A stretch of DNA of 64,000 nt. Origin: an uncultured Candidatus Saccharibacteria bacterium (GTDB lineage Bacteria > Patescibacteriota > Minisyncoccia > Phycocordibacterales > UBA918). The position numbers and the translations under genes are program-made. Of the stretch, positions 1 to 64,000 are shown piece by piece. Each line of letters opens with the position of its first letter. Within the stretch, counting starts at the first letter, position 1. The notes under the pieces were generated by a model. The model was given only the letters and a program-made list of their open reading frames with translations. It was not told the origin of the DNA and searched no databases. The stretch lies in contig CAYGKO010000001.1 of NCBI GenBank assembly GCA_964350735.1, forward strand, positions 246,578 through 310,577, written 5' to 3'.

Positions 1-1245
1 GTTGATGATGAACTGTTACTAGTTACGACCGATCGGTACGCTAACTTTTCCTACGGGGATGTGATTGCTATCTCCGGTACACTCACCAAACCGGAAGCGT
101 TTGAAACTGATTTAGGACGAACTTTTAATTATCCAGGCTACTTACAAGCGCAAGGAGTTGAATACTTGATTCGCTATGGCCAGGTGGAGCTGGTGGCATC
201 GGGGCAGGGTAATCCGGTCTTGGCAGGTTTGCTTACCGGGAAGTCGTACTTCCAAGCTTCGCTCGCTGATCTCTTGCCTGAACCCCAACTTGGTCTCGCC
301 GAAGGGCTGCTACTTGGTGAGAAGCGGGCTCTTGGTGATGAGTGGACAGAGATCTTCAGGCGAACGGGGATTATTCATATTGTGGTGCTCTCTGGGTACA
401 ACGTGGCGCTCGTAGTGGCGTTTGTGCTCTACGTACTGTCGGTGTTCTTGCCGCTGCGGGGTCGGTTGTGGTTTGGTATGGCCGCGATTGCAGCGTTTGC
501 CCTGATGGTGGGGCTGTCGGCTACGGTGCTCCGGGCGAGCATTATGGCAGCACTTATTTTGCTCGCCCAAGCGACGGGGCGAATTTATCTTATTACCCGA
601 GCACTGTTATTCACGGCGGTGCTGATGGTACTTTTCAATCCGTATATTTTGATTTATGACCCAGGTTTCCAGCTTTCTTTTTTAGCAACGCTTGGGTTGA
701 TCGTAGGGGCGCCCTGGCTGCAGGCGAAGTTGGGGTTTGTGCCAAGCGCGATTGGGGTGCGTGAGTTTCTGACTGCCACAGTGATCACACAAATTTTTGT
801 ATTGCCGCTCTTGCTGTGGCAGATCGGAGAGTTTTCGGTGGTATCGGTGTTGGTAAATGTATTGGTGTTGCCATTGGTTCCGGTCGCGATGTTGCTGACC
901 TTCATCACTGGTATGACGGCGCTGTTGTCTCCGACGCTAGCGTTACCGTTCGCGCACCTTACTGCTTGGTCACTGACGTATATTTTAGCGGTCGCAGAGT
1001 GGTTCGCTGGCTTACCATTTGCTGCGTTTACGGTACCAGCCTTTCCATTTTGGTTAGTAATAGTGAGTTATCTATTGCTTGGAAGTCTGTGTTATTGGTT
1101 GTGGTGCCGGATGCAAGTTGGACCGACAGCATCAAACTCTGTAGCTGGTTGGACGATTGTGGAGGAGGGGGATATACAGGAAACAAAAGACGGCGAGGAA
1201 GCTGAAGCTTCCTCGCCGTCTGAGGTTCCAATTTTCTTCCGCTGA
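1..1245 (+). CDS. comEC: ComEC/Rec2 competence-domain membrane protein; 5' end lies outside the window (first half of a split ComEC)
   Basis: Frame 1 is open back to nt 1. Motif GLLLGEKRALGDEWTEIFRRTGIIHIVVLSGYNVALV is the ComEC Competence domain, followed by many TM helices. The listed GTG at 61 is probably internal. Confidence 0.85.
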   Translation, partial: VDDELLLVTTDRYANFSYGDVIAISGTLTKPEAFETDLGRTFNYPGYLQAQGVEYLIRYGQVELVASGQGNPVLAGLLTGKSYFQASLADLLPEPQLGLAEGLLLGEKRALGDEWTEIFRRTGIIHIVVLSGYNVALVVAFVLYVLSVFLPLRGRLWFGMAAIAAFALMVGLSATVLRASIMAALILLAQATGRIYLITRALLFTAVLMVLFNPYILIYDPGFQLSFLATLGLIVGAPWLQAKLGFVPSAIGVREFLTATVITQIFVLPLLLWQIGEFSVVSVLVNVLVLPLVPVAMLLTFITGMTALLSPTLALPFAHLTAWSLTYILAVAEWFAGLPFAAFTVPAFPFWLVIVSYLLLGSLCYWLWCRMQVGPTASNSVAGWTIVEEGDIQETKDGEEAEASSPSEVPIFFR

Positions 1246-1809
1246 TTAAACGCGTGCCGCCACCACTTCCCAGTTGAGGTTGTTAAACCAGGCGTCGATG
1301 TAGTCACCTTTGGCTGAGGGCAGGAAGTCACGCATGTATGAGTGCTCCCACATATCAAGCGCAAGAACCATATCGACGTCGCCGAGTTGTCCTTGGTGCT
1401 GCTCATCTACCCATGTCTGCACGAGCTGATTCGTGGTTCGATCGATGTAGAGCATGGCCCAGCCAACCCCTCGCGTTTTGGCAATGGTGGCAAAGCGCTC
1501 CTTCCAGACGTCAAAGCTGCCCCATTGCGTCTCGATCAGGTCTTTCAAAGTTCCATTTGGCAGCGCTTTAGTACCGCCTTCAAACTGAGCAAAGTAGTAC
1601 TCGTGGTTTTTCATACCACCAAACTCAAACCCGAGCCGTCGCTGCATCTCGGCTTGTGCGTAGCTGTTGTCGTCATCAACTGTAAGCATCGTTTCGCGAA
1701 TCAGGTTGACGTGCTTCACGTAGCCAGCGTAGAGGCCGAGGTGTAAGTCGATGCTTTCACGGGAAATGCCGCTAAGTTCAGGAATATCAAAGGTTTTTGC
1801 TTCGTACAT
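1246..1809 (-). CDS. sod: Fe/Mn-family superoxide dismutase
   Basis: DMWEHSYMRDF is the Fe/Mn SOD signature (DxWEHAYY); length 187 aa; metal-ligand His residues are positioned N-terminally. Confidence 0.9.
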   Translation of the reverse strand: MYEAKTFDIPELSGISRESIDLHLGLYAGYVKHVNLIRETMLTVDDDNSYAQAEMQRRLGFEFGGMKNHEYYFAQFEGGTKALPNGTLKDLIETQWGSFDVWKERFATIAKTRGVGWAMLYIDRTTNQLVQTWVDEQHQGQLGDVDMVLALDMWEHSYMRDFLPSAKGDYIDAWFNNLNWEVVAARV

Positions 1810-1830
1810 AGTTACTAGTGGTTATTTCTA

Positions 1831-2730
1831 ATGCCGGCATTGTATCATAAGGACTATATGGATGATGTGGTGATACGAATTCGTTTGTTGGTGCTGTTAG
1901 TTCTACTCAGTGCAGCAGGGTTTATATGGATGGGCGTCTGGGGACAGACAGCTGATGCGACCGAGACTTCATTTCTTCAGGTGCAGTTTTTGGATGTTGG
2001 GCAAGGGGACGCGATTTTAATACAGGCCCCAACGGGAGAAGTGATGCTCGTAGACGGTGGACGTGACGCTGGAGTAGTGCGACAGCTCAGTCAGGAATTA
2101 GGGTGGTTTGATCGTGATATTGATGTGCTCGTGAGTACGCATCCAGACTTAGATCACATCGGTGGGTTGGTTGATGTGCTAGCGCGTTATACAGTCGGCA
2201 CTATTGTTACTACTGAAAACACGGGCGAAAGTTTGGCCGCTGCTGCCTATGCAGACGGGGTGCAAACTGAAGGTGCCGCGATTGTATTTGCCCGAGCGGG
2301 GCAAGTCATTCATTTAGGGGCATCGACGACCGTGCGCGTATTGTCGCCGGCGCAAAACCCAGCTCAACTCGAGAGTAATGCCAGCTCAATTGTGCTGCAG
2401 GTGCAGTACGGTGAGATCGAATTTATGCTCACAGGAGACGCACCGAAAGGGATTGAAGATTATTTGGTGACCCAGCATGGTGCGACACTCGAAAGTGAAG
2501 TGTTGAAGCTCGGACATCATGGTTCAGACACCTCAACCTCAGCCATATTTTTAGAAGCAGTCAGTCCAACCTATGGCGTTGTGTCAGCAGGGAAAGACAA
2601 TCGTTACGGGCATCCTCATCCAGACGTAGTAGCGCGCGCCAGCGCAGCTGGCGCGCGAGTCATCTCAACGGCCGAGTCTGGAACTGTTTCATTTGCAACT
2701 GATGGTACGTCAGTATGGCAACAACATTAA
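1831..2730 (+). CDS. ComEC-type metallo-beta-lactamase domain protein (second half of split ComEC); ATG at 1858 has the better RBS (AAGGA)
   Basis: LDVGQGDAILIQ...VDGG...STHPDLDHIGG...LKLGHHGSDTS...NRYGHPH matches the ComEC C-terminal MBL domain exactly; N-terminal TM helix. Confidence 0.85.
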   Translation: MPALYHKDYMDDVVIRIRLLVLLVLLSAAGFIWMGVWGQTADATETSFLQVQFLDVGQGDAILIQAPTGEVMLVDGGRDAGVVRQLSQELGWFDRDIDVLVSTHPDLDHIGGLVDVLARYTVGTIVTTENTGESLAAAAYADGVQTEGAAIVFARAGQVIHLGASTTVRVLSPAQNPAQLESNASSIVLQVQYGEIEFMLTGDAPKGIEDYLVTQHGATLESEVLKLGHHGSDTSTSAIFLEAVSPTYGVVSAGKDNRYGHPHPDVVARASAAGARVISTAESGTVSFATDGTSVWQQH

Positions 2731-2772
2731 AATCTTGTGATAACCTTAAAGGATTACTCGTAGAAAATTTTT

Positions 2773-4458
2773 ATGTGTACGTACAACCTTAAAAAATCAT
2801 TGTTAGCATTTATCGTCGTTAGTGTTCTTGGGGTTAGCTTCGTTGTTCCATTTCCAGTCCATGCCCAAGCAGAAAACATGGATCGTGAGCAGATCATATC
2901 GCTCATTATGCAATTATTGGCAACGTTACAGACACAGTCGACTACGGCGTCACCAACCTTTGGTACTTCTCCTGAAGGAGGTTTCACATCATCAGGCTTT
3001 AGTGTTGGTGATGAAGTGAAAACTTCCGCTATCTTGCGGGTTCGTTCTGGACCAGGTGTAAATAATAGTTTAGTGAATAACATAGCGGCGTACACCACTG
3101 GCTCAATCGTGAGCGGCCCAAGATACGCCGATGGGTATACGTGGTGGTTAGTCCAATACAATAACGGTACGCGAGGTTGGAGTGCTGAAGGGTGGTTTAC
3201 AAAGCTTTCAAAGAACAATGTAACCCCATTAGTATTGGAAGATGTTTCGGTCACCGTTGCGGATCCCGATTCTGGAGATGTATATGAATATGGGGATCGA
3301 TTGACTGTTACATGGAACCAACAGGGTTCAGTACCAAGAAATAGCGAAGCGTGCGTTACGCTCTATAATGTACGTACAAAAAATTCCTTTGCTTTTCCAC
3401 CTAGTGGTGCAGGTTGTGTAGATATAGCTGGTGAAGAGCCGCAGAGTGGCGTTAGTGCTGAAGTGATTAGAAATTCTGGATACGACCTAGGTCCTGGAAA
3501 CTATCGGGCTGTTGTCACTTTGCGTGGACCAGGAGTGGGATACAAAGACGGAGCTATCATTGCAGAAGCTAAAAGTGGTACGTTTTATATAGAAGACGTA
3601 CTTAAGGAAGAGAAAGACTATGACATTGATATTACTTCACCTCGTCGAGGTGCTGCGTATGAAATTGGCGATAGAATCACAGTGAAATGGGACCATAATG
3701 ATCTGGAAGATGATGTGTTGAACGTCACGCTGCTTGGTCCACTTGATGGATATAAAGCAGAGCGACATATGGTGCAAAGTTATCTAATTGATAAAGGCTC
3801 AGCTTCATTTACAATTCCAGAAGCTGATAGCTTGGGGAGAGTTCGAGAAGGTCGCTACGAACTCTCTGTGTGGGTGACAAATATTAAAGATGGTAGTGCA
3901 AAGTCAGTGTCTGATGATGTGGTAATTGAAATCAATGACAAAAAGGATGTGAGTGCCGTAGATATTGAGTTTATTGATAACGATACGCGGATCAAGACAA
4001 GCTCACCTGCGCTGGGTGAATGGGGTAACTTTACGGTTGAGTTTGAGATTATTGCTGGAGATGAAGATGTATGGATAAAAAATTCACTTTATGGAACCCA
4101 TCAAAATAATTCTAGTTCGCTGTATCAGCCCAAGTATAGCGTTATGAAAGATGGTGAAGTTGTAAGCAACTTCACTGGTAACTTTTCGTCTATGCAGCCT
4201 GGCTTCCTTAGTACCGCTTCCTATGCATACCCAATTGCTGACGAAAAAAATGATAATTATTACGTTGTAAAAGCGGGGGACAGTGAAAAATTTACAGTTG
4301 ATATCACGATGACAGTAAAGGAATCCGCAGATTATCAAGTTCATATAGAGGGTCCACTGTATGTGAAGACTAAGTCTGGAGATACGGTTGTTCTCAATAT
4401 TGATGAAGATGAATTCAGGACGGCTGAGCTTTATATTGAAGGAGAAGACTCACTGTAA
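2773..4458 (+). CDS. secreted protein with bacterial SH3-like domain and repeated Ig-like modules
   Basis: Signal peptide MCTYNLKKSLLAFIVVSVLGVSFVVPFPVHA. SH3b-like segment RVRSGPGVNNS...GYTWWLVQYNNGTRGWSAEGWF. Internal repeats GDRLTVTWNQQG / GDRITVKWDHND. Confidence 0.6.
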   Translation: MCTYNLKKSLLAFIVVSVLGVSFVVPFPVHAQAENMDREQIISLIMQLLATLQTQSTTASPTFGTSPEGGFTSSGFSVGDEVKTSAILRVRSGPGVNNSLVNNIAAYTTGSIVSGPRYADGYTWWLVQYNNGTRGWSAEGWFTKLSKNNVTPLVLEDVSVTVADPDSGDVYEYGDRLTVTWNQQGSVPRNSEACVTLYNVRTKNSFAFPPSGAGCVDIAGEEPQSGVSAEVIRNSGYDLGPGNYRAVVTLRGPGVGYKDGAIIAEAKSGTFYIEDVLKEEKDYDIDITSPRRGAAYEIGDRITVKWDHNDLEDDVLNVTLLGPLDGYKAERHMVQSYLIDKGSASFTIPEADSLGRVREGRYELSVWVTNIKDGSAKSVSDDVVIEINDKKDVSAVDIEFIDNDTRIKTSSPALGEWGNFTVEFEIIAGDEDVWIKNSLYGTHQNNSSSLYQPKYSVMKDGEVVSNFTGNFSSMQPGFLSTASYAYPIADEKNDNYYVVKAGDSEKFTVDITMTVKESADYQVHIEGPLYVKTKSGDTVVLNIDEDEFRTAELYIEGEDSL

Positions 4459-4467
4459 AAGATAACA

Positions 4468-4500
4468 AAAAAGACCGGCGCTGTGCGCCGGTCTTTTTTG
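4468..4500. terminator. bidirectional rho-independent terminator between 2773..4458 (+) and rpmB (-)
   Basis: GACCGGCGC-tgt-GCGCCGGTC stem flanked by A-run and T-run. Confidence 0.8.
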
Positions 4501-4517
4501 TTTTTCTCTGAGAGAGA

Positions 4518-4760
4518 CTAGATGAGCTTTGCTGCTTTGAGGACCTTGTAGGCGCCGTTCTTGGCGATAGTCCGAAGTCCTTTAGTAGAAACGTTTACTA
4601 CCACGTGCTTATCAAGCTCTGGTACGAAGATGCGCTTCTTTTGGAGGTTTGGCTGTCGCTTTACCTTCCCGCATGGGTTAAATTGCGTCGCACGAGTACG
4701 GTTACTGTAGCGTCCGCCGATTTGGGTTTTCTTCCCGGTGATTTCACATTGCTTTGCCAT
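4518..4760 (-). CDS. rpmB: 50S ribosomal protein L28
   Basis: MAKQCEITGKK...NRTRATQFNPCGKVKRQPNLQKKRI matches the L28 pattern CxxTGK...N.S.A.N..KR.F.PNLQ. Confidence 0.85.
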   Translation of the reverse strand: MAKQCEITGKKTQIGGRYSNRTRATQFNPCGKVKRQPNLQKKRIFVPELDKHVVVNVSTKGLRTIAKNGAYKVLKAAKLI

Positions 4761-4868
4761 AAATAGATTTGTTTAGCCCGGGCATAGTACCATACCCCAT
4801 TAAATCTGCAAGGAGATTTACATCAGGTCTAGTGGCTCACAATAACTTCGTGGTATACTCGATCCACT

Positions 4869-5498
4869 ATGGATTCTGCTGCAATGCTCATCGTCCTTAT
4901 ATTGTCTATCGTGCTGCATGAAATTGCACACGGCTATGCGGCGTTCAAGTTAGGTGATCCAACCGCCAAGCTGCAGGGGCGACTATCGCTCAATCCAATC
5001 GTTCATATCGACCCGCTGATGTCGATTATTGTGCCAGGAATGTTGTTCTTGAGTGGTTCATCATTTCTCTTTGGGGCCGCCAAGCCAGTCCCCTACAACC
5101 CCTACAACCTGACTGACCAAAAGTACGGCGAAGCCAAAGTGGCGGCGGCTGGCCCAGCGGCCAATATCCTGATTGCACTTATTTTTGCGATTATCCTGCG
5201 TTTCGCTGATGTACTAGCTCTGCCAGCCGCGTTTATTGAGCTATCGTTTGGGATCATTACCCTTAATATTTTCCTGGCGGTCTTTAACCTGCTTCCGATC
5301 CCACCGCTTGATGGATCAAAGATTCTCCCTGTTTTCTTGCCGTACAATCTCCAAATGAAGTATCGGGACTTAATGCGCAGTATGGAACGCAATATCTTTG
5401 CGTCGTTTGCGATAATTTTCCTAGTAGTTGCACTCTTTCTGGGCGGACCACTCTATGCATTGACTATCAGTATCGCTGGCTTGTTTGTTGGGTTTTAA
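4869..5498 (+). CDS. site-2 protease family (peptidase M50) intramembrane zinc metalloprotease
   Basis: HEIAHGY HExxH motif in the first TM helix; LPIPPLDGSKI (the LDG motif); polytopic membrane protein. Preceded by TGGTATACT extended -10. Confidence 0.8.
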   Translation: MDSAAMLIVLILSIVLHEIAHGYAAFKLGDPTAKLQGRLSLNPIVHIDPLMSIIVPGMLFLSGSSFLFGAAKPVPYNPYNLTDQKYGEAKVAAAGPAANILIALIFAIILRFADVLALPAAFIELSFGIITLNIFLAVFNLLPIPPLDGSKILPVFLPYNLQMKYRDLMRSMERNIFASFAIIFLVVALFLGGPLYALTISIAGLFVGF

Positions 5499-5538
5499 AC
5501 TAAACCGACTAGACTAAGTGAGTATCAAAATTGAAAAA

Positions 5539-5648
5539 CCTGGCGGAAGGCCCGTAGCCGGAGTAAGCTGCTGCGTCAGCGTCCGCCAGGACAGCAGCTT
5601 TCTACGGGCCTGAGCCGAGCGTGTTTCCCGCCGGGGAAACAACGCGTG
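5539..5648 (+). ncRNA. candidate structured RNA element / leader upstream of rpsL (alternative mutually exclusive helices)
   Basis: CCTGGCGGA(5539)...TCCGCCAGG(5582) stem is mutually exclusive with GGCCCGTAG+AAGCTGCTG...CAGCAGCTT+CTACGGGCC long helix. Downstream GTTTCCCgccgGGGAAAC hairpin. Sits in a 220 nt intergenic region. Confidence 0.35.
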
Positions 5649-5718
5649 TTATTCAATTTTCGATACGAGCGTTCACCTTGCAAAACCCCCAGTTTATAGT
5701 ATTCTGCTCTGGCTACTT

Positions 5719-6132
5719 ATGGCAACAATCAATCAATTAACAAAGAAGCGTCGTCGAGATCCGGCAACCAAGAGTAAGCGCGCTGCGCTGCACACTGGGT
5801 TCAATAAGATCAAAAACGAACCAAACAGCTACACCTCTCCATTTAAGCGGGGAGTGTGTACGCGAGTAACTACTAAGACTCCACGTAAGCCGAACTCTGC
5901 GATTCGAAAGATCGCTCGGGTACGACTCACCAACGGTCAGGAAATTACTGCGTATATCCCAGGTATCGGTCACTCACTACAGGAGCACTCAGTGGTTCTA
6001 GTACGAGGAGGACGAGTAAAGGATATTGGTGTGAACTACACTGTAGTTCGAGGTAAGTACGACGCTGGAGGTGTAAGCGACCGACGACGAGGACGTTCTC
6101 GTTACGGAGCTAAGATGCCCAAAGGTGAGTAG
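5719..6132 (+). CDS. rpsL: 30S ribosomal protein S12 (with C-terminal Arg/Gly-rich extension)
   Basis: [10 protein letters not shown]...[45 protein letters not shown] is canonical S12. Confidence 0.95.
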
Positions 6133-6286
6133 GACAGCGATTCCTAACAATTACAAATAGTTTATATTCGCTACAGATTATCGGATGCGATTCAACCCAA
6201 ATGGGTACGGAATCAAATTATGCGAAGAATGCAGAATTGTTTTCATAATTCTCCATTCTTAATTACCCACATTAAGAAATTACGTC

Positions 6287-6760
6287 ATGCGACGACCAAT
6301 CAAAAAACGACCTGAGGTCAAGCCAGATGTTCAATTTGGTTCAATTGAAGTCGAACGACTCATCAACTACGTGATGCTCAACGGTCAAAAAGAAACTGCC
6401 CGCAAGATCGTGTACTCAGCCTTTGCAGAGATCAAAGATACCAAAGACGGTGGTGGTGAACCACTAGAAATCTTTGACACTGCACTGAAAAATGCGGGTC
6501 CTTCGATGGAAGTTCGCTCACGCCGAGTTGGTGGAGCAAACTACCAGGTACCACGTGAAGTTCGACCAGAACGACGCGTTGCGCTCGGCTTGCGCTGGAT
6601 TATTGCAGCTGCTCGGGGACAAAAAGGTATCCCAATGCACAAAGCACTCGCTTCAGAACTTATGCTTGCAGCAAAGGAAGAAGGGAATGCCGTGAAGAAG
6701 AAAGAAGATACACACAAGATGGCAGAAGCTAACCGAGCCTTTGCTCACTTCGCTTTCTAA
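6287..6760 (+). CDS. rpsG: 30S ribosomal protein S7
   Basis: MRRPIKKRPEVKPD...VERLINYVMLNGQKETARKIVY...MEVRSRRVGGANYQVP is canonical S7. Confidence 0.95.
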   Translation: MRRPIKKRPEVKPDVQFGSIEVERLINYVMLNGQKETARKIVYSAFAEIKDTKDGGGEPLEIFDTALKNAGPSMEVRSRRVGGANYQVPREVRPERRVALGLRWIIAAARGQKGIPMHKALASELMLAAKEEGNAVKKKEDTHKMAEANRAFAHFAF

Positions 6761-6790
6761 CAGAGATTTTCTGCACGATGCCGCGTTAAA

Positions 6791-6852
6791 AGGCCTAAAA
6801 ATTTGTGAGCCTTACTTAGCGTAAGGTGAACAAATTTTTAGGCCTTTTGCCT
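6791..6852 (+). terminator. long hairpin terminator after rpsG (fusA does not follow)
   Basis: AGGCCTAAAAATTTGT...ACAAATTTTTAGGCCT perfect 16 bp inverted repeat with an internal CCTTAC/GTAAGG sub-hairpin, then a T-rich tract. Confidence 0.7.
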
Positions 6853-6968
6853 TGCCTCGTTTTGAAAATTTCTGTTACAAAAAGCACCCACGGGGGGGCT
6901 TTTTGTTTGTGTTTTTCTCAGCAGCTGGTATAAAAGTGCAGCCCAATTGAAAAAGAAAGGAGGGTGAG

Positions 6969-7403
6969 ATGGAAGAAATTCGCAAAATATTTAACATTCA
7001 ATTCGCCCTTATCTCTTTGATTGTCAATACAATAGCAATCATCTGGGCAAATTCTGATCAGACTGATCGTTTGTATGATTGGTATGTGCTGGCGCATGTT
7101 TTAGCGTCACCATTTCTTGCTGGGTTCACTATGCGGTATACCCAACGAGTTGCTCGGCGCGAGCGTTGGTTGGGCGCGTATAGCCTAGGTTCTGTATGGG
7201 TGGCACTTATTGCCGCTTCAATCATGGGTTCTGTGCACTGGTTGATTGCTACTCCAGACTTATTTTGGACTGCGGTCACTGTATTTGCCCTGAATATTAT
7301 TGCAGGTGTGGCGCTGGTGTTTATCATTCGAAATAAAGGAAAGGTCAATAAGTTCATTATTGTAATTGCTCGCAAAGCAATTCGGTTTGTAGAAGGGCTC
7401 TAG
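6969..7403 (+). CDS. hypothetical integral membrane protein (4 TM)
   Basis: Long ORF with hydrophobic segments; no recognisable motif. Confidence 0.5.
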   Translation: MEEIRKIFNIQFALISLIVNTIAIIWANSDQTDRLYDWYVLAHVLASPFLAGFTMRYTQRVARRERWLGAYSLGSVWVALIAASIMGSVHWLIATPDLFWTAVTVFALNIIAGVALVFIIRNKGKVNKFIIVIARKAIRFVEGL

Positions 7404-7430
7404 TTCAGCGTATGTATTACGAACTAGAGC
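7397..7430. terminator. bidirectional hairpin between convergent genes
   Basis: GCTCTAGTTC-agcgtatgtattac-GAACTAGAGC perfect 10 bp inverted repeat. Confidence 0.6.
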
Positions 7431-7439
7431 CTTTATTGA

Positions 7440-8432
7440 TTACGAGGGGCGGCTACCGAATTTTTTGGCGGTTTTGTATAGGGCGTAGAGGAGCAGGAGT
7501 AGGAGGAGGAGTTGGACGAGTGAGGGGTGACCGAGGATCCAGGAGAGGCCGGCGAGAATGACGGTATAGATAATCGAAAAGGTGGTAGCGATGAATTGCC
7601 AGATGGTAGCTAGCCAGCCAGTAGAAGCGTCTTCAGTATTTTGGGTACGGGTGATGGTGCCGAAACCTTCGGGGGTAGTGGTGCCGGACGACGAGGCGAA
7701 GGAAACGCCCTGCGTTTCCTTCGCCTCGTCGTCGCTAGATCGTTCCGCTCGATACGAATCAAGTTGCCGTTTTGATTCGGTAATGGTTTCAGTCAGGCTT
7801 GCGAGCGCACCATTTGCTCGACTGGGAGTGAGGAACTGTTCGAGGCCAGCTGATTGGTTATCTGTTTCAGATAGAGATGGGCTACTATCTTCTGTTTCAG
7901 CCTCGTTCTCATTTTTTTCAGTTTCGGCTGGTTTGTTAAATAGTAGTGGTTCAGCGTCATCACCATCTGCAATTCCATCGCCGTCATCATCCTGATCGAC
8001 AAGATCACCTGTACCGTCGCTATCAGTATCACGATCAATAAAAATAGTATCTTTGGCTAAGGCAGAGGTAACGATGATTGGCTGAGTTCCGGAAGCAGTT
8101 GAAGAGATTTCCGTTCGGGATAAAGTAGCACTGATAGTACTGGTGCCGTAGCTCGGCGTCCAGTCTCCCCAGCTCTCAATGATACGGCCATCAAGCGCAT
8201 CAATGTTATTACGTTCCACACGCTCTTCGTTTACAAAAAACTCTACGGTACCAGATAAATCAGCCCCAGTATTGTTTCGCACTGCAACATAGACTCGCAC
8301 CGTGTCGCCCACAAAAAATGTGTCTTTGTCATACCAAAGCCCTTGCACAATACCGGCGTTAGAACCTTGCGCCCCACTGACCAGTGGTGTGAAAAGGATG
8401 ATGAGTGCTAGTAAGTATAGACGTAGCGACAT
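7440..8432 (-). CDS. secreted Asp-rich (calcium-binding-like DxDxDG repeats) protein with C-terminal TM / poly-Leu anchor
   Basis: Likely start MSLRLYLLALIILFTPLVSGAQG (signal peptide) at 8432. Segment DTDSDGTGDLVDQDDDGDGIADGDD. C-terminal hydrophobic helix LLLLLLLL followed by a basic tail. Confidence 0.6.
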   Translation of the reverse strand: MSLRLYLLALIILFTPLVSGAQGSNAGIVQGLWYDKDTFFVGDTVRVYVAVRNNTGADLSGTVEFFVNEERVERNNIDALDGRIIESWGDWTPSYGTSTISATLSRTEISSTASGTQPIIVTSALAKDTIFIDRDTDSDGTGDLVDQDDDGDGIADGDDAEPLLFNKPAETEKNENEAETEDSSPSLSETDNQSAGLEQFLTPSRANGALASLTETITESKRQLDSYRAERSSDDEAKETQGVSFASSSGTTTPEGFGTITRTQNTEDASTGWLATIWQFIATTFSIIYTVILAGLSWILGHPSLVQLLLLLLLLYALYKTAKKFGSRPS

Positions 8433-8481
8433 AGTTATTTCATTATACCGGTCTTTTGTGCAGGAGTGGTATACTCGAGCT

Positions 8482-8958
8482 ATGATTCGAAAGTGGATAG
8501 ATATTTTCTTAACCCTCAACTTAATCGGTATGATTCTGTTACTTGGGTACTGGTGGTATACCGGGGTGCTGGTAATTGAGTTTAGACACAATGCACCAGT
8601 GGTTGAGCGCTTTGCTAGTGAAGAACAAACTATTTTTATCGCTACTCTAAGAGGTGATGTAGATCGTGTACTTGGTATTCCAGATCGTGGGTATGAGCCG
8701 TTTATGTTTCTTGCGGTGTTTCCCGGTTTGGTGGAGACAGACTTTGCTAACGTAGAAGCCAGTACGGGACGGTATGTAATTGCTGATGGACGTCTTATGC
8801 ATAAGATTGGCCCTGATCAATTTAGACACGATGCAGCGACTGCTATTTCAGCCGAAGGTATGAAGACCTTGCTCACAAATGTCTCACTCCGGACAGGGAT
8901 TGATCTTGAAGCCGGCGGTACTATTACTGAGATAATGGCTGCCATTAGTAATGAATAA
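8482..8958 (+). CDS. hypothetical membrane-anchored protein
   Basis: Start MIRKWIDIFLTLNLIGMILLLGYWW (TM) preceded by TGGTATACTCGAGCT; the upstream part of listed ORF 8302.. overlaps the convergent gene and is probably not translated. Confidence 0.5.
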   Translation: MIRKWIDIFLTLNLIGMILLLGYWWYTGVLVIEFRHNAPVVERFASEEQTIFIATLRGDVDRVLGIPDRGYEPFMFLAVFPGLVETDFANVEASTGRYVIADGRLMHKIGPDQFRHDAATAISAEGMKTLLTNVSLRTGIDLEAGGTITEIMAAISNE

Positions 8959-8967
8959 TATTTTTTT

Positions 8968-9561
8968 ATGTATAAATCACTAGGATTAGGAATTTTGATT
9001 GGCGTACTAGGAACATTTGTTGGTCTACACGTTTGTGACCTGTGGCAGTCTGATATTGATATGCAAAACGAGCGTATCGCCACCTACTACGCGACTGAGT
9101 CAGCAACGCTTGTTAGTCCGCATAATATTCGAGAACGGATGAGTCACGGGAAAGAGGATTTTGTATTAGTAGATGTGCGTACGCAGGAAGATTACGAGCG
9201 TGAGCATGTTGTCGGAGCGATTAATATTGATACTGGCCGAGCTCTAGATGTGATCTTGAGTGATTTCCAAAAGCTACTCGCAGAAAACCCAAATAAAGAA
9301 ATCATTATTTATTGTTACAGCGCAGCTTGTATGAATGGACGTAAAGCCGGTAACTTCCTAGCTGAAAATGATATTTACGTGAAAGAAATGACGGTAGGCT
9401 GGAACGAATGGCGTTATGGTTGGGAGATGTGGAACTACGACAACGAATGGGCTATTCATAAGGTAGAAGATTATGTAGTGAGTGGCACCGAGCCAGGTAC
9501 ATTAGATCCAAATCTAGAGTCAATCGCCCCTTGCCCGATTGATGGTGAGTTGAGCTGCTAG
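8968..9561 (+). CDS. rhodanese-domain sulfurtransferase, membrane-anchored
   Basis: N-terminal TM; LVDVRTQEDYEREHVVGAINI and active-site loop IIIYCYSAACMNGRKA (catalytic Cys). Confidence 0.75.
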   Translation: MYKSLGLGILIGVLGTFVGLHVCDLWQSDIDMQNERIATYYATESATLVSPHNIRERMSHGKEDFVLVDVRTQEDYEREHVVGAINIDTGRALDVILSDFQKLLAENPNKEIIIYCYSAACMNGRKAGNFLAENDIYVKEMTVGWNEWRYGWEMWNYDNEWAIHKVEDYVVSGTEPGTLDPNLESIAPCPIDGELSC

Positions 9562-9642
9562 TTCAAAACTGCGCAATCGAACCGAAATAAAAAATCTAAG
9601 CCGGACGTAGTAATCAGTGTTATAAACTAAGACAGAAATACT

Positions 9643-9687
9643 ATGACAAAAAAAGTATATTTAGCTGGTGGCTGTTTCTGGGGCTAA
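9643..9687 (+). pseudogene. remnant of an msrA 5' end ([14 protein letters not shown]-stop)
   Basis: 14 codons nearly identical in protein to msrA residues 5-17 ([13 protein letters not shown]) but about 70% identical in DNA; stops immediately afterwards. Confidence 0.6.
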
Positions 9688-9747
9688 AACTGTCTGGGGG
9701 ACAGTTTTAGAAGGTTGCCTACTATTTTGAAAAAATAGTGACAACCT
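9687..9747 (+). promoter_or_regulatory. two consecutive hairpins upstream of msrA
   Basis: AAAACTGTC-tggggg-GACAGTTTT and GGTTGcCTACTATTTT-gaaa-AAAATAGTgaCAACC. Confidence 0.4.
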
Positions 9748-9779
9748 GAACAGTTCCTGTAAGGAATAAGAAAAACTAT

Positions 9780-10280
9780 ATGATACAACAAACAAAGAAG
9801 GCATATTTGGCGGGAGGATGTTTCTGGGGACTCGAAGACCTAATCCGAAACCTCGATGGTGTGATTGATACTGAGGCTGGCTACACCGGTGGAGAGAATG
9901 ACAATCCGACGTATCGTAATCATCCAGGACATGCTGAGGCGGTAGAGATTGAATATGATCCGAAGCAGATTAGCTATCAGGAGCTGCTTGACTTCTTTTT
10001 CCAGGTTCATAATCCAACGACCTTGAATCAGCAGGGAAATGATCGAGGTACTGCCTACCGTTCAGCTATCTTTTTTGCTGATGAAACAGAAAAGGCGGTA
10101 GCTGAAGAAATGATCTCAGTTGTAAATGAGTCTGGTCGCTGGGAGGATGCAGTGGTGACAACTTTAGAACCACTAGATCGCTTCTGGGCCGCAGAGCTGG
10201 AGCACCAAGATTACTTAGTGAAAAATCCAGGTGGGTATACCTGTCACGCAATTTATTTTGATTCGTACCTCACAAAATAG
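9780..10280 (+). CDS. msrA: peptide methionine sulfoxide reductase MsrA
   Basis: [10 protein letters not shown] active-site motif with Cys; length 166 aa. Confidence 0.9.
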
Positions 10281-10287
10281 TTGCGTG

Positions 10288-10383
10288 AAGGTATACATCA
10301 CGTACTGGGACGGTATACCTTGTCAGTATTTTTTATCCTTCAAAATACTAGGCAAGGTCTTGCGAAAGTGTTTAAACACTTTC
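10288..10383. repeat. cluster of three inverted repeats downstream of msrA
   Basis: AAGGTATAC...GTATACCTT; AGTATTTT...AAAATACT; perfect 20 bp palindrome GAAAGTGTTTAAACACTTTC. Confidence 0.5.
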
Positions 10384-10385
10384 TC

Positions 10386-10424
10386 ACCTGTCATGCAATT
10401 TATTTTGATAGCTATTTAAAGTAG
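10386..10424 (+). pseudogene. remnant of an msrA 3' end ([12 protein letters not shown]-stop)
   Basis: Direct repeat of the last 8 codons of msrA (ACCTGTCAcGCAATTTATTTTGAT, 1 mismatch), then diverges to a stop. Confidence 0.6.
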
Positions 10425-10436
10425 GCAAAGGATAAA

Positions 10437-10476
10437 AAACAAACAAACGACGCTAAAAGCGTCGTTTGTTTGTTTG
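10437..10476. terminator. rho-independent terminator
   Basis: AAACAAACAAACGACGC-taaaa-GCGTCGTTTGTTTGTTT perfect 17 bp stem. Confidence 0.8.
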
Positions 10477-10512
10477 CGTCTTTGGCTACACTCCGGTATG
10501 CTCTGTCTCACT

Positions 10513-11997
10513 ATGTCACGAGCCCAAGGACTTATCTCGTTCAATCAAGTTTCGTTTGAACACGACGCCACTAAACCAATTTTAATTGAGTCTTCTTTTT
10601 CCGTACGTCGTGGAGCGAAGTTTACGCTCATGGGACAAAATGGAGCTGGAAAAAGTACTTTGTTTGGCCTGATCACCGGTGCGCATCAACCCGATGAGGG
10701 GGATGTAAACATCATGCCGCGCACTAGTATTGCCGTTTCTCGACAAGTCATTCCTCGAGCTGAGCTTGAGCTTACCCTGCGGGCGTTTTTTGAGAAGTGC
10801 TTTAACGAAAAAGTATACGATATCGATCCCAAGATTGATGCTATTCTCGAGGTGGTAAATCTAGCACCAAAAAATCCAGATATGGTAGCTAGTTTTAAAG
10901 AACGAATAGTCGGTAGCTTTTCCGGTGGGCAACAGGCTCGATTGCTACTAGCGTCCGCTTTGATTCAAAACCCGGATGTATTGCTGCTGGATGAACCAAC
11001 AAACAACCTCGATGTCGAAGGTATTGAGCACTTAACTCAATTTTTGCGTGAGTACCGTAAGACAGTAATCGTGATTTCACATGATGCAGATTTCTTAAAT
11101 GCATTTACCCATGGCGTCTTGTATCTAAATGTGCAAAATCGTCAAATTGAATTATACGAAGGAAACTATCACGACGTACTAAAAGATATTGCTGCTCAAG
11201 TAGAAAAAGAGAAGCGACAAAATGCTCGTCTTGAAAAAGAGATTCAAGCCAACAAAGATAAAGCAAACTTTTTTGCTAACAAAGGAGGAGGAATGCGTTT
11301 GGTAGCTAAACGGATGCGAGAAAAGGTGGAAGACGATGAGGAAAATAAAGTGGAGGTGCGAAAAGAAGATCGCACGATTCGCGACTTCACTATCCCAGTG
11401 CAGGCAGATATTCCGACTGAAGTACTAAAGCTTACTTCGTATCAAGTGATTAAAAACCATAGTCCAAAGCAGGTGCCTTGTGATATTACCCTGAAGAGAG
11501 GACAGCATCTTCAGATTGTTGGTCCTAACGGGATCGGGAAAACAACGCTCTTAGAGTCACTGGCTTCTGGTCATGCGACGGGAGAGCAAATCTCTCCAGG
11601 AGTAACGATCGGGTATTACCGACAAGATTTTTCAAACTTGGATTTTGATCAAACCGTATTTGATTGCTTGATGGATGTGATGGACAAGAAAATTGAAGAA
11701 GATATGCGTAGTGTGGCAGCCGGATTTTTAATAAACCGCGATATTATTAAGACTAGAATCGGACTTTTGTCGGAGGGACAAAAGGGTCTAGTGGCCTTTG
11801 CCCGCCTAGTTCTACTAAAACCAGGGCTGTTAATTCTTGACGAACCTACTAACCATATTAACTTCCGACATATTCCAGTGATTGCAAAAGCGCTTGATCA
11901 GTATGCTGGAGCCATGATGTTGGTTTCCCACGTTCCGGACTTTGTGGGACAAATTCGCATTGATGATAGGTTAGACTTAGATAAGAAAGCTAAATAA
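10513..11997 (+). CDS. ABC-F family ATPase (tandem ABC domains, no TMD; translation-factor type)
   Basis: GQNGAGKST / LSGGQQARLLLA / LLLDEPTNNLD, then GPNGIGKTT / LSEGQKGLVAFA / ILDEPTNHI; inter-domain linker with coiled-coil KEKRQNARLEKEIQ. The listed 10474 start overlaps the terminator hairpin, so ATG 10513 (MSRAQGLISF) is preferred. Confidence 0.85.
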   Translation: MSRAQGLISFNQVSFEHDATKPILIESSFSVRRGAKFTLMGQNGAGKSTLFGLITGAHQPDEGDVNIMPRTSIAVSRQVIPRAELELTLRAFFEKCFNEKVYDIDPKIDAILEVVNLAPKNPDMVASFKERIVGSFSGGQQARLLLASALIQNPDVLLLDEPTNNLDVEGIEHLTQFLREYRKTVIVISHDADFLNAFTHGVLYLNVQNRQIELYEGNYHDVLKDIAAQVEKEKRQNARLEKEIQANKDKANFFANKGGGMRLVAKRMREKVEDDEENKVEVRKEDRTIRDFTIPVQADIPTEVLKLTSYQVIKNHSPKQVPCDITLKRGQHLQIVGPNGIGKTTLLESLASGHATGEQISPGVTIGYYRQDFSNLDFDQTVFDCLMDVMDKKIEEDMRSVAAGFLINRDIIKTRIGLLSEGQKGLVAFARLVLLKPGLLILDEPTNHINFRHIPVIAKALDQYAGAMMLVSHVPDFVGQIRIDDRLDLDKKAK

Positions 11998-12009
11998 TAA
12001 ATTGTATAT

Positions 12010-12078
12010 ATGGCAAAAGGACAAGATCGAAAAAAAGAAGTGAAGAAACCAAAAAAAGAGAAACCAAAAGTAGACTAA
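12010..12078 (+). CDS. possible tiny lysine-rich ORF (MAKGQDRKKEVKKPKKEKPKVD)
   Basis: 22 codons ending right before a strong terminator; no clear SD; not in the ORF track (below 60 aa). Confidence 0.2.
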   Translation: MAKGQDRKKEVKKPKKEKPKVD

Positions 12079-12084
12079 CAAACA

Positions 12085-12116
12085 AACCGGCCGGCGCTAT
12101 GCGCCAGCCGGTTTGT
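12085..12116. terminator. rho-independent terminator
   Basis: AAACCGGCCGGCGC-tat-GCGCCaGCCGGTTT. Confidence 0.8.
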
Positions 12117-12134
12117 TACTTGAGTTCTGATCAT

Positions 12135-12147
12135 GTGTAGAGTACAC
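12135..12147. promoter_or_regulatory. palindrome GTGTAgagTACAC overlapping the putative -10 of the NrtR gene (candidate autoregulatory operator)
   Basis: TTGAGT-N17-TACACT promoter-like spacing; palindrome lies about 10 nt upstream of the ATG. Confidence 0.3.
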
Positions 12148-12154
12148 TAAGCGA

Positions 12155-12826
12155 ATGAATAAAGCTCCACTTAAAAATCGATTTGCCGCCTTGGCGGCGG
12201 ATGTAGTAGTTTTTGGCTTGGTTGATAAAAAACTCCATGTGCTGATTGATGATATTAATCGACCACCGCATTACTGCAATAAGCTTGGATTTTTAGGCGG
12301 ATTAGTTGAACCATCTGAAACAGCAGAGGATACAGTTGAGCGAATTTTATTTGAGAAAGCTGGTTTAAAAAATATGTATACGGAGCAGCTATATACTTTT
12401 AGCAAGGTAGCTCGAGATTTAAGAAACCGGGTTGTCGCAGTAGCGTACATTGGATTTATGACCCCTGATCAGGTTTTGTCGTACACACATGAGTCGGCCC
12501 GATTTGTGCCAGTGACTTCGCTAAAAAATTTAGCGTATGATCACGACGAGATGTTGAAAGTAGCCATCAAGCGCCTGACAGGAAAGCTGGCGTACACAAC
12601 TATCGCGCAGTATTTATTGCCAAATCACTTTACGCTAAGTGAATTACAGAATGTGTACGAAGTGCTGTTGAAAAAAGAGATCGATAAGCGAAACTTCCGT
12701 AAAAAGATTTTAGCCTTACAGGTCATTGAAGAGACTGGGGCAATGCAAGAAGGGATGCAGAATAGACCAGCCGCTCTATATCGGTTTAAGAACAGTAGGT
12801 TACAACAATTATCTGCAGTACTGTAG
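12155..12826 (+). CDS. nrtR: NrtR-family transcriptional regulator (Nudix-like ADP-ribose-binding domain + C-terminal winged helix)
   Basis: Degenerate Nudix box GFLGGLVEPSETAEDTVERILFEKAGL in the N-terminal half, C-terminal about 90 aa helical domain; adjacent to the nadM-nadV operon. Confidence 0.65.
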   Translation: MNKAPLKNRFAALAADVVVFGLVDKKLHVLIDDINRPPHYCNKLGFLGGLVEPSETAEDTVERILFEKAGLKNMYTEQLYTFSKVARDLRNRVVAVAYIGFMTPDQVLSYTHESARFVPVTSLKNLAYDHDEMLKVAIKRLTGKLAYTTIAQYLLPNHFTLSELQNVYEVLLKKEIDKRNFRKKILALQVIEETGAMQEGMQNRPAALYRFKNSRLQQLSAVL

Positions 12827-12917
12827 CAAAACCCTTTTTGTATGTTTACTTATTGTGTATATAACACTAATAAAAAAGGCGACAAGATTTCTCTTGTCGC
12901 CTGAGTTGATTGGTTCC

Positions 12918-14321
12918 TTACACTTGTGCACGCTTACGCACATCAGCGAAGGTGACATCCTCAAGGAGTACGCCATCTCGATAGACCGTCTGCAACAGAT
13001 TGCGCTTTGGATCTAACAGTTCAGCTTCGGCAACAGTACTCTGCGAGCAGCCGCCGATACCACATGAGTCGATGAGGGCTAGGCGTCCGGCTTTGGAGAC
13101 TTTGCCCTGGTCGGTGATCGGATCTTTTTTGATTGCGATCCTCCGGCCATCTTCAACCACTTCGTTCGCCTTCATGGCGTACTTGTGGTCGTCACGACCG
13201 ACGCCCTGCAATAGAGCGCCACCCATGCCCCACACGAGGTTGTTAACATCGAGGCCACGATCAATCATGGCCGCGATGGTGGTCTGCAGACGAGCTTTGT
13301 CCGTCTGGTCGCCTTGAATGACGCCGACTTGTTTGGGTAGCGTGCGATAGCCTTTCTGGGTTTCGCCGTGTCCAAACTTGTCCATCACCATTTCGATGGT
13401 CTCGATCGGCATTTTGGTCGGGTCGCCCGAGTCAGGACGAATAACCAATTTGCCTTGAAGGGCAAGCACGTCATCTTTCAGCTGATCGCCGATCACGTTC
13501 TTGACGAATGAGAAGATGTCATAACTGTCGCCGACGATCGAGAAGAGCGCATCAGGTGCGTCGAACTCCCTAATCATGTGACGCACGTAGTCGACTTCAC
13601 GGTCTGGTCCCCAGGTCGTCGCAATTGAGTGCTCCGACGCAGGAACCGAGAATCCGGCGCAGTCTTCATGGTAGAACCGACGAGCACCAACAAGCGCCTC
13701 GACGTTGTCTGTGCCCATAAAGTTGACCAAATGTCCCATGCCGCCAAGCATGGCCGACTCGCCCGAAGACGCGCCCCGGCCGCCGAAATCATGCAACTTG
13801 AACCAAATTGCTTCTTCTGGTTCGTCTGCGGTGATCTGAAGACCGGCCATGATGACTTTCTTCGCCTCGCGGGAAAGCGTGGCGACGGTCGATGGGTACC
13901 AGATAGCGCGCAGCATTTGGGTTTCTACCCACGTGGCGAACCACGCGAGCTGCGGGTCGGTGCTGCGAACTTGGACTTGCACATTCCCCGGGAGGATCAG
14001 GCTGCCTTCCGGCGCTGCCTGAATTTCCAAGGGAGCCCGTCCACCGTACTGATCGACGATGTAGCGGAAGCCCGCTTCATTGAAGAAGCCAGGCCGCACG
14101 TGAGCGTCCATAATGGACTTCGCCTCATCAACCATCTCGTGCGTATAAGGACGCATAAGATAGGACTTGATGTAGGCCTGAAGGCCGAAGTTCACGACTT
14201 CAGCAGTCAAACCACCACGCGGTTCGATGTAGCCGGACTTTTCAGTCACGCCAGCTGGATCCATTTTCCAATGGCCGAACTTGTAGGTGTCGGCCGAGGC
14301 CAGTGGGTTGAGAGGAAACAT
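12918..14321 (-). CDS. nadV: nicotinamide phosphoribosyltransferase (NadV/NAMPT family)
   Basis: About 467 aa from MFPLNPLASADTYKFGHW (SD GGAGAAACTC upstream); HDFGGRGASS; PRTase type II fold signature. The longer listed ORF start carries a non-coding-looking N-terminal extension. Confidence 0.8.
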   Translation of the reverse strand: MFPLNPLASADTYKFGHWKMDPAGVTEKSGYIEPRGGLTAEVVNFGLQAYIKSYLMRPYTHEMVDEAKSIMDAHVRPGFFNEAGFRYIVDQYGGRAPLEIQAAPEGSLILPGNVQVQVRSTDPQLAWFATWVETQMLRAIWYPSTVATLSREAKKVIMAGLQITADEPEEAIWFKLHDFGGRGASSGESAMLGGMGHLVNFMGTDNVEALVGARRFYHEDCAGFSVPASEHSIATTWGPDREVDYVRHMIREFDAPDALFSIVGDSYDIFSFVKNVIGDQLKDDVLALQGKLVIRPDSGDPTKMPIETIEMVMDKFGHGETQKGYRTLPKQVGVIQGDQTDKARLQTTIAAMIDRGLDVNNLVWGMGGALLQGVGRDDHKYAMKANEVVEDGRRIAIKKDPITDQGKVSKAGRLALIDSCGIGGCSQSTVAEAELLDPKRNLLQTVYRDGVLLEDVTFADVRKRAQV

Positions 14322-14340
14322 GAGTTTCTCCTTTCTCAGT

Positions 14341-15237
14341 TTAAGATTGGTTGAGATGATCGAGCAATGCAGCCCCGAGTATCTGATGGGCATCGATAAG
14401 GTTGTCTATCAGGTCTTCGATGCGGAAGCATTTGACCGCGCTGATGTCGTCATTTGCGGTCGGTGCTTTCCAGCTGTTGGTGACGAGAAAGAAGTCGGTG
14501 CGAGTGCCATCTGCTTCGTCGCGGTAACGCATATCGTCGATTTTGAAATCGCCGATATGGACTGGGTTGCTTAGATTAAGCTCACCAAACTCTTCTTTGG
14601 TTTCCCGCAGCGCAGCAGCTTTTCGGGTCTCATCGCTTGGGTCAACAAACCCGCCGACGAAACGCCATTTGCCACAGTCTTCAGGTTTTTGACCGAGCCA
14701 GATAAATTCTCTGGCTCCATCCATCACCGCCACATCGACGGTAGACAGATCGACCGGATAGCGGCGGGTCGCGTGAGCGATCCAGCCCCGACGGTAGTCT
14801 GCGTTAGTGGTTTCGACTCCTTCGACTTTGATCCGATGCCGGATCTCAGTTCCTGAAGGAGCAGCGACCGGGTCAATTTCTTTGACCGGAAACGCGCCGC
14901 TGTAGTAGGGAGCGAATCCATCGCGTGAGCAGTAGAGGGTGACCTCGGCATCATGCGCGATCTCGTTCACCGTGCGATCAAGCTCGGCGCTCCAGCGTTC
15001 GTTGCTCGGCGTATCTTTGAGTGTCCCGACCAATATGGAAGGGAAGTGCTCATGGACCATCTGAGCGCGAAGGGGTGCTGGTAGCGGGTGCTTGGCACCG
15101 GGCACTTTGTCGCGTTCGCCGAGTAGTACGAGCACTGCATCATTTTCTGCTGTGACCGACTCGATGAGGTGGATATGGCCAGCGTGCAGGATGTCGACCT
15201 GCATGCGAGCGACGATAACACCAAGTGACTGTTTCAT
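14341..15237 (-). CDS. nadM: bifunctional NMN adenylyltransferase / Nudix ADP-ribose pyrophosphatase (NadM-Nudix)
   Basis: N-terminal VIVARMQVDILHAGHIHLI (HxGH nucleotidyltransferase); C-terminal Nudix box GGFVDPSDETRKAAALRETKEEFG. Confidence 0.8.
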   Translation of the reverse strand: MKQSLGVIVARMQVDILHAGHIHLIESVTAENDAVLVLLGERDKVPGAKHPLPAPLRAQMVHEHFPSILVGTLKDTPSNERWSAELDRTVNEIAHDAEVTLYCSRDGFAPYYSGAFPVKEIDPVAAPSGTEIRHRIKVEGVETTNADYRRGWIAHATRRYPVDLSTVDVAVMDGAREFIWLGQKPEDCGKWRFVGGFVDPSDETRKAAALRETKEEFGELNLSNPVHIGDFKIDDMRYRDEADGTRTDFFLVTNSWKAPTANDDISAVKCFRIEDLIDNLIDAHQILGAALLDHLNQS

Positions 15238-15341
15238 TGTGTAACTCCTATGAGGTTGTCGAAGAACGTAACTCAGGCTTCTGTACTGCTGGAGCGCTCC
15301 CGGCGTTAACCCAGAATGCGCCAGCAGAACAGAAGGTGATT

Positions 15342-15450
15342 GTTAATGTATTAACTACACTAACTAAGAACAATGGTTTGCCGCGCCTGTGCGCAGCTCT
15401 ATCTAATTTCTATACTAGCAGATAGTAATATTAGTGTCAATACTACACTA
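15342..15450. promoter_or_regulatory. candidate operators in the nadM upstream region
   Basis: Palindromes GTTAATgtATTAAC (15342-15355) and TAGTGTcaatactACACTA (15432-15450); the second shares GTGT/ACAC half-sites with the site at the nrtR promoter. Confidence 0.3.
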
Positions 15451-15452
15451 AG

Positions 15453-16307
15453 ATGCCTGGGGATAGAGAAAATAATTTGTTTAAGGTTTTGATTGTTATA
15501 CTAAAAGTAATGGTAAAGATCGGAGACCTAAATATTAAATATAGCCATTTCAATAATGGAATTTACTATTATAGTGTGCATATTGATGTGAATGGTGTGA
15601 AAAGGCAGATTGTCTTACCCAGGTACCATCAAATGGTGGGCTGGATTGAAGTGTTCGGTTTACCCCCACAGTTTGAATGGGTGATTTTGGAAACGATTGG
15701 TGATTTTGATAAAGAGGCCGTACTTACTATTGATGGAGAAGAATTTAGAGAATCTGTTTCATACCGTGCTAATGAAAGTGAAAAGCAGCACGAATTTACC
15801 GTTACTCGTGAGGGTGTTTTTTCTGAACAAGTACACTGTGTTGAATCGTATCGACAGGCTCCACAGCTGGTCAGTCTTAAAACAAATTTTGAGCATCAGG
15901 AGGGTGCGTATGTGTGTGATTACAAAAAGTCACTCATTGATATAGAAGATGTCTTAGATACAGAGCAAAATTTTGTAGATATGATTCTAATCGAAAACAA
16001 AATTCCTGATCATGTTTGGAGGAAACATTTTACTGCTTTTGGAAAAATTCCACCGGTGTATTATCATTTTTTTCCGCTGATATCCGGCTTAGATGTGTCA
16101 CAGTGTTCTGGTTCAGTATTAGAGCTTGGGTATCAGGCTGGTGAGGAAGGGGTAGATGCAGTACATGGAGATTGGCACAAATTATTGCGTATAAATGATC
16201 AGTCTTTTTACATTAAAGAAACTGGATATTCCTCGAGGGAAGTAACAACTCCTAATGGTACTGAGAGAATTAAAGACACCTATCGCAAAGAATTGTTTAA
16301 GCTTTAA
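15453..16307 (+). CDS. hypothetical protein (AT-rich gene, possibly acquired)
   Basis: 855 nt ORF; no recognisable motif; local GC is clearly lower than in the neighbours. Confidence 0.5.
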   Translation: MPGDRENNLFKVLIVILKVMVKIGDLNIKYSHFNNGIYYYSVHIDVNGVKRQIVLPRYHQMVGWIEVFGLPPQFEWVILETIGDFDKEAVLTIDGEEFRESVSYRANESEKQHEFTVTREGVFSEQVHCVESYRQAPQLVSLKTNFEHQEGAYVCDYKKSLIDIEDVLDTEQNFVDMILIENKIPDHVWRKHFTAFGKIPPVYYHFFPLISGLDVSQCSGSVLELGYQAGEEGVDAVHGDWHKLLRINDQSFYIKETGYSSREVTTPNGTERIKDTYRKELFKL

Positions 16308-16309
16308 AC

Positions 16310-16345
16310 AAAAGGGCCGGGAGCTTTGCTCCCGGCCCTTTTGTT
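16310..16345. terminator. bidirectional rho-independent terminator
   Basis: AAAAGGGCCGGGAGC-tttg-CTCCCGGCCCTTTTG. Confidence 0.85.
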
Positions 16346-16357
16346 TCTGTAATTGGT

Positions 16358-18448
16358 TTATACCACTTCCTTCTTCCACTTCTTCAGTACTCGAGAGAGT
16401 ACAATCGAAGCGATGAAGATTCCAACCGACAACGCCAGGAATTTTGGATCAAAGGCGTCGAAGGAGAGCCCAGAAGTACGGAACTCTTCGAGATCGATCG
16501 CGGCTCCGAGGGCAACGAAAGTAGTAAGGCCAGGCATGATACCAATCAAGGTAGCAGTGAAGTATGACTTCCAGTCTACCTTGAGAATCCCTGAGCCGTA
16601 GTTAGTGAGATCAAACGGCACATAGAAGAGACGCATAAAGAGAACTGACTCAAACGGTCGCTTGCGCAGCGCCTCTACCCAGTTGCCAATGATTGAATCT
16701 TCGAGCTTAAGGTCTTTCCCGAAGAAGCGGCCAATCCAGTAGGCGAAGTTAGCTGAGGCGTTTTCACCCAGAACGGTATACAAGATACCCCACCAGAGTC
16801 CAAAGAGCGCACCCGAGAGCGCTGTCAGCAGTGTAGCCGGAAAGAAGATAAGTGGACGAATGGCGTATAAGACCATGTAGACCACCGGCCCCCACATACT
16901 CGTCGTAAAGAAGGTGAGGAGGGTGAGTAAGAACTCGATGTTGCTGAGACCGTTGTCAGTTTTGTAGTTTTGGAATGCAACCAAGAGACCAATCCAGAAG
17001 ATAGCGGCGATTAGTTTCGGTGCGTGCTTTTTGGCGGCAGTGCTGAGGTCTTGTTTTAGGTCAGCAAACTGTTGCGCGAAGAAATAGTCACCGGCTTTCT
17101 TAACGATCAAGCTGTAGGTCGGGTAGGCGTAAATGAGATTACGCAATTTCCACATCGAAATCTTATGGTCAATCGCCAGGGTGAAGACAGAAAGAATTTC
17201 TCCAGCGGCGGGGCCAATAATATTGGCTCCCAGTACTTGGCCATTGAGGCGACGTGCCACTACTACCAATCGTCCGTCGGTCACGTCATCAGTATGAGCT
17301 CGGTCGTTCGCTGAGAAGGGGACTTCGACTTTCATTACCCCGCTTTCCGAGTATTTTGCTACGGCTTCTTTGTATGACAAGCCCACTTGCGCGATCTCAG
17401 GGGTGGTGAAGGTGACTTTCGGAATGGCCTTGTTCTTCTTTACTCGGAAGATGCCTTTACTGACTACTCGAGTAACAATCTGCCGAGCAATGTCGTCAGC
17501 CATGTGGGTAAACTTGAATTTTTGGGTCACATCACCAACCGCGTATACATATTTGTTTGAAGTACGGTGTTGTTTGTCGACGCAGATGCACTGCGGGCAG
17601 TTTTCAATCCCAGCTGCTTCAAGGCCTTTGGGAAAATTTGGGACGCGACCAATAGCAATGAGCGTTTTGTCGTAGGCTACTCGGATGGTTTCGGTAGTGT
17701 CTCCATCACGTCCGTCTGGCTTGATGTTAAATAACGCTTGCTTGTTTTCAACATTCGAAATATGCGCGTTGAGTAAGATCTTAATGTCTAAGTCCTCAAA
17801 CTTCTTCTGAATGATGGGGGAGATAGTCTCGTCTTCAAGTTTGGCGAAACGATTACCAGTGTCAGCGATAGTGACTTGGCTACCAAGCATAGCGAAGGCT
17901 TGGGCCATTTCCATGCCGATTGGCCCACCGCCGATGATGAGCAGTTTTTCCGGCACGTCTGACAGTGCAAAGATATTTTGGTTGGTTAAAATATCATTGG
18001 CGTTCATACCCGGTACATCGATCATCCGTGGGCTCGAGCCAGTGGCGATGATAGCGTTTTTGTAGTGGTAGGTGTCGTCGCCAACGGTGATACTGCACTT
18101 TGATTTGAACACGGCATCACCCATCACCACATCGATCCCAATTTTTTCAAAGGTTTCTGGAGTTTCTTCTTCCAAAATCGCATCAATTTTCGCGCGTACA
18201 TATGAAAAAGCTTCTGAGCGGAAGGTTTCACCAGTAGTAGTTTCTCCCGCGATCGTCTTAGCAAGATGGTAATCCTTAGCGTGGTGCAAGAGGGCTTTAC
18301 TGGGGACACAGCCTGAGTTGGTGCATTCGCCACCCATGTGTTCTTTTTCAACCAGTAGTACTTTCTTACCGACTTTGGAGAAACCAACCGCAGCGGTGAG
18401 TCCGCCTGATCCGGCTCCGATTACAACAACGTCATATGATTTCTCCAT
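16358..18448 (-). CDS. fusion protein: class-I pyridine nucleotide-disulfide oxidoreductase + C-terminal DedA/TVP38 (VTT) membrane domain
   Basis: N-terminal DVVVIGAGSGGLTAA...GGECTNSGCVPSK (FAD site and redox-active CxxxxC), NAD site IIGGGPIGMEMA. C-terminal about 230 aa with 5-6 TM helices and DedA motifs F(x)PATLLTALSGALFG...RLFYVPFDLTNYGSGILKV...GIMPG. Confidence 0.8.
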   Translation of the reverse strand: MEKSYDVVVIGAGSGGLTAAVGFSKVGKKVLLVEKEHMGGECTNSGCVPSKALLHHAKDYHLAKTIAGETTTGETFRSEAFSYVRAKIDAILEEETPETFEKIGIDVVMGDAVFKSKCSITVGDDTYHYKNAIIATGSSPRMIDVPGMNANDILTNQNIFALSDVPEKLLIIGGGPIGMEMAQAFAMLGSQVTIADTGNRFAKLEDETISPIIQKKFEDLDIKILLNAHISNVENKQALFNIKPDGRDGDTTETIRVAYDKTLIAIGRVPNFPKGLEAAGIENCPQCICVDKQHRTSNKYVYAVGDVTQKFKFTHMADDIARQIVTRVVSKGIFRVKKNKAIPKVTFTTPEIAQVGLSYKEAVAKYSESGVMKVEVPFSANDRAHTDDVTDGRLVVVARRLNGQVLGANIIGPAAGEILSVFTLAIDHKISMWKLRNLIYAYPTYSLIVKKAGDYFFAQQFADLKQDLSTAAKKHAPKLIAAIFWIGLLVAFQNYKTDNGLSNIEFLLTLLTFFTTSMWGPVVYMVLYAIRPLIFFPATLLTALSGALFGLWWGILYTVLGENASANFAYWIGRFFGKDLKLEDSIIGNWVEALRKRPFESVLFMRLFYVPFDLTNYGSGILKVDWKSYFTATLIGIMPGLTTFVALGAAIDLEEFRTSGLSFDAFDPKFLALSVGIFIASIVLSRVLKKWKKEVV

Positions 18449-18525
18449 AAATAAAAGTAATTAGTAGTAAGCGCCTATTGATACGACCATACTAGCGTAT
18501 TATTTCACTTTTGGGCACAAGAAAA

Positions 18526-18568
18526 CGCGTGGGGTGGAGGCACGGTTTTCCGTGTTCCACCTGCACGC
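18526..18568. terminator. hairpin downstream of the lipoprotein gene
   Basis: CGCGTG-GGTGGAggCACGG-tttt-CCGTGttCCACC-tgCACGCG. Confidence 0.4.
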
Positions 18569-18605
18569 GGTGAGCGCCATCGGCAGGAAGCTGCTGGCTG
18601 ACGAT

Positions 18606-19136
18606 TTAGGAGTCTGAATCCCTAAACCAGTTTATCGTGATACGGCATTGATCGCCGGCGGTGAAGTTTGTGCCGTCGAAAGCGATATTGCTGGTTTTGC
18701 AGCTTTTGCCCCACCGAACTTCTTCGACTGAGACAATTGACATCTCTTCATCAACGTAGAGCTGCCCCGGCCAGTTGGCATGGAGGTAGATCAGTTGTTC
18801 GACGAAGTCAGGCGCTGAATCCGCAGTTGGCGACTTGATGTATACGACCCCAGCAATGCCAGCGATGTCGATTGATTTATCGCTGATTGTGGTGGCGATT
18901 TGCGCCACCAACGCAGGCTCATCGATTGGTCCACGCAGCTTGTACGAGGTGTATATTTTTGTCGAACTTCCGACGCAGCGATTCTTTGCTGCGTCAGGGC
19001 CTTCGATCGAGAGCGCCATCAGAAACTCGATTTTTTCTGGTTTTTTTGGCGTTCCGGCTTCATTGTTGGCGCAGGCGTATGCTACTGGGCTGGACCCGAG
19101 CACGATCATGATGGAAAGAGCGATGAGACGGGCCAT
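18606..19136 (-). CDS. hypothetical secreted protein / lipoprotein
   Basis: N-terminal MARLIALSIMIVLGSSPVAYAC (signal peptide, possible lipobox Cys). Confidence 0.5.
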   Translation of the reverse strand: MARLIALSIMIVLGSSPVAYACANNEAGTPKKPEKIEFLMALSIEGPDAAKNRCVGSSTKIYTSYKLRGPIDEPALVAQIATTISDKSIDIAGIAGVVYIKSPTADSAPDFVEQLIYLHANWPGQLYVDEEMSIVSVEEVRWGKSCKTSNIAFDGTNFTAGDQCRITINWFRDSDS

Positions 19137-19322
19137 AGTAGCCTCCTTCTAAATGGTGGGTGGAATGTCTTGAACCGTAAACGAGAGCAATAATTCCATT
19201 GCTAAATAATAACATGTTTTATTATAAAGTCAATTTATAGGGATATTTTCTAATCAAAACAAGAAAACACGCAGGGGCCTTCTTGCAACGCGAGCGAGTC
19301 GCGGCAGAAAGTCTTACGTGTG

Positions 19323-19496
19323 TTACCCGCACCCGATGCCGGGGCGAGGGTTGCAGTAGGCAGTTGTTTGCTCCAGCACTTCCTCTGTTGGAGCTTTTGC
19401 TGACGCCGGGCTGAAGAGTGCCCAAGGCCAGAACAAAAAGACAAAGATGATGAATGTAATTATACAAGCGTCAGCGAAGGCTTTAACAATGATCAT
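19323..19496 (-). CDS. unlisted small membrane protein (57 aa) translationally coupled to the upstream gene
   Basis: ATG overlaps the stop of 19496..19807 in a TGATG arrangement. Sequence MIIVKAFADACIITFIIFVFLFWPWALFSPASAKAPTEEVLEQTTAYCNPRPGIGCG (one TM helix, C-terminal Cys pair). Below the 60 aa ORF-track cutoff. Confidence 0.45.
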   Translation of the reverse strand: MIIVKAFADACIITFIIFVFLFWPWALFSPASAKAPTEEVLEQTTAYCNPRPGIGCG

Positions 19497-19807
19497 CAGG
19501 TTCTCCTCTCGCCATTACATATTGTGATGAAGTCTTCGAAGGTGCGAATATCTCCTTTTACAAGAGTGTATCCATTTGAACCTCCAGAATTAGTCTGTGC
19601 AGGCTTTAATACCCAGCTTTCGAGGATGCTGACATGTCCGTACATCACATGAATCTTTTTCACATGCCATCGGAAGTTGAATTTGTTGTAAAGCTGGAAA
19701 CAAACTACGAATGGCTCCACTAATGGAGCGCGTCGCACTTCTGGAGCCGCTTGAGCAATCGAAACAAAGCTAAAGCAGAAGACAAACATTAAAAGAGCTC
19801 TACGCAT
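19496..19807 (-). CDS. small secreted hypothetical protein
   Basis: Signal peptide MRRALLMFVFCFSFVSIAQA. Confidence 0.5.
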   Translation of the reverse strand: MRRALLMFVFCFSFVSIAQAAPEVRRAPLVEPFVVCFQLYNKFNFRWHVKKIHVMYGHVSILESWVLKPAQTNSGGSNGYTLVKGDIRTFEDFITICNGERRT

Positions 19808-19874
19808 TTCGTCCTCCCTAAAAAATTGGTTGCGTTAGTTTCAGCATAAAGCAAAAGCACTGGGTGTCAAAGCA

Positions 19875-19903
19875 TTGCCATTGCGTAGTAAATACCGTAT
19901 GAT
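19875..19903 (+). promoter_or_regulatory. sigma70-like promoter for fusA
   Basis: TTGCCA-N17-TATGAT about 120 nt upstream of the fusA ATG. Confidence 0.4.
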
Positions 19904-20022
19904 AGCGCCGATTAGCCCAGTTTGGGCAATTTTTCTATTGTGGTATAGGGTGACGGCTTCGCCGCCCACGTCCACCAGTAGAGAGAGACATTATTTAATT
20001 TAGATTTTATACATATATAGTT

Positions 20023-22191
20023 ATGGCACGAGCATTTCCAATCAGCCGCATGCGAAACTTTGGTATCGTAGCGCACGTTGACGCTGGTAAAACTACCACG
20101 TCTGAACGAGTACTCTTCTACACGGGTATGAGTCACAAAATTGGTGAAGTACACGACGGGGAAACCGTTACTGACTGGATGGACCAAGAACGAGAACGCG
20201 GTATTACTATTACGGCAGCGGCGATTTCATGTAACTGGGCCAAGACCCTTGAAACAGACCGAACCAATACTGACAAGCAACATACGTTTAACATCATCGA
20301 TACGCCAGGTCACATCGACTTCACCGCTGAAGTAAAACGATCGATGCGGGTACTCGACGGTGCGGTGGTAGTGTTTGACGGTGCCGCTGGTGTAGAACCA
20401 CAAACTGAAACCAACTGGGGCTACGCTGACGAAGCTGGTGTGCCACGAATCTGTTTTGTAAACAAAATGGATAAACTTGGAGCCGACTATGATGCTTCAA
20501 TCAAATCTATCGAAGAACGTCTCTCTCCGAAAGCTTTGCGAATCCAGCTACCAATTGGTTCTGAAGACAATCTCTCTGGTGTAGTTGATTTGGTCACTAT
20601 GAAGGCCTACCGGTTCGCTGGTGAAATGGGAATGGAAGTAACTGAAGAAGAAATTCCAGCTGACCTCGTTGATGAAGCAACTAAGCGACGAGCTGAGATG
20701 GTAGAGCGTGTAGTTGAGCATGACGATACGTTGATGGAAGCTTTTCTAGAAGGCAATGAGCCATCACTTGAAGATCTTAAGAAAACTCTTCGAAAGGCTG
20801 TCCTTGCAAACGAAATTTTCCCGGTAATGACAGGTTCTGCTTTGAAGAACATTGGCGTACAGCTCGTACTTGACGCCGTAGTTGATTACCTACCAGCCCC
20901 AAACGACTTGCCTGATACAGAAGGAATTGATCCAAAAACTGAGGAAGAAATTAAGCGATCACCAACTGACGAAGATCCATTCTCAGCCCTAGTTTTTAAA
21001 CTCCAAGACGATAAATTTGTAGGACAGCTGGCGTTCTTCCGAGTCTATTCTGGTTCAGTAAAATCAGGTTCATACATCATAAACTCATCAACTGGTAACA
21101 AAGAGCGGGTTGGACGGATCGTTCGATTGATGGCTGATAAGCGAGAGGAGATTGATGAAGTATTCGCCGGAGAAATTGCCGCTGCCGTGGGAATCAAAGA
21201 GGTAAAGACCTCGCACACTATTTGTGATCTTGATAAGCCGATTGTATTGGAACAAATTACCTTCCCCGCCCCAGTGGTAGCAGTGCGCGTAGAGCCTAAG
21301 ACAAAGAATGACCAAGAGAAAATGGGTGTTGCGCTCAAGCGATTGTCTGACGAAGACCCAACATTCGTAGTATCAAGTGATGAAGAAACTCTAGAAACTA
21401 TTATTGCTGGTATGGGTGAACTTCACCTCGATATTCTAGTAGACCGAATGAAACGAGAATTCGGCGTAGAAGCAAATATTGGGCAACCACAAGTAGCCTA
21501 CCGAGAAACTATCCGTGGTTCAGCTGAAGCAGACTACAAGTACCAGAAGCAAACCGGTGGACGGGGACAATACGGACATGTGAAGATTCGCATCAAGCCG
21601 CTGGAAGAACTAGCAAAAGATGAAGAAGGAAACGATGTGTCAGTAGCAAAGAATGTAAAACGAGAAGATCACTTCGAGTTTATCGATAGCATCAAGGGAG
21701 GAGTAATTCCAAACGAATTTATCCCCGCGGTAATGAAGGGAGCAAAAGAAGCGATGGGACGAGGATTCGTAGCTGGGTACAAAATGGAAGATGTCTCAGT
21801 TGAACTATTCGACGGGTCATTCCATGATGTAGACTCTTCAGAAATCGCTTTCAAGCTGGCTTCAATCAACGCTTTTAAGGAAGCGGCGGCTCGAGCGAAT
21901 CCAGTAATTCTTGAGCCAATCATGAAAGTTGAAGTCCGGACTCCAGATGAATACATGGGAGACATCCAAGGAAACATCTCATCAAAGCGTGGACAACTAG
22001 AGAGCTCAGAAGAAGTAGGTGGAAAGCTTATCATCAACGCAAAAGTGCCACTATCTGAAATGTTCGGATACACCAACACCCTTCGTTCGATGACTCAAGG
22101 ACGCGCTAGTATGACCATGGAATTTGATCACTACGAAGCGGTACCACCAAACGTAGCCGAAGAAATTAAGAAGGCTCGCGGAATTGCGTAA
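20023..22191 (+). CDS. fusA: elongation factor G
   Basis: AHVDAGKTTTSERVLFYTG...DTPGHIDFTAEV...NKMDK GTPase motifs; 722 aa; no rpsL/rpsG upstream and no tuf downstream. Confidence 0.95.
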   Translation: MARAFPISRMRNFGIVAHVDAGKTTTSERVLFYTGMSHKIGEVHDGETVTDWMDQERERGITITAAAISCNWAKTLETDRTNTDKQHTFNIIDTPGHIDFTAEVKRSMRVLDGAVVVFDGAAGVEPQTETNWGYADEAGVPRICFVNKMDKLGADYDASIKSIEERLSPKALRIQLPIGSEDNLSGVVDLVTMKAYRFAGEMGMEVTEEEIPADLVDEATKRRAEMVERVVEHDDTLMEAFLEGNEPSLEDLKKTLRKAVLANEIFPVMTGSALKNIGVQLVLDAVVDYLPAPNDLPDTEGIDPKTEEEIKRSPTDEDPFSALVFKLQDDKFVGQLAFFRVYSGSVKSGSYIINSSTGNKERVGRIVRLMADKREEIDEVFAGEIAAAVGIKEVKTSHTICDLDKPIVLEQITFPAPVVAVRVEPKTKNDQEKMGVALKRLSDEDPTFVVSSDEETLETIIAGMGELHLDILVDRMKREFGVEANIGQPQVAYRETIRGSAEADYKYQKQTGGRGQYGHVKIRIKPLEELAKDEEGNDVSVAKNVKREDHFEFIDSIKGGVIPNEFIPAVMKGAKEAMGRGFVAGYKMEDVSVELFDGSFHDVDSSEIAFKLASINAFKEAAARANPVILEPIMKVEVRTPDEYMGDIQGNISSKRGQLESSEEVGGKLIINAKVPLSEMFGYTNTLRSMTQGRASMTMEFDHYEAVPPNVAEEIKKARGIA

Positions 22192-22207
22192 GTTGCATAG
22201 TATAAAA

Positions 22208-22240
22208 CAAAAGCGGCGCCCGAGGGCGCCGCTTTTGTTT
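22208..22240. terminator. bidirectional rho-independent terminator
   Basis: AAAAGCGGCGCCC-gag-GGCGCCGCTTTTGTTTT. Confidence 0.85.
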
Positions 22241-22845
22241 TAGTTGAAGACTTGATACAAGACAGGAGTGAAGGTAATGATGCCGTAGAACATAAGCAGC
22301 ATCAATGCAGCAGCCTTTGCTCTTATGTTGGAGCTGTTTCGGTAGATCCAGAGCAAGAGTAGGGCTACGAAGATAGTATCGAGACTACCAACGATGTTCC
22401 CATAGTACGCTGGATTCCAGTACGAGACAGGGCTGTGGAATTTCCAGTCAGTGAGCGGCCAGAAGTGACGATAGGCGTCTTCAGCGTGGAAGAAGAAATC
22501 GAGTGTGATATGAAAGAGGGCGGAGGCTGAGAGCCATTTCAGGAATCTAAGCCCAAGAATATGACTAATTCCAAGTAGTATCGGCCACAAGATAAGTGAA
22601 TGTGACAAGGTGATAAGCGGTGTCCAAGCTGAATCAAAGTAGAGCACGTCCCACAGGTCGCTTTGACTAGCACCAACAACAAAGGTGAAGTAGAAGAAAA
22701 ATAGGTAGGTGGGCAGATCGGGCAGAACTGCACCGAGTATAAAGGCACCGAGACGCTGCTTATTTTTAGTACCTCCTGCTGCTTCAGTTTTCTCGGTCAC
22801 TTTTGCCAAGGCCCAGTTATAGACGAGGTGAGAAGTAGTGATCAT
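22240..22845 (-). CDS. YdjM/DUF457-like membrane-bound metal-dependent hydrolase
   Basis: Probable start MITTSHLVYNWAL...; His-rich TM segments SHSLILWP...LFHITLDFFFH. Confidence 0.45.
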   Translation of the reverse strand: MITTSHLVYNWALAKVTEKTEAAGGTKNKQRLGAFILGAVLPDLPTYLFFFYFTFVVGASQSDLWDVLYFDSAWTPLITLSHSLILWPILLGISHILGLRFLKWLSASALFHITLDFFFHAEDAYRHFWPLTDWKFHSPVSYWNPAYYGNIVGSLDTIFVALLLLWIYRNSSNIRAKAAALMLLMFYGIITFTPVLYQVFN

Positions 22846-22916
22846 GGTTTGAGAGTAGCATGGTAGGGGTATAAATAAAAAAGTCCCGGGCCGTTCTGAT
22901 ACGGCCCGGGTCCAGG

Positions 22917-23237
22917 TCAAGCTGCCATTTTACGTCCTGGACGCTCAGGCGGTTCTTTGTGCAATGCGACGCGATAGAGCAGGTCCCACCAAGCATCGAG
23001 GACATGTTGGTCGTAGATAGTGTTGCGACTAGTGAACGCATCGCGGATCGGATCTGGCAACTCGTCACCTACGCTATCAAGGAAATCATCGTAGCAGCGA
23101 AGGAACAACAATTCTAGGTTGATGCCCCGTTTAACCCAATCTTCTTCCGCTGCCATTTTTGCGAAATCAGAAATCGGGCTGTTTACACAGAGCCAAAGGA
23201 AAGCATCAGCGACTTTCAGACGCACTTCATCGTGCAT
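22917..23237 (-). CDS. hypothetical protein, 4 nt overlap with the downstream gene (operon)
   Basis: ATGA overlap with 22240..22920; SD AGGAG upstream; no recognisable motif. Confidence 0.5.
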   Translation of the reverse strand: MHDEVRLKVADAFLWLCVNSPISDFAKMAAEEDWVKRGINLELLFLRCYDDFLDSVGDELPDPIRDAFTSRNTIYDQHVLDAWWDLLYRVALHKEPPERPGRKMAA

Positions 23238-23253
23238 GTCGATCTCCTCTTGA

Positions 23254-23284
23254 GTCTAGGATAAGAACAGTCTAGGATAAGAAC
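23254..23284. repeat. tandem direct repeat 2 x GTCTAGGATAAGAAC in the 5' region of the minus-strand operon
   Basis: Two identical 15 bp units separated by 1 nt, 17-47 nt upstream of the start codon at 23237. Confidence 0.6.
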
Positions 23285-23598
23285 GGCTTCTCTTGATGGA
23301 GAGAGTAGCACAACCGTTGACTTTTGCCACTAAAAACCGTACTATAGCGCCGTTCCAAACCTCAGAAATATCTGGCCTGGTAGCTAGATATTTCGTAGAT
23401 GAACACCTGAATTTCGGAGCTCGCGAGCCGTTAACTCAAGAGCTACTCAAACGAGATTCTTCATACGCTTATTGATGCTTGCATCAGAGTGTTTTATTCG
23501 TTAATGAGGAACGGGGTGGTAATTGAATGACGTCCAGGAATTTGCCAGCAAATTCGGACATAAGTTCATAATAGTCGCTTCGCTCCTTTATTCACTTA

Positions 23599-23931
23599 AT
23601 GTCACGATCACTATATAAAGGTCCCTACGTCGATGAACGTATTCTTAAGAAAATTGCTGGAAAGAAGCCAGCTGATGTTAAGGATATGATCAAGATTTGG
23701 GCACGCGATTCACTGATTTCACCAGAAATGGTGGGCTTTACCTTTGGAGTACACAACGGTAAGGATCACATCGAAGTAACTCCATCAGAAGAGATGGTAG
23801 GACATCGTTTCGGAGAATTCTCGCCAACGAAGAAATTCTGGCGACATGGAGGTAAAATGCAGAAAGAGCTTGATCAGAAAAAGAAAGAAGCTGAAATCAC
23901 TGCTGCTAAGGCAGCTAAGGCTTCAGCGTAA
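23599..23931 (+). CDS. rpsS: 30S ribosomal protein S19 (C-terminal Lys/Ala-rich extension)
   Basis: MSRSLYKGPYVDERILKKI...GHRFGEFSPTKKFWRHG. Confidence 0.9.
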   Translation: MSRSLYKGPYVDERILKKIAGKKPADVKDMIKIWARDSLISPEMVGFTFGVHNGKDHIEVTPSEEMVGHRFGEFSPTKKFWRHGGKMQKELDQKKKEAEITAAKAAKASA

Positions 23932-23942
23932 TCCGCTCTATT

Positions 23943-24260
23943 ATGAAAGCAGTACTCAAAAATTATCGCCAATCACCACGTAAAGTTCGTCTTTTGGCTG
24001 ACTTGGTGCGAGGTAAGAAAGTAACAGACGCCCTTCGAACACTACAGTTCGTAGATAAGCGTGCGTCTGGTCCATTTGCAAAAGTTATCAACTCAGCCGT
24101 AGCAAATGCGACACAAAAAGGAGCGAATGCAGACCACCTTAAGATTGTTAAGGTAACTGTAGATAAGGCGCCAACCTACAAGCGTTTTATTCCACGAGCT
24201 CGTGGTTCAGCTTCAAAAATTAATAAGCGTAATAGCCATATTACGGTTGAACTTGGCTAA
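23943..24260 (+). CDS. rplV: 50S ribosomal protein L22
   Basis: MKAVLKNYRQSPRKVRLLADLVRGKKV..AL..L.F. Confidence 0.9.
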   Translation: MKAVLKNYRQSPRKVRLLADLVRGKKVTDALRTLQFVDKRASGPFAKVINSAVANATQKGANADHLKIVKVTVDKAPTYKRFIPRARGSASKINKRNSHITVELG

Positions 24261-24269
24261 TCATTAGAT

Positions 24270-24983
24270 ATGACACACGTTGCACACCCATACATTCAGC
24301 GCTTGGGCATCAACCGTGACTGGCGAAGCCGCTGGTTCACTAATGATCCTAAGAAATTCCGTGAATATTTGCGAACTGACGCAGCCATTCGAAAGCTTCT
24401 CAACAAGAAGCTGAAAGGAATGTCTGCTGACGCAGTAGAAATTGAACGAGATGAAAAAGCGCTCCGCATCATCATTAAAACTGCTCGACCTGGTCTCGTT
24501 ATCGGTCGTAGTGGAGAAGGTGCTATCGCTCTGAAAAAAGAAGTAGATTTACTTTTGCGAAAACTTAAGTTGTCTGAAAAACCAGAAATTAAAATTGATA
24601 TCGAAGAAATTCGATCACCAGAAACGAGTGCTAATATCATCGGACAGATGGTATCTGAAGGTCTTGAAAAGCGAATGCCATTCCGTCGTGTGCTTAAGCA
24701 AACAGTGGAAAAGGTAATGGCGAACCGAGACGTGCAGGGAGTTCGTATTATCGTTGCCGGACGACTTGGTGGAGCTGATATGGCTCGTCGAGAAGAATTG
24801 AAAAAAGGTCGAATCCCACTACAAACATTGCGTGCAGACATCGATTTCGCTCGCATTCGAGCGAATCTACCATACGGTGTGATCGGTATTAAAGTATGGA
24901 TCTATCGAGGAGATGTCTTTGCTGATCGAAAAGCTGGCGGAGAGTCAGACAATCGTCGAGGCGCTCGTCATAACAACCGTTAA
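24270..24983 (+). CDS. rpsC: 30S ribosomal protein S3
   Basis: KH domain followed by [17 protein letters not shown]. Confidence 0.95.
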
Positions 24984-24988
24984 GACAT

Positions 24989-25423
24989 ATGTTATTTCCG
25001 AAAAAAGTTAAGCACCGAAAGTGGCAAGTAGGACGAAAGTCTGAAGCAAAGCTACAGCGGTCTGATACACGTGGAGTGACTGTAGCCTTTGGTTCATACG
25101 GACTAAAAGCAACTACACCATCACGAGTACGAAGTAATCAAATTGAGGCAGCTCGTCGAGTTATCTCACGAACACTTGGTAAGACTGGTAAAATCTGGAT
25201 TCGAATTTTCCCAGACAAGCCGATCACCAAGAAGCCAGCTGAAGTAGGTATGGGTAAGGGTAAGGGAGATCCTGATCACTTCGTATTCGAAGTAGCTCCC
25301 GGTCGAATTTTATTTGAAATCGATGGTGTCTCTGAAGAGGTGGCTCGTGAAGCGTTCCGAAAGGCAACAGCTAAGCTACCACTTAAAGGCAAGTTCGTAA
25401 CTCGCGAGGAGACAAGAGTGTAA
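24989..25423 (+). CDS. rplP: 50S ribosomal protein L16
   Basis: [29 protein letters not shown]... Confidence 0.95.
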
Positions 25424-25452
25424 CAACACTTTTGTCTCGTAGACAAATTCTT

Positions 25453-25650
25453 ATGACTACATACAAAGAAATCGAAAAAATGAATGACGCCGACTTGGCT
25501 ACATTTGTTAACGAAAAGCGTGAAGCGATTCGTGCAATCCGATTTGGAAAAGCTGAACGAAACACAAGCACTGCGTCAACTGCTAAGCGAGATATCGCTC
25601 GTGCAATGACTGAGCTTACCAAGCGATCTAAGGCAGAAGCCTCAAAATAG
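25453..25650 (+). CDS. rpmC: 50S ribosomal protein L29 (the listed TTG start at 25432 is less likely)
   Basis: MTTYKEIEKMNDADLATFVNEKREAIRAIRFGKAERNT... Confidence 0.85.
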   Translation: MTTYKEIEKMNDADLATFVNEKREAIRAIRFGKAERNTSTASTAKRDIARAMTELTKRSKAEASK

Positions 25651-25657
25651 GTAATCA

Positions 25658-25924
25658 ATGCATATGACAACAGAAACTAACATACCAACAACAAAAAGCG
25701 GACGCGTACTACGCGGAACCGTTGTTGCAACTAAGATGCTTGATACCTGTACGGTAGCCGTAGAGCGATACGTTAAGCATCCAAAGTACAAAAAATTCCA
25801 AAAGCGAACTAAGAAATTCTTGGTACACGACGCTGGAAATACAGCTAAGGTAGGAGACAAAGTAGAGATCAAAGAAGTAGCGCCGATTAGTAAGCGAAAG
25901 CGATTCGCACTCGTAACTGCATAG
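25658..25924 (+). CDS. rpsQ: 30S ribosomal protein S17
   Basis: ...RVLRGTVVATKMLDTCTVAVERYVKHPKYKKF..KRTKKFLVHD. Confidence 0.9.
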   Translation: MHMTTETNIPTTKSGRVLRGTVVATKMLDTCTVAVERYVKHPKYKKFQKRTKKFLVHDAGNTAKVGDKVEIKEVAPISKRKRFALVTA

Positions 25925-25927
25925 CCT

Positions 25928-26299
25928 ATGATTCAACCACAAACAATTGTGAAGATCACTGACAACTCAGGCGCGAAGGTTGGTCGAGTATTCAAAGTAC
26001 TTGGTGGATCTAAAAAGCGATACGCTGAACTTGGTGAAATGGTGGTGCTTTCAGTCCAAAGTGCTGAGCCACGAAAGCAGGTAAAAAAGAAAGAGGTAGT
26101 GTATGGCGTAGTAGTGCGACAGAAGAAGGCCTACCGTCGAAAGGATGGTTCATACGTTTCATTTGATGACAACGCCGTAGTGCTTGTTGATAAAGAAAAG
26201 CGAGAACCTCGAGCAAACCGTGTGTTTGGCCCGATTCCACGTGAGCTATCCGAAGCTGGTTATCAGAAAATTGTCTCACTCGCCCCAGAGGTTGTTTAG
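25928..26299 (+). CDS. rplN: 50S ribosomal protein L14
   Basis: MIQPQTIVKITDNSGAKVGRVFKVLGGSKKRYA. Confidence 0.95.
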   Translation: MIQPQTIVKITDNSGAKVGRVFKVLGGSKKRYAELGEMVVLSVQSAEPRKQVKKKEVVYGVVVRQKKAYRRKDGSYVSFDDNAVVLVDKEKREPRANRVFGPIPRELSEAGYQKIVSLAPEVV

Positions 26300-26450
26300 G
26301 GAAATAATAATTTTGCGAAGCTGAATTATATATTTCACTTATGCAAACGCTCAGCAGTTTCGACCCCGACCTAGGGGAGAAAATGCGCTAGCGTCTTGCG
26401 AGGTAACACTCTGAGTGTGAAGATAAGAAATTCAAAGCAAACATACAACT

Positions 26451-26762
26451 ATGAAAATCAAAAAAGGAGACAATGTCATCGTGATCGCTGGTAAGGATAA
26501 GGGGAAGAAAGGTGTAATCGAAAAAACTCTGATCGCTACGAATAAAGTAGTAGTTGAAGGAGTAAATATCGTCACTAAACACCAGAAAAACAAACGAACT
26601 CGTTCCCAGGGACAGATTATTGAAAAAGCGATGCCTATCCACGCTTCAAATGTAGCGATCGAAGAAGACGGTAAGCCAGTTCGAATTGGTTACAAAATTG
26701 AAGGTGAGGGTGACAAAGCCAAGAAGGTACGCGTGTCTAAAAAGACCGGCAAAACTTTATAA
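26451..26762 (+). CDS. rplX: 50S ribosomal protein L24
   Basis: MKIKKGDNVIVIAGKDKGKKGVIEK; preceded by an atypically long (150 nt) spacer. Confidence 0.9.
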   Translation: MKIKKGDNVIVIAGKDKGKKGVIEKTLIATNKVVVEGVNIVTKHQKNKRTRSQGQIIEKAMPIHASNVAIEEDGKPVRIGYKIEGEGDKAKKVRVSKKTGKTL

Positions 26763-26783
26763 GAATCATAAACTAGAATTACC

Positions 26784-27338
26784 ATGGAAAACATGAAAAC
26801 ACAGTTGAGCAAGGTTTTTGATTCTTTAAAAGGAACCTTCTCATACACTAATGTGATGCAAGCCCCGCGAATCGACAAGGTTGTCGTTTCAACAGGAACC
26901 GGAAAGATTGACGATAAGAACAAGATTGCTCTGATCGAAGATCGCCTGGCGCAAATCACTGGCCAGAAAGCAGCTCCGAGAGCCGCTCGACAGTCAATCG
27001 CGAGCTTCAAGCTGCGTGAAGGGGATATTGTGGGCTATCAGGTAACGCTTCGCGGCAACCAGATGCACAACTTCCTCGATAAGTTGGTCCACATTGCGTT
27101 ACCTCAGACTCGCGACTTCCGCGGGCTCAAGGTAACGGCGATTGATGAAATGGGTAACTATACGCTTGGCATCAAAGACCATACTATCTTTCCTGAAACT
27201 GCTGATGAAGAACTAAAAGACGTATTTAGTCTCGCGATTACTATCGTGACTACAGCTAGTACAAAGGAAGAGGCAGAAGCCCTGCTACGACATATCGGAC
27301 TTCCACTAGTGAAGCCTGAAGTTGCAGAAGCTGCGTAG
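26784..27338 (+). CDS. rplE: 50S ribosomal protein L5
   Basis: ...APRIDKVVVSTGTGK...QKAAPRAARQSIASFKLREG. Confidence 0.95.
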   Translation: MENMKTQLSKVFDSLKGTFSYTNVMQAPRIDKVVVSTGTGKIDDKNKIALIEDRLAQITGQKAAPRAARQSIASFKLREGDIVGYQVTLRGNQMHNFLDKLVHIALPQTRDFRGLKVTAIDEMGNYTLGIKDHTIFPETADEELKDVFSLAITIVTTASTKEEAEALLRHIGLPLVKPEVAEAA

Positions 27339-27361
27339 TCGATAGACTGTAAACAGCAAGT

Positions 27362-27409
27362 AACAACACAAAAGGCCGGTGCCTGTGGGCGCCGGCCTTT
27401 TGTGTTGTT
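27362..27409 (+). terminator. strong rho-independent terminator inside the spc cluster, followed by TATAAT
   Basis: ACAACACAAAAGGCCGGTGCC-tgt-GGGCGCCGGCCTTTTGTGTTGT, then TATAAT 8 nt before the next ATG. Confidence 0.85.
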
Positions 27410-27421
27410 ATAATAGACTGC

Positions 27422-28513
27422 ATGATTGAAAAACCAGTCTCTCATAGAGAAAATTCCGAGAAAAGAAGAAGGAATATTGCAAAAATATTTGGTGCTTTTT
27501 TAGCTAGTCTGTCTCCGGAGGCAAAAGCTATAGAGATACCAGTCGATGCTAGCTGGTCTGAAGGTGCGGCGTTATTGCGGAATGCAGTTTTCGAGAAAGA
27601 AAATGAGCAGGCTGCCGTATTTGTGATTTCTGGATCGGGAGAAAGTGGTTGGGTATACGGAACCGAAGGAGATGAATACTCAGTGACGCGATTCAATGAT
27701 GAGATTGTAGAAAGCGCAGCGGGTAAAAAGTTACTGGCGGGTGAAGTTAAGCTGTGTCTAATTCACACGCATCCCAGGAGTCTTCCAGAGCCAGATTTCC
27801 AGATGGAGATTGGGCCATCAAGTCAAGATTTATATAACAATAATGACGATCGTCACTATTTTGACCTTGTCGAACTAGGCGCCTTTCCAGAATATGAAGA
27901 TCTTCATGCGCTTGAATCGTTTAACATAACTAAAGCAGTATTTACACCAAATGGAGTGTGGTACCACCAGTCAGCTGATTATAGTGCCCGACAAGCGTTT
28001 CTTCCGGCAGAGTATCCTAATGATGAACAGCATGCTGATTTAGGTAAGAAAGTCCAAGCTATGAGTTCACGTTTATTCAGAGATTTACTGGAGCAAGCAG
28101 AGAATCCGGAGCAAATATTTGAAAGTCTAATGGAAGAGAAGTTAGTTAATGAATTTGAATCTGACGAGGAGAAGAAGCGTTATCTGTTAGCAAGATTGAA
28201 GGGCAGAGTCAACCTTGCGTACCGAGGCGGTATTGCTGTAGCAGCTCAATCGCTCGCATTTTTGCACTTATGGGACAACCATCAAGAATTTAAAGATTTG
28301 ATTAAAACTAGTCGTTTATATATGGGATCACGTGGTTACTGGGAAGGTCAAGGCTGGAATATAGTTGATGATAACGATGGTGTTTTATCAGACGAAGAAA
28401 TTAGAAAAACGACCATGATGATTGCTACCACCGGTCAGCTTGGTCGGTTCGTAACTTACGAAGACTTAGTTAAGGAACCGGCCTGTGCTGGTGCTGAATT
28501 TCAACTGAACTAG
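27422..28513 (+). CDS. hypothetical protein with possible degenerate JAB/MPN-like metal motif (inserted in the spc operon)
   Basis: LCLIHTHPRS...GPSSQD resembles the RadC/JAB HxHPxG...PSxxD motif but with a 9-residue insertion; C-terminal about 200 aa acidic helical domain unknown. Confidence 0.5.
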   Translation: MIEKPVSHRENSEKRRRNIAKIFGAFLASLSPEAKAIEIPVDASWSEGAALLRNAVFEKENEQAAVFVISGSGESGWVYGTEGDEYSVTRFNDEIVESAAGKKLLAGEVKLCLIHTHPRSLPEPDFQMEIGPSSQDLYNNNDDRHYFDLVELGAFPEYEDLHALESFNITKAVFTPNGVWYHQSADYSARQAFLPAEYPNDEQHADLGKKVQAMSSRLFRDLLEQAENPEQIFESLMEEKLVNEFESDEEKKRYLLARLKGRVNLAYRGGIAVAAQSLAFLHLWDNHQEFKDLIKTSRLYMGSRGYWEGQGWNIVDDNDGVLSDEEIRKTTMMIATTGQLGRFVTYEDLVKEPACAGAEFQLN

Positions 28514-28696
28514 TGGCTTAATCACAAAGAGTAGTAATCTGTCAGATTGCATAAACACAAATCGCTGTAGCGGCAGGGAAGATTCGCCCCCTGCATGCAC
28601 GGCGGTTTTCTTTTTTAAATAATGGCTAGAAATATAGGTATTTTAATGGTATACTGCAGATACTAAATCTGACACTCACGAAAGGGAGGTCATCTC

Positions 28697-28942
28697 ATGC
28701 TGAAAATTGGCATTGCTATCGTCTTGATCGGTATGCTCATCTGGCTGCTGCAGTGGTTTGGCTACTTTATGCGGCGCTCATGGTATCGCCATGTGCCGAA
28801 GTTTCTGATCGCGAACGGCGCGTTTTTGCCTGTACCACTGCATCTCTGGGCTGACGGGCTCATCATTTTCATTCTCTGGATTCTTTTTCTGGAGGTTACC
28901 GATTGGTGGCGGGAACGTCGCCAGAAACTCAAGGAGGTCTGA
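28697..28942 (+). CDS. small 2-TM membrane protein
   Basis: SD AAAGGGAGG; two hydrophobic helices, basic C-terminus; own TGGTATACT promoter upstream. Confidence 0.55.
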   Translation: MLKIGIAIVLIGMLIWLLQWFGYFMRRSWYRHVPKFLIANGAFLPVPLHLWADGLIIFILWILFLEVTDWWRERRQKLKEV

Positions 28943-28967
28943 CCATGAACCCTTCAGGTTCTTTCGC

Positions 28968-28995
28968 TGCCGGAGCGTGCTCCGGCGGCTTTTTA
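28968..28995 (+). terminator. rho-independent terminator
   Basis: GCCGGAGCGTGCTCCGGCGGCTTTTT. Confidence 0.7.
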
Positions 28996-29055
28996 TTTGA
29001 GTCTCATGAAAAGTGGTGTTATGGTGGTCTCTATATATCTTAATCCTTATTATTT

Positions 29056-30423
29056 ATGCGCTACGTATCCATTTTCTTACTCTTCATCATGCTGCTTCCA
29101 GCTACTGCTTCAGCGCAGTCTGCTTCAGAAACCATGCTGCGCCAGCAACTGATTGCTTTGATTCAATCACTGCAGATCGAGTTGGCGGCCAGACTAGGGC
29201 AGCAGGGCATGCCAGTAGCAAACATTGACTCAGCTCGTTTACGTAGTCAGGATTTTTCAGAAGGGGTTAACTTTATCTATCCGGCCGATAAAGATTTTTC
29301 TTTCTATATGATTGAGAATGGTACTGAGTTTGGGGAAGATATCGATACGCGCTCGTGGCATATCGTATCCAACAATACATTGGTCGGAAATATCGACTTG
29401 GGCAACGAGTTGGTTAGTGAGGCATTTGAAGCGGCATTGGCAGTGGTGGAACTGGCGGCCATGTTTAGTGGCTTTTCTGACACCTCAATAGATATTGAGG
29501 ATCTGCCAAGGCAAAATGGGTACGACATCAAACATTTGGTAATTGAGGATGCTGGTGAAGTGGCCGGAACTTACATTGCTCAAAAAGAGCTTACCTACCG
29601 AGGGGAGTCATACATTGTTTTACTACGAATCGTGTACGGTAATTTAGAGAGCACACTTGAATCGGTAGCAGCACAATACGATACGGACTTTGATGATTTC
29701 TATTTCCCCACTAAGGCAGAAGCTCGCAACTTCTTCAACACAGTAGTGCGTGAAACAGAGTTTGATGTACGAGCAATCAGTCGGGTGATTGAAAATACTG
29801 ATGCTGAGTTGCGTGATTTGATTGAAGACGCGCGCGATGAAGGGCCAGAAGATGAAGAAGAATTTTCCGTTCGACCAGTAAGTAGAGCAGATCATTATCA
29901 AGGTAGTCTGAATGCAGAAGTGCAGTTGATTTCGTATATCGGCTTTGACGATCCATTTTCACGAAACTTGCACGAAACCCGGAGTCGAATTATGGATGAA
30001 TACGACGCACGTGAAGTGGTTTGGGTATATCGAAATTTTCCGATTGCTCAGTTACATCCAAATGGTCCAGCATTGGCAGCAGCAGCAGAGTGTGTGGCGA
30101 CTGAAGGAGGAAACACAGCGTACTGGAAGTTCGTTGATAAGATCTTCTCAGATCGCACTGCGTCAGCAAAAACGGACATGGACGACCTCCCGTCCTACGC
30201 CCGCAGTGCGGGAGTCTCCACCAGTCGATTTAATACGTGTGTTGAAGAAGGGGAAACTGAAGCTGTGGTCACTGCAGACTTTGAAGAAGGGGTAGCAGCT
30301 GGAGTAGTTGGGACACCGCATACCGTGGTGATTGTTGGTGATAAAAAAGGTGTTATTAACGGTGCTCAGCCGTATGCAGTTGTGAAGCAGACAATTGATA
30401 ACTTGCTTATGCAGTTAGACTAG
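29056..30423 (+). CDS. secreted DsbA-like thioredoxin-fold protein with degenerate active site (DPFS instead of CxxC), long N-terminal unknown domain
   Basis: Signal peptide MRYVSIFLLFIMLLPATASA. C-terminal about 170 aa match the DsbA/BdbD layout (EVQLISYIGFDDPFSRNLHET...VVGTPHTVVIVGDKKGVINGAQP) with the catalytic CPxC replaced by DPFS. Confidence 0.6.
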   Translation: MRYVSIFLLFIMLLPATASAQSASETMLRQQLIALIQSLQIELAARLGQQGMPVANIDSARLRSQDFSEGVNFIYPADKDFSFYMIENGTEFGEDIDTRSWHIVSNNTLVGNIDLGNELVSEAFEAALAVVELAAMFSGFSDTSIDIEDLPRQNGYDIKHLVIEDAGEVAGTYIAQKELTYRGESYIVLLRIVYGNLESTLESVAAQYDTDFDDFYFPTKAEARNFFNTVVRETEFDVRAISRVIENTDAELRDLIEDARDEGPEDEEEFSVRPVSRADHYQGSLNAEVQLISYIGFDDPFSRNLHETRSRIMDEYDAREVVWVYRNFPIAQLHPNGPALAAAAECVATEGGNTAYWKFVDKIFSDRTASAKTDMDDLPSYARSAGVSTSRFNTCVEEGETEAVVTADFEEGVAAGVVGTPHTVVIVGDKKGVINGAQPYAVVKQTIDNLLMQLD

Positions 30424-30452
30424 GGAGGTACAGAGTAGATGCTATAAAACGC

Positions 30453-30480
30453 TTGAATTTCTATGAAAAACCCGTATAGT
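30453..30480 (+). promoter_or_regulatory. promoter for the rpsN-secY block
   Basis: TTGAAT-N16-TATAGT, followed by two small leader hairpins (CTGACTgtcgAGTCAG; TCGGCgattactaGCCGA). Confidence 0.45.
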
Positions 30481-30579
30481 AGGGCCACTTCGCGCTGACT
30501 GTCGAGTCAGACGAGTAATTAAAAGCGTTGTGAGTCGGCGATTACTAGCCGATACCACAGCACCATAAGATCAACCTAA

Positions 30580-30765
30580 ATGGCACGAAAAGCAATTGAG
30601 GTGCGCGCTAGCCGTGTACCAAAATACAAGTGTCGGGTAGTCCGTCGATGTTCTCTCTGTAGCCGTAAGCGCGGGTACATGCGAGATTTCGACATGTGTC
30701 GTATTTGCTTTAGAGAGCAAGCACACGAAGGGCATATCCCGGGTGTTACAAAATCATCATGGTAA
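30580..30765 (+). CDS. rpsN: 30S ribosomal protein S14 type Z (zinc-binding)
   Basis: 61 aa, [29 protein letters not shown] with two CxxC pairs. Confidence 0.9.
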
Positions 30766-31157
30766 GCGATACAGTTGGAGACTTCATCATTCAGTTGAAG
30801 AATGCCGGCGCTGTCAATAAGACAGAAGTGACGCTACCGTATTCGAAACTGAAACACGCAATCGCAACGAAGCTTAGCGAAGCTGGCTACGTAGCAGATG
30901 TAAAAACAGCAGGGAAGGACGTAGTGAGCAAAAAGCTCGCTGTCACATTAAAGTACGACGCAGGAGGCCGTCATCACATCAATGGTGTGAAGCGTGTTTC
31001 TAAACCTGGTCGACGTTTGTACATGGGCGTATCGGAAATTCATCCGATTAAATTTGGTAAAGGGAATCTCATCCTTTCAACCCCAGCGGGTATTTTGACT
31101 GAGCAAGAAGCTCGGGAAAAGAATGTGGGTGGTGAGCAACTCTTTATAATCTGGTAA
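30759..31157 (+). CDS. rpsH: 30S ribosomal protein S8
   Basis: [14 protein letters not shown]...[28 protein letters not shown]. Confidence 0.9.
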
Positions 31158-31159
31158 GT

Positions 31160-31693
31160 ATGAGTCGACTTGGAAAACTCCCTATAGCCATCCCGGCTGG
31201 AGTAGAAATCAATAACACTGACGCTGTCCTGACAGTAAAAGGTCCAAAAGGAACTTTGACTCGGCCAGTACATGCTGATGTATCAGTTACCGTGGGAGAA
31301 GAGGGTGTCACCGTGGCACCGCTAAAAGAAACGAAGCTATCAAAGTCACTCTGGGGTACATTTGCTGCTCACGTTATCAATATGATGACTGGTGTGACTG
31401 AAGGTTTTGAAAAGAAGCTAGAAATTGAAGGAGTGGGATACCGAGCTGAGATGAAGGGACGAACCTTGGTCTTAAGTGTTGGATTTTCACACCCCGTAGA
31501 ACTTGAAGTACCAGAAGGTCTTGAAGCTGTCGTTGAAAAGAGCGTGATCACGATCACTGGTTCTGACAAAGACGTACTCGGACAATTTGCGGCGAATGTT
31601 CGCAAAGTGAAGAAGCCTGAACCATACAAAGGAAAGGGTATTCGCTATCAAGGTGAATATATTATTCGTAAGCAAGGTAAGAAGGCTGTCTAG
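31160..31693 (+). CDS. rplF: 50S ribosomal protein L6
   Basis: MSRLGKLPIAIPAGVEIN...two L6 alpha/beta repeats. Confidence 0.9.
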   Translation: MSRLGKLPIAIPAGVEINNTDAVLTVKGPKGTLTRPVHADVSVTVGEEGVTVAPLKETKLSKSLWGTFAAHVINMMTGVTEGFEKKLEIEGVGYRAEMKGRTLVLSVGFSHPVELEVPEGLEAVVEKSVITITGSDKDVLGQFAANVRKVKKPEPYKGKGIRYQGEYIIRKQGKKAV

Positions 31694-31720
31694 TCACTTC
31701 TTCAATAAGTTGAAATTCAT

Positions 31721-32071
31721 ATGAACAAAACCCAACAAAAAGTGGCCAAGCGAACCTCACGACACGCTCGCATTCGAGCTAAAGTGATTGGTTCTGCCGC
31801 GCGACCGCGACTTGCCGTGTTTCGAAGTAATAAATTTCTTTACGCACAACTCATCGATGATGAGTCTGCAAAAACTATTGGCTCAGCTGATACACGCTCA
31901 TCAAAGGCTAAGACAGCCGCTGAACGAGCAGCTGAAATCGCCAAGAGTATTGCAGAGCAAGCTAAAAAAGCTGGAGCAGAAAGCGTAGTGTTTGACCGAG
32001 GCGGCTTCCCGTACAAGGGTACTATCGCTATCTTTGCTGACGCTGCACGAGAGGCTGGACTTACATTCTAG
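31721..32071 (+). CDS. rplR: 50S ribosomal protein L18
   Basis: RHARIRAKVIGSAARPRLAVFRSNKFLYAQLIDD...VFDRGGFPYKGTIAIFADAAREAGL. Confidence 0.9.
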   Translation: MNKTQQKVAKRTSRHARIRAKVIGSAARPRLAVFRSNKFLYAQLIDDESAKTIGSADTRSSKAKTAAERAAEIAKSIAEQAKKAGAESVVFDRGGFPYKGTIAIFADAAREAGLTF

Positions 32072-32106
32072 TCACTACCATTTATTAATTTCTAAGAAAC
32101 AATATT

Positions 32107-32778
32107 GTGTCTGAAGAAAAAAAGCAGGAAGCTACAACTGAAGCTGCAGTGAAAGCCGCAGCTCCCGAAGCAACTGACGCTGCACCCGCAGCGGCCGCTT
32201 CAACTGATGCACCTGCCGCAACCGCCACAAAAGCTGCTGAGACAACTGAACGTCCAGCGCGCCGAGGCGGACGTGGTGGTGATCGAAATGACAAGCGCAA
32301 CCCTCGCCGACCACGACGTGGTGGCCGACGTGAAGAACGAGCTCGTCCAGAGTACGACCAGAAGATCGTGAGTATCCGACGTGTTACTCGTGTGATGGCT
32401 GGAGGACGACGATTCTCATTCTCGGTATCTATGGTGATTGGAGATAAGAAAGGAAAGGTGGGAGTTGGAGTAGGAAAGGCTGGTGATACGCAACTAGCGA
32501 TTGAAAAAGCCATGCGTGCCGCTAAGAAAAACCTGATCCAAGTACCAATGAACAAAGATCATCACATCCCACATGATGTGCAGGTGAAGTATGCTTCAAG
32601 TGAAGTAATGATCATGCCAGCACCAGGTCGCGGACTCGTGGCTGGTAGCTCAGTACGTACCGTACTTGAGTTGGCTGGAGTAACAGATGTTACAGCGAAG
32701 ATCTTCTCTCGAAGTAAGAACAAGCTTAACAATGCGAAGGCTGCTGTCGAGGCCTTGAAGCAACTAAAGAACTCATAA
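32107..32778 (+). CDS. rpsE: 30S ribosomal protein S5 with about 80 aa Ala/Pro/Thr/Arg-rich N-terminal extension (GTG start)
   Basis: Core VSIRRVTRVMAGGRRFSFSVSMVIGDKKGKVGVGVGKAGD...; extension MSEEKKQEATTEAAVKAAAPEATDAAPAAAAS...RRGGRGGDRNDKRNPRRPRRGGRRE. Confidence 0.9.
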   Translation: MSEEKKQEATTEAAVKAAAPEATDAAPAAAASTDAPAATATKAAETTERPARRGGRGGDRNDKRNPRRPRRGGRREERARPEYDQKIVSIRRVTRVMAGGRRFSFSVSMVIGDKKGKVGVGVGKAGDTQLAIEKAMRAAKKNLIQVPMNKDHHIPHDVQVKYASSEVMIMPAPGRGLVAGSSVRTVLELAGVTDVTAKIFSRSKNKLNNAKAAVEALKQLKNS

Positions 32779-32779
32779 T

Positions 32780-33223
32780 ATGCAACTACACGAACTAAAA
32801 CCAACCTCTCCTCGAAAGAGCGCAAAGCGGGTTGGACGTGGAGGTAAGCGGGGAAAAACTTCAGGTAAGGGTCACAAAGGACAGAATGCTCGAGCTGGTA
32901 ACAGTGGGCGGCCTGAAATGCGTGAGCAGATCAAGAAGATTCCTAAGCTGCGTGGACACGGTGTAAACCGAGCGAAGACAGTGAACAGTGAACGAGAATT
33001 ACCGATGGTACTGAACGTGTCAGCTCTCGAAGCTTTCGAAGGTACTGACGTTAGTCCAAAGACACTCGTTGCTGCCGGTCTTATCGCTACTAAGCGAAAG
33101 CGAGTACCAGCAGTTAAAATCTTAGGTTCTGGTGATCTCACCAAGAAGCTTAGTGTGACTGGCTGTACTGTATCTAAGACAGCAAAAGAGAAGATTGAAA
33201 AGGCTGGCGGATCAGTAGCATAA
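32780..33223 (+). CDS. rplO: 50S ribosomal protein L15 (no L30 gene between S5 and L15)
   Basis: MQLHELKPTSPRKSAKRVGRGGKRGKTSGKGHKGQ. Confidence 0.9.
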   Translation: MQLHELKPTSPRKSAKRVGRGGKRGKTSGKGHKGQNARAGNSGRPEMREQIKKIPKLRGHGVNRAKTVNSERELPMVLNVSALEAFEGTDVSPKTLVAAGLIATKRKRVPAVKILGSGDLTKKLSVTGCTVSKTAKEKIEKAGGSVA

Positions 33224-33238
33224 GGTATACTACTGCTT

Positions 33239-34510
33239 ATGCAAACATTTTTCCGAAAGTTAAAAATCGTTGTCACAGACAGCACGATTCGTAATCGAGT
33301 ACTCTTTGTACTCGGTGCGCTGGTGATCTTCCGAGCACTGGCAGCGATCCCGATTCCAGGTGTTGATGCTATCGTACTGGAGCAGTTTTTCTCAAATAAC
33401 CAATTCCTTGGTTTGCTGAACATCTTCTCCGGTGGTGGATTGGCTAACCTTTCATTGGTAATGATTGGTGTTGGTCCGTTTATTACCGCTTCAATCATCA
33501 TGCAATTGATGACAGTAATGAGTCCTCGTCTGAAGAGTATTCATACTGAAGAAGGGGAGGCGGGTCGAGCAAAGTTCACCCAATACGTGCGTATGCTCAC
33601 ACTGCCACTGGCTATCCTACAAGCGTTTGGTTTCCTTACGCTCTTGCAAAGTCAGGGAGTAATCGCTGGATTGTCGCAGTTCCAGTTCATTGTGAACGTG
33701 GTGCTGATCGTATCTGGTTCGATTCTGTTGATGTGGATCGGTGAATTGGTGACGGAGTATGGTATCGGAAATGGTGTCTCTATCATCATCTTTGCTGGTA
33801 TTGTGGCTACTTTGCCAGCGACAGCTAGTCAGCTCGCGTTCGGATTTACTTCGACACAGCTGCCAATCTACGTTGGATTTGGACTGATGACTCTCGCGGT
33901 TATCTACGCAGTAGTCTTTATGACTGAAGCGGAACGTCCGGTACCCATCACGTACGCCAAGCAGAGTCGAGGTGGGAAGACCTATGGTGGTACGCAATCA
34001 TACTTGCCGCTACGTCTGAATCAGGCTGGAGTGATCCCAATCATTTTTGCCCTCTCGATTCTATTGTTCCCACAAATGCTATTGAACATCTTGGCTAGCT
34101 TCGATGTGCCAGGAGTGGCAAATTGGAGTAATCAAATTCTTGGTTTCTTCAATAATATCCCACTCTACGCCGCAGTTTATTTCCTTCTGGTATTCCTCTT
34201 CACTTTCTTCTACACAGCAGTGACGTTTGACCCAGAAGCGATCTCAAAGAATTTGCAGCGAAATGGTGCGTTTGTACCGGGAGTTCGACCAGGTGGCGCA
34301 ACAGCCGAATACCTCGGTAACGTGATCACACGACTTACCTTGGTTGGAGCATCGTTCCTCGGACTCGTCGCGGTGTTACCGCTTGGTATGCAGATTGCAA
34401 CTGGTGTGGCCGCACTCGCGATTGGAGGAACGGCACTCTTGATTGCAGTATCGGTAGTGCTTGACCTCGTTCGTCGTATTGACGCACAGGTTTCACTCCG
34501 AGAGTACTAA
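33239..34510 (+). CDS. secY: preprotein translocase SecY
   Basis: 423 aa, 10 TM, IRNRVLFVLGALVIFRALAAIPIPGVD... Confidence 0.95.
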   Translation: MQTFFRKLKIVVTDSTIRNRVLFVLGALVIFRALAAIPIPGVDAIVLEQFFSNNQFLGLLNIFSGGGLANLSLVMIGVGPFITASIIMQLMTVMSPRLKSIHTEEGEAGRAKFTQYVRMLTLPLAILQAFGFLTLLQSQGVIAGLSQFQFIVNVVLIVSGSILLMWIGELVTEYGIGNGVSIIIFAGIVATLPATASQLAFGFTSTQLPIYVGFGLMTLAVIYAVVFMTEAERPVPITYAKQSRGGKTYGGTQSYLPLRLNQAGVIPIIFALSILLFPQMLLNILASFDVPGVANWSNQILGFFNNIPLYAAVYFLLVFLFTFFYTAVTFDPEAISKNLQRNGAFVPGVRPGGATAEYLGNVITRLTLVGASFLGLVAVLPLGMQIATGVAALAIGGTALLIAVSVVLDLVRRIDAQVSLREY

Positions 34511-34549
34511 TCAAAGTCGCAAAATCACTACGCCTACTTCGTTAGGCTA

Positions 34550-34596
34550 CGAAAAAATCTCCTCACTGGGCATCTGCCCCATTCGGGGATTTTTTC
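34550..34596 (+). terminator. secY terminator hairpin
   Basis: GAAAAAATC...(inner CCCCattcGGGG)...GATTTTTTC. Confidence 0.55.
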
Positions 34597-34767
34597 TTGC
34601 CCGCCTCGTATCCGCAGCAATTTTGTGACTTTGAACATCACTTCATTTGCTTTGTTACCCTTCGTGAAATAGTCCTCACCGTACTCTTGTACCACTCGAA
34701 TTATTTCACTCGTGCTTCGCGCCACTAAAGCAATTTTCTATTCACTCCTAAATCTAGAAAACTCTAC

Positions 34768-34802
34768 ACAAAAGAGTGACGCCCGGGGCGCCACTCTTTT
34801 GT
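34768..34802. terminator. long hairpin
   Basis: ACAAAAGAGTG-acgccccggggcgc-CACTCTTTTGT. Confidence 0.5.
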
Positions 34803-34862
34803 GTTTGCTTAAATTAAGCTGGTCTTGTATGGTTCATAAAGATTATTGAAAGGAGCTGTACG

Positions 34863-35321
34863 ATGGACTCAGTTGAAACTAAGTTTGGAGTAGTTAATTT
34901 ATTGGAAAGCATAGACTGTAGTTTGCTTAGAGGCACTTGGATTCAGCTGAAAGAACATTCTGGTAAGGTTGCTTTAGAAGTACCAATCGATCGTGTACTT
35001 TCAGCATCAGATCGATTCATCTGCGTTTCGTTAGATTGTGTAGATAACTTATTTTTTCAACCGTTGGCAATTCTTTTTGTTGCAGGCCCAACTGAGTTGA
35101 GGGTTCCGTATGCAGTTGATGATGGTCTTGGGAAAGCGCTTATGTCTGCCTCAGTCATCTCAAGTGTTAGCTTAGGACAAAGTTACTGCGAAGGTATGGC
35201 TGCATTCACGATTGATGGGACCGAAAGTTTTTTACTAGATCATCGTCAGTTCAGCAAAACGGGTGTAGTCACTACAACCCCGATAGTTAGTTCATCAAGT
35301 CGAAGATGGTGGTCATCATGA
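34863..35321 (+). CDS. hypothetical protein
   Basis: Good SD GAAAGGAG; 152 aa; no recognisable motif; Ser-rich C-terminus. Confidence 0.45.
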   Translation: MDSVETKFGVVNLLESIDCSLLRGTWIQLKEHSGKVALEVPIDRVLSASDRFICVSLDCVDNLFFQPLAILFVAGPTELRVPYAVDDGLGKALMSASVISSVSLGQSYCEGMAAFTIDGTESFLLDHRQFSKTGVVTTTPIVSSSSRRWWSS

Positions 35322-35355
35322 GGGTGTGTGCAGGCAATTGTGCCAGCACACACCC
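35322..35355. terminator. bidirectional hairpin between convergent genes
   Basis: GGGTGTGTGC-aggcaattgtgccA-GCACACACCC. Confidence 0.6.
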
Positions 35356-35356
35356 A

Positions 35357-35989
35357 TTAATAACTATTCTTATGTGAATACCCAAGCGGTACTTCCGAAT
35401 GCACCGGTTCCCAAGTTTCACTGGTGAGCCATTTTTTATAAAAATCAAAGACGGTGAGGGCGACGGTCTGAGGGCTGTGGCGTGAGGTGTTGATCACTAA
35501 GTCGAAGTGCTGGGTGTTGTAAGGATCAACGCCGTACATCGAACGATAACGCCGTTGTTCGTTCGCTACCCGTTCTTGCACTTGCTTGGCCACCTCACCA
35601 ATAGTGCTTGCTCTACCAGCGCCACTTGCTCGACTAGCGTTTTCAGTGGAGTCACTAAAAATACGGGCCGTAGCGACGTCCATATCGAGATCCAAGAAAA
35701 CTTTAAATGATTCAGGGATCCAATAAAAACCTAGCCGAGAGTCAACAATAATATCGTTCTTTTTACGGAGCTCACGAAGCTGCTCGTCAATCTCATGGTC
35801 CAGAGCATGATCATCGGCTGCTTGTTTGTTAAATTCTGCCAGCGTCATATTCTTCTGGTCCAACATTTTTCGCACCATATTCCCCGATGAAAAGCGGGTA
35901 TAACCCAACAGCTCAGCTACTTTGTCAGCGGTAGATGATTTCCCGCTACCAGGACGACCAGAGAGCGTGATGAGGTGTTTCTTTTCCAT
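35357..35989 (-). CDS. cmk: cytidylate kinase-like P-loop NMP kinase
   Basis: ITLSGRPGSGKSS...LGY...SSGNMVR (CMP kinase NMP-binding), DSRLGFYW, RYRSMYGVDP. Confidence 0.65.
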   Translation of the reverse strand: MEKKHLITLSGRPGSGKSSTADKVAELLGYTRFSSGNMVRKMLDQKNMTLAEFNKQAADDHALDHEIDEQLRELRKKNDIIVDSRLGFYWIPESFKVFLDLDMDVATARIFSDSTENASRASGAGRASTIGEVAKQVQERVANEQRRYRSMYGVDPYNTQHFDLVINTSRHSPQTVALTVFDFYKKWLTSETWEPVHSEVPLGYSHKNSY

Positions 35990-36058
35990 AATTTGCTACA
36001 GCATACCATTCTCCAGACCTTCTTGCAGAAGCTGTAAAAATTGCTACTCTAGAGGCTC

Positions 36059-36646
36059 ATGGAAAACGTACAAGGTCACCTCGTGCTACTGATGGCACCA
36101 TCAGGTAGTGGGAAAAAGATGATGGTTGATGGTCTCGGAGAGACTGCAGATGAATTGCTTTTTATTAAAACCTATACCAGTCGCGCCAAACGCGAAGGTA
36201 CAGATGAGAATCCTAAGTACGAGTTTGTCTCACTGGCAGAGTTCGAACAAATGATTGAGGACGATACGTTTGTTGAGTGGGCAAATTTTAGCGGAAATCT
36301 GTATGGTACTTCAAAGTTAGAAATTGCCGAATATTTGAAAGAAAAGAAAGTGGCATTTAAAGAGATGGAGCTGCAAGGAGTGAATCAGATAAAAAATCTC
36401 TTTCCCAAAGAGAATATCTCAGTGATCTATATTGATGCGGGAGATTGGTCACAGCTTGAAACGCGCATTTTAGCTCGGGCAGCGATTTCTGATGAAGAGC
36501 TTGAATTACGTCGACTGCGCTATGAAGAAGAGGCGAAGTTTAAAGACCAAGCAGACATCATCATTAGTAATAAAAATGGTGAAGGAGAAAAGGCACAAGC
36601 AGAATTTAGAAAAGTTATTAAAGAAATTGTAGACTCACTTAAGTAA
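36059..36646 (+). CDS. gmk: guanylate kinase
   Basis: LMAPSGSGKKMM...TYTSRAKREGTDENPKYEFVSLAEFEQMIEDDTFVEWANFSGNLYGT. Confidence 0.75.
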   Translation: MENVQGHLVLLMAPSGSGKKMMVDGLGETADELLFIKTYTSRAKREGTDENPKYEFVSLAEFEQMIEDDTFVEWANFSGNLYGTSKLEIAEYLKEKKVAFKEMELQGVNQIKNLFPKENISVIYIDAGDWSQLETRILARAAISDEELELRRLRYEEEAKFKDQADIIISNKNGEGEKAQAEFRKVIKEIVDSLK

Positions 36647-36650
36647 ATCC

Positions 36651-37235
36651 ATGCAAACACAAACCGTTATATTTTTTGGCCCCCAGGGGAGTGGAAAGGG
36701 CACGCAAGCGCGTAATCTACTAAAGTATCTTCGTGAGAACGACGAGTCTCCAGTGGTAGATCTTGAGACTGGTCGCGGGTTTCGTACTATGGCCCAATCT
36801 GAAAGCTATACTGGAGAGCGAGTCCGGCAAATTCTTGCTGATGGTGAGCTGGTACCAAATTTCTTAACTTCGAGTATTGTCATGACTGAGGTGGCCGAGC
36901 GATTGACTGAAGACAGTCACTTAGTGATCGATGGTTTTCCGCGCAACTTAGATCAAGCGCGCGTGTTGGAACAGATGTTGGCATTTTATAAGCGTACAAA
37001 TTTGACTGTCATATGCCTTGATGTAGCCAATGAGATAGTGGTTGAACGTATGCAAAGTCGGGGTCGGGCTGATGATACGCCGGAGTTAATTGCGGAACGA
37101 TTGCGCTTGTATCATGACCAGACCAAGCCACTCACAGACCACTATGAAGGACGTCCCGAGACTAACTTTATTCACGTTGACGGCGGTCAATCGATCGACG
37201 CAGTGTGGGAGGAAATTAGATCTCGATTAGTATAA
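36651..37235 (+). CDS. adk: adenylate kinase (short form)
   Basis: IFFGPQGSGKGTQA...IDGFPRNLDQA...RADDTPE. Confidence 0.85.
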   Translation: MQTQTVIFFGPQGSGKGTQARNLLKYLRENDESPVVDLETGRGFRTMAQSESYTGERVRQILADGELVPNFLTSSIVMTEVAERLTEDSHLVIDGFPRNLDQARVLEQMLAFYKRTNLTVICLDVANEIVVERMQSRGRADDTPELIAERLRLYHDQTKPLTDHYEGRPETNFIHVDGGQSIDAVWEEIRSRLV

Positions 37236-37244
37236 AGTACCCCT

Positions 37245-38018
37245 ATGACTATTACACTAAAATCTGATGAAGATATTAAATTACTCCGAAAAGGTGGAAA
37301 GATTTTAGCGACTATTCTAGATGAGCTTGAAAAAGAAGCAGTGCCCGGCAATACCACACTTGATATTGATGATCGGGCAATGGAGCTGATCGAAGAGTAT
37401 GGTGTCCAGCCAATGATCCTCGGGTATGCAGCTCATTTTGCACCGCGGCCATACCCAGCAGCGACGTGTGTGTCACTCAATGACGTGGTGGTGCACGGGA
37501 TCCCAAATGAAGATCCGGAAGAGATTCAAGCAGGCGATGTCGTATCAATCGACCTGGTGATTGGCTACCAGGGGATTATTGTCGACTCAGCGCGGACGGT
37601 GATAGCCGGTGAAGGGAGCGCTGAAGACGTGGAGCTACTTGAAGTCACTAAGGCAGCTCTGAAAGCCGGGATTAAGGCAGCCGTCCCGGGGGCGTATATC
37701 AATGACATCGGCAAAGCAATTGAAGCGGTGGTACCAAAGAAGTTTGGGATCGTCACTGACTTTTGCGGGCACGGCGTTGGTTATGAACTGCACGAAGAAC
37801 CACAAATTCCGAATTTTTCTATGAAAGGCGAATCACCGATGATTGAGCCCGGTATGGTGCTCGCCATCGAGCCGATGATCACTGCCGGCAAGAAAGACGT
37901 GTTTATTGATAGTGCTGATGGGTACACAGTATTTACCCGCGATGGCTCAGCGTCTGCTCATATGGAGCACACCGTTTTAATAACGAAAAAAGGACCAGAG
38001 GTATTGACTATTAAGTAG
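37245..38018 (+). CDS. map: methionine aminopeptidase type I
   Basis: VVHGIPNED...GDVVSIDLVIGYQGIIVDSARTV...FCGHGVGYELHEEPQIPNF...EPMIT. Confidence 0.9.
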   Translation: MTITLKSDEDIKLLRKGGKILATILDELEKEAVPGNTTLDIDDRAMELIEEYGVQPMILGYAAHFAPRPYPAATCVSLNDVVVHGIPNEDPEEIQAGDVVSIDLVIGYQGIIVDSARTVIAGEGSAEDVELLEVTKAALKAGIKAAVPGAYINDIGKAIEAVVPKKFGIVTDFCGHGVGYELHEEPQIPNFSMKGESPMIEPGMVLAIEPMITAGKKDVFIDSADGYTVFTRDGSASAHMEHTVLITKKGPEVLTIK

Positions 38019-38066
38019 TTTTGTGGTTAAATTGTTAAGATTCGGTCTTTATAAAGGGAGGTGACC

Positions 38067-38084
38067 ATGAAATTAAGAGCCTGA
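38067..38084 (+). CDS. tiny upstream ORF MKLRA with strong SD, stop overlapping the next start (TGATG)
   Basis: AAAGGGAGGTGACC-ATG AAA TTA AGA GCC TGA-TG. Confidence 0.3.
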   Translation: MKLRA

Positions 38085-38461
38085 TGTTCTGTACAAAACA
38101 GCGACATCTATCTAAAGTTCGACTTCGTCGAGACGATAGGGGTGTCGCAAGACACAACTATTTTCAAAGACACGGAGAAGAATCAATGACTTATCACACC
38201 GACTATCTCGCTATCAGCGCGATCCACAAGCCTGAAATTACTGAAGAAGGCAATATCCAACTCTGGATGTCGCCTGGTCATTTCGGTGAGACGGGTTGTG
38301 GTATCAGCGTCACGAGCACCTCGTTGCAGCTGCTCTATCGCGCATTGCCACGCTGGATTACATGCCTGGCTTCGATCGAATCTGGTGAGCTGGTGATTCG
38401 CCTGAAATACTTCGGAGTGTGTGTTCTGCGCATTTCTCCGTTGCAGATTCAGCGGATCTAG
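38084..38461 (+). CDS. hypothetical protein (alternative start ATG 38186 with SD GGAGAAG)
   Basis: 125 aa ORF coupled to the uORF; no recognisable motif. Confidence 0.4.
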   Translation: MFCTKQRHLSKVRLRRDDRGVARHNYFQRHGEESMTYHTDYLAISAIHKPEITEEGNIQLWMSPGHFGETGCGISVTSTSLQLLYRALPRWITCLASIESGELVIRLKYFGVCVLRISPLQIQRI

Positions 38462-38554
38462 TGAAGTAGGTTCTCTTCGTCATCCGACGGAGAGCATGCT
38501 TGAATTAGGAGGAATTTTTGGATGGGAATCCATCTGCACGCTGCCTGGCGGTGT

Positions 38555-38626
38555 GGCGACCCTATTCGTGGGTCGCCGGGGAAAGGAGCTTTCGAGCTCC
38601 ACCTAGGCGGCTCTTTTTCTTTTTGA
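38555..38626 (+). terminator. tandem hairpins plus T-run
   Basis: GGCGACCCtattcgtGGGTCGCC and GGAGCTttcgAGCTCC followed by CTCTTTTTCTTTTT. Confidence 0.5.
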
Positions 38627-38696
38627 ATACATCTAATATTGGACGTACGCTCTAACAATTTTATAAATTAGTAGCGTCGGCTGCTATACTTTTAGT

Positions 38697-40406
38697 ATGC
38701 AGAAAAGTGTACTGGTACTAGGTGGTGGGGTGGCTGGACTCACAGCTGCTCATGAACTCATTGAACGAGGCTTTTCGGTGACGGTTATTGAGCCACATGC
38801 ACTAGCTGGGGGTAAAGCTAAGAGTGTTGGGGTGGCTGGTACTGGTACGAAAGGTCGTAAAGACCTGCCTGGTGAACATGGCTTCCGATTTTTCCCCGGC
38901 TTTTACCAGCACCTCCCCGAGACGATGCAACGTATTCCCTATGGCAAAGGAGTAGTGCTTGATAATTTAGTGAACGCAACTGAAACATTTGTGGCTGATG
39001 CGGAGCATGGATCGTTTAAAACCTCGACTACCTACTGGGGTAATTTGCGCAACTCTATTTCTGTGATGCGTGGCACTAATCGTCTCAATCAGCTTGGTAT
39101 TCCGGAAGAAGATCTTGAGCACTTTGGAAAAGCTCTTTGGCAGGTATTTTCGATGTGTCAGGAGCGCCGAGATACTGAACTTGACGCGGTCAGTTGGTGG
39201 GAGTTTATGGATGCTGATAATCGCTCGCAGGTCTATCAAGACCAGATGGTTATTAATACCACCAAGACTTTGGTCGCGAGTGATCCGTGGCGGGCTACGG
39301 CGCGGACGGTGGGTACCATTGCGATTCAGATGTTTCAAGACATGCAAAAGCTAAAAGGTAATTCTGACCGAGTGTTATGTGGTCCAACCAATGAAGTCTG
39401 GATTGAGCCTTGGTATTGGCATTTACATCATCTCGGAGTCACTTTTGTACACGGGGAGTCAGTGACGGCTATCACCGAGAGTGAGGGGGCGGTCGTGAGT
39501 ATTCAGACTCGAGATGATGCTAATGAATTGCACACACATGCCGCCGATGAGTATGTGTTAGCGGTACCAGTTGAGGTAGCGGCTCCGTTATTGAAGCCAC
39601 TACAGAAACTGGATGATCAATTCAAAGACCTGCAAGAATTGGCTACTATGATCAATTGGATGAATGGGATTCAGTATTACTTATATGAAGATGTGCCGAT
39701 CGTGCATGGACACGAAATGTTGCCGCAGACAAAGTGGGCTTTAACGGCCATCTCGCAAGCCCAATTCTGGCCTGATTTTGACTTAACTGGGTATGGAGAC
39801 GGAAAGGTACAGGGAGTGCTGTCCGTAGATATTTCAGATTGGCACGTTCCTGGATTGCTTCATAAAAAGCCGGCGATTAACTGCACGCCCGAAGAAATTG
39901 CAGAGGAGACCTGGTATCAACTAAAACGAGCTATCAATGTTGATGAAGAATTGCTGACAGATGAAAATAAACATTCGTGGTTTTTAGATCCTGACATTCA
40001 GCGCTCACCGCAGAACCCACACGAAAACATTAATCTTGAGCCTTTGCTGGTAAATTTGATTAACAGTTGGGAGTTGCGGCCGAATGTCGCCACTAAACTA
40101 GCAAATCTATTCTTAGCCTCAGATTATGTCAAAAATAATACTGACCTGGCTACCATGGAAGGAGCGAATGAATCTGCTCGTCGAGCAGTGAATTACATTC
40201 TTGATAAAGATCAGACTGAACATTCGCATAAGCCTTGTAAAGTATTTCCACTGCGCGAGCCAATGTATGCCCGTTTATTACAACGCTACGATAAAAAACG
40301 CTTTGATCGGGGACTACCCTGGCGAGCCCGTCCACCGATGTGGTTGTTTTGGCCGGTAGCGCTGTTTATGGTGTTGTATCGTCTGGGAACTGGTTTGAAA
40401 AAGTAG
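38697..40406 (+). CDS. FAD-dependent oxidoreductase (amine-oxidase / phytoene-desaturase-like fold) with C-terminal TM helix
   Basis: VLVLGGGVAGLTAAHELIERGFSVTVIE (dinucleotide-binding GxGxxG); 569 aa; C-terminal hydrophobic PMWLFWPVALFMVLY. Confidence 0.65.
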   Translation: MQKSVLVLGGGVAGLTAAHELIERGFSVTVIEPHALAGGKAKSVGVAGTGTKGRKDLPGEHGFRFFPGFYQHLPETMQRIPYGKGVVLDNLVNATETFVADAEHGSFKTSTTYWGNLRNSISVMRGTNRLNQLGIPEEDLEHFGKALWQVFSMCQERRDTELDAVSWWEFMDADNRSQVYQDQMVINTTKTLVASDPWRATARTVGTIAIQMFQDMQKLKGNSDRVLCGPTNEVWIEPWYWHLHHLGVTFVHGESVTAITESEGAVVSIQTRDDANELHTHAADEYVLAVPVEVAAPLLKPLQKLDDQFKDLQELATMINWMNGIQYYLYEDVPIVHGHEMLPQTKWALTAISQAQFWPDFDLTGYGDGKVQGVLSVDISDWHVPGLLHKKPAINCTPEEIAEETWYQLKRAINVDEELLTDENKHSWFLDPDIQRSPQNPHENINLEPLLVNLINSWELRPNVATKLANLFLASDYVKNNTDLATMEGANESARRAVNYILDKDQTEHSHKPCKVFPLREPMYARLLQRYDKKRFDRGLPWRARPPMWLFWPVALFMVLYRLGTGLKK

Positions 40407-40429
40407 GGGTTGGGTGCGGCCAGATAGGA

Positions 40430-40468
40430 TGCATGCGGGGCAAAATGCATTGCATTTTGCCCCGCATG
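40430..40468. terminator. perfect 19 bp inverted repeat
   Basis: GCATGCGGGGCAAAATGCA-t-TGCATTTTGCCCCGCATGC. Confidence 0.7.
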
Positions 40469-40513
40469 CGCTATACTCACTGCGTTAAATAACTATATAT
40501 TTATTACTATTTT

Positions 40514-41128
40514 ATGGATAATCACCCACACCAAGAGCGAACTTTTGTCATGCTAAAGCCCGATGCGGTACAGCGTGGTTTGATCGGAGAAATAATCAAG
40601 CGATTTGAAGCGACAGGCTTAAAGTGCGCGGCTCTTAAGATGTTTATGGCAGATGAGGAAACACTTTTCGCTCACTACAACAAAGACGAAGCTTGGTTCA
40701 TGAAAAAAGGGAACGGTATCGTTGCAAACCTTACCGAGCAAGGGAAGCCGGTAGAAAAAGAAGCTATCGAATACGGGAAAGATATTATTCGCCAGAATGC
40801 GGTATTCATGATGCAGTCACCACTGGTGGCGATGGTGTGGGAAGGAAACCAGGCCGGAGCTGTAATCAAGAAGTTGGTTGGTACTACTGAACCATCTACA
40901 TCTGATGTAGGTACTATTCGAGGTGATTACACGGTTGATTCATATGCTCACGCCGCGTACGAAGATCGAGCGGTACGAAACCTGATCCACTGTACTGATC
41001 CAGAAGATGGTCCTGAAGAGGCGAGCCGAGAAATTAATCTTTGGTTCAAGCCAGAGGAGTTCATGGATTATATGACAGCGCAGGAGCGCATCATGTACGA
41101 TGTAAACCTTGATGGTGAAAAAGACTAA
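40514..41128 (+). CDS. ndk: nucleoside diphosphate kinase (with internal insertion)
   Basis: ERTFVMLKPDAVQRGLIGEIIKRFE...NLIHCTD (catalytic His). Confidence 0.85.
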   Translation: MDNHPHQERTFVMLKPDAVQRGLIGEIIKRFEATGLKCAALKMFMADEETLFAHYNKDEAWFMKKGNGIVANLTEQGKPVEKEAIEYGKDIIRQNAVFMMQSPLVAMVWEGNQAGAVIKKLVGTTEPSTSDVGTIRGDYTVDSYAHAAYEDRAVRNLIHCTDPEDGPEEASREINLWFKPEEFMDYMTAQERIMYDVNLDGEKD

Positions 41129-41134
41129 CTCCTA

Positions 41135-41174
41135 AAAAACCGGCCGGTATGCAAAAGCGTACCGGCCGGTTTTC
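41135..41174. terminator. rho-independent terminator
   Basis: AAAAAACCGGCCGGTATGC-aaaa-GCGTACCGGCCGGTTTT. Confidence 0.85.
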
Positions 41175-41190
41175 GTTCATGATATACTTT

Positions 41191-41355
41191 GAGTGGAACC
41201 ACCATAACGTATGTTCCGATTAAACATATATGCAGGGCTGCGTGTAGACGCGAGGCGGACTGAGGACCGATTTTATTATAAGGCCGGACTTCAAACACAA
41301 ATCGGTAAGCGTGCCCACCTGGTTTTACCCAGGAGCATACGAGTGTGGTTCCATG
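41191..41355. ncRNA. candidate structured RNA (long-range closing stem plus three internal hairpins); strand unknown
   Basis: TGGAACCAC(41194)...GTGGTTCCA(41345) enclose ACCGATTT...AAATCGGT, CCTGGttttaCCCAGG and GCGTgtagACGC hairpins in a 200 nt intergenic gap. Confidence 0.25.
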
Positions 41356-41386
41356 AAAATGCGTCAGCATAAGCTGGCGTTTTTTC

Positions 41387-41779
41387 GTGGTAAAATTGAT
41401 CTATATGTTGCAGATCACTACTATTTTGTTTCTTATTTCACTATCGGTATTAGCGGGTATCCACGTGATTGCCGAATATTTGTTCTTATACTGGAAGTTT
41501 TCTTGGTTCGATATTCCGATGCATGCGTTTGGTGGAATCATCATCACGCTTGGGGTGTTTACACTCTATGATTTTAAAGTTATTCCCAAGCTACTGCTCC
41601 AGCTACTGCCGGTCTGGCTGATAGCGTTAGTGATTATTCTTGGCTGGGAGGTTTTTAAGCTGTTTATGGGGAAGGTTATTGATGACACGTTTATCGTCGA
41701 TACAGTTATGGACATCACGATTGGCAGTACTGGAAGTGTTGTGGGGTATTATATTGCTAATAACATTCGACATCTATGA
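41387..41779 (+). CDS. hypothetical membrane protein (3-4 TM)
   Basis: Hydrophobic ORF; start could be ATG 41405. Confidence 0.45.
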   Translation: MVKLIYMLQITTILFLISLSVLAGIHVIAEYLFLYWKFSWFDIPMHAFGGIIITLGVFTLYDFKVIPKLLLQLLPVWLIALVIILGWEVFKLFMGKVIDDTFIVDTVMDITIGSTGSVVGYYIANNIRHL

Positions 41780-43137
41780 GCAGTACTTTAGGTTTTTATG
41801 GCGGGGTAGGTAATGTAACGGGATCTAACTTTATGCTTGATACAGGCAAAGTAGCTCTCTTGGTAGATTGTGGTTTAGTGCAGGGAGACAAATACGCCCG
41901 CGAAGCCAATGCTGAAGATTTTGCCTACAATCCAGCTGATGTAGATGTCCTGTTTGTGACTCACGCCCACGCTGATCATATTGGGCGCATCCCCAAGTTG
42001 GTGCGCGATGGTTTCCGCGGGAAGATTTATTCCACGCATCCTACGTTGGAGCTCGCTCGGATTATGTTTGATGATGCAGTGAATATTATGGAGCAGGAAG
42101 CTCGTCGGTTTAATACCACACCCATCTACGATGAAGGCAATATCAATCAAGCACTCGATTTGTGGCACGGAGTCGAATATAAAGAGCATATAGAGGTAGG
42201 AGATGGTATTACGGCGTATTTTACCGATGCGGGGCATATTTTGGGCTCTGGGATGGTGAATCTAGAGCGAGAGGGTAAGAAAATGGTCTTTACCGGTGAC
42301 ATTGGTAATGTACCGCAACCACTGCTTAATGCCCCAGAAATCCCAACGGACTACGACTATCTCCTGATGGAAAGTGTCTATGGTGATCGCAAGCACGAAG
42401 AAGTGGCTGAACGTTCAAAACTACTACAAGGGTATATCGAAGACACCATCCAAAAGCGGGGGACACTGATCATTCCAGCCTTTAGTCTGGAACGAACGCA
42501 GGGTATGTTGTTTGAAATAAATAACTTAGTGGAGTCAGGCAAGATCCCACCGATTGCTACTTATTTAGATTCGCCGCTTGCGATCCGCGTGACTGATGTC
42601 TATCGGCATTACGTGCATTATCTTAAAGAAGACGTCCGTAATCAGATTGATGGTGGTGATGATATTTTTGCGTTCGAAGGCCTTTCGTTTACCGAGTCAG
42701 TAAAAGAGTCGCGCGCCATTATGAGTAGTGGTGGACCGAAGATTATCATTGCTGGATCAGGGATGAGTCATGGTGGACGGATCTTAGCTCATGAGAAGCG
42801 TTTCTTAGGGGAGGCCACGACCACGGTACTCTTAGTGGGGTATCAAACTGTCGGAAGTGTGGGACGTCTACTGCAAGACGGAGCTAAGAAAGTAAACATC
42901 AATGGGGAAGATGTGAAAGTAAAAGCCCGAGTAGCCAGGATTCGAGGGTATTCAGGACACGCTGACCGCGATCAATTAATTGATTTGGTTTATCGCAGCC
43001 AAGCCAATCCAAAACAAGTTTTTGTGGCCATGGGAGAGGAACGAGCATCGCTCTTTTTAGTACAACGCTTACGTGATTACCTTGGTCTAAATGCTGTGGC
43101 TCCAGGAGAGAATGAAGAAATAGAAATAGATTTTTAA
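41776..43137 (+). CDS. beta-CASP family MBL-fold ribonuclease (RNase J/CPSF-like)
   Basis: VDCGLVQGD...FVTHAHADHIG (HxHxDH); about 450 aa with a C-terminal beta-CASP region and conserved His near the C-terminus (GYSGHAD). Confidence 0.75.
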   Translation: MSSTLGFYGGVGNVTGSNFMLDTGKVALLVDCGLVQGDKYAREANAEDFAYNPADVDVLFVTHAHADHIGRIPKLVRDGFRGKIYSTHPTLELARIMFDDAVNIMEQEARRFNTTPIYDEGNINQALDLWHGVEYKEHIEVGDGITAYFTDAGHILGSGMVNLEREGKKMVFTGDIGNVPQPLLNAPEIPTDYDYLLMESVYGDRKHEEVAERSKLLQGYIEDTIQKRGTLIIPAFSLERTQGMLFEINNLVESGKIPPIATYLDSPLAIRVTDVYRHYVHYLKEDVRNQIDGGDDIFAFEGLSFTESVKESRAIMSSGGPKIIIAGSGMSHGGRILAHEKRFLGEATTTVLLVGYQTVGSVGRLLQDGAKKVNINGEDVKVKARVARIRGYSGHADRDQLIDLVYRSQANPKQVFVAMGEERASLFLVQRLRDYLGLNAVAPGENEEIEIDF

Positions 43138-43140
43138 GAC

Positions 43141-43815
43141 ATGGATTATTTGCTTGAGATTGGCTTAGCGTTACTGATGTTTTTAATATTCATGGGAGCG
43201 CCTTTCTTACCGCTACTCCATAATGTGTTGGATTATTGTCGATCTAGTCTAGTGTCTTCTGTATGGTATATCTTTGGCACTCTGGTTCTGTATTACCATA
43301 CTAGTGTTTCTGAAGTATTTTCTATTCAGGATATGTCTCTCGCCGCTATCGCTGGAATACTCGTTGTCATGTTGACGTTTTATTTTTCAAAGCAATGGCA
43401 AAGTATCGGAAGACCTCTGATGCCACACACACCGTATAGTGAGGGGTCGACTACTTTCTATGATTACACGCATCGCTATGCGTTCGTTAAAGCACTTGAA
43501 ATATATTTTCAGAACGTGGCCGCAGCAGCCATTATTGTGGCCATTTATGCGATGACAGATTCTGTGCTCGTAACAGGAGTAGTGTTTGGCGGATTATTCT
43601 TCGCCGCTCACACACCGTCCTTTTTCTTTTTTGGAAAGGAGTGGATTTTTTTCATAACAGTTGCTGCTCTGGTGGCAGGAGCATTCCCAGCTGTCGCTAT
43701 ACTACTGGTGCCAGGAGGAATTCTCTATTTATTTTCATTCCACAGTTTGATGTATTTGCTGTTTTTGTTTTTTATGCGAAGGAAGAGACTTAGTGAGGGA
43801 TATGCGCTACCTTAA
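43141..43815 (+). CDS. hypothetical polytopic membrane protein
   Basis: 6-7 hydrophobic helices; no confident motif. Confidence 0.45.
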   Translation: MDYLLEIGLALLMFLIFMGAPFLPLLHNVLDYCRSSLVSSVWYIFGTLVLYYHTSVSEVFSIQDMSLAAIAGILVVMLTFYFSKQWQSIGRPLMPHTPYSEGSTTFYDYTHRYAFVKALEIYFQNVAAAAIIVAIYAMTDSVLVTGVVFGGLFFAAHTPSFFFFGKEWIFFITVAALVAGAFPAVAILLVPGGILYLFSFHSLMYLLFLFFMRRKRLSEGYALP

Positions 43816-44212
43816 AGTTGTATACAAGGTTAATTAAAAAGTTACATAAACCGGTTGGAGCTGCCATCAAAAACCTTGCTAAGAGAGGTGCTAATTCAAA
43901 TTGTGTCATAAGGAAGTTACTGCCAAAAATACTGATGAGTAAGCCACTTGCGGCAATAATAGAGAAGTATATAAAACCTGCTGCCACGCCTCGTTTGGTG
44001 CCTCTAAAGGTGTATTTTCGAAAAATGAAATAACTGATTGACAGTGATACGAAGAACCCAGTTCCGATTGCGGTTAGTGTTGGGATCGAGAAAACGTAGA
44101 GTAACATTGCTGTTAACGATAATTCTCCAGCAAGGGTCGCGAGTCCCACAAAGAAGAACGAAACAAATCGTTTGTAGACATTTTCTTTATTGGAAATAAT
44201 CGTTTGTAACAT
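43790..44212 (-). CDS. GtrA-family membrane protein
   Basis: 140 aa, 4 TM, RFVSFFFVGLATLAGELSLTAMLLYVF (typical GtrA N-terminal pattern). Confidence 0.55.
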   Translation of the reverse strand: MLQTIISNKENVYKRFVSFFFVGLATLAGELSLTAMLLYVFSIPTLTAIGTGFFVSLSISYFIFRKYTFRGTKRGVAAGFIYFSIIAASGLLISIFGSNFLMTQFELAPLLARFLMAAPTGLCNFLINLVYNFKVAHIPH

Positions 44213-44287
44213 TTGTGTATCAGCTTAGCATGAGAATTCTCATTGTTTTGATTTGGCACTTGGAGGTAAGTGAATTATTATTGAGCA

Positions 44288-44950
44288 GTGAAAAATAAAA
44301 CAGCATTATACGGAGGCTTAGTTTGGTTGTTAGCTGGAATTGGTTTAACCACGTACGGCATCGTTGGTTTATCTGGATTAGCCGTTCCAGGCGTAGAGCA
44401 ATTAGTTGGTTTTATCAGTGGGATTGAGGGGAGGTATATTTACGCAGCGGCGTTTCTGGCAATCTTAATTGAGGGATTATATTTTATTGGTAGCTTTTTC
44501 CCTGGTACTACGCTTATTATTGTGGTTGCAGTTTTATCACAAGCGCAAAGCTGGTTTACGTTTGCGCTGACCATTCTGTCTATTTTCTTAGGGTGGTGTG
44601 TGGCTGGGATTATTAATATTACGATGGCGAGCAAACTCGCTTCACACCAAGCTCCTGAGCCAGTTGAGGTGAAGGATCGATTGTTTATAACGTGGTTTCC
44701 CGCGTTCCGGGCTAACTATGAGGTTTCCCAGGTGGTAGCCGGGGCAGATCCGTATAAAGTGTTTTTATCATCAGTTCGAGTGCGGGCCTGGGCTAGTTTG
44801 GCAGCAGCAGTTGGGGTGGCGATCCTGCCGCTCATTGTGGACGTGACAGAAATGAAAAACGAAGAAGGTTTTGCCTCCCTATTTGTCATTGCTGCGATAA
44901 TGCTGGGAACGGGAACGTGGCAAATTCGTTCATATCGACGGAATAGATAG
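44288..44950 (+). CDS. membrane protein, possibly DedA/VTT-like
   Basis: LIEGLYFIGSFFPGTTLIIVVAVL resembles the VTT E...PG motif; weak. Confidence 0.35.
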   Translation: MKNKTALYGGLVWLLAGIGLTTYGIVGLSGLAVPGVEQLVGFISGIEGRYIYAAAFLAILIEGLYFIGSFFPGTTLIIVVAVLSQAQSWFTFALTILSIFLGWCVAGIINITMASKLASHQAPEPVEVKDRLFITWFPAFRANYEVSQVVAGADPYKVFLSSVRVRAWASLAAAVGVAILPLIVDVTEMKNEEGFASLFVIAAIMLGTGTWQIRSYRRNR

Positions 44951-44964
44951 GGGACAGCATTATA

Positions 44965-44992
44965 AAACCCGCTCATGAGTGAGCGGGTTTTA
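44965..44992. terminator. rho-independent terminator
   Basis: AAAACCCGCTCA-tgag-TGAGCGGGTTTT. Confidence 0.85.
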
Positions 44993-45011
44993 TGTGTCGT
45001 TAGGCGAGTGA

Positions 45012-45359
45012 CTATTTTGTCACGGTATCAACAACTCGTTGGAATACTTCTGGTCGGTCTTTTGCTAGTGTGGCTAGGACTTTTCGGTTTACACCGATGT
45101 TTTTGTCAGACATAGCTTTCATGAAGCGACTGTACTGCATACCCTGGGCTTTAAGGGCAGCATTGATGCGAGTGATCCAGAGTGATCGGAAATCACCTTT
45201 TTTGTCCTTACGGTGATCAAACGCGTATAGTTGTGCGTGATAGATTGCTTCTCGGGCATTTTTTACCTTAGTCGAACGACCAAATCGGTACCCCTTTACT
45301 TGTGCGAGGATATTGCGACGGCGCTTTTGGGCCATCAAACCTCCTTTTACTCGTGCCAT
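45012..45359 (-). CDS. rplT: 50S ribosomal protein L20
   Basis: MARVKGGLMAQKRRRNILAQVKGYRFGRSTKVKNAREA. Confidence 0.95.
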   Translation of the reverse strand: MARVKGGLMAQKRRRNILAQVKGYRFGRSTKVKNAREAIYHAQLYAFDHRKDKKGDFRSLWITRINAALKAQGMQYSRFMKAMSDKNIGVNRKVLATLAKDRPEVFQRVVDTVTK

Positions 45360-45383
45360 AGTTGGTTATTTAAAGATTAGTAA

Positions 45384-45575
45384 TTACGCACCTGTTTTAG
45401 GTAGGAATTGTCGGGTAATGCGCTTGCTCAGGGTAAGCAGCTGGGTTCGCTTGCGTCGTAGTCGCTGTCGACCAGTTTGACGAGCGTTGAAGTGGTTTTG
45501 GCCAGGCTTACGGGCAACCAGCTTACCGTTTTTGGTCACTTTGATTCGTTTGCTGTATGACTTGTTTGTTTTCAT
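45384..45575 (-). CDS. rpmI: 50S ribosomal protein L35 (63 aa; the listed longer ORF is an upstream read-through)
   Basis: MKTNKSYSKRIKVTKNGKLVARKPGQNHFNARQTGRQRLRRKRTQ. Confidence 0.8.
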   Translation of the reverse strand: MKTNKSYSKRIKVTKNGKLVARKPGQNHFNARQTGRQRLRRKRTQLLTLSKRITRQFLPKTGA

Positions 45576-45694
45576 AAATAATCTATTTAGTTCGGGGTAT
45601 TTCACTGTGAGAAGCAGTAAAAAGTGGGCCAAATATACCTTATTTAGCACAGAAAGTCCACTCTTTTTAAAGAACCTCATGGTACTATTTTTAT

Positions 45695-46294
45695 ATGAAT
45701 TACAATGAATTAGTGCTGGCCTCCACGTCACCGCGTCGAATTGAGATTTTAGGTAATACAGGTATTGCGTTTCGAACAGAGGCAAGTACTTACGAAGAGG
45801 ACATGACACTGCCTATGCAGGCTCATGAGCTTGTACGGTATCTGGCGACTGGTAAAGCCTCCGAAGTATCAGGTCGATTTCCTGAAGATTTAGTAATTGG
45901 CGGTGATACATTTATTGTGCACGAAGGGAATTTTTTAGGGAAGCCTAAGTCTGACGCTGAAGCGAAGCGAACACTGCTTGCAATTAGTGATGAAACGGTA
46001 GAAGTCATCTCGGGCATTGCTTTGTTACACGGTGCGTCTGGATTTGAGAAAACTTTCCATGAAGTCACAACGGTCGAGTTTCGCCAGATTCCGGAAGCGG
46101 CGATTGATATGTACATCAAAACTGGCATCCCATTTGATAGAGCGGGAGCGTTTGGTGTCCAAGATATCGGTGGACGTTTTATAAACGAAATCCGAGGAGA
46201 CCATTTCAATTTAATGGGCTTACCGCTATTTCGACTCTTGGATGAGCTGTATGAAATAGACAAGACTCTACTAGTTCAGCCAGTTACGATCTAG
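45695..46294 (+). CDS. maf: Maf-like nucleotide pyrophosphatase
   Basis: LVLASTSPRRIEIL...GGDTFIV...EAKRTL...AGAFGVQ. Confidence 0.85.
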   Translation: MNYNELVLASTSPRRIEILGNTGIAFRTEASTYEEDMTLPMQAHELVRYLATGKASEVSGRFPEDLVIGGDTFIVHEGNFLGKPKSDAEAKRTLLAISDETVEVISGIALLHGASGFEKTFHEVTTVEFRQIPEAAIDMYIKTGIPFDRAGAFGVQDIGGRFINEIRGDHFNLMGLPLFRLLDELYEIDKTLLVQPVTI

Positions 46295-47421
46295 AGATGC
46301 GACCTCTCCCGCAACTCTTTTCTGTAGAGTACAGATACTAGTACAAAGCTTATAATCATGAGTAAGAACCACGCGATACATTTTTGTGGTGACACCAGTG
46401 TCCAGACAATTTCTTGGTTAGGATAGAACCAGGTCCCGGTAAATGTACCGATGTTTTCTGCTATCCAAATAAAAAATGATATTAATATAAAACCTAGTAA
46501 CAAAGGCATAGAATATTCTTTAGTAAGCCGGAAATAGACTTTTGTATTCCAGAACAAGACAAAAGCAAAGCAAATTAAAAGGTATCTAAAGTCAAAGATA
46601 AAATGGTGTGTGAAGAAGTTGATATAGATTCCGGCAGCTAGGATATAGGTATATCCAAATTTCGGATAGTTGCTAAAGGAAAGTGAAAGAAGTTTCCACG
46701 CTCGGGCGATATAGCTACCAACAGCTGAATACAGAAAGCCGGTAAATAAAGGAACGGTGGCAACGATAAAAATTGCGTCCTCTGGATAATTCCAAGATTG
46801 GATTGTACTTGAAGTTTTGAATAATTCCATGACAGTGGCCACAATATGAAAACTAAAAATAGCCACAAGCTCTTTAGTTGTCTCTAATTTAAATACTATA
46901 AGTAATATCTGGACAGTAATTGCAAATAGAAAAATATAATCATACCTATACAGACCAGGCAGATCTACATACGTAGTAAATAGTATGAAAAATAATAATA
47001 AAGCGCCAAAAATTGATGCTGCAGCTTGTAGCTTCGCAAACACAACAAGCTCCCGCATTAGGGTGCGAGTGAGTTCCGGGCTTGAGACCACCACATGAAC
47101 ACAGCCAAACACAATAATCCCTAAAATACTAAAAACTATATCGCTGAATGAGAAAGTTCGCTCCAGGCTTAATAATTGAAGTGATTCATCTAACAATTGG
47201 AATAGGATGACTATCGGATAAGCTACCAGCCATAACTTGGTCCACTGCTTACAAAAAAGAGCTAAGGTAAAAGCTAATACGCCAAAGATGAAAAAGTGGC
47301 CCACCTCATCAAACCACACATGATCAATCAGCCAGAGTGGAAACAATCCCTGGTTCGCCATGAAGGTGCCAATTGAATACAGGCATAAAGAAAACAGCAG
47401 TAATAACAAAGATAATTTCAT
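46291..47421 (-). CDS. AT-rich polytopic membrane protein (VanZ-like N-terminal region?)
   Basis: About 11 TM; HVWFDEVGHFFIFGVLAF...LLDESLQ weakly VanZ-like; low GC. Confidence 0.45.
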   Translation of the reverse strand: MKLSLLLLLFSLCLYSIGTFMANQGLFPLWLIDHVWFDEVGHFFIFGVLAFTLALFCKQWTKLWLVAYPIVILFQLLDESLQLLSLERTFSFSDIVFSILGIIVFGCVHVVVSSPELTRTLMRELVVFAKLQAAASIFGALLLFFILFTTYVDLPGLYRYDYIFLFAITVQILLIVFKLETTKELVAIFSFHIVATVMELFKTSSTIQSWNYPEDAIFIVATVPLFTGFLYSAVGSYIARAWKLLSLSFSNYPKFGYTYILAAGIYINFFTHHFIFDFRYLLICFAFVLFWNTKVYFRLTKEYSMPLLLGFILISFFIWIAENIGTFTGTWFYPNQEIVWTLVSPQKCIAWFLLMIISFVLVSVLYRKELRERSHL

Positions 47422-47469
47422 ACTTTGTTATTACTGCCTGTTAACTATATTGGTTGCGAGGTATGTACC

Positions 47470-48144
47470 CTAAATCATTCCTCCCTCAAGTAGTTCATCA
47501 AGGCTCTTTTTCTTTGATTTTTTAGTTTCTGCACCAGCTTTCTTTTCTACGTTCTCTTCTTTCGGCTTAGCTTCTTCTTCGATCACTTTACCTTTTTGGT
47601 ACTTGGCTTTCCCGTCTCGTTCGAGGGTAGTGGTCCAACCTTTAGGGCTTTTCTTCATTTCATCAGCCACCTTGTATTCGATTGGAATAATCTTGAGGAA
47701 TCGCTCGAGCCGCTCTTTTAGAAAAGTGGGCTCCATGTACTTGTAGCGCCCCCACAGAAAGAGGTCTACCTTGACGCGGTGACCTTCAGACAGCCATTCA
47801 GCTGCTCGACGAGCCTTGAGGGCTTGGTCAGCGTCACCAGTTCCGATCTTTACCTGGACACTTTTAGTTTCAGTAACGTGGGACTTGGATTTAACTTCGC
47901 TGGCTTTTCGCTTGGTTTCGTAGCGGTACTGGCCGAAGTCCATGATCTTCGCAACGGGTGGCTTGGCCTTAGGGGAGATCTCAATTAGGTCGAGGTTTAC
48001 CTTGTCAGCAGCGGCGAGGGCTTCTTCGGTGGTCAGGACACCGAGGTTTTCACCTTCACTACCAATCACCCGCAGCTCTTTAGCTCGGATAGCGTTATTG
48101 ATTCGGGTACGGTCTTTTTGTTGGTATCGTGGTTTTTGCTTCAA
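47470..48144 (-). CDS. infC: translation initiation factor IF-3 with Lys/Glu-rich C-terminal extension
   Basis: INNAIRAKELRVIGSEGENLGVLTTEEALAAADKVNLDLIEISPKAKPPVAKIMDFGQYRYE. Confidence 0.9.
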   Translation of the reverse strand: MKQKPRYQQKDRTRINNAIRAKELRVIGSEGENLGVLTTEEALAAADKVNLDLIEISPKAKPPVAKIMDFGQYRYETKRKASEVKSKSHVTETKSVQVKIGTGDADQALKARRAAEWLSEGHRVKVDLFLWGRYKYMEPTFLKERLERFLKIIPIEYKVADEMKKSPKGWTTTLERDGKAKYQKGKVIEEEAKPKEENVEKKAGAETKKSKKKSLDELLEGGMI

Positions 48145-48279
48145 ATGATTTGGTCTTAAGTTATAAGTCTTCAGTGATCGCTGGGCAACGATCGAAGGTG
48201 CTACACGTAGATAGCGCTCCAGTAGTGGTTACTATTGGTGGGCAAAATATAGCACGGTATATCTTTGTATTCAATACTT

Positions 48280-49155
48280 TTAGAGTGGTCGCAATCCAAA
48301 GTTGTTTTGCTGAACGATAGTACTTTCAGTATTTATGATTAGACAGTCGCTGTGTGTCGCAAGCCTAGCCTTAGGTTGAATGGAAAGGGTCGTAGCAAGC
48401 ATGTCTGCTTCTGCGGCTAGGTTGTTGCAAAGAAAGGCAGCGTGCTCTTGTGTAGTTTCTCCAGTTTGTACATGTATAAAGTGAGAGTATTGTTTTCCAG
48501 TGCTTTGATCATTCCATGTTCGCAAGGCTGGACTCGAGGACGCTAGAGCCTGGTGCTCAAGGGTGATTGACCCAATATAAGTTCCCGGTTTAAAGGGGTG
48601 TTCGAGAGTGACGGCAATCGGTTTGCCCTGCTCGGTAGTGCCATACATATCACCACCGCCATTAATTAGAAATTCTTCGATGTGATGAGCTTTTAGCATT
48701 GTAGTAATATCGTCAATCAACCAACCTTTACCAAAGCCACCAAGATCTATTTTCCCCGTAGTTAAAATAATTTCACTCGCAGAAACCCTCAGATCATTAA
48801 GCGGATTTGCGATCGCTACTGGCTTTTGAGCCGAAAAAGAACATGATGCGTCGTAGCCATTAGCTTCCTGGTTTGCTCCGGTCAGGAAATTAAAAATACC
48901 GTCTGTTTGGGTATAGTACTGTTGGCCCAACGTCAGTAACGTAACGAATTCGCTGGAAGGGTTTTGCAGTCGACCAGTAGTATTTAGCTGTGTTAGTAGT
49001 GAGTCGGGCTGAAAACGGGAATAGGTAGCTTCGAATATACGTAAACGGCGACTGATGAGATCAGAGATCTCATCAGTCGCCGTTTCGCTCAGGCTTTCAA
49101 ACAGCTCAATCCACCAGACTGTCCCTAGTGCTTTGATTGGGCCAATTTTTTTCAT
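48280..49155 (-). CDS. apbE: FAD:protein FMN transferase (ApbE family)
   Basis: TGKIDLGGFGKGWLIDDIT...LINGGGDMY...IAV matches the ApbE core motifs. Confidence 0.8.
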   Translation of the reverse strand: MKKIGPIKALGTVWWIELFESLSETATDEISDLISRRLRIFEATYSRFQPDSLLTQLNTTGRLQNPSSEFVTLLTLGQQYYTQTDGIFNFLTGANQEANGYDASCSFSAQKPVAIANPLNDLRVSASEIILTTGKIDLGGFGKGWLIDDITTMLKAHHIEEFLINGGGDMYGTTEQGKPIAVTLEHPFKPGTYIGSITLEHQALASSSPALRTWNDQSTGKQYSHFIHVQTGETTQEHAAFLCNNLAAEADMLATTLSIQPKARLATHSDCLIINTESTIVQQNNFGLRPL

Positions 49156-49157
49156 CT

Positions 49158-49760
49158 CTAACTTCGAGCTTCAACTTCGATAGTGGTAACCGCCTCGTTA
49201 AAAGATTCTGTTGTCAGTGAAGCTCCAGCCACGCGACTTAGTGCCACTTCATCTAGCTGCATTCCAATCACCTCTGTTTTATAGGCTGCATCGAATCGCC
49301 GCTGGTGACTATTACTTGGACCATCACCGTTATCGTACACAATGCTTGAATTTGAGATTACATCGTTCTCAATCGTGACTGTAATATCCATTGAGTGAGA
49401 GCTTCGTGATGGTGTGAGGTAGGACACACTAGTGGTGTAATTACCGTTCACAAAGTTTGTGACTGGGGTAGCTGGGGGAGGGGTAGTAGAGACTGGGTCT
49501 GCTTCTACCACCGGCTCTTCTGATGCTGCCGTATCGATGCTGGTTTCTACAGCCGCCTCAATGACAGCATCCTCACTTGGTTCCGGTGCTGGAACGGGAT
49601 CTGATTGAGTGGCAATTTCTTCAGTTCCAATCTCTTGTTCGGTCCGATTCATTTCCACCGTTGTTTCAACTGAAGTGGGGGCTTCTGGTTCTGAAGTAAA
49701 GAAATAAGCACCAGCTCCAACGGCGAGTACTACGATGACGGCAATGGCTAAAATAGGCAT
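49158..49760 (-). CDS. membrane-anchored FMN-binding domain protein (RnfG/NqrC-like, probable ApbE substrate)
   Basis: N-terminal TM, Pro/Glu/Thr-rich linker, C-terminal FMN_bind-like domain with flavinylation-type motif ...ALSRVAGASLTTESFNEAV. Confidence 0.65.
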   Translation of the reverse strand: MPILAIAVIVVLAVGAGAYFFTSEPEAPTSVETTVEMNRTEQEIGTEEIATQSDPVPAPEPSEDAVIEAAVETSIDTAASEEPVVEADPVSTTPPPATPVTNFVNGNYTTSVSYLTPSRSSHSMDITVTIENDVISNSSIVYDNGDGPSNSHQRRFDAAYKTEVIGMQLDEVALSRVAGASLTTESFNEAVTTIEVEARS

Positions 49761-49835
49761 AATGAATTTAAGTAACTTATGTGAATCAATTTTCTCAGGT
49801 ATTATACGTTTGATTAATTACATTAACAATTAGCT

Positions 49836-51350
49836 ATGTTTCTAGTTACGGGAATAGAACGATTTTTAGATGGAGTCACCATGTACCGGGCGGTATTGTA
49901 CGCACTACTGGTGCTGATTGGGGCGGCTTTGATTTTAGGCTTGATGGATATAGTGGTGTACAGCCCGCTTGAGCAAATAGTCTCGCTAGCTGTCGCAGTC
50001 GGAACCGCTCTTTTGGTAAATTTTGTCTGTGCGAAATTGTGGAAAGTACCAGCAAATCACGAGTCAGTTCTTATCACGGCTGGGATTATTTATTTCTTAT
50101 TCCTACCAACTCTGTTGTGGTCTGAACTGGTCGTTATCGCACTAGCAGTAGTAATTGCTATGGTGTCAAAATATCTCATTGCGTGGCGGAAACAGCATAT
50201 TGTAAATCCAGCCGCTATTGGTGCAGTGGGAGTTGCTTTGCTTGGGTTTGATCCGGCTCTTTGGTGGGTGGGTACTCCGGAGATGTTTTTGCCGATGCTG
50301 GTTGTGGGAGTGTTGGTAGTAATGAAGGTACGAAAATGGACACCGGTGCTAAGTTTCATCAGTGTTGGATTTTTGGTGTACAGCTTAGAGGCACTGCGGT
50401 TTGGGCTCAGCCCAATAACGGAAGCTCCAGCCTACTTCTTATCGTGGCCGACGTTGTTCTTGGCCACCATTATGCTCACGGAGCCATTCACCATGCCGCC
50501 GACTAAGAAATTACAGATGGTCTACGGGGGTTTGGTTGGAGTACTCTCGAGCACGACACTTCTCAGTGGGTTGGTAGCAATGACACCAGAACTGGCGTTG
50601 GTGGTTGGTAATATAGCGATGTATTCGTTTACCTTGCGACAAAAACTGATACTGACCCTGATCGAAACCAGGACTATTGCTACTGACACACTAGAGTTTG
50701 TCTTTAAGAAACCAGCAGGCCTACATTTTAAAGCGGGACAATACTTAGAGTGGACCGTTGGACATGAAGGGGCTGACAAGCGAGGGATTCGTCGTTACTT
50801 TACGATTGCTTCCAGTCCAACTGAATCTACCGTTCACTTGGCCGCTCGTTTTGTGCCTGAAGGTAGTACGTACAAAAAAGCCCTCAAGACGCTACAGCCC
50901 GGAGACACAATCGTCGCCAGTCAGTTGGCCGGAGATTTTGTATTACCAACAGACCAATCAGTAAAATGCGCATTGGTAGCTGGAGGGATTGGAGTAACGC
51001 CGTTTCGTAGTCATATAAAAGAGTGGCTCGATACTAATTCACAGCGCGATATCACTCTGTACTACTGCAATAACACTGAAGCAGATATTGCGTATACCGA
51101 TATTCTCACCGCTGCACATGAGCGGGAGAACTTTGCGTTGGTGCAGGTACTGGGTAAGGAAGAACGAGCTGGCATGGAGCATGGCTATATCACCTCAGAG
51201 ATGATTGTCCGGCGCACACCAGACTGGAATGAACGCACGTGGTACCTGTCGGGGCCGCCGCCAATGGTGCATGCGTACTCTAAGCTTTTACTTGATATGG
51301 GTCTTAGTCGACATCAAGTAGTCAAAGACTTTTTCCCTGGACTGGCATAA
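49836..51350 (+). CDS. polytopic membrane domain fused to a ferredoxin-NADP reductase-type FAD/NAD(P)-binding module
   Basis: About 270 aa N-terminal with 6-8 TM, then RRYFTIASSP (RxYS FAD motif) and VAGGIGVTPF (NAD(P) motif), C-terminal GPPPMV. Confidence 0.7.
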   Translation: MFLVTGIERFLDGVTMYRAVLYALLVLIGAALILGLMDIVVYSPLEQIVSLAVAVGTALLVNFVCAKLWKVPANHESVLITAGIIYFLFLPTLLWSELVVIALAVVIAMVSKYLIAWRKQHIVNPAAIGAVGVALLGFDPALWWVGTPEMFLPMLVVGVLVVMKVRKWTPVLSFISVGFLVYSLEALRFGLSPITEAPAYFLSWPTLFLATIMLTEPFTMPPTKKLQMVYGGLVGVLSSTTLLSGLVAMTPELALVVGNIAMYSFTLRQKLILTLIETRTIATDTLEFVFKKPAGLHFKAGQYLEWTVGHEGADKRGIRRYFTIASSPTESTVHLAARFVPEGSTYKKALKTLQPGDTIVASQLAGDFVLPTDQSVKCALVAGGIGVTPFRSHIKEWLDTNSQRDITLYYCNNTEADIAYTDILTAAHERENFALVQVLGKEERAGMEHGYITSEMIVRRTPDWNERTWYLSGPPPMVHAYSKLLLDMGLSRHQVVKDFFPGLA

Positions 51351-51363
51351 CTAATGTAGTAAA

Positions 51364-51398
51364 AGAACGACAGAAGCTGGGCTTCTGTCGGTCTTTTT
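51364..51398 (+). terminator. rho-independent terminator
   Basis: AGAACGACAGAAGC-tggg-CTTCTGTCGGTCTTTTT. Confidence 0.8.
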
Positions 51399-51415
51399 AC
51401 GTTATACTATTTAGT

Positions 51416-51982
51416 ATGATTTGGCTCAAAAACCTCGTACTCGAATTAGGCCCGCTCGTACTCTTTTTTGTTGCAGACGCCTACATTGGGTTTTTCCCGG
51501 CGGTTGCAGTGTTGATTGTGAGTACGCTCCTTACACTTCTGTATACCTGGTATGGAGAAGGGAGACTCCCGTACTTCGCTTTATTCACGGCTGTAACGGT
51601 CGGGGTGTTTGGCGGACTCAGTATTGCATTCGGCGACGCTGATTGGTTTATCATTTCCGACACTTTTTTGGATATTGGGTTCGCATTGGCGTTGTACGCT
51701 AGTCTTTGGTTTAAAAAACCACTGTTACAAATACTATTTGAATCTTCGTTTGCTATTACTGACCGGGCTTGGCGTATCCTCACCATTCGCTGGACGATAC
51801 TTTTCTTAGGTTTGGCGATTGCTAGTGAGGCTATTCGACAACTGTACTCAGTTGATACGTGGGTACAATTTAAAGCCTTGTCAGTCTTTGTTATTCTCGC
51901 ATTTGGTTGTTATCAATTCACCTTGTCACGAAAAGAGCGTTTACCAGAAGTTTCAAATGACTGGGGTTTACGAGTCAGATAG
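51416..51982 (+). CDS. YciB/IspZ-family inner membrane protein
   Basis: Pattern GPLVLFFVADAYIG...LIVSTLLTLLYTW...VGVFGGLSIAF...WFKKPLL parallels E. coli YciB throughout; TTATACT 8 nt upstream of the ATG. Confidence 0.55.
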   Translation: MIWLKNLVLELGPLVLFFVADAYIGFFPAVAVLIVSTLLTLLYTWYGEGRLPYFALFTAVTVGVFGGLSIAFGDADWFIISDTFLDIGFALALYASLWFKKPLLQILFESSFAITDRAWRILTIRWTILFLGLAIASEAIRQLYSVDTWVQFKALSVFVILAFGCYQFTLSRKERLPEVSNDWGLRVR

Positions 51983-52834
51983 TTTTTTTGGTAGCCAGGG
52001 AATGAAGTAGTTGGTAGTCGCCATGTACTTTTTATATTCCTCTGGATATTTCTCTAAGAAAATATCTTCGAGCATTGGTCCAGTTACTTTGGTCAAAATA
52101 AAAGTGATCAAGAGTGGTGAGAGGAGCGCCAAAAAGCCGTACTGAAAAGGGAAGGCAATGATTGCCAAGCCCCACCAGATGAGTGATTCACCAAAGTAGT
52201 TTGGCCGTCGGGAGTAGCGAAACAAACCAGCTGTCATTAGGGTCTTTTCTTCAGTGCCAGCGATCTTACGTTTAATAAACTGATCGAGTTGCCAGTCGGC
52301 TGTTGTTTCAAGTAGGAGGCCCAGTAGCCAAATGCCAATCCCGGCATACATCAGTATAGAGATGCTAGTCGCTGGACCAGCTATCTCCGCTGCGATCACG
52401 AGTATCATTGGTAGTGACACCAGCACAATGATAATGCCTTGCAGAATATTGATCTGTAAGTAGCTGCGCAATAAAAAGTACAACCACCCTCGTTGCATCC
52501 ACTTAGTGCGCCAATTTTTGTACCGCTGATCCTCAGGTTTCCCCCAATTTTTTCGTCCGATTCGAATCCCAAGGCGTAGCGCCCAGACGGTTACTAAAAT
52601 AGCGACAATTATTGTGATCGGAGTCAGGGTGTTGGTTAATAAAATTGTGGCCCAGGTACTGACTGCAAAAGCCGGTCCGTATGATATGTCCATAACACTG
52701 TTGTCTTGGCGGGCTTGAGCTATCAAGAACACCCCCGTTACATATATAAGTGTACAGAGCGCAAAAATCCCTAACGTCAGTAAAAAGAACACATCAATGC
52801 CGAATAACGAAAGATCTGGAGAAGTAAGAATCAT
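51968..52834 (-). CDS. DUF1295 / steroid-5-alpha-reductase-like membrane protein (ICMT/PEMT superfamily)
   Basis: GLFRYSRRPNYFGESLIWWGLAI carries the RHPxYxG-type motif of this superfamily; polytopic. Confidence 0.6.
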   Translation of the reverse strand: MILTSPDLSLFGIDVFFLLTLGIFALCTLIYVTGVFLIAQARQDNSVMDISYGPAFAVSTWATILLTNTLTPITIIVAILVTVWALRLGIRIGRKNWGKPEDQRYKNWRTKWMQRGWLYFLLRSYLQINILQGIIIVLVSLPMILVIAAEIAGPATSISILMYAGIGIWLLGLLLETTADWQLDQFIKRKIAGTEEKTLMTAGLFRYSRRPNYFGESLIWWGLAIIAFPFQYGFLALLSPLLITFILTKVTGPMLEDIFLEKYPEEYKKYMATTNYFIPWLPKKLSDS

Positions 52835-52891
52835 CTTATTTGTGGTTAGCTGCTATAGATTCATTCTAGCAGATGCTACAATAGCTGACAT

Positions 52892-53599
52892 ATGCCCCGG
52901 GCACAGGCACGTTCTACAGAGAATGAAACCACAGTAAATACAGTGGCGGCTAAAAGACGTGCGCCCCGGAAGACTGCAGCCAAAAAAGCGGTAGTAAAAA
53001 AGACGACCAAGAAAGTGGCTGCCAAAAAAGTAGTCCGAAAAAAAGTAGTTAAGAAAGTAGTAAAGCGTTCTGTTGAACGTAAGGCGCCGACCGACGGTTT
53101 AGTTAGTAAAAAACGAGTGGCTATTAATTGGCTGTATATTATTCCAACAGTAGCGGTAGTTTTAGTGATTGCTGCCTCAGTTGCGATCGGATCAACGGAT
53201 GATGGAGTAATAAATGTTGATACTGTAGTGGCAGAAAAAATTGCGCAACGAGAAGCACGACAAGAAGCATTGGAGGCTGAAGGTAAGTCGGAAGAATTTG
53301 CGGAGGAAGAAATCGCACCAGTCGCCACTGGACGTCCAGATGTGCCCGATGGTGGTCTACGGGGACTGGGACAGAGTGCTGCCAAGCCAAAACCACCGAC
53401 GCCAACAGCAAGTACAACAGAAGCCGCAAGCACTACTGCATCGAGTGCAACCGCAAGCTCAACTGATGCTGGAGGAGAGGATATAGAAACCGAAGTTCAA
53501 AACGATGAAGTGACAGAGGAAGGTTCTGACGCTGAAGAGCAAGTAATACCAGAGGAGTCTGAGTCAGGGGTGGCAACGAGCAGTGATCCTACGATTTAG
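52892..53599 (+). CDS. membrane-anchored histone H1-like lysine-rich protein
   Basis: N-terminal AAKRRAPRKTAAKKAVVKKTTKKVAAKKVVRKKVVKKVVKR (H1/Hc1/AlgP-like KKxx repeats), one TM helix, acidic Ser/Thr-rich C-terminal tail; TACAAT -10 upstream. Confidence 0.6.
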   Translation: MPRAQARSTENETTVNTVAAKRRAPRKTAAKKAVVKKTTKKVAAKKVVRKKVVKKVVKRSVERKAPTDGLVSKKRVAINWLYIIPTVAVVLVIAASVAIGSTDDGVINVDTVVAEKIAQREARQEALEAEGKSEEFAEEEIAPVATGRPDVPDGGLRGLGQSAAKPKPPTPTASTTEAASTTASSATASSTDAGGEDIETEVQNDEVTEEGSDAEEQVIPEESESGVATSSDPTI

Positions 53600-54000
53600 T
53601 TTTTTTGGCATTTAGCACACCGACACCCCTCGGGTCCGATGATGTCACGAACATACATTTTGCCGTAGCTGTAGGTAATTTCATCTCCAGCCTTTATGTT
53701 TTTACAGGCTCGTATATAAATTCTATTTTCCTCTTCATCGTGTTCGGCTTCGGCGTTGGGGATACATGAGTGGTTGGCGTAACGGGCAATATTCTCGCGC
53801 CCTTTACCATCGATAACCAGATCGTCAGTCACTTCAAATAGATAGCGTCCACCGCGTTTATTGGCTTCTGCTTCCGTGATTCGTTCACCGGTGTACTCAA
53901 TAATCAGCTGCTCTTTTGGTATAGCTTCAGCCGCAAAAAGTCCTAGTCCAGCACTAGATCGCTTCACTGCAACTTTTGGTCGGTATGAATCATCTGACAT
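53596..54000 (-). CDS. SET-domain protein lysine methyltransferase
   Basis: GRYLFEV...IDG...GNIARYANHSCIPN...ITYSYG and post-SET CRCAKC. Confidence 0.85.
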   Translation of the reverse strand: MSDDSYRPKVAVKRSSAGLGLFAAEAIPKEQLIIEYTGERITEAEANKRGGRYLFEVTDDLVIDGKGRENIARYANHSCIPNAEAEHDEEENRIYIRACKNIKAGDEITYSYGKMYVRDIIGPEGCRCAKCQKN

Positions 54001-54023
54001 AGTGACGGCCAGTATAACAAAAT

Positions 54024-54557
54024 TTATTGTTGCTCAATAATTAAAGACAAGAGCTCAATTAGCTTAATTAATAAAGCTCGCTTCTGGTTCATTTCTGTAT
54101 CTGGAACTCTGAACAATAGATCTATCTCAGAGAGTGGTGTTGCGTATTGGGTAGAATCATCCAAGTTGTTGATAGAACGTATTGGGGCGCTTTCAGTTTG
54201 GGGGTTAGTAGTTAGAGTGCTCACACTGTTAATTTCTTTTTCTAATTGGGTCAAAATTTGCTCAACTGTACTAATGTCCGTAAAGGCACGTTGGTAGGAT
54301 TCTGTAGCAAATGATTCCTGAGCTTCGCTGAGAGCCGCCTCAGCGTCAGCAAGAGTATCTTCAAAATTAGTTATAGAGACGTCGTCATCTGCAAGTGCGG
54401 TGAGTAGGTCATCATAGTTAGCAATTTCTTGAGTTACTTCTATGAGTGATTCACGTACAGTTTCGAGTGCTGTTTGAGCTTGTGTATATAAAGGTGTAGC
54501 GAGAGCTACTAAGCAAAATAAAAGAAACGGTTGTAAACAAATTTGGTTTTTTGGCAT
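54024..54557 (-). CDS. secreted acidic alpha-helical protein
   Basis: Signal peptide MPKNQICLQPFLLFCLVALATPLYTQA; Asp/Glu/Thr-rich. Confidence 0.5.
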   Translation of the reverse strand: MPKNQICLQPFLLFCLVALATPLYTQAQTALETVRESLIEVTQEIANYDDLLTALADDDVSITNFEDTLADAEAALSEAQESFATESYQRAFTDISTVEQILTQLEKEINSVSTLTTNPQTESAPIRSINNLDDSTQYATPLSEIDLLFRVPDTEMNQKRALLIKLIELLSLIIEQQ

Positions 54558-54605
54558 AGGTCGGTACTATAGTAGGTACGTAATACTAACAGACGAAACA
54601 TATCT

Positions 54606-54980
54606 ATGGCTATCTTTGGATCTAAAAAAATTTTAATTGTTGAGGATGAAGCTGAACTTAGGGAGGCAATGACAATGGTGCTTAAAAAAGAGGGGTATGA
54701 AGCTGAGAGTATTTCAATTGGTACCCAGTTCCCGGGGGCGGTGGTGAATTTTAAGCCAGATTTGATTATTCTCGATATTTCGCTACCAGGATTAAATGGA
54801 GTAGATGCGCTGCGGCTTCTACGGACAGAGATGGACCAGACAGTGCCGGTGTTTGTGTTTACCAACATGAAATTAGATGCAGAACGGGCGGCATTAATCG
54901 AACAATTACAGGGTGTGTATTTGGATAAGTCTGGCACCAGTCTGGCTGAGTTACTTGAGAAAGTAAAAGAAGTTATATAA
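54606..54980 (+). CDS. stand-alone response-regulator receiver (CheY-like) domain
   Basis: KKILIVEDEAELRE...DLIILDISLPGLNG...VFVFTN. Confidence 0.8.
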   Translation: MAIFGSKKILIVEDEAELREAMTMVLKKEGYEAESISIGTQFPGAVVNFKPDLIILDISLPGLNGVDALRLLRTEMDQTVPVFVFTNMKLDAERAALIEQLQGVYLDKSGTSLAELLEKVKEVI

Positions 54981-54981
54981 A

Positions 54982-55018
54982 TAAAAAAACCGCACGCCGA
55001 TATGGCGCGCGGTTTTTT
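54982..55018. terminator. bidirectional rho-independent terminator
   Basis: AAAAAAACCGCaCGCC-gatat-GGCGCGCGGTTTTTT. Confidence 0.8.
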
Positions 55019-55029
55019 ATACTTACAAT

Positions 55030-56319
55030 TTATCGATTAGATAGAATCAATAGAAGTAGGTTGCGCACGAGCGTTACCAATTCTTCACGAATCTTTTCTT
55101 CATCTGCGTCAGCTAGATCGGCATCTCCATTTAAGATGTCTTGCAAGCTAATGTCAGAATTCGAATCATTCATTTCGTTCTCTTCGGTAGTGTCTTCCAT
55201 CTGAATGTCTACCAGTTCAGTCGCTTCTTCGACAAGTTCTTTAGCTTCTTCAAGAGCGTCTTCGGCCTCTTCGTCGTCACCAGATTTGATTGCCTCTTCT
55301 GCATCGTCAAGCAATTCTTCGGTGTCTTCAATCAGTTCTTCTACCTTTCTTGATTCGGTAGCGAGCATTTCGTCCTCATCGTCTTCAAAGGCGTCTTTGA
55401 CAACATCAAGCATGTCTTCAATTTCTTTCAGTTCTGCTTCCAGGTCTTCATTTTTGCTGACTTCGTTCGCATCGTTTTCTTCTGCTGCGTCTAAAGCAGC
55501 TTCAGCTTCGTTAAGAAGTTCTAAAGCTTCGTTAGCTAGTTTTTTAGATTCAATATAATCTTCATCATCAAACTCGTCTTCTGCTTCTTCGTACAGATCG
55601 CGAGCTTCGTCGTAGAGTTCCTCAGCGTCTTCTGTGTCGACACCATCTACTTCTGCTTCATTGATTTCATCTTTTACATCTTCTAGTTCTTCTTCAACCT
55701 CCTCCAAAAGTTCTTCAGCCGCTTCTTCACGATCAGATTCCGTCATCGAGACGAAGTCATCTGCATCAGCATTTAGGACATCAAAGATTTCCTCAGCAAA
55801 TTCTTCAGCGGTTTCCGCTTCGGTAACTGCAGTTTCGTAGTCCTCTCCATCAAAAGCATCTTCTGCATCATCAATCGCTCGGTCTGCTTTGGTCATCAAA
55901 GCCAGTGCTTCGTCGATTTGTGTTTCTGGGATATCGTCATCGTCTTTAGCGATGTCGATTGCTTCTTCAGCTCCCTCGATGATGTCTTCTACATCATCAA
56001 TCTTTTCTCGAGCTCCGCCTTTTTCAAAACTATCATCAGCATCAACGGTAAGTACCTCTTCTACCTCATCTTCATCAATATCCAATTCGTTAGCAATTTT
56101 CTTAACAAGTTCGTCGAGGGTACCAACGTTATTGTACGAATACTCTTCTTTAACGTTATCTCCGTCATCATCGTATGAGACCTCCACTTCTGCCTCACTG
56201 TCTTCTACGGTAGCTTCGATTTCCAGATCATCATAAGCAAACGCCTGAAACGTGAGCCCGAAAAATAATAGTAGTGCGATTAGAGTGCTGTAGGCACTAT
56301 TTCTAATAGTAGTAATCAT
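55030..56319 (-). CDS. very acidic (about 40% Asp+Glu) coiled-coil protein with N-terminal signal/anchor
   Basis: MITTIRNSAYSTLIALLLFFGLTFQAFA then repeats EEAEDxFDDEDYE..A; antisense Ser-rich ORFs are low-complexity artefacts. Confidence 0.55.
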   Translation of the reverse strand: MITTIRNSAYSTLIALLLFFGLTFQAFAYDDLEIEATVEDSEAEVEVSYDDDGDNVKEEYSYNNVGTLDELVKKIANELDIDEDEVEEVLTVDADDSFEKGGAREKIDDVEDIIEGAEEAIDIAKDDDDIPETQIDEALALMTKADRAIDDAEDAFDGEDYETAVTEAETAEEFAEEIFDVLNADADDFVSMTESDREEAAEELLEEVEEELEDVKDEINEAEVDGVDTEDAEELYDEARDLYEEAEDEFDDEDYIESKKLANEALELLNEAEAALDAAEENDANEVSKNEDLEAELKEIEDMLDVVKDAFEDDEDEMLATESRKVEELIEDTEELLDDAEEAIKSGDDEEAEDALEEAKELVEEATELVDIQMEDTTEENEMNDSNSDISLQDILNGDADLADADEEKIREELVTLVRNLLLLILSNR

Positions 56320-56436
56320 AAATATTAATCTAAATTGTTGTAATCATTCAGCTAGGTAAATCCCGCTCGTTCTATTGTACAAGATGAATAATCGTTTGGT
56401 TGTAGTACAGGTGAATTGTTGTGCCATAATTAGGCT

Positions 56437-56931
56437 ATGGAACAAATACTCAGTTGGTTATTTTCTATAGTACTGATTCTTTTCCCTCAGGGAGCTGTTG
56501 AAACTAGTGGCGTAGAACCAATATCTGACTCAGATGTTGCTGCTGTTATAAAAGTTGTTGATGGTGATACGATCGATGTTCGCTATACGAACGGGGAAGA
56601 GCAGCGGGTAAGATACATCGGTATTGATACTCCTGAGCCCTATGCGAACAGTGAACTAGAATGTTATGCGCTCGAAGCGACTGAGGCTAATAAAATTTTG
56701 GTAGAGAATCAAGAGGTGCGCCTAGTGAAAGATGTAGAAAATACTGATCGCTACGGTCGATTACTCCGGTATGTATACATAGACGATGTTTTTGTGAATG
56801 CTGCCTTAGTACAAGATGGGTATGCTACTGCACTGCGTATAAAGCCAAATGTTGCTCAGTATGACTTTTTAAAATCATTGGAACGAGAGGCAGAAAATAG
56901 CGCTATTGGAATGTGGGCGAACTGTCTTTAG
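56437..56931 (+). CDS. secreted thermonuclease (staphylococcal nuclease homologue)
   Basis: VVDGDTIDVRY...QRVRYIGIDTPE...DRYGRLLRYVYIDDVFVNAALVQDGYA...GMW. Confidence 0.85.
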   Translation: MEQILSWLFSIVLILFPQGAVETSGVEPISDSDVAAVIKVVDGDTIDVRYTNGEEQRVRYIGIDTPEPYANSELECYALEATEANKILVENQEVRLVKDVENTDRYGRLLRYVYIDDVFVNAALVQDGYATALRIKPNVAQYDFLKSLEREAENSAIGMWANCL

Positions 56932-56986
56932 ACAAGCGTGAAAACGTGTGTTTAGATAGTAGTAGTGTTACTAAATAATCATCACT

Positions 56987-57625
56987 ATGAAATTTAACCA
57001 AGGACTAGGAGTGGCAGCAATTATTGTGATTATTGCAATTTTAGCTATTGGTGGTGCAGGAGCATATCAGTATAGCCAACAGAGTAAAGTGGCAGCTGAC
57101 GTTAGTGTTGAAATGCAAGAAGAGATGGAGATGGTTGAAGCAACTAAGGTTGAGGTTACAAAAGAGCTGGCAAAACTACAGGCAGACCTTCGAGCGTCTG
57201 CTGGAGTCAACGTAGCTGCGGCATTGGAGACGGTGGCGAAGATCAAGGCAATTCTAGTCACTGCGCAGGCTTCAGTTAGTGCCGAGGCGCAAGCTGAGTT
57301 TGATGACATTGCAGCCCAGGTTACAGAGTTGGAAACAGCTATTACAGGCGGGTCTGAAGCAGCGATTGAAAGTTCAGTCGGCGCACTACTTGGTGAGCTT
57401 GACTCAGCTAGTGCAGATGAAGTAGAAGCCCAAGCTGAGGAAGAGATGGATGCAGAAATGGAGTCTAGTGATACGGATGAAGAAGTGGAAGCAGAAGGTG
57501 AAATGGAGGCCACATCTACTAATACTTCTATAGAATCTGATGCAGCATTAGAAGCAGATATGGATTTGCTGGAAACTGATATGGAAGCATCTATGTCAGC
57601 CGAGTCTGCTGTAATGGCAAACTAA
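56987..57625 (+). CDS. membrane-anchored Ala/Glu-rich acidic protein
   Basis: TM LGVAAIIVIIAILAIGGAGAY then a low-complexity acidic helix. Confidence 0.5.
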   Translation: MKFNQGLGVAAIIVIIAILAIGGAGAYQYSQQSKVAADVSVEMQEEMEMVEATKVEVTKELAKLQADLRASAGVNVAAALETVAKIKAILVTAQASVSAEAQAEFDDIAAQVTELETAITGGSEAAIESSVGALLGELDSASADEVEAQAEEEMDAEMESSDTDEEVEAEGEMEATSTNTSIESDAALEADMDLLETDMEASMSAESAVMAN

Positions 57626-57640
57626 CAATCAAAGTAAAAC

Positions 57641-57670
57641 AAAGAACCGCCCTAATAGGGCGGTTTTTGT
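57641..57670. terminator. rho-independent terminator
   Basis: AAAGAACCGCCCTA-ata-GGGCGGTTTTTGT. Confidence 0.85.
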
Positions 57671-57693
57671 ATGTGGAGCAGTTTACTAGAGGT

Positions 57694-57750
57694 AAAACCT
57701 CTTTGATAGAAATGTAATGTTCAAATTTCTTAAAGATCGTTGATTTGTGG
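57694..57750. repeat. 57 bp repeat, copy 1
   Basis: AAAACCTCTTTGATaGAAATGtAaTGTTCAAATTTCtTAAAGATcGTTGATTTGTGG. Confidence 0.8.
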
Positions 57751-57800
57751 TAAAAGACTTAACACTTTACATATGTTTATACAAAGTATATACTTTGTAC

Positions 57801-58040
57801 ATGAAAACTAAAATCCAAAAATGGGGTAACAGCTTAGGGGTACGCTTGCCCAAAAGTATTACTGAACAAAAATCATTGCGAGCAGGCCTTGGTGTGTCTG
57901 TGGTGATTAAGAATGGTCAAATTGTTATTGAGCCAGCTGAAGAAGATGTTACATTAGAGGCTCTTCTGTCTGATGTCTTAGCAGATAATTTGCACAATGA
58001 AACTGAATGGTCCGATGTACGTGGTAATGAGATATGGTAA
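57801..58040 (+). CDS. mazE: MazE/AbrB-family antitoxin
   Basis: MKTKIQKWGNSLGVRLPKSI; overlaps the toxin gene by 7 nt; the listed 57747 start is probably too long. Confidence 0.8.
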   Translation: MKTKIQKWGNSLGVRLPKSITEQKSLRAGLGVSVVIKNGQIVIEPAEEDVTLEALLSDVLADNLHNETEWSDVRGNEIW

Positions 58041-58378
58041 ATAAACAATATGTTCCAGATACAGGCGACTTAGTATGGGTTGATTTCAATCCAGCTAAGG
58101 GTAGAGAACAGGCAAAAGTGCGACCTGCTATTGTGATTTCTCCCAAAAATTACAATCAAAAGACCAATCTAGCTATTATGTGCCCAATCACTTCAGTACA
58201 AAAAGGATATCCGTTTGAGGTTGAGGTTAAAGATAAAAAAGTGGCTGGTGTTATTTTATCTGACCACGTTAGATCACTAGACTGGAAAGCGAGAAATGTA
58301 AAACATATTGCCAAAGCAAAACCATCTGTGCTTTCTGAAGTGCAAACAAAACTTCTTTTGTTACTGAAAGCTAAATAA
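58034..58378 (+). CDS. mazF: MazF/PemK-family toxin endoribonuclease
   Basis: YVPDTGDLVWVDFNPAKGREQAKVRPAIVISP...AIMCPITS...SDHVRSLDWKAR. Confidence 0.85.
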   Translation: MVNKQYVPDTGDLVWVDFNPAKGREQAKVRPAIVISPKNYNQKTNLAIMCPITSVQKGYPFEVEVKDKKVAGVILSDHVRSLDWKARNVKHIAKAKPSVLSEVQTKLLLLLKAK

Positions 58379-58396
58379 AAAGACTTACCCGAAAGT

Positions 58397-58427
58397 AAGT
58401 TTTCTATTCTTCCATGTCTGGTGGAAG
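58397..58427. repeat. att-like partial copy of the tmRNA 3' end plus flank (copy C)
   Basis: AAGTTTTCTATTCTTC-CATGTCTGGTGGAA. Confidence 0.6.
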
Positions 58428-58496
58428 ACTTTGCACCAAGTTGACCAAGTTTTTAATGACCTAAGGGAATATAAAAACGGAAATACCCTGGTGGTG

Positions 58497-58553
58497 AAAA
58501 CCTCTTTGATTGAAATGGAGTGCCCCAGTTTTCTGAAGATTGTTGATTTGTGG
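58497..58553. repeat. 57 bp repeat, copy 2
   Basis: AAAACCTCTTTGATTGAAATGGAGTGccCcAgTTTtCTgAAGATTGTTGATTTGTGG. Confidence 0.8.
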
Positions 58554-58613
58554 TGAATAAAAATAATCCCCGACGCAGAACGCCGAGGATTAAGGTTGAT
58601 GTCGCCTGTCCGT

Positions 58614-59807
58614 TTAGTGCGGATTCAGTGACGAAAGGTGTGCTCCGCCCAGAAACTTGGACTGAACCGTCACCTCGTTTTCGGGAGATGCGGTGGTCCG
58701 TCCAATCACATGTGGATCATGTCCGTCTGCTCTTGCTTCACTCACCACTCGCTCAACGTCACTTTCGGAACAGATGATCATCAGACCACAACCGCCGTGG
58801 AAGGTGCCATGACATTCGAAGTCGGTCATCGGACTACCCGTCTTGCTGGCGAGTTGCTGAGCTTCCAGGAGTAATGGCGCCGGTTCAGGCATTGAGTCAA
58901 GGATAGCACCAACACCTTCAGGCAAGATCTCCACGAGTTTGCTCCAGATGCCGCCACCTGTGATGTGGGCGACGCCGCGAAGTTCAGCCAGTGGGGTGTT
59001 GAGTGTGCCATCAAGTTGCCAGCCGTTGAGGCGGGCGATTGTACCAGCGTAGCTCTGCGAGGGAATCACCAGTTTCTCGATAAAGGCCCGTGCATCAGGA
59101 TTGCCCATGATGGTGTTCACATCGGATCCCCAAGTATCGAGAATGATGTTGGTGAACTTGGTTCCACCATTGCAGCGGTACCCCTTGTCCCTGAACCCAA
59201 CAATCACCATGCCTGGTGTGACGGTTGCGCCACTCGGCTCCTTGCTCTTTGACGCCAAGCCAAGACAGGTCGCGCCCCACGTCAAGATCAGCTGGCTTGG
59301 GTCACCAGTATCACAAAACGCGGTGATGCTGTGTTTCATGACTGCGGTTTCGCCGGTCATCAGGACAAGGTTGGACGAACCAAGAGCGTCGCTAAATCCT
59401 GTGATGAGTGCTTCGCACAGCGGCCAGTTCTCGTTGGTAATGCCTTTCATGTCGATGTTACTCGACAGCATCAGTACAGGGAGTCCACCACGACACGCCA
59501 GATCGTCGGCATTCATGGTAATGACCTCCCAGCCAATACCACGAAATGCCTCTGGTGTATTGGCGAGCGTGAAGAACTGTGGCTTTCCGCCAGCTCCGTC
59601 GCTTTGCGCCACTTCGTATATTTCGCCACGAAGCATTGCTTCAAGTACCAGACGGTTCCAGGTAAACCCGTCCATGGCACGCATGCCACCACCACCACGT
59701 TCGATGGTGATGGCGGTTGAGTTTTTGAAACTGCCGACGCAGATTTTGCGGGCAAGTTCGGAGAACCGGTCGCCCGGTGCAACGATTTGAGTATGATAGT
59801 CGTCCAT
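58614..59807 (-). CDS. PurM-like (AIR synthase-related: PurM/ThiL/HypE/SelD superfamily) ATP-dependent enzyme, islet cargo
   Basis: N-terminal domain ...EVITMNADDLACRGGLPVLM; C-terminal AIRS_C-type HITGGGIWSKLVEILPEG; 397 aa. Confidence 0.6.
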   Translation of the reverse strand: MDDYHTQIVAPGDRFSELARKICVGSFKNSTAITIERGGGGMRAMDGFTWNRLVLEAMLRGEIYEVAQSDGAGGKPQFFTLANTPEAFRGIGWEVITMNADDLACRGGLPVLMLSSNIDMKGITNENWPLCEALITGFSDALGSSNLVLMTGETAVMKHSITAFCDTGDPSQLILTWGATCLGLASKSKEPSGATVTPGMVIVGFRDKGYRCNGGTKFTNIILDTWGSDVNTIMGNPDARAFIEKLVIPSQSYAGTIARLNGWQLDGTLNTPLAELRGVAHITGGGIWSKLVEILPEGVGAILDSMPEPAPLLLEAQQLASKTGSPMTDFECHGTFHGGCGLMIICSESDVERVVSEARADGHDPHVIGRTTASPENEVTVQSKFLGGAHLSSLNPH

Positions 59808-59904
59808 CGGGACACCTCTCTGTAAAGATCAAAAGATCTGGTTAATATCAGTCGATACTATGCTGTTTAAACCGAAATAATGCAAGAGAAAACTAGGTTT
59901 CTTC

Positions 59905-59946
59905 AAACTTCCATATTCTTCTATATATTTCCATGTCTGGTGGAAA
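59905..59946. repeat. att-like partial copy of the tmRNA 3' end plus flank (copy B)
   Basis: AAACTTCCATATTCTTCTATATATTTC-CATGTCTGGTGGAA aligns with AAACTTTCATATATTTCTACATACTTC-TATGTCGGTGGAG at 61001-61040. Confidence 0.6.
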
Positions 59947-59961
59947 TCTTTGAACCAAGTT

Positions 59962-60017
59962 AAAACCTCTTTGATTGAAATGGAGTGTTCAAATTTCCTT
60001 AAAATTGTTGATTGGTG
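59962..60017. repeat. 57 bp repeat, copy 3
   Basis: AAAACCTCTTTGATTGAAATGGAGTGTTCAAATTTCCTTAAAATTGTTGATTGGTG. Confidence 0.8.
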
Positions 60018-60042
60018 TAATTAGTCTACTATAGTTTTTCTG

Positions 60043-60459
60043 CTATTTAATTTTTCCTCCCTGCCACTCAGCCACAGTAGGAGCCTTGTCATATTTCATT
60101 TGGTTCAAAACAATCACATTCATCTTATCTTCCATGAACTGGCAAAGCGGAATGAGTCTCTCAACACATTCGTTACCTAGCTTGGTTAAAGAGTATTCTA
60201 CTTTCGGTGGAATTAATTTATAATCCCGTCTTTGTAGCAAGCCGTCTCGCTCTAGATTACGCAGAGTTTGCGAAAGCATTCTATCTGATACACCTTGTAT
60301 GGATTTCTTTATGTTTCCAAAACGCATGGTTGGGTTATTTTTGAGCAGTCTCAAAACAGTTAATCCCCAAAGACTTGAAATACTTTTACTGATATCCCTG
60401 CTGGGACAACGTTGGTTATAGAGGTCGCCTTGACGAGGTAGTTCCTTAGGTAATTGCAT
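60043..60459 (-). CDS. HxlR-family winged-helix transcriptional regulator
   Basis: CPSRDISKSISSLWGLTVLRLL...RFGNIKKSIQGVSDRMLSQTLRNLERDGLLQRR...PPKVEYSLTKLG. Confidence 0.8.
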   Translation of the reverse strand: MQLPKELPRQGDLYNQRCPSRDISKSISSLWGLTVLRLLKNNPTMRFGNIKKSIQGVSDRMLSQTLRNLERDGLLQRRDYKLIPPKVEYSLTKLGNECVERLIPLCQFMEDKMNVIVLNQMKYDKAPTVAEWQGGKIK

Positions 60460-60548
60460 AATCCGATACTTACTTTTTTGTTAGTACTTGTTAAATATGA
60501 TTCACTAATTTAAAGTTAGTGTATATCAAATAAACACAAAAGGAAACT

Positions 60549-60932
60549 ATGAAAATCTACGATTCAACATATTACAGTTTTGAACTGGACAATAACTATA
60601 TGATTTTTCACTGGAAAGACAGTACCGACCAGATGAGCTTACAGGATTTTAAAGATGCATTGATGAATTTTGGTGGATTTGTAATTGAGCACCAGACACC
60701 AAAGCTTCTCGTTTTTACGGAAAACTTTAAGTTCAAGACACCAGAAGAAGGACACGAATGGCGTAAAAATGAATATAACCAACGAATCAAAAAAGTTGGA
60801 AATGTGAAGCAAGCTCTCATCATGAAGGAAGAATTTTTACAATATGTTGAGGACGAAATTGATAGTGTGGTACCAGTTAGATATTTCTCGAGCGAAAGCG
60901 AAGCAAGAGCTTGGTTAGATAGTTCTGAGTAG
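60549..60932 (+). CDS. hypothetical protein divergent from the HxlR gene
   Basis: 127 aa ORF; no motif; AT-rich. Confidence 0.45.
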   Translation: MKIYDSTYYSFELDNNYMIFHWKDSTDQMSLQDFKDALMNFGGFVIEHQTPKLLVFTENFKFKTPEEGHEWRKNEYNQRIKKVGNVKQALIMKEEFLQYVEDEIDSVVPVRYFSSESEARAWLDSSE

Positions 60933-61033
60933 TATACAGATCACATACGCACGTTATGTCTCAGTAGATTTTAAAAAAGCACCCAATTGGGAGCTTTTTT
61001 AAACTTTCATATATTTCTACATACTTCTATGTC

Positions 61034-61439
61034 GGTGGAGATGGCGGGAGTTGAACCCGCGTCCGAATCAGGATTCCAAATGTGAGTCTACAGTGCGTAG
61101 ACGCTTCTTTGATTTAAAACTAGTAGCTATAGAAGTGACAAAACACTACTGGTTCGAGTTCGTACAATCTCGATCTGCTACGTGAACGGCGTAATAGTAT
61201 CCAGTCTCGTGTTTATTCTACCCAATCAGCCGTATGAGACGTTTAACTGATGAGCATCGCATCGGCGAGCGGATGGTTACGCTACAGCGGGTGCGAATCC
61301 GAACGCGTTAGCGTACGGACTTGGTATTGCTTTGTTTGCAAATACGGGTGGAACCTTTTAACGAATTGATTCCAATTTCGACACTGCACACAATGGGCAC
61401 GCTAACCGTCGATGCCTGGCATCCCCGGAAAGTTTTTAA
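61034..61439 (-). ncRNA. ssrA: tmRNA (transfer-messenger RNA)
   Basis: Minus-strand 5' end GGGGATGCCAGGCATCGACGG and 3' end GGACGCGGGTTCAACTCCCGCCATCTCCACC match the tmRNA tRNA-like domain (E. coli: GGACGCGGGUUCAACUCCCGCCAGCUCCACCA). Putative resume codon GCA about nt 88 in ...GUAUUUGCAAAC..., reading ANKAIPSPYANAFGFAPAVA-stop. smpB lies 570 nt upstream. Confidence 0.85.
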
Positions 61440-61472
61440 AGTATTTAAAAACTTTCCGGGAAGGGTGTGATT
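61438..61472 (-). promoter_or_regulatory. perfect 16 bp hairpin abutting the tmRNA 5' end (terminator of the upstream small gene / processing-site structure)
   Basis: CCGGAAAGTTTTTAAA-gta-TTTAAAAACTTTCCGG overlapping the first two G of tmRNA. Confidence 0.5.
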
Positions 61473-61523
61473 TTTCTGTTAAAGAATAAAAGGGTGAGTG
61501 GGGTGGTGGTTAGGCCGCCCCAC

Positions 61524-61730
61524 TTATTTTCGCCTCTTTGTTTCTGATTTCAGAAACTCCGCGCCACGGATGCTGTCTTCATGTTTTTGGCAGCAATATA
61601 TTTTCCGTGCAAGAGTAGCCATTTTAAGAACGCTGCGGGCGAGGACGTTTCGCTTCTCTTTTTGCTGTCGCACGAAGTCTGCTTCGCACATGAGGCAAAT
61701 ACAGTCAGGCTCGCAAGTTTCTACTTTCAT
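61524..61730 (-). CDS. small Cys-rich protein (possible zinc ribbon) between smpB and ssrA
   Basis: Strong SD GGGGAAAGAATA-ATG and TACAAT -10; MKVETCEPDCICLMCEADF...YCCQKH. Confidence 0.5.
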   Translation of the reverse strand: MKVETCEPDCICLMCEADFVRQQKEKRNVLARSVLKMATLARKIYCCQKHEDSIRGAEFLKSETKRRK

Positions 61731-61856
61731 TATTCTTTCCCCTTAGAGCTGAGCAAATTGTAATATATCACACCTGTGATTTTTATAGAAAATAATAAGT
61801 AACTCAAAGCTGGTGCGGAATTCTTTTGAAAGGCTGTTCCGCTTCAGCCTGAAAGA

Positions 61857-61973
61857 TCAGTCGCCTATTGGGGCCTGTTGATTGGAGCCGTGCTGTCCAG
61901 TGTAATCTGGAGGAGTTCCTCTTGGACGCTTGCCGTCACCATCATCGGCTGGCAGTTTCTGCTGTTCAGACAT
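61857..61973 (-). CDS. unlisted small hydrophilic ORF (38 aa) downstream of smpB
   Basis: AAAGGGAGGACAAA-ATG; MSEQQKLPADDGDGKRPRGTPPDYTGQHGSNQQAPIGD; below the ORF-track cutoff. Confidence 0.35.
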   Translation of the reverse strand: MSEQQKLPADDGDGKRPRGTPPDYTGQHGSNQQAPIGD

Positions 61974-62009
61974 TTTGTCCTCCCTTTGTGACCAGCTTTG
62001 AGTTACTTA

Positions 62010-62456
62010 TTATTGATTTTTCAAGATACGGTCGATGTCGCGTTTGGTGTCGCGCTCTTTGAGGGTTTCGCGCTTGTCAGTCTTTTTCTTTCCGCGCGCC
62101 ACGGCTATTTCTAGCTTGATATTTCTGCCCGCATTATACAATCGAATTGGGACTATTGTCAAACCAGCTTGGTGTGACTGCACGTCGAGCTCGGACAGCT
62201 CTTTTTTTGACAAGAGGAGCTTGCGCGGCTGCAGGACATCGTGACCTTTGGGGGTGTTGGCTTCTTGGTAGTGCGTGATGGTGGCACCTTTCAGCCATGC
62301 TTCGCCGTTTAGGATAGAGATGTATGAGCCGATGAGTGAACCATGACCTTGGCGCACGGCTTTCACCTCATGGCCCGCGAGCACGATGCCAGCCTCATAT
62401 TTTTCAATGAGTTCAAAGTCAAAACGAACGCGTTTGTTGTTGATGTAGGTAGTCAT
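62010..62456 (-). CDS. smpB: SsrA-binding protein SmpB
   Basis: NKRVRFDFELIEKYEAGIVLAGHEVKAVRQGHGSLIGSYISILNGEAWL...PRKLLLSKKELSEL...GLTIVPIRLY...IAVARGKKKTDKR. Confidence 0.9.
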   Translation of the reverse strand: MTTYINNKRVRFDFELIEKYEAGIVLAGHEVKAVRQGHGSLIGSYISILNGEAWLKGATITHYQEANTPKGHDVLQPRKLLLSKKELSELDVQSHQAGLTIVPIRLYNAGRNIKLEIAVARGKKKTDKRETLKERDTKRDIDRILKNQ

Positions 62457-62458
62457 AT

Positions 62459-62893
62459 TTAATCAATCCAACCGTAGCCCCAGTGTGAACCAACTGTACG
62501 GCTGACACCATTGTTACCTAGGTATTCTACGCCAAGATACATAATGTATCCAAGGGCTGGGCCGAGTGGGCCAGTCTCACCAATGTCAGCTCGGAAGGCA
62601 GCGTTCACGTCGTGCTGACGCTCGAGGCTCCCTCCCGCCCAGTAGGCGATATCGTGGGTGCGACACGCGGCTTCAAAGTCATGGAAGAACAAGGCGTCGG
62701 GCCAGAGGGTGCAGCCGTCGCGGGTGAACGCCAGGTCGGGAGTCGGTAGGTTTTCTTCGTCGAGGTACTGGGCAGCTGCTTCGATGTCGGCCGGGGTCGT
62801 GACTGTCGGGATGAATAAGTCCACCGCAAAATGCGCTACATATATAGTAACAATCAGGAGTGGCGGGTATACATACCAACGGAGCTTGAGCAT
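62459..62893 (-). CDS. membrane-anchored protein with prokaryotic phospholipase A2-like His-Asp motif (co-operonic with smpB)
   Basis: Preferred start MLKLRW... (the TTG at 62929 is unlikely); DGCTLWPDALFFHDFEAACRTHDIAYW resembles the secreted PLA2 C..HD..Y catalytic motif; TATAGTAT -10 immediately upstream. Confidence 0.4.
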   Translation of the reverse strand: MLKLRWYVYPPLLIVTIYVAHFAVDLFIPTVTTPADIEAAAQYLDEENLPTPDLAFTRDGCTLWPDALFFHDFEAACRTHDIAYWAGGSLERQHDVNAAFRADIGETGPLGPALGYIMYLGVEYLGNNGVSRTVGSHWGYGWID

Positions 62894-62928
62894 AGCAAAT
62901 ACTATAAGTGGTGCGGTATGATAACGCA

Positions 62929-63834
62929 ATGATTTTAGAAGGAAACACGAGCGTCGTCGACGCCATTAAAGAAAAGAAGCGTCTGATGGAGGCGGGGGAG
63001 GCTCATGAACACATCAAACCGCTTTTGATTGTGGACGGTGGATTAATGAAGGGCGCTTATGGTGTGGGTGCCGGATTGGTGTTTGAGGAAGAGGGTTACA
63101 CAAAGACGTTCTCAAATGTAGTTGGTGTTTCTTCTGGTGCAGCGTCGGGCGCTTACTTTGTCGGAGGTAATGTATCGGTTGGTGCGACATTGATTTATGA
63201 AGAATGCTGCAGTTCAGACTTTATGAACCTGCGTACTTTTTCTGCTAATACCGAATTTGTCACAGACGTTTTAAAAGGTAAGACTGGAAAAGCAGTACTG
63301 CCTGAAAAAATATTTGCTTCAGATACTAATTTTTATGTTGGTGTATCTGAATACGAGACTGCTATTCCAAAACTAATTCAGCCACAAACTGAAGCGGATT
63401 TGTTTGACTCGCTACATGCTTCAATCTTAATGCCAACAATGTCGACGTATAGGTTGTGTATGAAGGGGGTCCGTTATGTAGACGGAGGTTTTTCAGCACC
63501 TCATATTATTGAACTTGCAGTGGAGAGTATTCCAGCAACTCATGTTTTAATTCTGACTAATCAAAATCATTTTGATAAAGGAGTGTCAATTTTGGAACAT
63601 ATCATGATTGAAACTTTTATGCGGTTTCGTATGAATAAACGTTTACGCTATGTTGCCCACAGAAGGAAAGGTGAGAGATTTAAGGCGTTGAATAAAATAG
63701 GAAAGATGACGAATGCTGCAGTGGCAACAGTGTGGGGAGACGGATCGATTGAAGGCTTAGAAAGAGATTCAAAGAAAGTGAAATCTGTAGTAGATAGGTC
63801 AAAAGTGTGGTGGCAGGAATTACTCGCAAAATAA
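62929..63834 (+). CDS. patatin-like phospholipase
   Basis: VDGGLMKGAYGVG (oxyanion DGGGxxG-like), GVSSG (GxSxG nucleophile), YVDGGFSAPH (catalytic DGG Asp); ATG 62929 preferred over the listed GTG 62908. Confidence 0.75.
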   Translation: MILEGNTSVVDAIKEKKRLMEAGEAHEHIKPLLIVDGGLMKGAYGVGAGLVFEEEGYTKTFSNVVGVSSGAASGAYFVGGNVSVGATLIYEECCSSDFMNLRTFSANTEFVTDVLKGKTGKAVLPEKIFASDTNFYVGVSEYETAIPKLIQPQTEADLFDSLHASILMPTMSTYRLCMKGVRYVDGGFSAPHIIELAVESIPATHVLILTNQNHFDKGVSILEHIMIETFMRFRMNKRLRYVAHRRKGERFKALNKIGKMTNAAVATVWGDGSIEGLERDSKKVKSVVDRSKVWWQELLAK

Positions 63835-63860
63835 GGCTAGTTCTGTATAATGGCGCCACT

Positions 63861-64000
63861 ATGAATGACAGCCAAAAACCAAAAGAAACTGAAACTATTA
63901 CAAATGAAGCGGATGTAAAAGTTGCTGAAAAAGAAATCAAGACTGAAAAGCCAGATTCGGCCAAAAAAGACGATAAAAAAGGGGTTAAAATGCCGAAGAT
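63861..64000 (+). CDS. 5' part of an ORF running off the window (MNDSQKPKETETITNEADVKV...)
   Basis: Open frame from ATG 63861 to the window end; Lys/Glu-rich. Confidence 0.25.
   Translation, partial: MNDSQKPKETETITNEADVKVAEKEIKTEKPDSAKKDDKKGVKMPK

Follow-up and report, generated by a model that had tools for sequence, protein, structure and literature searches.

A two-gene ComEC with an antisense superoxide dismutase gene between its halves in a Candidatus Saccharibacteria bacterium and Patescibacteria relatives

The comEC-N, sod and comEC-C genes

The analysed DNA (hereafter the window, 64,000 nt) is part of contig CAYGKO010000001.1 of an uncultured Candidatus Saccharibacteria bacterium (GCA_964350735.1; positions 246,578-310,577, forward strand). 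Its first genes are the 3' part of comEC-N (1..1245, plus strand), an intact sod gene (1246..1809, minus strand), convergent with comEC-N and divergent from the following gene, and comEC-C (1858..2730, plus strand). To our knowledge, all transformable bacteria take in DNA through ComEC, and Patescibacteria are thought to exchange genes, and perhaps to obtain nucleotides, by means of it. A sequence-only reading of the window had described separate Competence-domain and MBL-domain (metallo-beta-lactamase-type) genes with an antisense sod between them; this description stands, and all its coordinates hold.

As for comEC-N, frame 1 is open from the window edge to a TGA at 1243-1245, so that the Competence-domain gene does end at 1245. 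This part encodes residues 119-532 of P0122, the complete 532-aa comEC-N protein of the genome, made of an OB fold (DUF4131) and the Competence channel domain. It matches PF03772 (Competence) with an E-value of 8.3e-55 over 268 of the 270 profile positions and TIGR00361 at positions 83-408, and it aligns to residues 143-494 of the cryo-EM ComEC (30bt/32ks). Of DUF4131, the window contains only the tail, which scores 21.8 bits and so misses the cut-off, the corresponding PF13567 N-terminal OB fold being present in full-length P0122 and in all of the best 120 comEC-N homologues. The latter are stand-alone proteins of 404-581 aa with DUF4131 and Competence only. The protein terminates with the last channel TM helix (TM10 equivalent), followed by a 45-aa cytoplasmic tail, and contains no MBL domain.

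comEC-C encodes the membrane-anchored nuclease half as a stand-alone protein of 290 aa from ATG 1858, or of 299 aa (1831-2730) from an alternative upstream start at 1831, the former being favoured by the N-termini of homologues and by the 290-aa database entry P0001. A single TM helix (about 1873-1947), equivalent to TM11 of ComEC, precedes a beta-lactamase-like domain (about 1972-2721). The product matches positions 415-663 of TIGR00361 (E 2.6e-39) and the crystal structure of the ComEC beta-lactamase-like domain, 9ic4 (sequence E 2.3e-32), and aligns to residues 534-792 of 30bt. Its AF2 model (pLDDT 90) has an N-terminal helix at residues 3-41, and the top Foldseek match of this model is the ComEC MBL domain (E 3.6e-25, TM 0.83). 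The metal-binding His/Asp motifs of that domain are present, but on a separate protein: D60, H104, D106, D108/H109, D203, H229/H230 and H261 are invariant in 20 homologues, in agreement with the earlier claim of a stand-alone TM plus MBL protein with ComEC C-terminal motifs. The best 120 MBL homologues are likewise all stand-alone (269-324 aa). Neither ORF reaches the 190-bit cut-off of TIGR00361 for a single-polypeptide ComEC (80.4 and 134.9 bits). In an exact look-up of the contig index, the 299-aa ORF and the SOD gave no match and a 2.9-kb Logan contig was the sole match of the 290-aa P0001, so that the upstream part of the locus in this genome is known through the protein P0122 only.

The sod gene is complete, from 1809 to 1246, and encodes a 187-aa protein that matches Sod_Fe_C (E 4.9e-23), scores 23.3 bits with Sod_Fe_N (below the cut-off of 27) and aligns over residues 15-183 to the Fe-SOD 1wb8 (E 2.6e-24). 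It has the two-domain Sod_Fe fold with its His, His, Asp and His metal ligands, H23, H69, D152 and H156, which are invariant in 15 orthologues. Judged from its sequence, this is an ordinary cytoplasmic Fe/Mn superoxide dismutase. The GC content of the gene shows neither an anomaly nor a compositional break.

Spacing, terminator and divergent control region

The stop codon of sod (TTA as read on the plus strand, 1246-1248) directly abuts that of comEC-N, with a spacing of 0 nt, as had been reported. On the other side, the gap of about 48 nt between the sod and MBL starts holds for ATG 1858, and shrinks to 21 nt if translation starts at 1831. Inside the last comEC-N codons lies an intrinsic-terminator-like hairpin of sod with its T-tract (1178..1221, minus strand; KDGEEAEASSPSE). 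The hairpin itself (1221..1188) starts 24 nt downstream of the sod stop, comprises 15 bp, of which 10 are G-C, and is followed by a T-tract at 1187..1178. Its minimum free energy is -35.2 kcal/mol (z = -6.2), a stability attained by none of 200 shuffled sequences. A similar hairpin is found at locus L002, where the stem arm GGCGAGGAAGC is identical and the other arm differs by one base. Since this predicted terminator is embedded in comEC-N codons, the 3' ends of the sod mRNA and of comEC-N necessarily overlap. On the plus strand, no recognisable terminator was found in the window between the end of comEC-N (1245) and 4464, so that read-through across the antisense sod is possible there.

The region between the divergent genes (1810..1857) carries a -10-like box, TATCAT, at 1843-1848 on the plus strand, 9 nt before ATG 1858 (its minus-strand reverse complement is given as TATGAT), and a perfect palindrome, AATGCCGGCATT, at 1830-1841. 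The motif is conserved at loci L002, L006, L007 and L078. A consensus scan gave no sigma-70 -35/-10 pair in front of sod or of the MBL gene, and the signal near the start codons is a lone -10-like box. Of 69 loci compared, 50 have a TAnnnT box 5-9 nt ahead of the MBL start, vs. 13 +/- 3.2 in shuffled sequences; the box is absent in seven tightly coupled sod-less loci (L038, L041, L048, L053, L068, L070 and L079). Many relatives have overlapping -10 boxes on opposite strands, with 14-20 nt between the sod and MBL start codons. These motifs suggest that sod and the MBL gene lie head-to-head on -10-like boxes typical of leaderless mRNAs. In the window, sod has no close -10 box, and its mRNA leader is probably about 27 nt long. 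The near-zero spacing noticed in the sequence-only reading is therefore real, but no longer striking, given a sod terminator placed within the comEC-N tail and leaderless-type -10 boxes in front of the divergent genes.

Such a layout might also be read as a regulatory module, where the detached nuclease, sharing a promoter head-to-head with sod, would have DNA degradation controlled apart from import and oxidative stress coupled to DNA uptake or scavenging. Nucleotide-auxotrophic cells could, for example, co-induce SOD and a surface DNase when they meet oxygen or a host, and the overlapping convergent sod and comEC-N transcripts would down-tune the channel. We regard this as quite unlikely.

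Recurrence and synteny in relatives

The locus was surveyed from the MBL side in 80 species-representative genome loci and from the sod side in 80 metagenome loci. The order comEC-N(+)/sod(-)/MBL(+) was found in 30 of the 80 genome loci, and sod-MBL at a contig end in six more; 17 have comEC-N and MBL without sod, and three have a fused ComEC, all of them outside Patescibacteria as far as taxon names, unreliable in many of the MAG records, can be followed. From the sod side, both partners are present in 55 of the 80 metagenome loci and the visible partner in a further 13. The split with an intervening sod is thus recurrent in relatives, and is found even at loci whose MBL proteins are only 36-50% identical.

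The sequence-only reading had left two alternatives, a nuclease half acting in trans or an insertion that disrupted comEC. The former fits all the comparative evidence. Concerning the latter, a recent sod insertion, a pseudogene or a chimeric contig would be in line with how odd the locus looks when only one genome is considered, and mobile elements do disrupt comEC elsewhere, as described for Piscirickettsia salmonis (PMC12955456). Against it, more than 90 independent assemblies share the architecture, with protein identities of 36-73%, which makes the arrangement neither chance nor artefact and rules out a mis-assembly. Furthermore, both halves are intact ORFs with invariant catalytic motifs, the locus has no compositional break or mobile element, and no fused ComEC was found among the Patescibacteria loci sampled. 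Disruption or mis-assembly is accordingly rejected as having next to no likelihood. The conserved chromosomal flanks also speak against a single, recently spread mobile cassette. The comparison indicates that the two-gene ComEC with a reversed sod in between is old and inherited rather than a broken gene, and that the split is the norm in the clade and not a peculiarity of this genome.

The junctions vary among loci. The comEC-N and sod stops, which merely abut in the window, overlap by 4-73 nt in 11 of the 30 genome loci, while relatives with a 30-50 nt comEC-N/sod spacer carry hairpins flanked by A and T tracts. Among the loci without sod are true two-cistron operons, whose genes meet at an ATGA or TAG-ATG junction. 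Searching the loci scored as lacking sod with a profile HMM of 41 SODs revealed no additional, more divergent copy; their gaps are occupied by other genes, among them those for a DedA/VTT protein, RNase III, guanylate kinase and NUDIX. In five loci (L076 and four of a Yonathbacteria-type clade), it is a DedA/VTT gene that lies antisense in the place of sod.

These features bear on the idea that comEC-N and the MBL gene are co-transcribed across the antisense sod, as in a noncontiguous operon or excludon, the overlapping convergent transcripts making oxidative-stress defence and DNA uptake mutually exclusive. Abutting or overlapping stops, the obligatory overlap of the 3' transcript ends, the undetected plus-strand terminator between 1245 and 4464 and the reuse of the antisense slot by DedA/VTT would all suit such coupling. 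The idea is less favoured because in many relatives comEC-N and sod are separated by an A/T-flanked terminator that looks bidirectional, and because 50 of the 69 loci have a -10 box belonging to the MBL gene itself. The neighbourhood is, moreover, syntenic throughout, so that its conservation requires no special coupling. As a whole, co-transcription of this type appears very improbable.

The syntenic block reads recJ-rnhA-comEC-N-sod-MBL-rpmB-M50-rpsL, its flanks being conserved in 22-26 of 28 loci. A functional coupling of sod with ComEC had been considered from conservation alone and was rejected, the flanking genes being equally conserved in order. With the whole block as frozen synteny, a sod-ComEC partnership is not needed to explain the arrangement, and the sod wedge is probably not such a partnership. 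It looks like an accident of history, maintained through frozen synteny and a shared promoter, and is handy as a synteny marker for the clade.

Fission point and proposed two-polypeptide ComEC

On the 801-aa cryo-EM ComEC, comEC-N corresponds to residues 143-494 and the MBL half to residues 534-792, which places the fission in the cytoplasmic loop between TM10 and TM11. Likewise, in a fused Ignavibacteriae ComEC the counterpart of residue 4 of the MBL protein is residue 515, shortly ahead of the TM helix 521-546. In the cryo-EM work, as described in PMC13539106, TM10 and TM11 are peripheral with a cytoplasmic helix between them, TM11 is mobile, and the MBL domain sits on a flexible linker, positioned by a small OB-loop interface. 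A break between TM10 and TM11 therefore leaves the peripheral, mobile TM11 with the nuclease, and by analogy with that structure the site is structurally tolerant.

Our main reading, to which we give a probability of about 70%, is that ComEC here is a two-polypeptide machine derived from an ancient gene fission, with the assembly and history proposed below. Gene 1 (532 aa) would provide the OB fold and the ssDNA channel with TM1-10, and gene 2 (about 290 aa) TM11 and the extracytoplasmic metallo-beta-lactamase-type nuclease. The nuclease half would insert N-in/C-out, dock next to the channel by means of its TM helix and of the small OB-loop/MBL contact known from fused ComEC, and degrade the non-transported DNA strand, like the fused C-terminal domain. 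Comparative evidence points to ComEC being encoded, in this genome and many Patescibacteria relatives, by two conserved genes, one for the channel and one for a membrane-anchored nuclease.

The MBL protein may also work independently of the channel, because about 13 Patescibacteria-type loci have an MBL gene with no comEC-N within 5 kb, and because stand-alone homologues occur in Bacillus (cereus group), Lysinibacillus and one Methanosuratincola MAG. Taken further, the TM-anchored protein would, after fission, be a free surface DNase or phosphodiesterase and no longer a ComEC subunit, serving for instance nucleotide scavenging in non-synthesising organisms, while comEC-N alone would act as the channel, as in MBL-less ComECs. 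The leaderless-type promoter box of the MBL gene agrees with this possibility, as does the lack of an MBL domain in about half of known ComECs, as stated in PMC8579336. However, the TM11-equivalent helix has been kept, the best match is to ComEC MBL domains and not to other MBL families, the MBL gene is translationally coupled to comEC-N in several lineages, and in most loci the two genes are 1-2 kb apart. A fully independent nuclease is, on balance, rather unlikely.

For the two-polypeptide ComEC, a history in three steps is proposed: the fused gene would have become two overlapping cistrons; sod would then have been placed antisense between the halves in the ancestor of a large Paceibacteria/Parcubacteria-type group; finally, the MBL gene would have gained its own -10 box at the start codon, so that its mRNA would be leaderless and start head-to-head with that of sod. 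The fission probably predates the sod wedge, as the adjacent sod-less two-cistron loci fall basal in the tree, a rough midpoint-rooted NJ tree without support values from which the order of events was read. The sod gene would have its own promoter and, in the source genome, its own terminator embedded in the comEC-N tail, and would have persisted through promoter sharing with the MBL gene and the frozen synteny of the block.

On this main reading, a large part of the Patescibacteria radiation builds its ComEC from two polypeptides, and readings of domain loss have to be corrected, as a ComEC scored as DUF4131 plus Competence only may have a separately encoded nuclease. The survey of Pimentel & Zhang 2018 was confined to Competence-domain-containing proteins, so that a separate MBL half would go unscored. 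How the strand is degraded in species with an MBL-less ComEC is presented as an open question by Silale et al. 2021 (PMC8579336); for this clade, the detached MBL protein would be a concrete answer as to which protein degrades the non-transported strand when ComEC has no C-terminal domain. The locus also amounts to a natural experiment, in which ComEC tolerates a cut in the TM10-TM11 loop and the nuclease can probably act in trans as a separate chain; this is of use to those who study the structure of ComEC or engineer it. The full-text literature searched, which covers part of the journals, yielded no published account of either the sod wedge or a ComEC divided between two genes in Patescibacteria.

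Symmetric bidirectional promoters, leaderless transcription and noncontiguous operons are known concepts. The present loci resemble the first and the last in being head-to-head and in having an antisense gene between two functionally related genes, a likeness drawn here from the DNA sequence.

The canonical single-chain ComEC/Rec2 (B. subtilis ComEC; 30bt/32ks; TIGR00361) has the same modules in the same order (OB fold, Competence channel, TM11 and MBL nuclease), the same metal-binding motifs and the same predicted topology, with the nuclease outside the cytoplasmic membrane. The source locus differs in distributing them over two polypeptides, cut in the TM10-TM11 cytoplasmic loop, and over two genes with separate expression signals and an antisense sod in between. 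Compared with the MBL-less ComECs (the 'DC' and 'C' profiles of Pimentel & Zhang 2018, e.g. H. pylori ComEC), comEC-N alone would score as 'DC', but its Lactamase_B domain is encoded next door and not lost. EndA of Streptococcus pneumoniae, described as degrading the non-transforming strand, is a membrane-bound nuclease apart from the channel, acting in trans at the outer face of the membrane, as the nuclease half described here would. Its fold is unrelated, whereas the trans nuclease proposed here would be the ComEC domain itself, detached with its TM helix. Finally, the comEC of Piscirickettsia salmonis (PMC12955456) resembles the source locus in having a reading frame interrupted by foreign DNA. 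There, the account is one of mobile elements and presumed loss of function, while the source locus has no mobile element and two strongly conserved halves that appear to be vertically inherited.

The two ComEC genes and the intervening sod gene

The 3' part of comEC-N, the half of ComEC that contains the OB fold together with the Competence domain, occupies positions 1-1245 (+ strand), frame 1 being open from the window edge to a TGA stop at 1243-1245. In a profile search, this ORF matched the Competence domain PF03772 (E 8.3e-55), and it also takes in the last part of DUF4131 and, in TIGR00361, the model of full-length ComEC/Rec2, positions 83-408. The complete comEC-N protein from the same 408-kb contig (P0122) is 532 aa long and displays three N-terminal TM helices, an OB fold and Competence domain; its last TM helix spans about 458-487, leaving a tail of 45 aa.

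The sod gene, at 1809-1246 on the other strand, codes for a 187-aa Fe/Mn superoxide dismutase matching Sod_Fe_C (E 4.9e-23). Residues 15-183 of this protein align with the Sulfolobus Fe-SOD 1wb8 (E 2.6e-24), and its ligands H23, H69, D152 and H156 do not vary across 15 orthologues. The coordinates proposed by the sequence-only reading hold: the Competence domain ends at 1245 and the sod stop directly abuts that of comEC-N.

The MBL gene follows on the + strand, from 1858 (or 1831) to 2730, and codes for one N-terminal helix plus the metallo-beta-lactamase-type domain. Based on the N-termini of homologues and on database entry P0001, ATG 1858 is the more likely start. That this stand-alone protein has the C-terminal motifs of ComEC, as had been claimed, is borne out by its matches to TIGR00361 positions 415-663 (E 2.6e-39) and to 9ic4, a ComEC beta-lactamase-like domain solved by crystallography (E 2.3e-32), as well as by its metal-binding motif residues, all invariant in 20 homologues. 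Its AF2 model (pLDDT 90) places a helix at residues 3-41; in Foldseek, 9ic4 is again the best match of this model (E 3.6e-25). As for RNA genes, the only Rfam match above the gathering threshold in the window was a tmRNA at 61033-61426 (- strand; RF00023, 109.8 bits).

Distribution and probable history of the split

The best 120 MBL homologues in the database are all stand-alone proteins of 269-324 aa, assigned, where a name is given, to Pacebacteria, Nomurabacteria or Patescibacteria, and the best 120 comEC-N homologues (404-581 aa) all carry DUF4131 and Competence only. The MBL orthologues of 69% and 57% identity lie on contigs with HIT protein, recJ and RNase H genes upstream, then comEC-N(+), sod(-) and MBL(+), followed by rpmB(-), an M50-like peptidase gene and rpsL.

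A genome scan with the MBL alignment as query, limited to one genome per species (GTDB representatives), returned 80 loci, which were searched in all six frames with the three window proteins. The order comEC-N>/<sod/MBL> was found in 30 of them, and six further loci have sod-MBL at a contig end. Separate comEC-N and MBL ORFs without sod occur in 17 loci and MBL only in 24, 11 of which belong to Bacillaceae or other non-Patescibacteria. Only three loci hold a single fused ORF, all outside Patescibacteria (Ardenticatenaceae, Ignavibacteriae and Calditrichaceae). Reciprocally, among the best 80 metagenome loci retrieved with the SOD alignment (47-73% identity), 55 have sod between a divergent MBL gene and a convergent comEC-N, 13 further ones carry the expected partner on whichever side is visible, and five, all with short flanks, have neither. 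The GC content of sod is that of its neighbours.

The split with sod in between is thus recurrent. Of the two readings initially offered, the functional split is supported, while disruption of comEC by an insertion is rejected by these loci. Pseudogenisation is excluded by the stand-alone homologues, the recurrent gene order and the lack of fused ComEC in the relatives sampled, and mis-assembly by the recurrence of this order across genome and metagenome loci. Intact ComEC in relatives, named beforehand as evidence against a functional split, was found in no Patescibacteria among the 80 genome loci, so this comparison leaves the split standing. Concerning taxonomy, L006 is labelled Patiriisocius sp. 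and L048 Gammaproteobacteria despite their typical Patescibacteria gene order, and many binned MAGs bearing the label 'Candidatus Saccharibacteria' group with Paceibacteria-type loci; the taxon labels of such records look unreliable.

In nine loci, some named Sungbacteria or Falkowbacteria, comEC-N and MBL are directly adjacent without sod. In six of these the reading frames overlap or abut at the junction, with ATGA in L038 and L053, TAG-ATG in L068, and overlaps of 8 nt in L041 and of 31 nt in L054 and L079, a sequence hallmark of translationally coupled cistrons. Elsewhere, a DedA/VTT membrane protein gene (about 196 aa; PF09335, E 4.8e-16) replaces sod in the antisense slot between the ComEC halves, namely in a Yonathbacteria-type clade (L010, 1073-1669; L013, 3982-4578; L015, 4176-4811; L018, 4372-5031) and in L076 (4190-4810), all on the - strand. 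A few loci have extra genes between sod and MBL, e.g. guanylate kinase or NUDIX, and in L032 comEC-N has moved away while sod is still with MBL.

In a rough neighbour-joining tree of MBL domains, midpoint-rooted and without support values, most adjacent-state loci are basal, and those bearing sod make up a single large crown group, within which DedA, adjacent and unlinked states are nested. On the basis of this tree, the sod-less two-cistron split is probably the older state: sod would have been acquired between the halves after the fission, and occasional secondary changes would have followed.

Stand-alone ComEC-type MBL proteins, 35-42% identical to that of the window, were also observed in the Bacillus cereus group, Lysinibacillus and Psychrobacillus (L066-L073, L075, L081 and L082) and, in the same identity range, in an archaeal Methanosuratincola MAG (L080). 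No Competence-domain gene lies within 5 kb of the MBL gene in any of these loci.

Gene borders and the persistence of sod

Starting 24 nt past the sod stop, inside the last codons of comEC-N, a terminator-like hairpin followed by TTTGTTT lies at 1221-1178 on the - strand (15 bp, 10 G-C pairs; MFE -35.2 kcal/mol, z = -6.2). The hairpin of the close relative L002 is similar, with one stem arm (GGCGAGGAAGC) identical and the other differing by one base. Of the 30 genome loci, 11 have a comEC-N stop that overlaps or abuts the sod stop, and in 13 a gap of 1-75 nt separates the two. Where relatives have a spacer of 30-50 nt, the hairpin is bordered by A and T tracts and resembles a bidirectional terminator.

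At the divergent side, sod and MBL stand head-to-head with 14-70 nt between start codons (1810-1857 in the window; L031, L040, L107, L111, L137, L143, L145, L156, L163 and others), and both starts often have their own TAnnnT box 6-7 nt upstream. Such a box lies 5-9 nt (mostly 6-7) before the MBL start in 50 of 69 Patescibacteria-type loci vs. 13 +/- 3.2 in shuffles (maximum 26), the window having TATCAT at 1843-1848 (+ strand), and before the sod start in 52 of 113 loci vs. 25.8 +/- 4.4. Among the nine adjacent-state loci, it is absent from seven (L038, L041, L048, L053, L068, L070 and L079) and present in L052 and L054. Many relatives have no more than 14-20 nt between the two start codons, with the boxes overlapping on opposite strands, e.g. 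AGTATACT in L040; judging from these motifs, the spacer resembles a minimal, symmetric bidirectional promoter serving two leaderless mRNAs. Across the 73 greedy ORFs taken as the window gene set, motif statistics gave a TAnnnT box 5-9 nt before the first start codon in 22 genes vs. 3 of 73 control positions, and an SD-like motif in only eight, which suggests that leaderless expression may be widespread in this genome. A perfect 12-nt palindrome, AATGCCGGCATT, at 1830-1841 between the divergent starts is identical in L002, and L006 and L007 have other palindromic cores (TGATCA, GAGCTC) at the equivalent position; the palindrome may serve as an operator or form a leader hairpin.

Antisense coupling of the noncontiguous operon or excludon type is possible in this particular genome, since no + strand terminator is recognisable from 1245 to a strong bidirectional one (18 bp) at 4464-4502; as a general rule, it is opposed by the terminators of relatives and the MBL-specific boxes. 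This strong terminator lies 3' of a 561-aa ORF (2773-4458, + strand) between MBL and rpmB, with a signal-peptide-like N-terminus, weak SH3/Ig-like matches and a lower GC content (0.40-0.45); the slot is empty in close relatives L002 and L003, and the window shares the ORF only with L001 and L006.

Locus comparisons gave no evidence of a functional tie between sod and ComEC. The block recJ-RNase H-comEC-N-sod-MBL-rpmB-M50 is kept in 22-26 of 28 sod-bearing genome loci, so the persistence of sod is matched by its neighbours, and it can be explained by a generally frozen gene order together with the promoter region shared with MBL. The intervening sod is a curiosity, best read as frozen synteny.

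The cut site and known ComEC systems

ComEC-N aligns to residues 143-494 of the 801-aa cryo-EM ComEC (30bt/32ks) and the MBL protein, from its residue 48, to 534-792; in a fused Ignavibacteriae ComEC, residue 515 pairs with MBL residue 4 and a TM segment (521-546) follows. These alignments place the cut in the cytoplasmic loop that joins the penultimate TM helix to the last one, which stays with the nuclease. [quoted passage not shown] With these features, fission in the TM10-TM11 loop could plausibly be tolerated, and the structure suggests that the halves may reassemble via TM packing and the OB-MBL contact.

A full-text literature search, in which not all journals were covered, yielded nothing relevant on split or truncated ComEC, or on ComEC with superoxide dismutase and Parcubacteria; nor is split ComEC mentioned in the NAR structure papers of 2025 and 2026, the 2023 Cell paper on Saccharibacteria genetics and the paper on MBL-fold genes in CPR. 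The main evolutionary survey, by Pimentel & Zhang 2018 (PMC6299819), restricted its scoring to Competence-domain-containing proteins from complete genomes (classes C, DC, CL and DCL), so that split ComECs would count as having 'lost' Lactamase_B. According to Silale et al. 2021 (PMC8579336), almost half of ComECs are without the C-terminal domain, and the fate of the non-transforming strand in such organisms is called an open question.

The split ComEC is apparently an undescribed, clade-wide variant of a known system. Its modest mechanistic lessons would be that ComEC can have its nuclease as a separate, TM-anchored subunit and that the TM10-TM11 loop may serve as a permissive cut site. Pneumococcal EndA, of unrelated fold, comes closest in function as a strand-degrading nuclease that acts in trans, and Piscirickettsia comEC offers a contrast, being truly disrupted by transposable elements. 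The components here, ComEC modules and an Fe/Mn SOD, are ordinary; the two-polypeptide organisation is the difference found from described ComECs.

Follow-up and report, generated by a model that had tools for sequence, protein, structure and literature searches.

An uncatalogued structured repeat of Patescibacteria lies between msrA and displaced copies of both gene ends

Small non-autonomous structured repeats of bacteria include REP/BIME, Correia elements, RUP and the Rickettsia palindromic elements, the last of which lie inside genes, and repeats of these kinds have sometimes been co-opted for expression. IS200/IS605-type elements and their miniature derivatives (PATEs) move as single-stranded DNA, and we know of no IS200/IS605 element that makes long gene-end duplicates. 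Integrative elements of tRNA genes carry a copy of the gene end, which keeps the gene intact. In fungal mitochondria, mobile endonuclease ORFs take the place of a gene terminus, and the old terminus persists downstream of them, as in the Allomyces atp6 case; partial duplications beside mobile elements in mitogenomes also appear in the literature. Background on the IS200/IS605 family can be found in PMC10055086, while in CPR bacteria group I and II introns and other insertions have been described in rRNA genes (PMC11270868). Saccharibacteria are reported to be naturally competent (PMC10633639).

The locus described here lies in a window of 64,000 nucleotides (the whole stretch of DNA that was analysed), where an intact msrA gene carries on either side a copy of a structured repeat that we call E. 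This repeat is about 105 nt long (5'-GGGTGAGAA...CTGTAAGGAG-3') and has four helices, P1 to P4. The features of the locus, in window coordinates, are as follows.

9643..9687, + strand: displaced copy of the msrA start, ending at the 5' edge of the left E copy
9682..9767, + strand (same sense as msrA): left E copy (covariance model 100.3 bits, E-value 4e-31), with P1 at 9684-9710, P2 enclosing P3 at 9712-9747, a junction at 9748-9752 and P4 at 9753-9767
9768..9779, + strand: variable tail from the left E copy to the msrA start codon, from direct reading of the sequence
9780..10280, + strand: intact msrA (166 aa, PF01625)
10272..10298, - strand: inverted partial msrA copy (fold-back arm), copying msrA 10235-10260
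about 10297..10388, - strand (antisense to msrA): right E copy (covariance model 87.3 bits, E-value 1e-26), with P1 at 10364-10383 forming a 20-bp palindrome, P2/P3 at 10320-10355 and a decayed P4
10386..10424 (39 nt), + strand: copy of the msrA end in displaced position, after which the original downstream sequence resumes
10437..10475, strand not given: terminator-like hairpin, perfect over 18 bp and shared with an E-free relative

Each E copy follows one layout, in which a displaced terminus is followed by E, a short junction sequence and the intact gene, and both copies sit within short non-functional duplicates of the terminal 40-55 nt of msrA. On the 5' side, the displaced terminus is an upstream ORF of 14 codons (ATG at 9643, TAA at 9685-9687). 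Its 38-nt core (9646-9683) is 82% identical to msrA 9792-9829 at a start-to-start spacing of 146 nt, and six of the seven differences fall at third codon positions. Orthologous 5' fragments are found in the relatives L206, L003, L004, L010, L015 and L090. On the 3' side, positions 10386-10409 are 96% identical to msrA 10239-10262, at a spacing of 147 nt and in frame with msrA, and the protein-level match to the msrA end extends to the stop codon. Local alignments of the upstream and downstream flanks with the msrA coding sequence scored 20.5 and 21.5, against 8.8 +/- 1.0 and 8.7 +/- 1.1 for shuffled sequences (z of 11.5 and 11.9).

In the intact gene, the first four codons (MIQQ) and the last three (T, K and stop) are junction sequence. 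The terminal ACA AAA TAG codons come from the inverted partial copy at 10272-10298, which matches msrA 10235-10260 at 23 of 26 bases (score 15.5, shuffles 5.5 +/- 1.0) and is able to pair with either direct copy. In the left E copy, the UUCCU of P4 is paired with a Shine-Dalgarno-like AAGGAA (9761-9766), and P4 together with the variable tail makes up the current translation-initiation region of msrA. The minimum-energy fold of this copy (-32 kcal/mol, z = -4.9) is the same as the consensus structure. A promoter and terminator scan found no sigma-70-like promoter upstream of the upstream ORF or of msrA, and its sole outstanding feature was the hairpin at 10437-10475, which is the original msrA terminator.

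A preliminary description of this DNA had reported remnants of both msrA ends together with five hairpins or palindromes. All of these are present, with one coordinate off by a single base. The z values of about 11 to 12 bear out the reading of both remnants, the short ORF as well as the 3' piece, as displaced copies of msrA termini. The inverted repeats said to bracket the gene are the two inverted E copies. The five hairpins are not independent structures, however, as four of them are helices of the two E copies:

AAAACTGTC/GACAGTTTT: P1 of the left E copy
GGTTG/CAACC: P2 of the left E copy
AGTATTTT/AAAATACT: P3 of the right E copy
20-bp palindrome: P1 of the right E copy
AAGGTATAC/GTATACCTT: junction of the right E copy paired with the adjoining inverted copy of msrA sequence

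Missed at that stage were the inverted repeat formed by the spacers, the third, inverted partial copy of msrA and the occurrence of such structures in other genomes. The spacers on either side of msrA are mutual inverted repeats, with arms at 9715-9761 and 10303-10355 (alignment score 84.5, shuffles 51.6 +/- 5.6), and the two E copies that they contain are about 65-70% alike. A BLAST search across the 64-kb window found no further copies of the spacers or the palindrome.

E belongs to an uncatalogued family of structured repeats that is dispersed in Patescibacteria. An initial alignment of seven copies showed compensatory changes in 16 of 29 predicted base pairs. With 104 copies, 28 of the 29 pairs have compensatory (double) changes and 92.6% of the cells are paired, compared with 38-51% in controls where the alignment was slid. 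Covariation backs this single fold, and no alternative was supported. G.U pairs (103-126) outnumber A.C pairs (36), which points to the E-sense strand as the structured one. The highly conserved unpaired parts are GCAAGA, GUGUACAG and the P4 loop. Rfam searches of the window region in E-value mode and of 20 loci in gathering mode found only tRNA and rRNA, with no family that matched E, and models of self-cleaving ribozymes (hammerhead, twister, twister-sister, hatchet, pistol, HDV-like) gave no match in the window region up to an E-value of 10. We found no published description of E in the literature searched. A pattern scan of metagenomes yielded at least 120 stretches, and the covariance model matched all 80 of the 80 loci returned; a viral collection contained one weak match.

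The ends of E are sharp, with conservation falling to zero directly upstream of GGGTGAG and directly after P4. The GGG ahead of TGAG carries about 1 bit per position. At the 5' end, E overlaps its target by 0-5 nt of GGTG, a microhomology that is visible where junctions can be compared with known uninterrupted copies (...GG/TGAG, ...GGT/GAG, ...GGTG/AG and ...AT/GGTGAG, with the slash at the junction). Inverted copies of target sequence adjoin E. Terminal inverted repeats were not found, the consensus 5' end GGGTGAGAAG being unrelated to the reverse complement of the 3' end CTCCTTACAG. Nor was there a short target-site duplication above chance, as the longest words shared between flanks had a mode of 3-4 nt, the same as in a random-pairing control. 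Clustering of 265 neighbouring ORFs revealed no transposase, reverse transcriptase or integrase, or any other recurrent family besides the target genes, linked to E. Across the family, no promoter-like conservation was seen upstream of E. In tandem gene contexts, 28 copies are in sense and 13 in antisense orientation. P4 holds a Shine-Dalgarno-like AAGGAG in paired form, and about 15 loci have an ORF that begins right after E. Tandem E arrays occur, and the copy number per genome is low.

Among the matches listed, about a quarter of the E copies adjoin a partial duplicate of the terminus of a conserved gene. The others are intergenic and show no sign of the route by which they arrived. The genes with both E and a terminus duplicate are msrA, RNase HII, tRNAs, 5S rRNA and H+-PPase, and the live gene is always intact:

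msrA 5' end: the window, L202, L206 (two units), L003, L004, L010, L015 (two units) and L090
msrA 3' end: the window, L202 and L203 (at a different site), with a weak match in L004
RNase HII (rnhB, by Pfam assignment): L136, L114 (two units) and L149
tRNA genes: seven
5S rRNA: L121
H+-PPase 3' end: L127

The inserts are 130-320 nt long and contain no ORF, and the repeated sequence is different for every target. Genes for tRNA and 5S rRNA, 3' ends and antisense positions all show the layout of partial gene copy and E. The neighbours of E, which besides these targets include many unrelated genes, share no common function.

Comparison with relatives separates the two sides of msrA. The syntenic locus in L206 has two 5' units and an empty 3' site, where msrA ends in ...SYLK and a stop codon and the terminator comes 7 nt later. 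In L203 the sole unit is on the 3' side, whereas in L003, L010, L015 and L090 units occur on the 5' side alone. The vacant 3' site of L206 shows that the two sides of msrA represent independent insertions and not one replacement cassette. MsrA is 91% identical in protein to its L206 counterpart, close to the 89% of the neighbouring ABC-F protein, which fits vertical descent; msrA is an intact, vertically inherited gene. Of the two 3'-end copies, either of which may be the native one, the gene-contiguous copy was nearer to L206 in a manual comparison over 39 nt in which there is evidence of conversion, with 9 differences against 14. A nearest-neighbour analysis of E, for which about 100 nt provide a weak signal, placed the copies at msrA nearest to copies from other contexts, which suggests that the msrA-site copies may not be monophyletic. 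Between species, E is 91-97% identical, compared with 49-53% at the third codon positions of msrA: the left copy is 93% identical to that of L206 and 97% to that of L202, and the right copy 91% to its L202 orthologue. This means that E is under constraint where it sits, and one compensatory change, from C-G to G-C, separates orthologous copies.

The displaced termini differ from the live gene mainly at synonymous sites. Among differing codons, 50 are synonymous and 16 non-synonymous, and 51 of 79 nucleotide differences lie at third positions (p = 1.4e-8). This bias towards synonymous sites holds for the untranslated 3' fragments too. Such near-synonymous divergence is the pattern expected of two functional alleles. 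Duplication in place from one template would give copies that are initially identical, so that a divergence restricted to synonymous sites would require later conversion or recombination.

The explanation that we favour, with restrained confidence, is that a dispersed element that spreads by copying was acquired twice at msrA, in separate events, which left one copy on each side of the gene in opposite orientations. We infer the mobility of E purely from its distribution. A discrete single-stranded unit, the sense strand of E, would be the form that is copied into new sites, and it would be joined there through microhomology or template switching, not by a cut-and-paste transposase. Near gene ends, joining would leave direct and inverted partial copies of the target, and in conserved genes only those events that keep an intact gene would survive. 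Through homologous recombination, the duplicated conserved segments could then let the unit multiply, disappear, undergo conversion or move from one related genome to another, which would explain why the displaced pieces differ mainly at synonymous sites. At msrA, transcripts from the old promoter would carry the 14-codon ORF and then E. The gene is now probably expressed from a start region made by the insertion, where its Shine-Dalgarno-like AAGGAA would be paired within P4.

As E has no terminal inverted repeats, target-site duplication or linked ORF, it fits no known transposition chemistry. A speculative and rather doubtful extension of the copying explanation is that E represents a previously undescribed type of mobile structured nucleic acid, be it ribozyme-like, guide-like or a reverse-transcribed single-stranded unit, and that template switching lets it place copies of itself beside the ends of highly conserved genes. 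The duplicated gene segment would then act as a portable homology arm for its spread among naturally competent Patescibacteria by homologous recombination. If true, this would be a protein-free form of 'homing' that repairs its own damage through gene-end duplication.

A possibility of some weight, if an unlikely one, is that E is a functional RNA module that benefits its host through RNA processing, stability, translation control or protein binding. It would have been recruited to many transcripts, and the partial gene copies would be side products or part of the RNA. The conservation of E in place and the compensatory change between orthologous copies speak for such a role. Both copies at msrA, including the antisense right one, are strongly conserved in place, a pattern less expected of a dead insertion than of an element with a host function. 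The conserved unpaired junctions, the excess of G.U over A.C on the sense strand, the pairing of a Shine-Dalgarno-like sequence within P4, the ORFs that begin right after E in about 15 loci and the bias towards sense orientation in tandem contexts are also consistent with a functional RNA. Conversely, the associated genes are functionally unrelated, nothing promoter-like is conserved upstream of E across the family and about a third of the tandem-context copies are antisense, among them the well-conserved right copy at msrA. Nor does function by itself account for the sharp ends of E, the microhomology at its junctions, its tandem arrays or its presence in some close relatives and absence from others. 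As a riboswitch or other cis-regulatory 5'-UTR RNA, E has the covariation but not a coherent placement in sense, given the 28 to 13 ratio and the unrelated neighbours.

It is improbable that the upstream ORF encodes a functional leader peptide, with E as an RNA switch in an msrA-specific attenuator or a bypass like that of T4 gene 60. The ORF start and the AGGCFWG codons are kept in at least seven genomes with mostly synonymous differences, the stop codon lies exactly at the foot of P1 in both the window and L206, and P4 is able to sequester the Shine-Dalgarno-like sequence. The ORF varies in length from 14 to about 55 codons, however, and reads through the whole of E in L003 and L004, no Shine-Dalgarno-like sequence is visible ahead of it, and the synonymous bias of the fragments is equal where they are untranslated. 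No leader peptide can be involved where the same layout occurs at 3' ends, in antisense orientation or at genes for tRNA and 5S rRNA, and the single supported fold likewise speaks against an attenuator. Ribosomal bypass is not needed, since msrA after E is complete with its own ATG and N-terminus, and in other genomes the first copy has no following stop codon. The attenuator with a decoy ORF that had been proposed from the sequence of this locus is not supported in the form proposed.

The other proposal had been that a foreign msrA cassette with inverted repeats took the place of the central part of an ancestral msrA in a single step and left both ends of the old gene behind. This is very improbable. 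Inverted E copies do bracket msrA with the old termini outside, the termini differ from the live gene in an allele-like manner and the unit lengths are almost equal (146 and 147 nt). Against a single event stand the L206 locus with 5' units and an empty 3' site, the 3' unit of L203 at another position and the four relatives with only 5' units. The msrA body is as similar to that of L206 as the ABC-F neighbour is, and the two E copies are only about 65-70% alike, neither being the nearest relative of the other in the alignment used. The preliminary description also held that conservation of the short ORF in relatives would count against a cassette; its start is indeed kept in relatives, which by that measure counts against the cassette, but the position of its stop is not. 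The chance of an assembly artefact through collapsed or chimeric repeats is negligible. The sequence is from a metagenome-assembled genome, and assemblers can be misled by short repeats, but an independent Logan assembly matches it at 100% identity across 9131 nt, two related species from other samples have orthologous structures and the repeats of the 5' pair, diverged by at least 18%, would not collapse.

Several other known classes were considered and rejected. E is not a classical MITE, which would have terminal inverted repeats and a target-site duplication of fixed length. An integrase-driven tRNA-gene element would account for the direct gene-end repeats, but neither an integrase nor a fixed attachment sequence is present. 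For group I or II introns, no Rfam intron model matched and deletion of E restored no gene; a tRNA rescan of 78 boundary combinations per copy recovered no tRNA. No real ORF reads across E, where spurious short frames alone occur, which also sets aside in-frame insertion of the Rickettsia type. DGR-like mutagenic copying is not supported, as the differences between copies are not adenine-specific. Nor is stop-codon readthrough into the in-frame 3' fragment, as the window and L202 show no conservation of the peptide encoded across E, with five replacements from about eight nucleotide changes.

The genomes of Patescibacteria are tiny and leave little space for junk, yet E is widespread and strongly structured in them, and it is more conserved than the synonymous sites of adjoining genes. 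It accounts for a recurring oddity of annotation, in which the ends of a gene are mimicked by pseudo-tRNA halves or short ORFs beside it, and we supply its covariance model for finding such fragments. If E is mobile, it would illustrate a way in which an insertion can live within the terminal codons of essential genes without lethality, and its copies would naturally mark recombination events between uncultured lineages. Should E instead be a functional RNA, it would be a well-supported candidate structured RNA specific to these uncultured bacteria.

Among described systems, the REP/BIME, Correia, RUP and Rickettsia repeats resemble E in being about 100 nt long, dispersed, rich in hairpins, free of ORFs and placed in both orientations near gene ends. 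E differs from them in its four covarying helices, conserved unpaired junctions and low copy number, in lacking terminal inverted repeats and a short target duplication, and in its unique link to partial duplicates of the host gene terminus. The traits by which a PATE is recognised, that is, no terminal inverted repeats or target-site duplication, hairpins near the ends and strand-specific structure, are all found in E, and the short conserved motif in the left flank (GG or GGG in E) recalls the IS200/IS605 family. Where this family has one fixed cleavage point directly 3' of a conserved target motif of 4-5 nt, the 5' junction of E appears to slide by 0-5 nt through microhomology, and no TnpA or TnpB gene was found in the neighbourhoods screened.

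The insertions in CPR rRNA genes occur in the same group of organisms and are likewise structured insertions at conserved sites of conserved genes. E differs from the CPR introns in matching no Rfam intron model, in that its deletion never restores a tRNA and in occupying a redundant partial copy instead of the functional gene. Integrative elements of tRNA genes share with E the direct repeats of a terminus, the intact gene with a displaced fragment and the frequent use of tRNA genes as sites. E is nevertheless only about 105 nt long and has no integrase, its repeat is specific to each target, it uses 5' or 3' ends, and its sites include protein genes and 5S rRNA. Elements of the Allomyces type encode the homing endonuclease that drives them, whereas E encodes nothing. 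Still, its layout is like that of the Allomyces atp6 case, in which a second copy of the terminus, brought along by the insert, keeps the conserved gene working and the displaced terminus persists as an allele-like pseudo-fragment.

In the window, msrA (166 aa; PF01625 match, E = 2e-58) lies between displaced copies of its own two ends, each accompanied by a copy of E, a structured repeat of about 105 nt found in Patescibacteria.

Features around msrA
9643-9687 (+): uORF, ATG at 9643 to TAA at 9685-9687, 14 codons, 5' of msrA
9682-9767 (+): left copy of E
9780-10280 (+): msrA
10272-10298 (-): inverted copy of msrA 10235-10260, 23 of 26 bases matching
about 10297-10388 (-): right copy of E
10386-10424: 3' fragment, displaced copy of the msrA end

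The preliminary description had recognised both near-copies, and alignment bears this out. The uORF core (9646-9683) matches msrA 9792-9829 at 82% identity, the two segments starting 146 nt apart, and 10386-10409 is 96% identical to msrA 10239-10262 at a spacing of 147 nt; both flank-to-CDS alignments score well above shuffled sequence (z = 11.5 for the 5' flank and 11.9 for the 3' flank). The frame of the 3' fragment runs on to a stop codon, encoding a peptide that resembles the gene's own C-terminal end, while the present Thr-Lys-stop codons of msrA come from the inverted copy. The repeats are not assembly artefacts, as orthologous structures occur in two related species and a second, independent assembly of this organism agrees at every base over 9.1 kb. 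Between the 3' fragment and the ABC-F gene lies a perfect 18-bp hairpin (10437-10475), terminator-like on both strands; the stem at this position in L206, a related locus, differs by compensatory changes.

The left spacer (9684-9791) aligns to the reverse complement of the right spacer (10281-10385) with a score of 84.5, against 51.6 ± 5.6 in shuffles. Four species-representative Patescibacteria genomes (L003, L004, L010 and L015) also have E, there following a second fragment upstream of msrA that encodes AGGCFWG. The consensus of seven copies comprises a hairpin P1, a helix P2 enclosing P3, and a hairpin P4, linked by the conserved single-stranded stretches GCAAGA and UGUACAG, with compensatory changes in 16 of 29 predicted pairs. 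A covariance model made from these seven copies scored 100 bits at 9682-9781 (+) and 87 bits at 10275-10388 (-), and E matched no Rfam family. Scanning a metagenome collection with a degenerate pattern from the non-msrA part of E yielded at least 80 loci, with a model match in all 80 listed. In an alignment of 104 copies, paired cells make up 92.6%, compared to 38-51% with partner columns slid, and both sides change in 28 of 29 pairs. There are about three G.U pairs for every A.C pair, a ratio that points towards the sense strand of E having a single-stranded form. All five hairpins previously noted around msrA were found: two are helices of the left copy (P1 and P2), two are helices of the right copy (P3 and P1), and the fifth forms between the junction of the right copy and the adjoining inverted piece of msrA.

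E forms a discrete, structured unit. Its ends are sharp, with conservation dropping to zero directly upstream of GGGTGAG and directly after P4. It has no terminal inverted repeats, no short flanking target duplication above chance and no promoter-like conservation upstream. No family recurs among the proteins neighbouring E copies, no protein gene was linked to E, and a scan of a viral collection gave one weak match (14 bits). In tandem gene contexts 28 copies are sense and 13 antisense. The junctions use microhomology: where an uninterrupted copy reveals the target, 0-5 nt of GGTG are common to the target and the 5' end of E. Direct copies of target sequence adjoin E, and short inverted ones often do.

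In five loci (L118, L094, L124, L123 and L139), a conserved 9-bp hairpin with a CUGC tetraloop (e.g. GCAAGCAAACTGCTTTGCTTGC) and covarying stems lies 20-40 nt upstream of E. It precedes some copies located 3' of tRNA genes and may mark a longer version of E that is extended at its 5' end. Long hairpins whose stems include the tRNA acceptor 3' strand follow tRNA genes in L094 (~1110-1180), L107, L123 and L096 (~4616-4690).

For roughly a quarter of E copies, the neighbouring sequence includes a partial duplicate of one end of an adjacent conserved gene, and the working gene is intact in every such case. The usual layout is a gene fragment (a to x), E, a few bases similar to those that follow x, filler, and the intact gene from a.

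Targets of E
msrA 5' end, after the GGCFWG codons: window, L202, L206 (two units), L003, L004, L010, L015 (two units), L090
msrA 3' end, E inverted: window and L202; L203, its site displaced by 9 nt; L004, in degenerate form
RNase HII 5' end, after GIDE(A/V)G: L136, L114 (two units), L149
tRNA genes: seven loci
5S rRNA: L121
H+-pyrophosphatase 3' end: L127

Three independent displaced 3' fragments share the frame of the live gene: those of the window (10239-10424, spacing 147 nt), L203 (3007-3165, 132 nt) and L127 (5833-6240, 318 nt). In the window and L202 the frame across E is free of stop codons. Since the peptide encoded across E is not conserved, readthrough from the gene into the fragment is unlikely. 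In the tandem arrays of gene-start fragment plus E in L015 (2560-3013) and L114 (4505-4765), identity between outer and inner fragments reaches 100% over more than 60 nt, an indication that unequal crossing-over occurred recently. The upstream copy in L206 (1620-1780) looks mosaic, with P1-P3, an extra hairpin, a second P2/P3-like module and then P4, and suggests recombination between E copies. One contig, L121 (3026-3615 and 1744-2223), has three E copies within 600 nt downstream of its 5S rRNA gene and a LAGLIDADG-like ORF inside its 23S rRNA gene. An intact tRNA copy 3' of E in L152 (~4034-4200), with no ARAGORN call, has an apparent long anticodon-loop insertion that may be an intron.

The two units at msrA, each a displaced fragment plus E, could be compared with related loci. 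L206 shares the gene order rhodanese, msrA, ABC-F (MsrA 91% and ABC-F 89% identical to the window). Its 5' side bears two units of msrA-start fragment plus E; its 3' side is empty, with 7 nt between the msrA stop and the terminator. L202 (MsrA 88% identical, ABC-F downstream) has both E copies and the 3' fragment. By this distribution, the 147-nt 3' unit arose in the lineage of the window and L202, later than the 5' unit. The two units thus go back to independent events, and the msrA body has descended vertically. This rules out the replacement of msrA in situ by one incoming cassette, which had been proposed for this locus.

Identity between the window and related loci
msrA third codon positions: 53% (L206), 49% (L202)
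E-left core: 93% (77/83; L206)
E-left: 97% (61/63; L202)
E-right: 91% (80/88; L202)
uORF fragment: 78% (L206)
msrA 3' fragment: 82% (L202)
80 nt upstream of the uORF: near random (L206)

Orthologous left copies of E are set apart by one compensatory C-G to G-C change in P3. In 12 comparisons of displaced fragments with live genes, 50 differing codons were synonymous and 16 non-synonymous, and 51 of 79 nucleotide differences fell at third positions (p = 1.4e-8, untranslated 3' fragments included). The displaced fragments thus resemble parts of functional alleles rather than freely decaying copies. The likeliest cause would be gene conversion templated by the live gene or recombination with relatives' alleles. 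Each fragment still adjoins the original flank of the gene and can therefore pair with incoming DNA that lacks E. Saccharibacteria have been shown to be naturally competent (PMC10633639).

E is present or absent between close relatives and occurs in tandem arrays. On balance, we favour a reading in which E is copied as a single-stranded unit and enters new places through template switching or joining at microhomologies. In or close to conserved genes, survival would be limited to products that keep one intact gene, giving the displaced-terminus signature; the repeated conserved segments would then permit amplification, precise loss, conversion and between-genome transfer by homologous recombination. 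The main rival, that E is chiefly an RNA module useful to its host, fits its strong conservation in place, but its gene contexts are unrelated to one another and antisense copies exist, and we hold it to be considerably less probable. Mobility and a host role for E are compatible rather than exclusive, as REP elements are both mobile and co-opted. An msrA transcript from the old promoter would carry the uORF and then E. The uORF ends in a stop at the foot of P1. The msrA start is 13 nt downstream of an AAGGAA that the predicted fold pairs within P4, so E may dampen or condition msrA translation. The attenuator-like leader with a decoy uORF, suggested earlier, failed its defining tests, as did translational bypass.

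Elsewhere in the window, an NrtR-like regulator (NUDIX plus winged helix) adjoins NAMPT/NAPRTase-like and NUDIX genes (12155-15237) in what looks like a compact NAD-salvage cluster.

Among known systems, E fails the defining tests of integrase-driven elements, riboswitches and, without terminal inverted repeats or target duplication above chance, classical MITEs. Deleting E restores no complete tRNA and no real ORF reads through it, so it behaves neither as an intron nor as an in-frame insertion. Our search of Rfam and the literature found no description of E. It shares some features with IS200/IS605 miniatures and may belong with them, but its junction slides and no transposase was found near it. 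Its mode of spread could be new, with a low but appreciable probability. We would place E among the small structured dispersed repeats. It is like REP, MITE and PATE-type repeats, and its effect on genes is like that of integrative elements at tRNA genes and of the mobile ORFs of mitochondria that supply a gene with a new terminus.

Follow-up and report, generated by a model that had tools for sequence, protein, structure and literature searches.

Three predicted envelope genes at a variable L5-S14 junction inside the spc ribosomal operon of a Patescibacteriota bacterium

In the window (the whole 64,000-nucleotide stretch of DNA analysed here), the ribosomal protein genes rplE and rpsN are separated by a gap of 3241 bp (27339-30579) that holds three ORFs on the same strand, referred to as g1, g2 and g3. 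The features of the locus are as follows.

26784..27338, + strand: rplE (L5), Pfam Ribosomal_L5 (L5_N) and L5_C; last gene of the S19-L22-S3-L16-L29-S17-L14-L24-L5 module
27361..27410, + strand: terminator-like hairpin 3' of rplE, with 23-nt arms (27361-27383 and 27388-27410)
27406..27414, + strand: extended -10 promoter-like box TGTTATAAT, from reading the sequence; overlaps the 3' arm of the post-rplE hairpin
27422..28513, + strand: g1, 363 aa; probable exported JAMM/MPN-fold metallopeptidase-like protein
28559..28616, + strand: terminator-like hairpin and U-run after g1, fold z = -3.5, then UUUUCUUUUUU
28627..28655, + strand: promoter-like site for g2, TAGAAA-N17-TATACT with upstream TG; a consensus match only
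28697..28942, + strand: g2, 81 aa; two hydrophobic TM-like segments by hydropathy, residues 1-24 and 45-71
28966..28999, + strand: predicted intrinsic terminator after g2, hairpin 28966-28989, z = -4.7
29056..30423, + strand: g3, 455 aa; signal peptide, orphan N-terminal region and DsbA/Thioredoxin_4 domain
29950..29961, + strand: DPFS replacing the catalytic CPFC in g3, from alignment; C-P-F/Y-C in 9/9 homologues
30453..30480, + strand: promoter-like site of the rpsN-secY module, TTGAAT-N16-TATAGT
30481..30579, + strand: rpsN 5' leader of ~99 nt, moderately structured, fold z = -2.0
30580..30765, + strand: rpsN (S14), Pfam Ribosomal_S14 E = 3.6e-23; 61-aa zinc-type form

The three-ORF stretch had been described before from the DNA letters alone (hereafter the sequence-only reading); its ORF coordinates were reproduced and Pfam confirmed both flanking genes. 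An assembly artefact is ruled out by an independent assembly, Logan ERR3534985 (L001), whose sequence of the region is the same. The tight L5-S14 adjacency of a canonical spc operon is absent, since the gap carries a hairpin with z = -8 and a separate promoter-like site for the downstream rpsN-rpsH-rplF-rplR-rpsE-rplO-secY module, of which rpsN is the first gene.

The hairpin 3' of rplE has arms that are 96% complementary and a predicted dG of -45.2 kcal/mol (z = -8.0), in line with the strong terminator proposed earlier, and an equivalent GC-rich hairpin with a U-run follows rplE in most close relatives. The TGTTATAAT box ends 7 nt before the g1 ATG and g1 lacks a Shine-Dalgarno sequence; judged from this putative -10 position, the g1 mRNA is probably leaderless. 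g2 is preceded by a GGGAGG Shine-Dalgarno sequence ending 7 nt from its ATG, and its terminator consists of a 10-bp GC-rich stem and the U-run TTTTTATTT. The suggestion that every cargo gene has its own terminator applies to g1 and g2, both followed by hairpins and U-runs, but not to g3, after which a hairpin/fold scan of the region found none, so that g3 transcripts would probably continue into rpsN. Promoter-like sites do occur before g1 and g2 as proposed, although consensus matches overall are no better than chance (12 bare matches without significance against 19.7 expected). The separate promoter predicted for rpsN is matched by a positional equivalent (TTGnnn-N15-TGGTAyTnT) in 16/57 relatives, 127-169 nt upstream of rpsN. 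The rpsN leader has no Rfam match and contains GGCGATTAC, similar to the clade motif GGATTATnAGGGAG found by aligning regions upstream of rpsN. The L5-S14 junction is a predicted terminator/promoter boundary across the clade.

A survey of rplE loci from 80 related Paceibacteria species, with L5 proteins 62-81% identical to that of the window, revealed that this junction is variable throughout the lineage. At the 14 other junctions from S19 to SecY the medians lay between -6 and 24 bp, and no gap in the 80 species reached 300 bp. Of the 63 closed L5-S14 junctions (median 800 bp, longest 5615 bp), 47 exceeded 300 bp and 27 exceeded 1 kb, and nine further loci had no rpsN within at least 1.5 kb of rplE. 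L2-S19 behaved likewise (>300 bp in 24/29 closed junctions; 34 loci without L2 within 1.5 kb). An insertion at L5-S14, previously called very unusual, therefore deserves that description for bacteria in general but not within this clade, and the comparison of rplE-rpsN synteny points to a lineage-wide hotspot rather than a one-off insertion. The cargo differs per species and consists mostly of orphan genes: among the 113 ORFs in the gaps that reach 100 aa, 90 were singletons, with scattered Pfam matches. The same trio at the same position in relatives, named beforehand as evidence against an insertion, was not found, as homologues of g1, g2 and g3 were absent near rplE in all 80 species (profile search for g1, E < 1).

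Non-ribosomal insertions in a conserved translation-gene cluster are known, and the window shares with them a looser synteny beyond the insertion. Those insertions lie between operons, whereas here the breaks fall inside the classical spc (L5-S14) and S10 (L2-S19) operons, recur across the clade with hypervariable content, and are accompanied in some species by repeats and a structured RNA element. The window represents a real, lineage-specific and moderately interesting case of a soft spot that had not been described before.

The g1 product starts with a signal or anchor segment carrying a cleavage-type site between AKA and IE, followed by a JAB core (~residues 40-190, with E62, C112, H115, H117, S133 and D136), a helical domain (residues 200-335) and a conserved C-terminal strand and tail (RFVTYE..EPACAG, including C355). 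The JAMM motif E...H-x-H...S-x-x-D is present, with HTHP at residues 115-118 and PSSQD at 132-136, as is the MPN/JAB alpha-beta fold. All 28 aligned family members have H115, H117 and D136, and at least 90% keep E62 and P132; exactly two cysteines, both conserved, occur in 26/28, and the C-terminal one is kept in 27/28. The spacer from HxH to S measures 15 residues in g1, compared with 7-10 in canonical JAMM proteins. g1 matched no Pfam family at E <= 1, the 28 members produced only sub-threshold Pfam matches (Prok-JAB 0.054, Toxin-JAB1 0.0071, DUF4329 0.16), and a PDB profile search with g1 gave no relevant match. Its proposed JAB-like nature is nevertheless supported by fold and by the HTHP/PSSQD motif. 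Iridovirus proteins are also found among the fold matches of g1.

Compared with PfJAMM1 5LD9, AfJAMM, Rpn11, AMSH, BRCC36, CBASS Cap3 and RadC-type JAB proteins (~10-17% identity), g1 differs in its N-terminal export signal and longer HxH-SxxD spacer; further additions are a conserved Cys preceding HxH, a helical domain of 130 aa and, at the C-terminus, the conserved tail RFVxYE..EPPCAG. On balance, g1 appears to be a Sec-exported JAMM/MPN+ zinc-metallopeptidase-like enzyme with an intact catalytic motif, whose putative activity would most likely be the cleavage of peptide or isopeptide bonds outside the cell. The two conserved cysteines probably form a disulfide or cysteine switch tying the tail to the active-site strand. 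Known JAMM enzymes cut ubiquitin-like tails and are intracellular; an extracytoplasmic version therefore implies another substrate, such as a cell-wall or surface isopeptide bond. Prokaryotic JAB proteins were, in 2012, regarded as intracellular except for toxin domains (PMC3482391). The g1 family adds an uncharacterised, rapidly diverging group of exported JAMM-fold proteins.

g2 is a 2-TM micro-protein as predicted from hydropathy. No homologues were found, including in the 80 related loci, and Pfam returned only sub-threshold noise. Its GC3 of 0.66 (0.35 in g1) sets it apart from its neighbours.

g3 consists of a signal peptide (residues 1-21, cleavage between ASA and Q), an orphan N-terminal region (22-270) and a DsbA/Thioredoxin_4 domain (278-449). 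The thioredoxin fold with a DsbA-type helical insertion is recognised by Pfam above the curated cut-offs (PF13462, E = 3.5e-14, 53.8 bits, cut-off 23.2; PF01323, E = 1.3e-7, 32 bits, cut-off 25.6), and over its last 190 aa g3 shares 45-51% identity with TM-anchored Paceibacterota DsbA homologues of ~250 aa. No homologues of the N-terminal region were found, and single-sequence AF2 yielded no usable model of it (pLDDT 36). The earlier description of g3 as DsbA-like and exported, with its CxxC lost, holds: alignment with nine homologues, all with CPFC or CPYC, shows both catalytic cysteines replaced, and the DPFS is identical in L001. g3 is therefore classed as DsbA-derived and not as an oxidoreductase, and the loss makes it incapable of CxxC-dependent thiol-disulfide exchange. 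With DsbA/BdbD/MdbA-type oxidoreductases it shares the thioredoxin fold, the cis-Pro loop (G419-T420-P421, invariant in the nine-homologue alignment) and a second, structural cysteine pair (C346, C395). Unlike them, it has DPFS for CPFC, a cleavable signal peptide in place of a TM anchor, and a 250-aa orphan N-terminal region; it also lies outside the conserved BacA-DsbA-UvrD/AddA context of canonical DsbA homologues. g3 is probably a paralogue of the lineage's membrane-anchored DsbA in which the anchor was swapped, the N-terminal region gained and the catalytic cysteines lost. Its putative role is most likely that of a binding or chaperone-type protein acting through the retained cis-Pro groove. 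Although its function is inferred only, g3 offers a clear natural case of a DsbA turned pseudo-enzyme.

Three envelope products, the g1 cysteines and a DsbA-derived neighbour leave room for a functional link, and the trio might form one unit in which g1 is an exported JAMM effector or toxin, g2 serves as its small membrane partner or as immunity protein, and the DsbA-derived, redox-dead g3 acts as a dedicated chaperone or inhibitor. On such an arrangement, g3 would recognise cysteine-bearing segments of the g1 enzyme. The adjacency of the genes on one strand with all products envelope-targeted, the two conserved cysteines in 26/28 g1-family members next to a derivative of a disulfide oxidoreductase, and the sub-threshold Toxin-JAB1, DUF4329 and Prok-JAB matches of family members are consistent with it, as is the precedent of polymorphic toxin systems, which include exported JAB toxin domains with H[ST]H and also small 2-TM immunity proteins (PMC3482391). 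g1 indeed resembles Tox-JAB-2 (DUF4329) and Tox-JAB-1 as an exported JAB domain with the E, H[ST]H, S, D signature, and single family members weakly match Tox-JAB Pfam models, all below threshold. Unlike these toxins, however, g1 is a stand-alone Sec-signal protein without RHS-type or other toxin-trafficking modules, lacks the conserved downstream immunity gene of such systems and has no PADLOC match. A polymorphic toxin/immunity pair was accordingly rejected: g1 comprises only signal peptide, JAB core and helical domain, and its downstream neighbour varies across family contexts. In the ~12 distinct genomic contexts of g1 homologues that were examined, no neighbour resembles g2 or g3: profile and tblastn searches were negative in L082-L089 and at the 80 rplE loci, and the neighbours called in L093-L102 include no thioredoxin or DsbA family. 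Together with the separate predicted terminators after g1 and g2, the BacA-DsbA-UvrD/AddA setting of canonical DsbA and the divergent GC3 of g2, this absence of co-occurrence speaks against the three-gene module of the sequence-only reading and makes a functional unit distinctly unlikely.

One other organism (L096/L097; L5 74%, S3 81% and L14 89% identical to the window) does carry a g1-family gene between rplE and rpsN, 23% identical to g1. This raises the alternative that g1 has long resided at the L5-S14 junction by vertical inheritance, as a lineage-specific part of the ribosomal cluster that most descendants have lost, with g2 and g3 as later additions. Homologues of g1 share only 31-46% identity where the neighbouring TerC and PNPase share 69-83% and 80-90%; the family thus diverges much faster than its neighbours, and orthologues with 23% identity are plausible. 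This scenario nonetheless appears unlikely: the same profile search placed g1 at the junction in none of the 80 species representatives, direct repeats flank the L096 homologue on both sides, as they would a captured cassette, and most family members reside elsewhere, for example in the order rpsO-NYN-TerC-g1h-pnp.

The characterisation of the segment as foreign cargo was not borne out. A recent horizontal acquisition as an island, or a derelict mobile element or prophage, would fit the interruption of an otherwise conserved operon and the unique content (full-length g1 and full-length g3 each matched only themselves in 5.8 billion clusters). Yet base composition is typical of the window in both GC and tetranucleotide distance (43rd percentile), no integrase or transposase domain was detected in g1-g3 (Pfam, PHROG), and no direct, terminal inverted or att-type repeats or target-site duplication bracket 27339-30579. 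Moreover, PHROG and PADLOC searches of the region found no phage or defence matches, the g1 family is absent from IMG/VR, and the DsbA domain of g3 most resembles DsbA proteins from its own lineage. Such an origin is very improbable, and a genomic island, integrative element or integron was rejected as a class for want of integrase, transposase and flanking att or direct repeats in the window.

Repeats do occur among relatives. In L096/L097, an HD gene and the g1 homologue are surrounded by a 46-nt post-rplE motif in three copies and by a 55-nt direct repeat; in L029, 127 nt of the rplE 3' end are duplicated at a distance of 1.6 kb. Cargo separated or bracketed by such copies recalls integron-like cassette arrays and integration at conserved 3' ends, a resemblance of layout only, as no integrase or attC-type site was identified and the window has no repeats. 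The repeat-bracketed cargo of relatives suggests that recombination at the 3' end of rplE is one entry route, which for the window is extrapolated from relatives. A stronger version, in which the 3' end of rplE (and of rplB) serves as a dedicated cassette-capture site and g1, g2 and g3 are cassettes with decayed boundary repeats, is a doubtful possibility. Entry would then occur through recombination at a conserved post-gene sequence or a structured RNA element, and cassettes separated by repeats would build up as arrays within the S10/spc operons; if true, such a platform would favour exported proteins that evolve fast, among them the new secreted JAMM family, for use at the episymbiont surface.

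The favoured interpretation, held with moderate confidence, is that the 3.2-kb segment is this genome's filling of a clade-wide soft spot and not a dedicated three-gene system. In related Paceibacteria, the S10-spc cluster would be split at L2-S19 and L5-S14 into separately transcribed modules, the upstream one closed by a strong intrinsic terminator directly 3' of rplE and the downstream one equipped with its own promoter and a 100-170-nt leader before rpsN. With transcription already interrupted at L5-S14, intervening DNA should not starve the downstream ribosomal genes, and since insertion is tolerated there, species may have accumulated different, mostly orphan genes at exactly this position. 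Recombination at the rplE 3' end, seen in relatives and not in the window, would be one entry route; the cargo here would be three envelope-targeted genes, of which g1 and g2 each have a predicted terminator of their own.

Few features of bacterial genomes are as conserved as the gene order of S10-spc, which serves as a routine phylogenetic and binning anchor for CPR genomes. The practical relevance of these sites follows from the contig breaks, mis-binning and 'missing' ribosomal genes that are likely at L2-S19 and L5-S14. For the organism itself, g1 becomes a candidate host-interaction factor of episymbiotic CPR bacteria. For the lineage, the results indicate two specific hypervariable break points inside the S10 and spc operons of one large CPR clade, where operon splitting would give rise to insertion-tolerant sites.

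The gene map of the rplE-rpsN region drawn by the sequence-only reading agrees with the ORF listing and Pfam. Three ORFs (g1, g2 and g3) separate a contiguous upstream block, S19-L22-S3-L16-L29-S17-L14-L24-L5, from a contiguous downstream block, S14-S8-L6-L18-S5-L15-SecY. The products of both blocks are 60–89% identical to Pfam-labelled ribosomal genes of related contigs, and an independent Logan assembly (L001, ERR3534985) carries the same 6-kb arrangement at 100% identity. The host is a Paceibacteria (Patescibacteria/CPR) bacterium, with top L5 matches (79–81% identity) to MAGs labelled Nomurabacteria, Kaiserbacteria, Paceibacteria or 'Saccharibacteria'. As in CPR generally, the ORF listing of the window shows no L30 between S5 and L15. 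A tmRNA gene with the tag ANKAIPSPYANAFGFAPAVA lies at 61033-61426 (minus strand).

Features of the window around the ribosomal blocks
5719-6760, 6969-19136 and 20023-22191: S12-S7 to EF-G split, with ~13 kb of unrelated genes between
22192-23598: upstream of S19, EF-G and then two reverse ORFs without Pfam hits
22240-22920, minus: first reverse ORF ahead of S19
22917-23237, minus: second reverse ORF ahead of S19
27338: end of rplE (L5)
27361-27410: hairpin 3' of rplE, 23-nt arms, dG -45 kcal/mol, z = -8.0
27406-27414: perfect extended -10 box TGTTATAAT, last base 7 nt ahead of the g1 ATG
27422-28513, plus: g1, 363 aa
28627-28655: putative g2 promoter, with TG (promoter scan)
28697-28942, plus: g2, 81 aa
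29056-30423, plus: g3, 455 aa
30453-30480: putative rpsN promoter (promoter scan)
30580: start of rpsN (S14)
34511-36650: SecY to Adk-Map split, 2.1 kb

The rplE region was fetched from 80 species representatives (L5 62–81% identical), and all S19-to-SecY intergenic distances were measured. The L5|S14 junction has a median length of 800 bp and reaches 5615 bp at most, whereas the medians of the other 14 junctions lie between -6 and 24 bp and none exceeds 300 bp in the 80 species. Among the 63 closed L5|S14 junctions, 47 are longer than 300 bp and 27 longer than 1 kb, and nine further loci lack rpsN within at least 1.5 kb of rplE. The gap grows with closeness to the window organism, from a median of 184 bp (minimum 2 bp) below 66% L5 identity to 1099 bp at 75% or more. 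In all, 113 gap ORFs reach 100 aa or more, 111 of these in the relatives; they are mostly mutually unrelated, 90 of them being singletons. Most have no Pfam match, and the matches that exist are scattered (ABC transporter, GSP synthase, DUF475/TerC, LemA, PNPase with S15, GGDEF, NYN, Fic and others), with no recombinase among the 25 listed of the 37 Pfam families that match gap ORFs. Comparison of rplE-rpsN synteny, suggested by the sequence-only reading, revealed no homologue of g1, g2 or g3 among the gap ORFs of the 80 relatives. An enrichment of the cargo in membrane or secreted proteins was considered and rejected (44% versus 41% of window ORFs).

In the 80 related loci a second junction, L2|S19, is likewise variable clade-wide: of 29 closed cases, 24 are longer than 300 bp, and in 34 loci the nearest 1.5 kb contains no L2. 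Neither L2 nor L23 has a detectable homologue in the 64-kb window, which places at least the distal portion of the S10-L2 block outside it. The str/spc/alpha cluster of the window is broken at further points besides L5|S14. Rhodanese, MsrA, ABC-F, an NrtR-like Nudix regulator and others lie between S7 and EF-G, while an orphan 152-aa ORF, a reverse cytidylate-kinase-like gene and guanylate kinase lie between SecY and Adk-Map. Insertions between translation-cluster operons have been recorded in Gammaproteobacteria and Bacilli, along with the proposal that selection for synteny is relaxed once an insertion has occurred (PMC8046335). Our literature coverage, which is incomplete, yielded no account of hotspots inside the spc or S10 operons of CPR, the L5|S14 split included. 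The systematic splitting of the S10/spc operons at two sites across this clade, with cargo that varies, is new here.

The three genes had been taken for a foreign insertion, a claim that was not borne out: the composition of the segment lies at the 43rd percentile of the window, showing no anomaly, and searches of the window for flanking repeats, att sites, target-site duplications and a displaced rplE 3' end found none. Repeats of this kind are present in relatives. In L096/L097, a 46-nt sequence, AACGAACGTAACGGTTCAAGAGGTAACTCTAATACAAAAAC, normally found 3' of rplE in that sub-clade, occurs in three copies (ahead of an HD gene, between it and a g1 homologue, and behind the latter), and a 55-nt repeat brackets the HD gene and the g1 homologue. 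In L029 the rplE 3' end is repeated as a 127-nt copy 1.6 kb past the genuine one, and L013, L018 and L020 have exact 17-82-nt duplicates just after rplE. These repeats and duplicates, found in relatives only, bear the marks of recombination at the rplE 3' end that inserted or duplicated DNA; by extrapolation, the window cargo would have entered in the same manner. The bracketed cargo of the relatives has a cassette-array-like layout, and no recombinase was seen near it.

Features in related loci
L096:2900-5200: repeat-bracketed cargo of L096/L097
L029:6411-6537 and L029:8005-8131: copies of the rplE end
L030:6547-6685, L041:6543-6702, L004:6563-6719 and L096:2957-3098: structured RNA after rplE, examples
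L041:2575-2731, L004:1017-1164 and 1207-1357, L013:1047-1207: structured RNA after rplB, examples
L003:558-718 and L038:1805-1965: structured RNA after rplB, further examples

Immediately 3' of rplE, 15 of the 80 species have a structured RNA of ~140–165 nt, with a paralogous copy 3' of rplB in at least eight. Its covariation is strong: 94.9% of cells are paired, and compensatory changes occur in 29 of 42 pairs, where shuffles gave 14.2 and slid controls no more than 9. The architecture comprises a hairpin and a core resembling a three-way junction; a second copy of the rplE 3' end supplies the 3' strand of the closing helix. No Rfam family was matched at gathering score or E <= 5. RNase P, SRP and 5S-like identities were rejected given the lack of an Rfam match and because several copies occur per genome. 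The window has no copy (best E = 0.25), and none was found in viral contigs.

The junction of the window carries several putative signals. The hairpin after rplE is of exceptional folding strength, and GC-rich hairpins with a U-run follow g1 (z = -3.5) and g2 (z = -4.7). No terminator-like structure was seen behind g3, and its transcripts therefore probably run on into rpsN. Since the -10 box stands 7 nt from the g1 ATG and inspection found no Shine-Dalgarno sequence upstream of it, the g1 mRNA is probably leaderless. The promoter scan found fewer sites than in shuffled sequence, and the g2 and rpsN matches count solely by conservation: TTGnnn-N15-TGGTAyTnT occurs 127–169 nt upstream of rpsN in 16 of 57 relatives. 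Past the promoter, the rpsN leaders of relatives share the motif GGATTATnAGGGAG. Such a promoter with a 100-170-nt GGATTATnAGGGAG leader precedes rpsN in many relatives (L014, L016, L017, L020, L030, L042, L049, L052 and others); the corresponding stretch of the window is 30453-30579. The leader has no Rfam match and may be an undescribed ribosomal-protein leader, perhaps for autoregulation by S8 or S14. A perfect terminator with an 18-bp stem lies on the minus strand just past secY (34766-34804).

The first gene, g1, had been described as JAB-like; fold and motif agree with this, while no curated sequence model matches (Pfam, NCBIfam, PHROGs and PADLOC). Among 5.8 billion clusters, a word-indexed search matched g1 to itself alone, and its repetition with a g1-family profile yielded two proteins. 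A full HMMER scan of 1.84 billion representatives recovered 54 distant relatives (250–410 aa, ~25% identity), and a metagenome scan with a narrower family alignment gave seven loci only. Nothing relevant was found among PDB sequences with the g1 profile, and the family was not found in viral contigs. The family alignment shows six invariant residues (C112, H115, H117, D136, G178 and Y181 in g1 numbering) and eleven others conserved in at least 90% of members (W45, G48, E62, W77, G83, P132, R342, V344, E352, C355 and G357). It thus contains a full JAMM signature, E...HxH...(P)SxxD, plus a C-terminal tail, RFVxYE..EPPCAG. In all members the N-terminus is short, basic and hydrophobic and leads into an AxA-type site. 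Exactly two cysteines, C112 and C355, are present in 26 of the 28 aligned sequences; of the other two, P0051 is without the C-terminal cysteine and P0079 has a third. This pattern would be consistent with export and either a single disulfide or a cysteine switch acting on the metal site. The family is fast-evolving, since g1 homologues are 31–46% identical where their TerC and PNPase neighbours are 69–90% identical.

According to Zhang et al. 2012 (PMC3482391), prokaryotic JAB domains were all intracellular apart from two clades of toxins, Tox-JAB-1 and Tox-JAB-2, of which Tox-JAB-2 has the motif E, H[ST]H, S, D. Like these clades, g1 is exported, and it has HTH; unlike them, it has neither toxin trafficking modules nor a conserved immunity neighbour. 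In a giant protein hit by the full HMMER scan, P0038 (1864 aa), g1 residues 63-97, corresponding to two core beta-strands, are matched in 18 separate stretches (E = 1e-20); it may be a repeat protein built from the JAB-core hairpin, or the similarity may be compositional. The exported, cysteine-paired JAMM-fold family, of predicted function, is new here.

The proposal that the trio forms a module was not supported by the ~12 distinct contexts of g1 homologues examined (L082-L089, L093, L095, L096/97, L098, L100 and L101). In L082-L089, tblastn detected neither a g2- or g3-like gene nor a ribosomal-protein gene nearby; a DsbA profile found no further match among any ORF of these loci or of the 80 rplE loci, and in the remaining contexts the called neighbours listed include no thioredoxin or DsbA family. 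The three genes are thus probably not a module. A recurrent neighbourhood is rpsO-NYN-(TerC)-g1 homologue-(NUDIX)-pnp, the homologue lying between rpsO/NYN/TerC and pnp in L083, L084, L085, L087, L095 and L100. L041 has an rpsO-NYN-x-pnp block directly downstream of rplE, without a g1 homologue. L096/L097 is the one notable exception, of position and not of partners: its g1 homologue (23% identical) likewise lies between rplE and rpsN, and its companions are the HD-domain gene and a reverse-strand membrane protein, not g2 or g3.

The g2 product has two hydrophobic segments, and the gene has both a strong Shine-Dalgarno sequence and a terminator to itself, so that g2 is probably a genuine micro-membrane protein. 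No homologue was found in related loci, and PADLOC, PHROGs and NCBIfam returned nothing. Its GC3 is 0.66 (versus 0.35 for g1, 0.43 for g3 and 0.37–0.49 for ribosomal genes); g2 may have had a separate history or, being very short, may show strong bias in its codons or amino acids.

The description of g3 as DsbA-like with the catalytic CxxC missing was confirmed by Pfam and by an alignment with nine homologues. Residues 278-449 exceed the curated cut-offs for Thioredoxin_4 and DSBA, and this domain is 45–51% identical to ~250-aa Paceibacterota DsbA homologues bearing an N-terminal TM anchor. All nine aligned homologues have C-P-F/Y-C where g3 has D-P-F-S; g3 retains the cis-Pro loop (GTP) and a second cysteine pair (C346, C395). 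A sequencing error was ruled out, because each cysteine replacement here requires two nucleotide changes and the L001 sequence is identical. A classical signal peptide (ASA|Q) replaces the TM anchor, and the following 250-aa N-terminal region has no homologues and no assignable fold in a single-sequence AF2 model (pLDDT 36). As the canonical DsbA of relatives has a conserved BacA-DsbA-UvrD/AddA context, g3 is a relocated, remodelled paralogue; no intact DsbA is present in the 64-kb window. No useful precedent was found in the literature on DsbA without CxxC, and this DsbA-derived pseudo-enzyme, of predicted function, is new here. In addition to the redox-dead DsbA, the same genome encodes an unusual architecture at 16358-18448 (minus strand), a 696-aa protein in which a pyridine-nucleotide-disulphide oxidoreductase (Pyr_redox_2 and its dimerisation domain) is fused to a C-terminal VTT/DedA membrane domain.

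Overall, the original sequence observation and both domain-level guesses, JAB and DsbA-like, were correct. The best account of the junction is a lineage-specific set of independent envelope genes, of predicted function, in a clade-wide, transcriptionally insulated soft spot.
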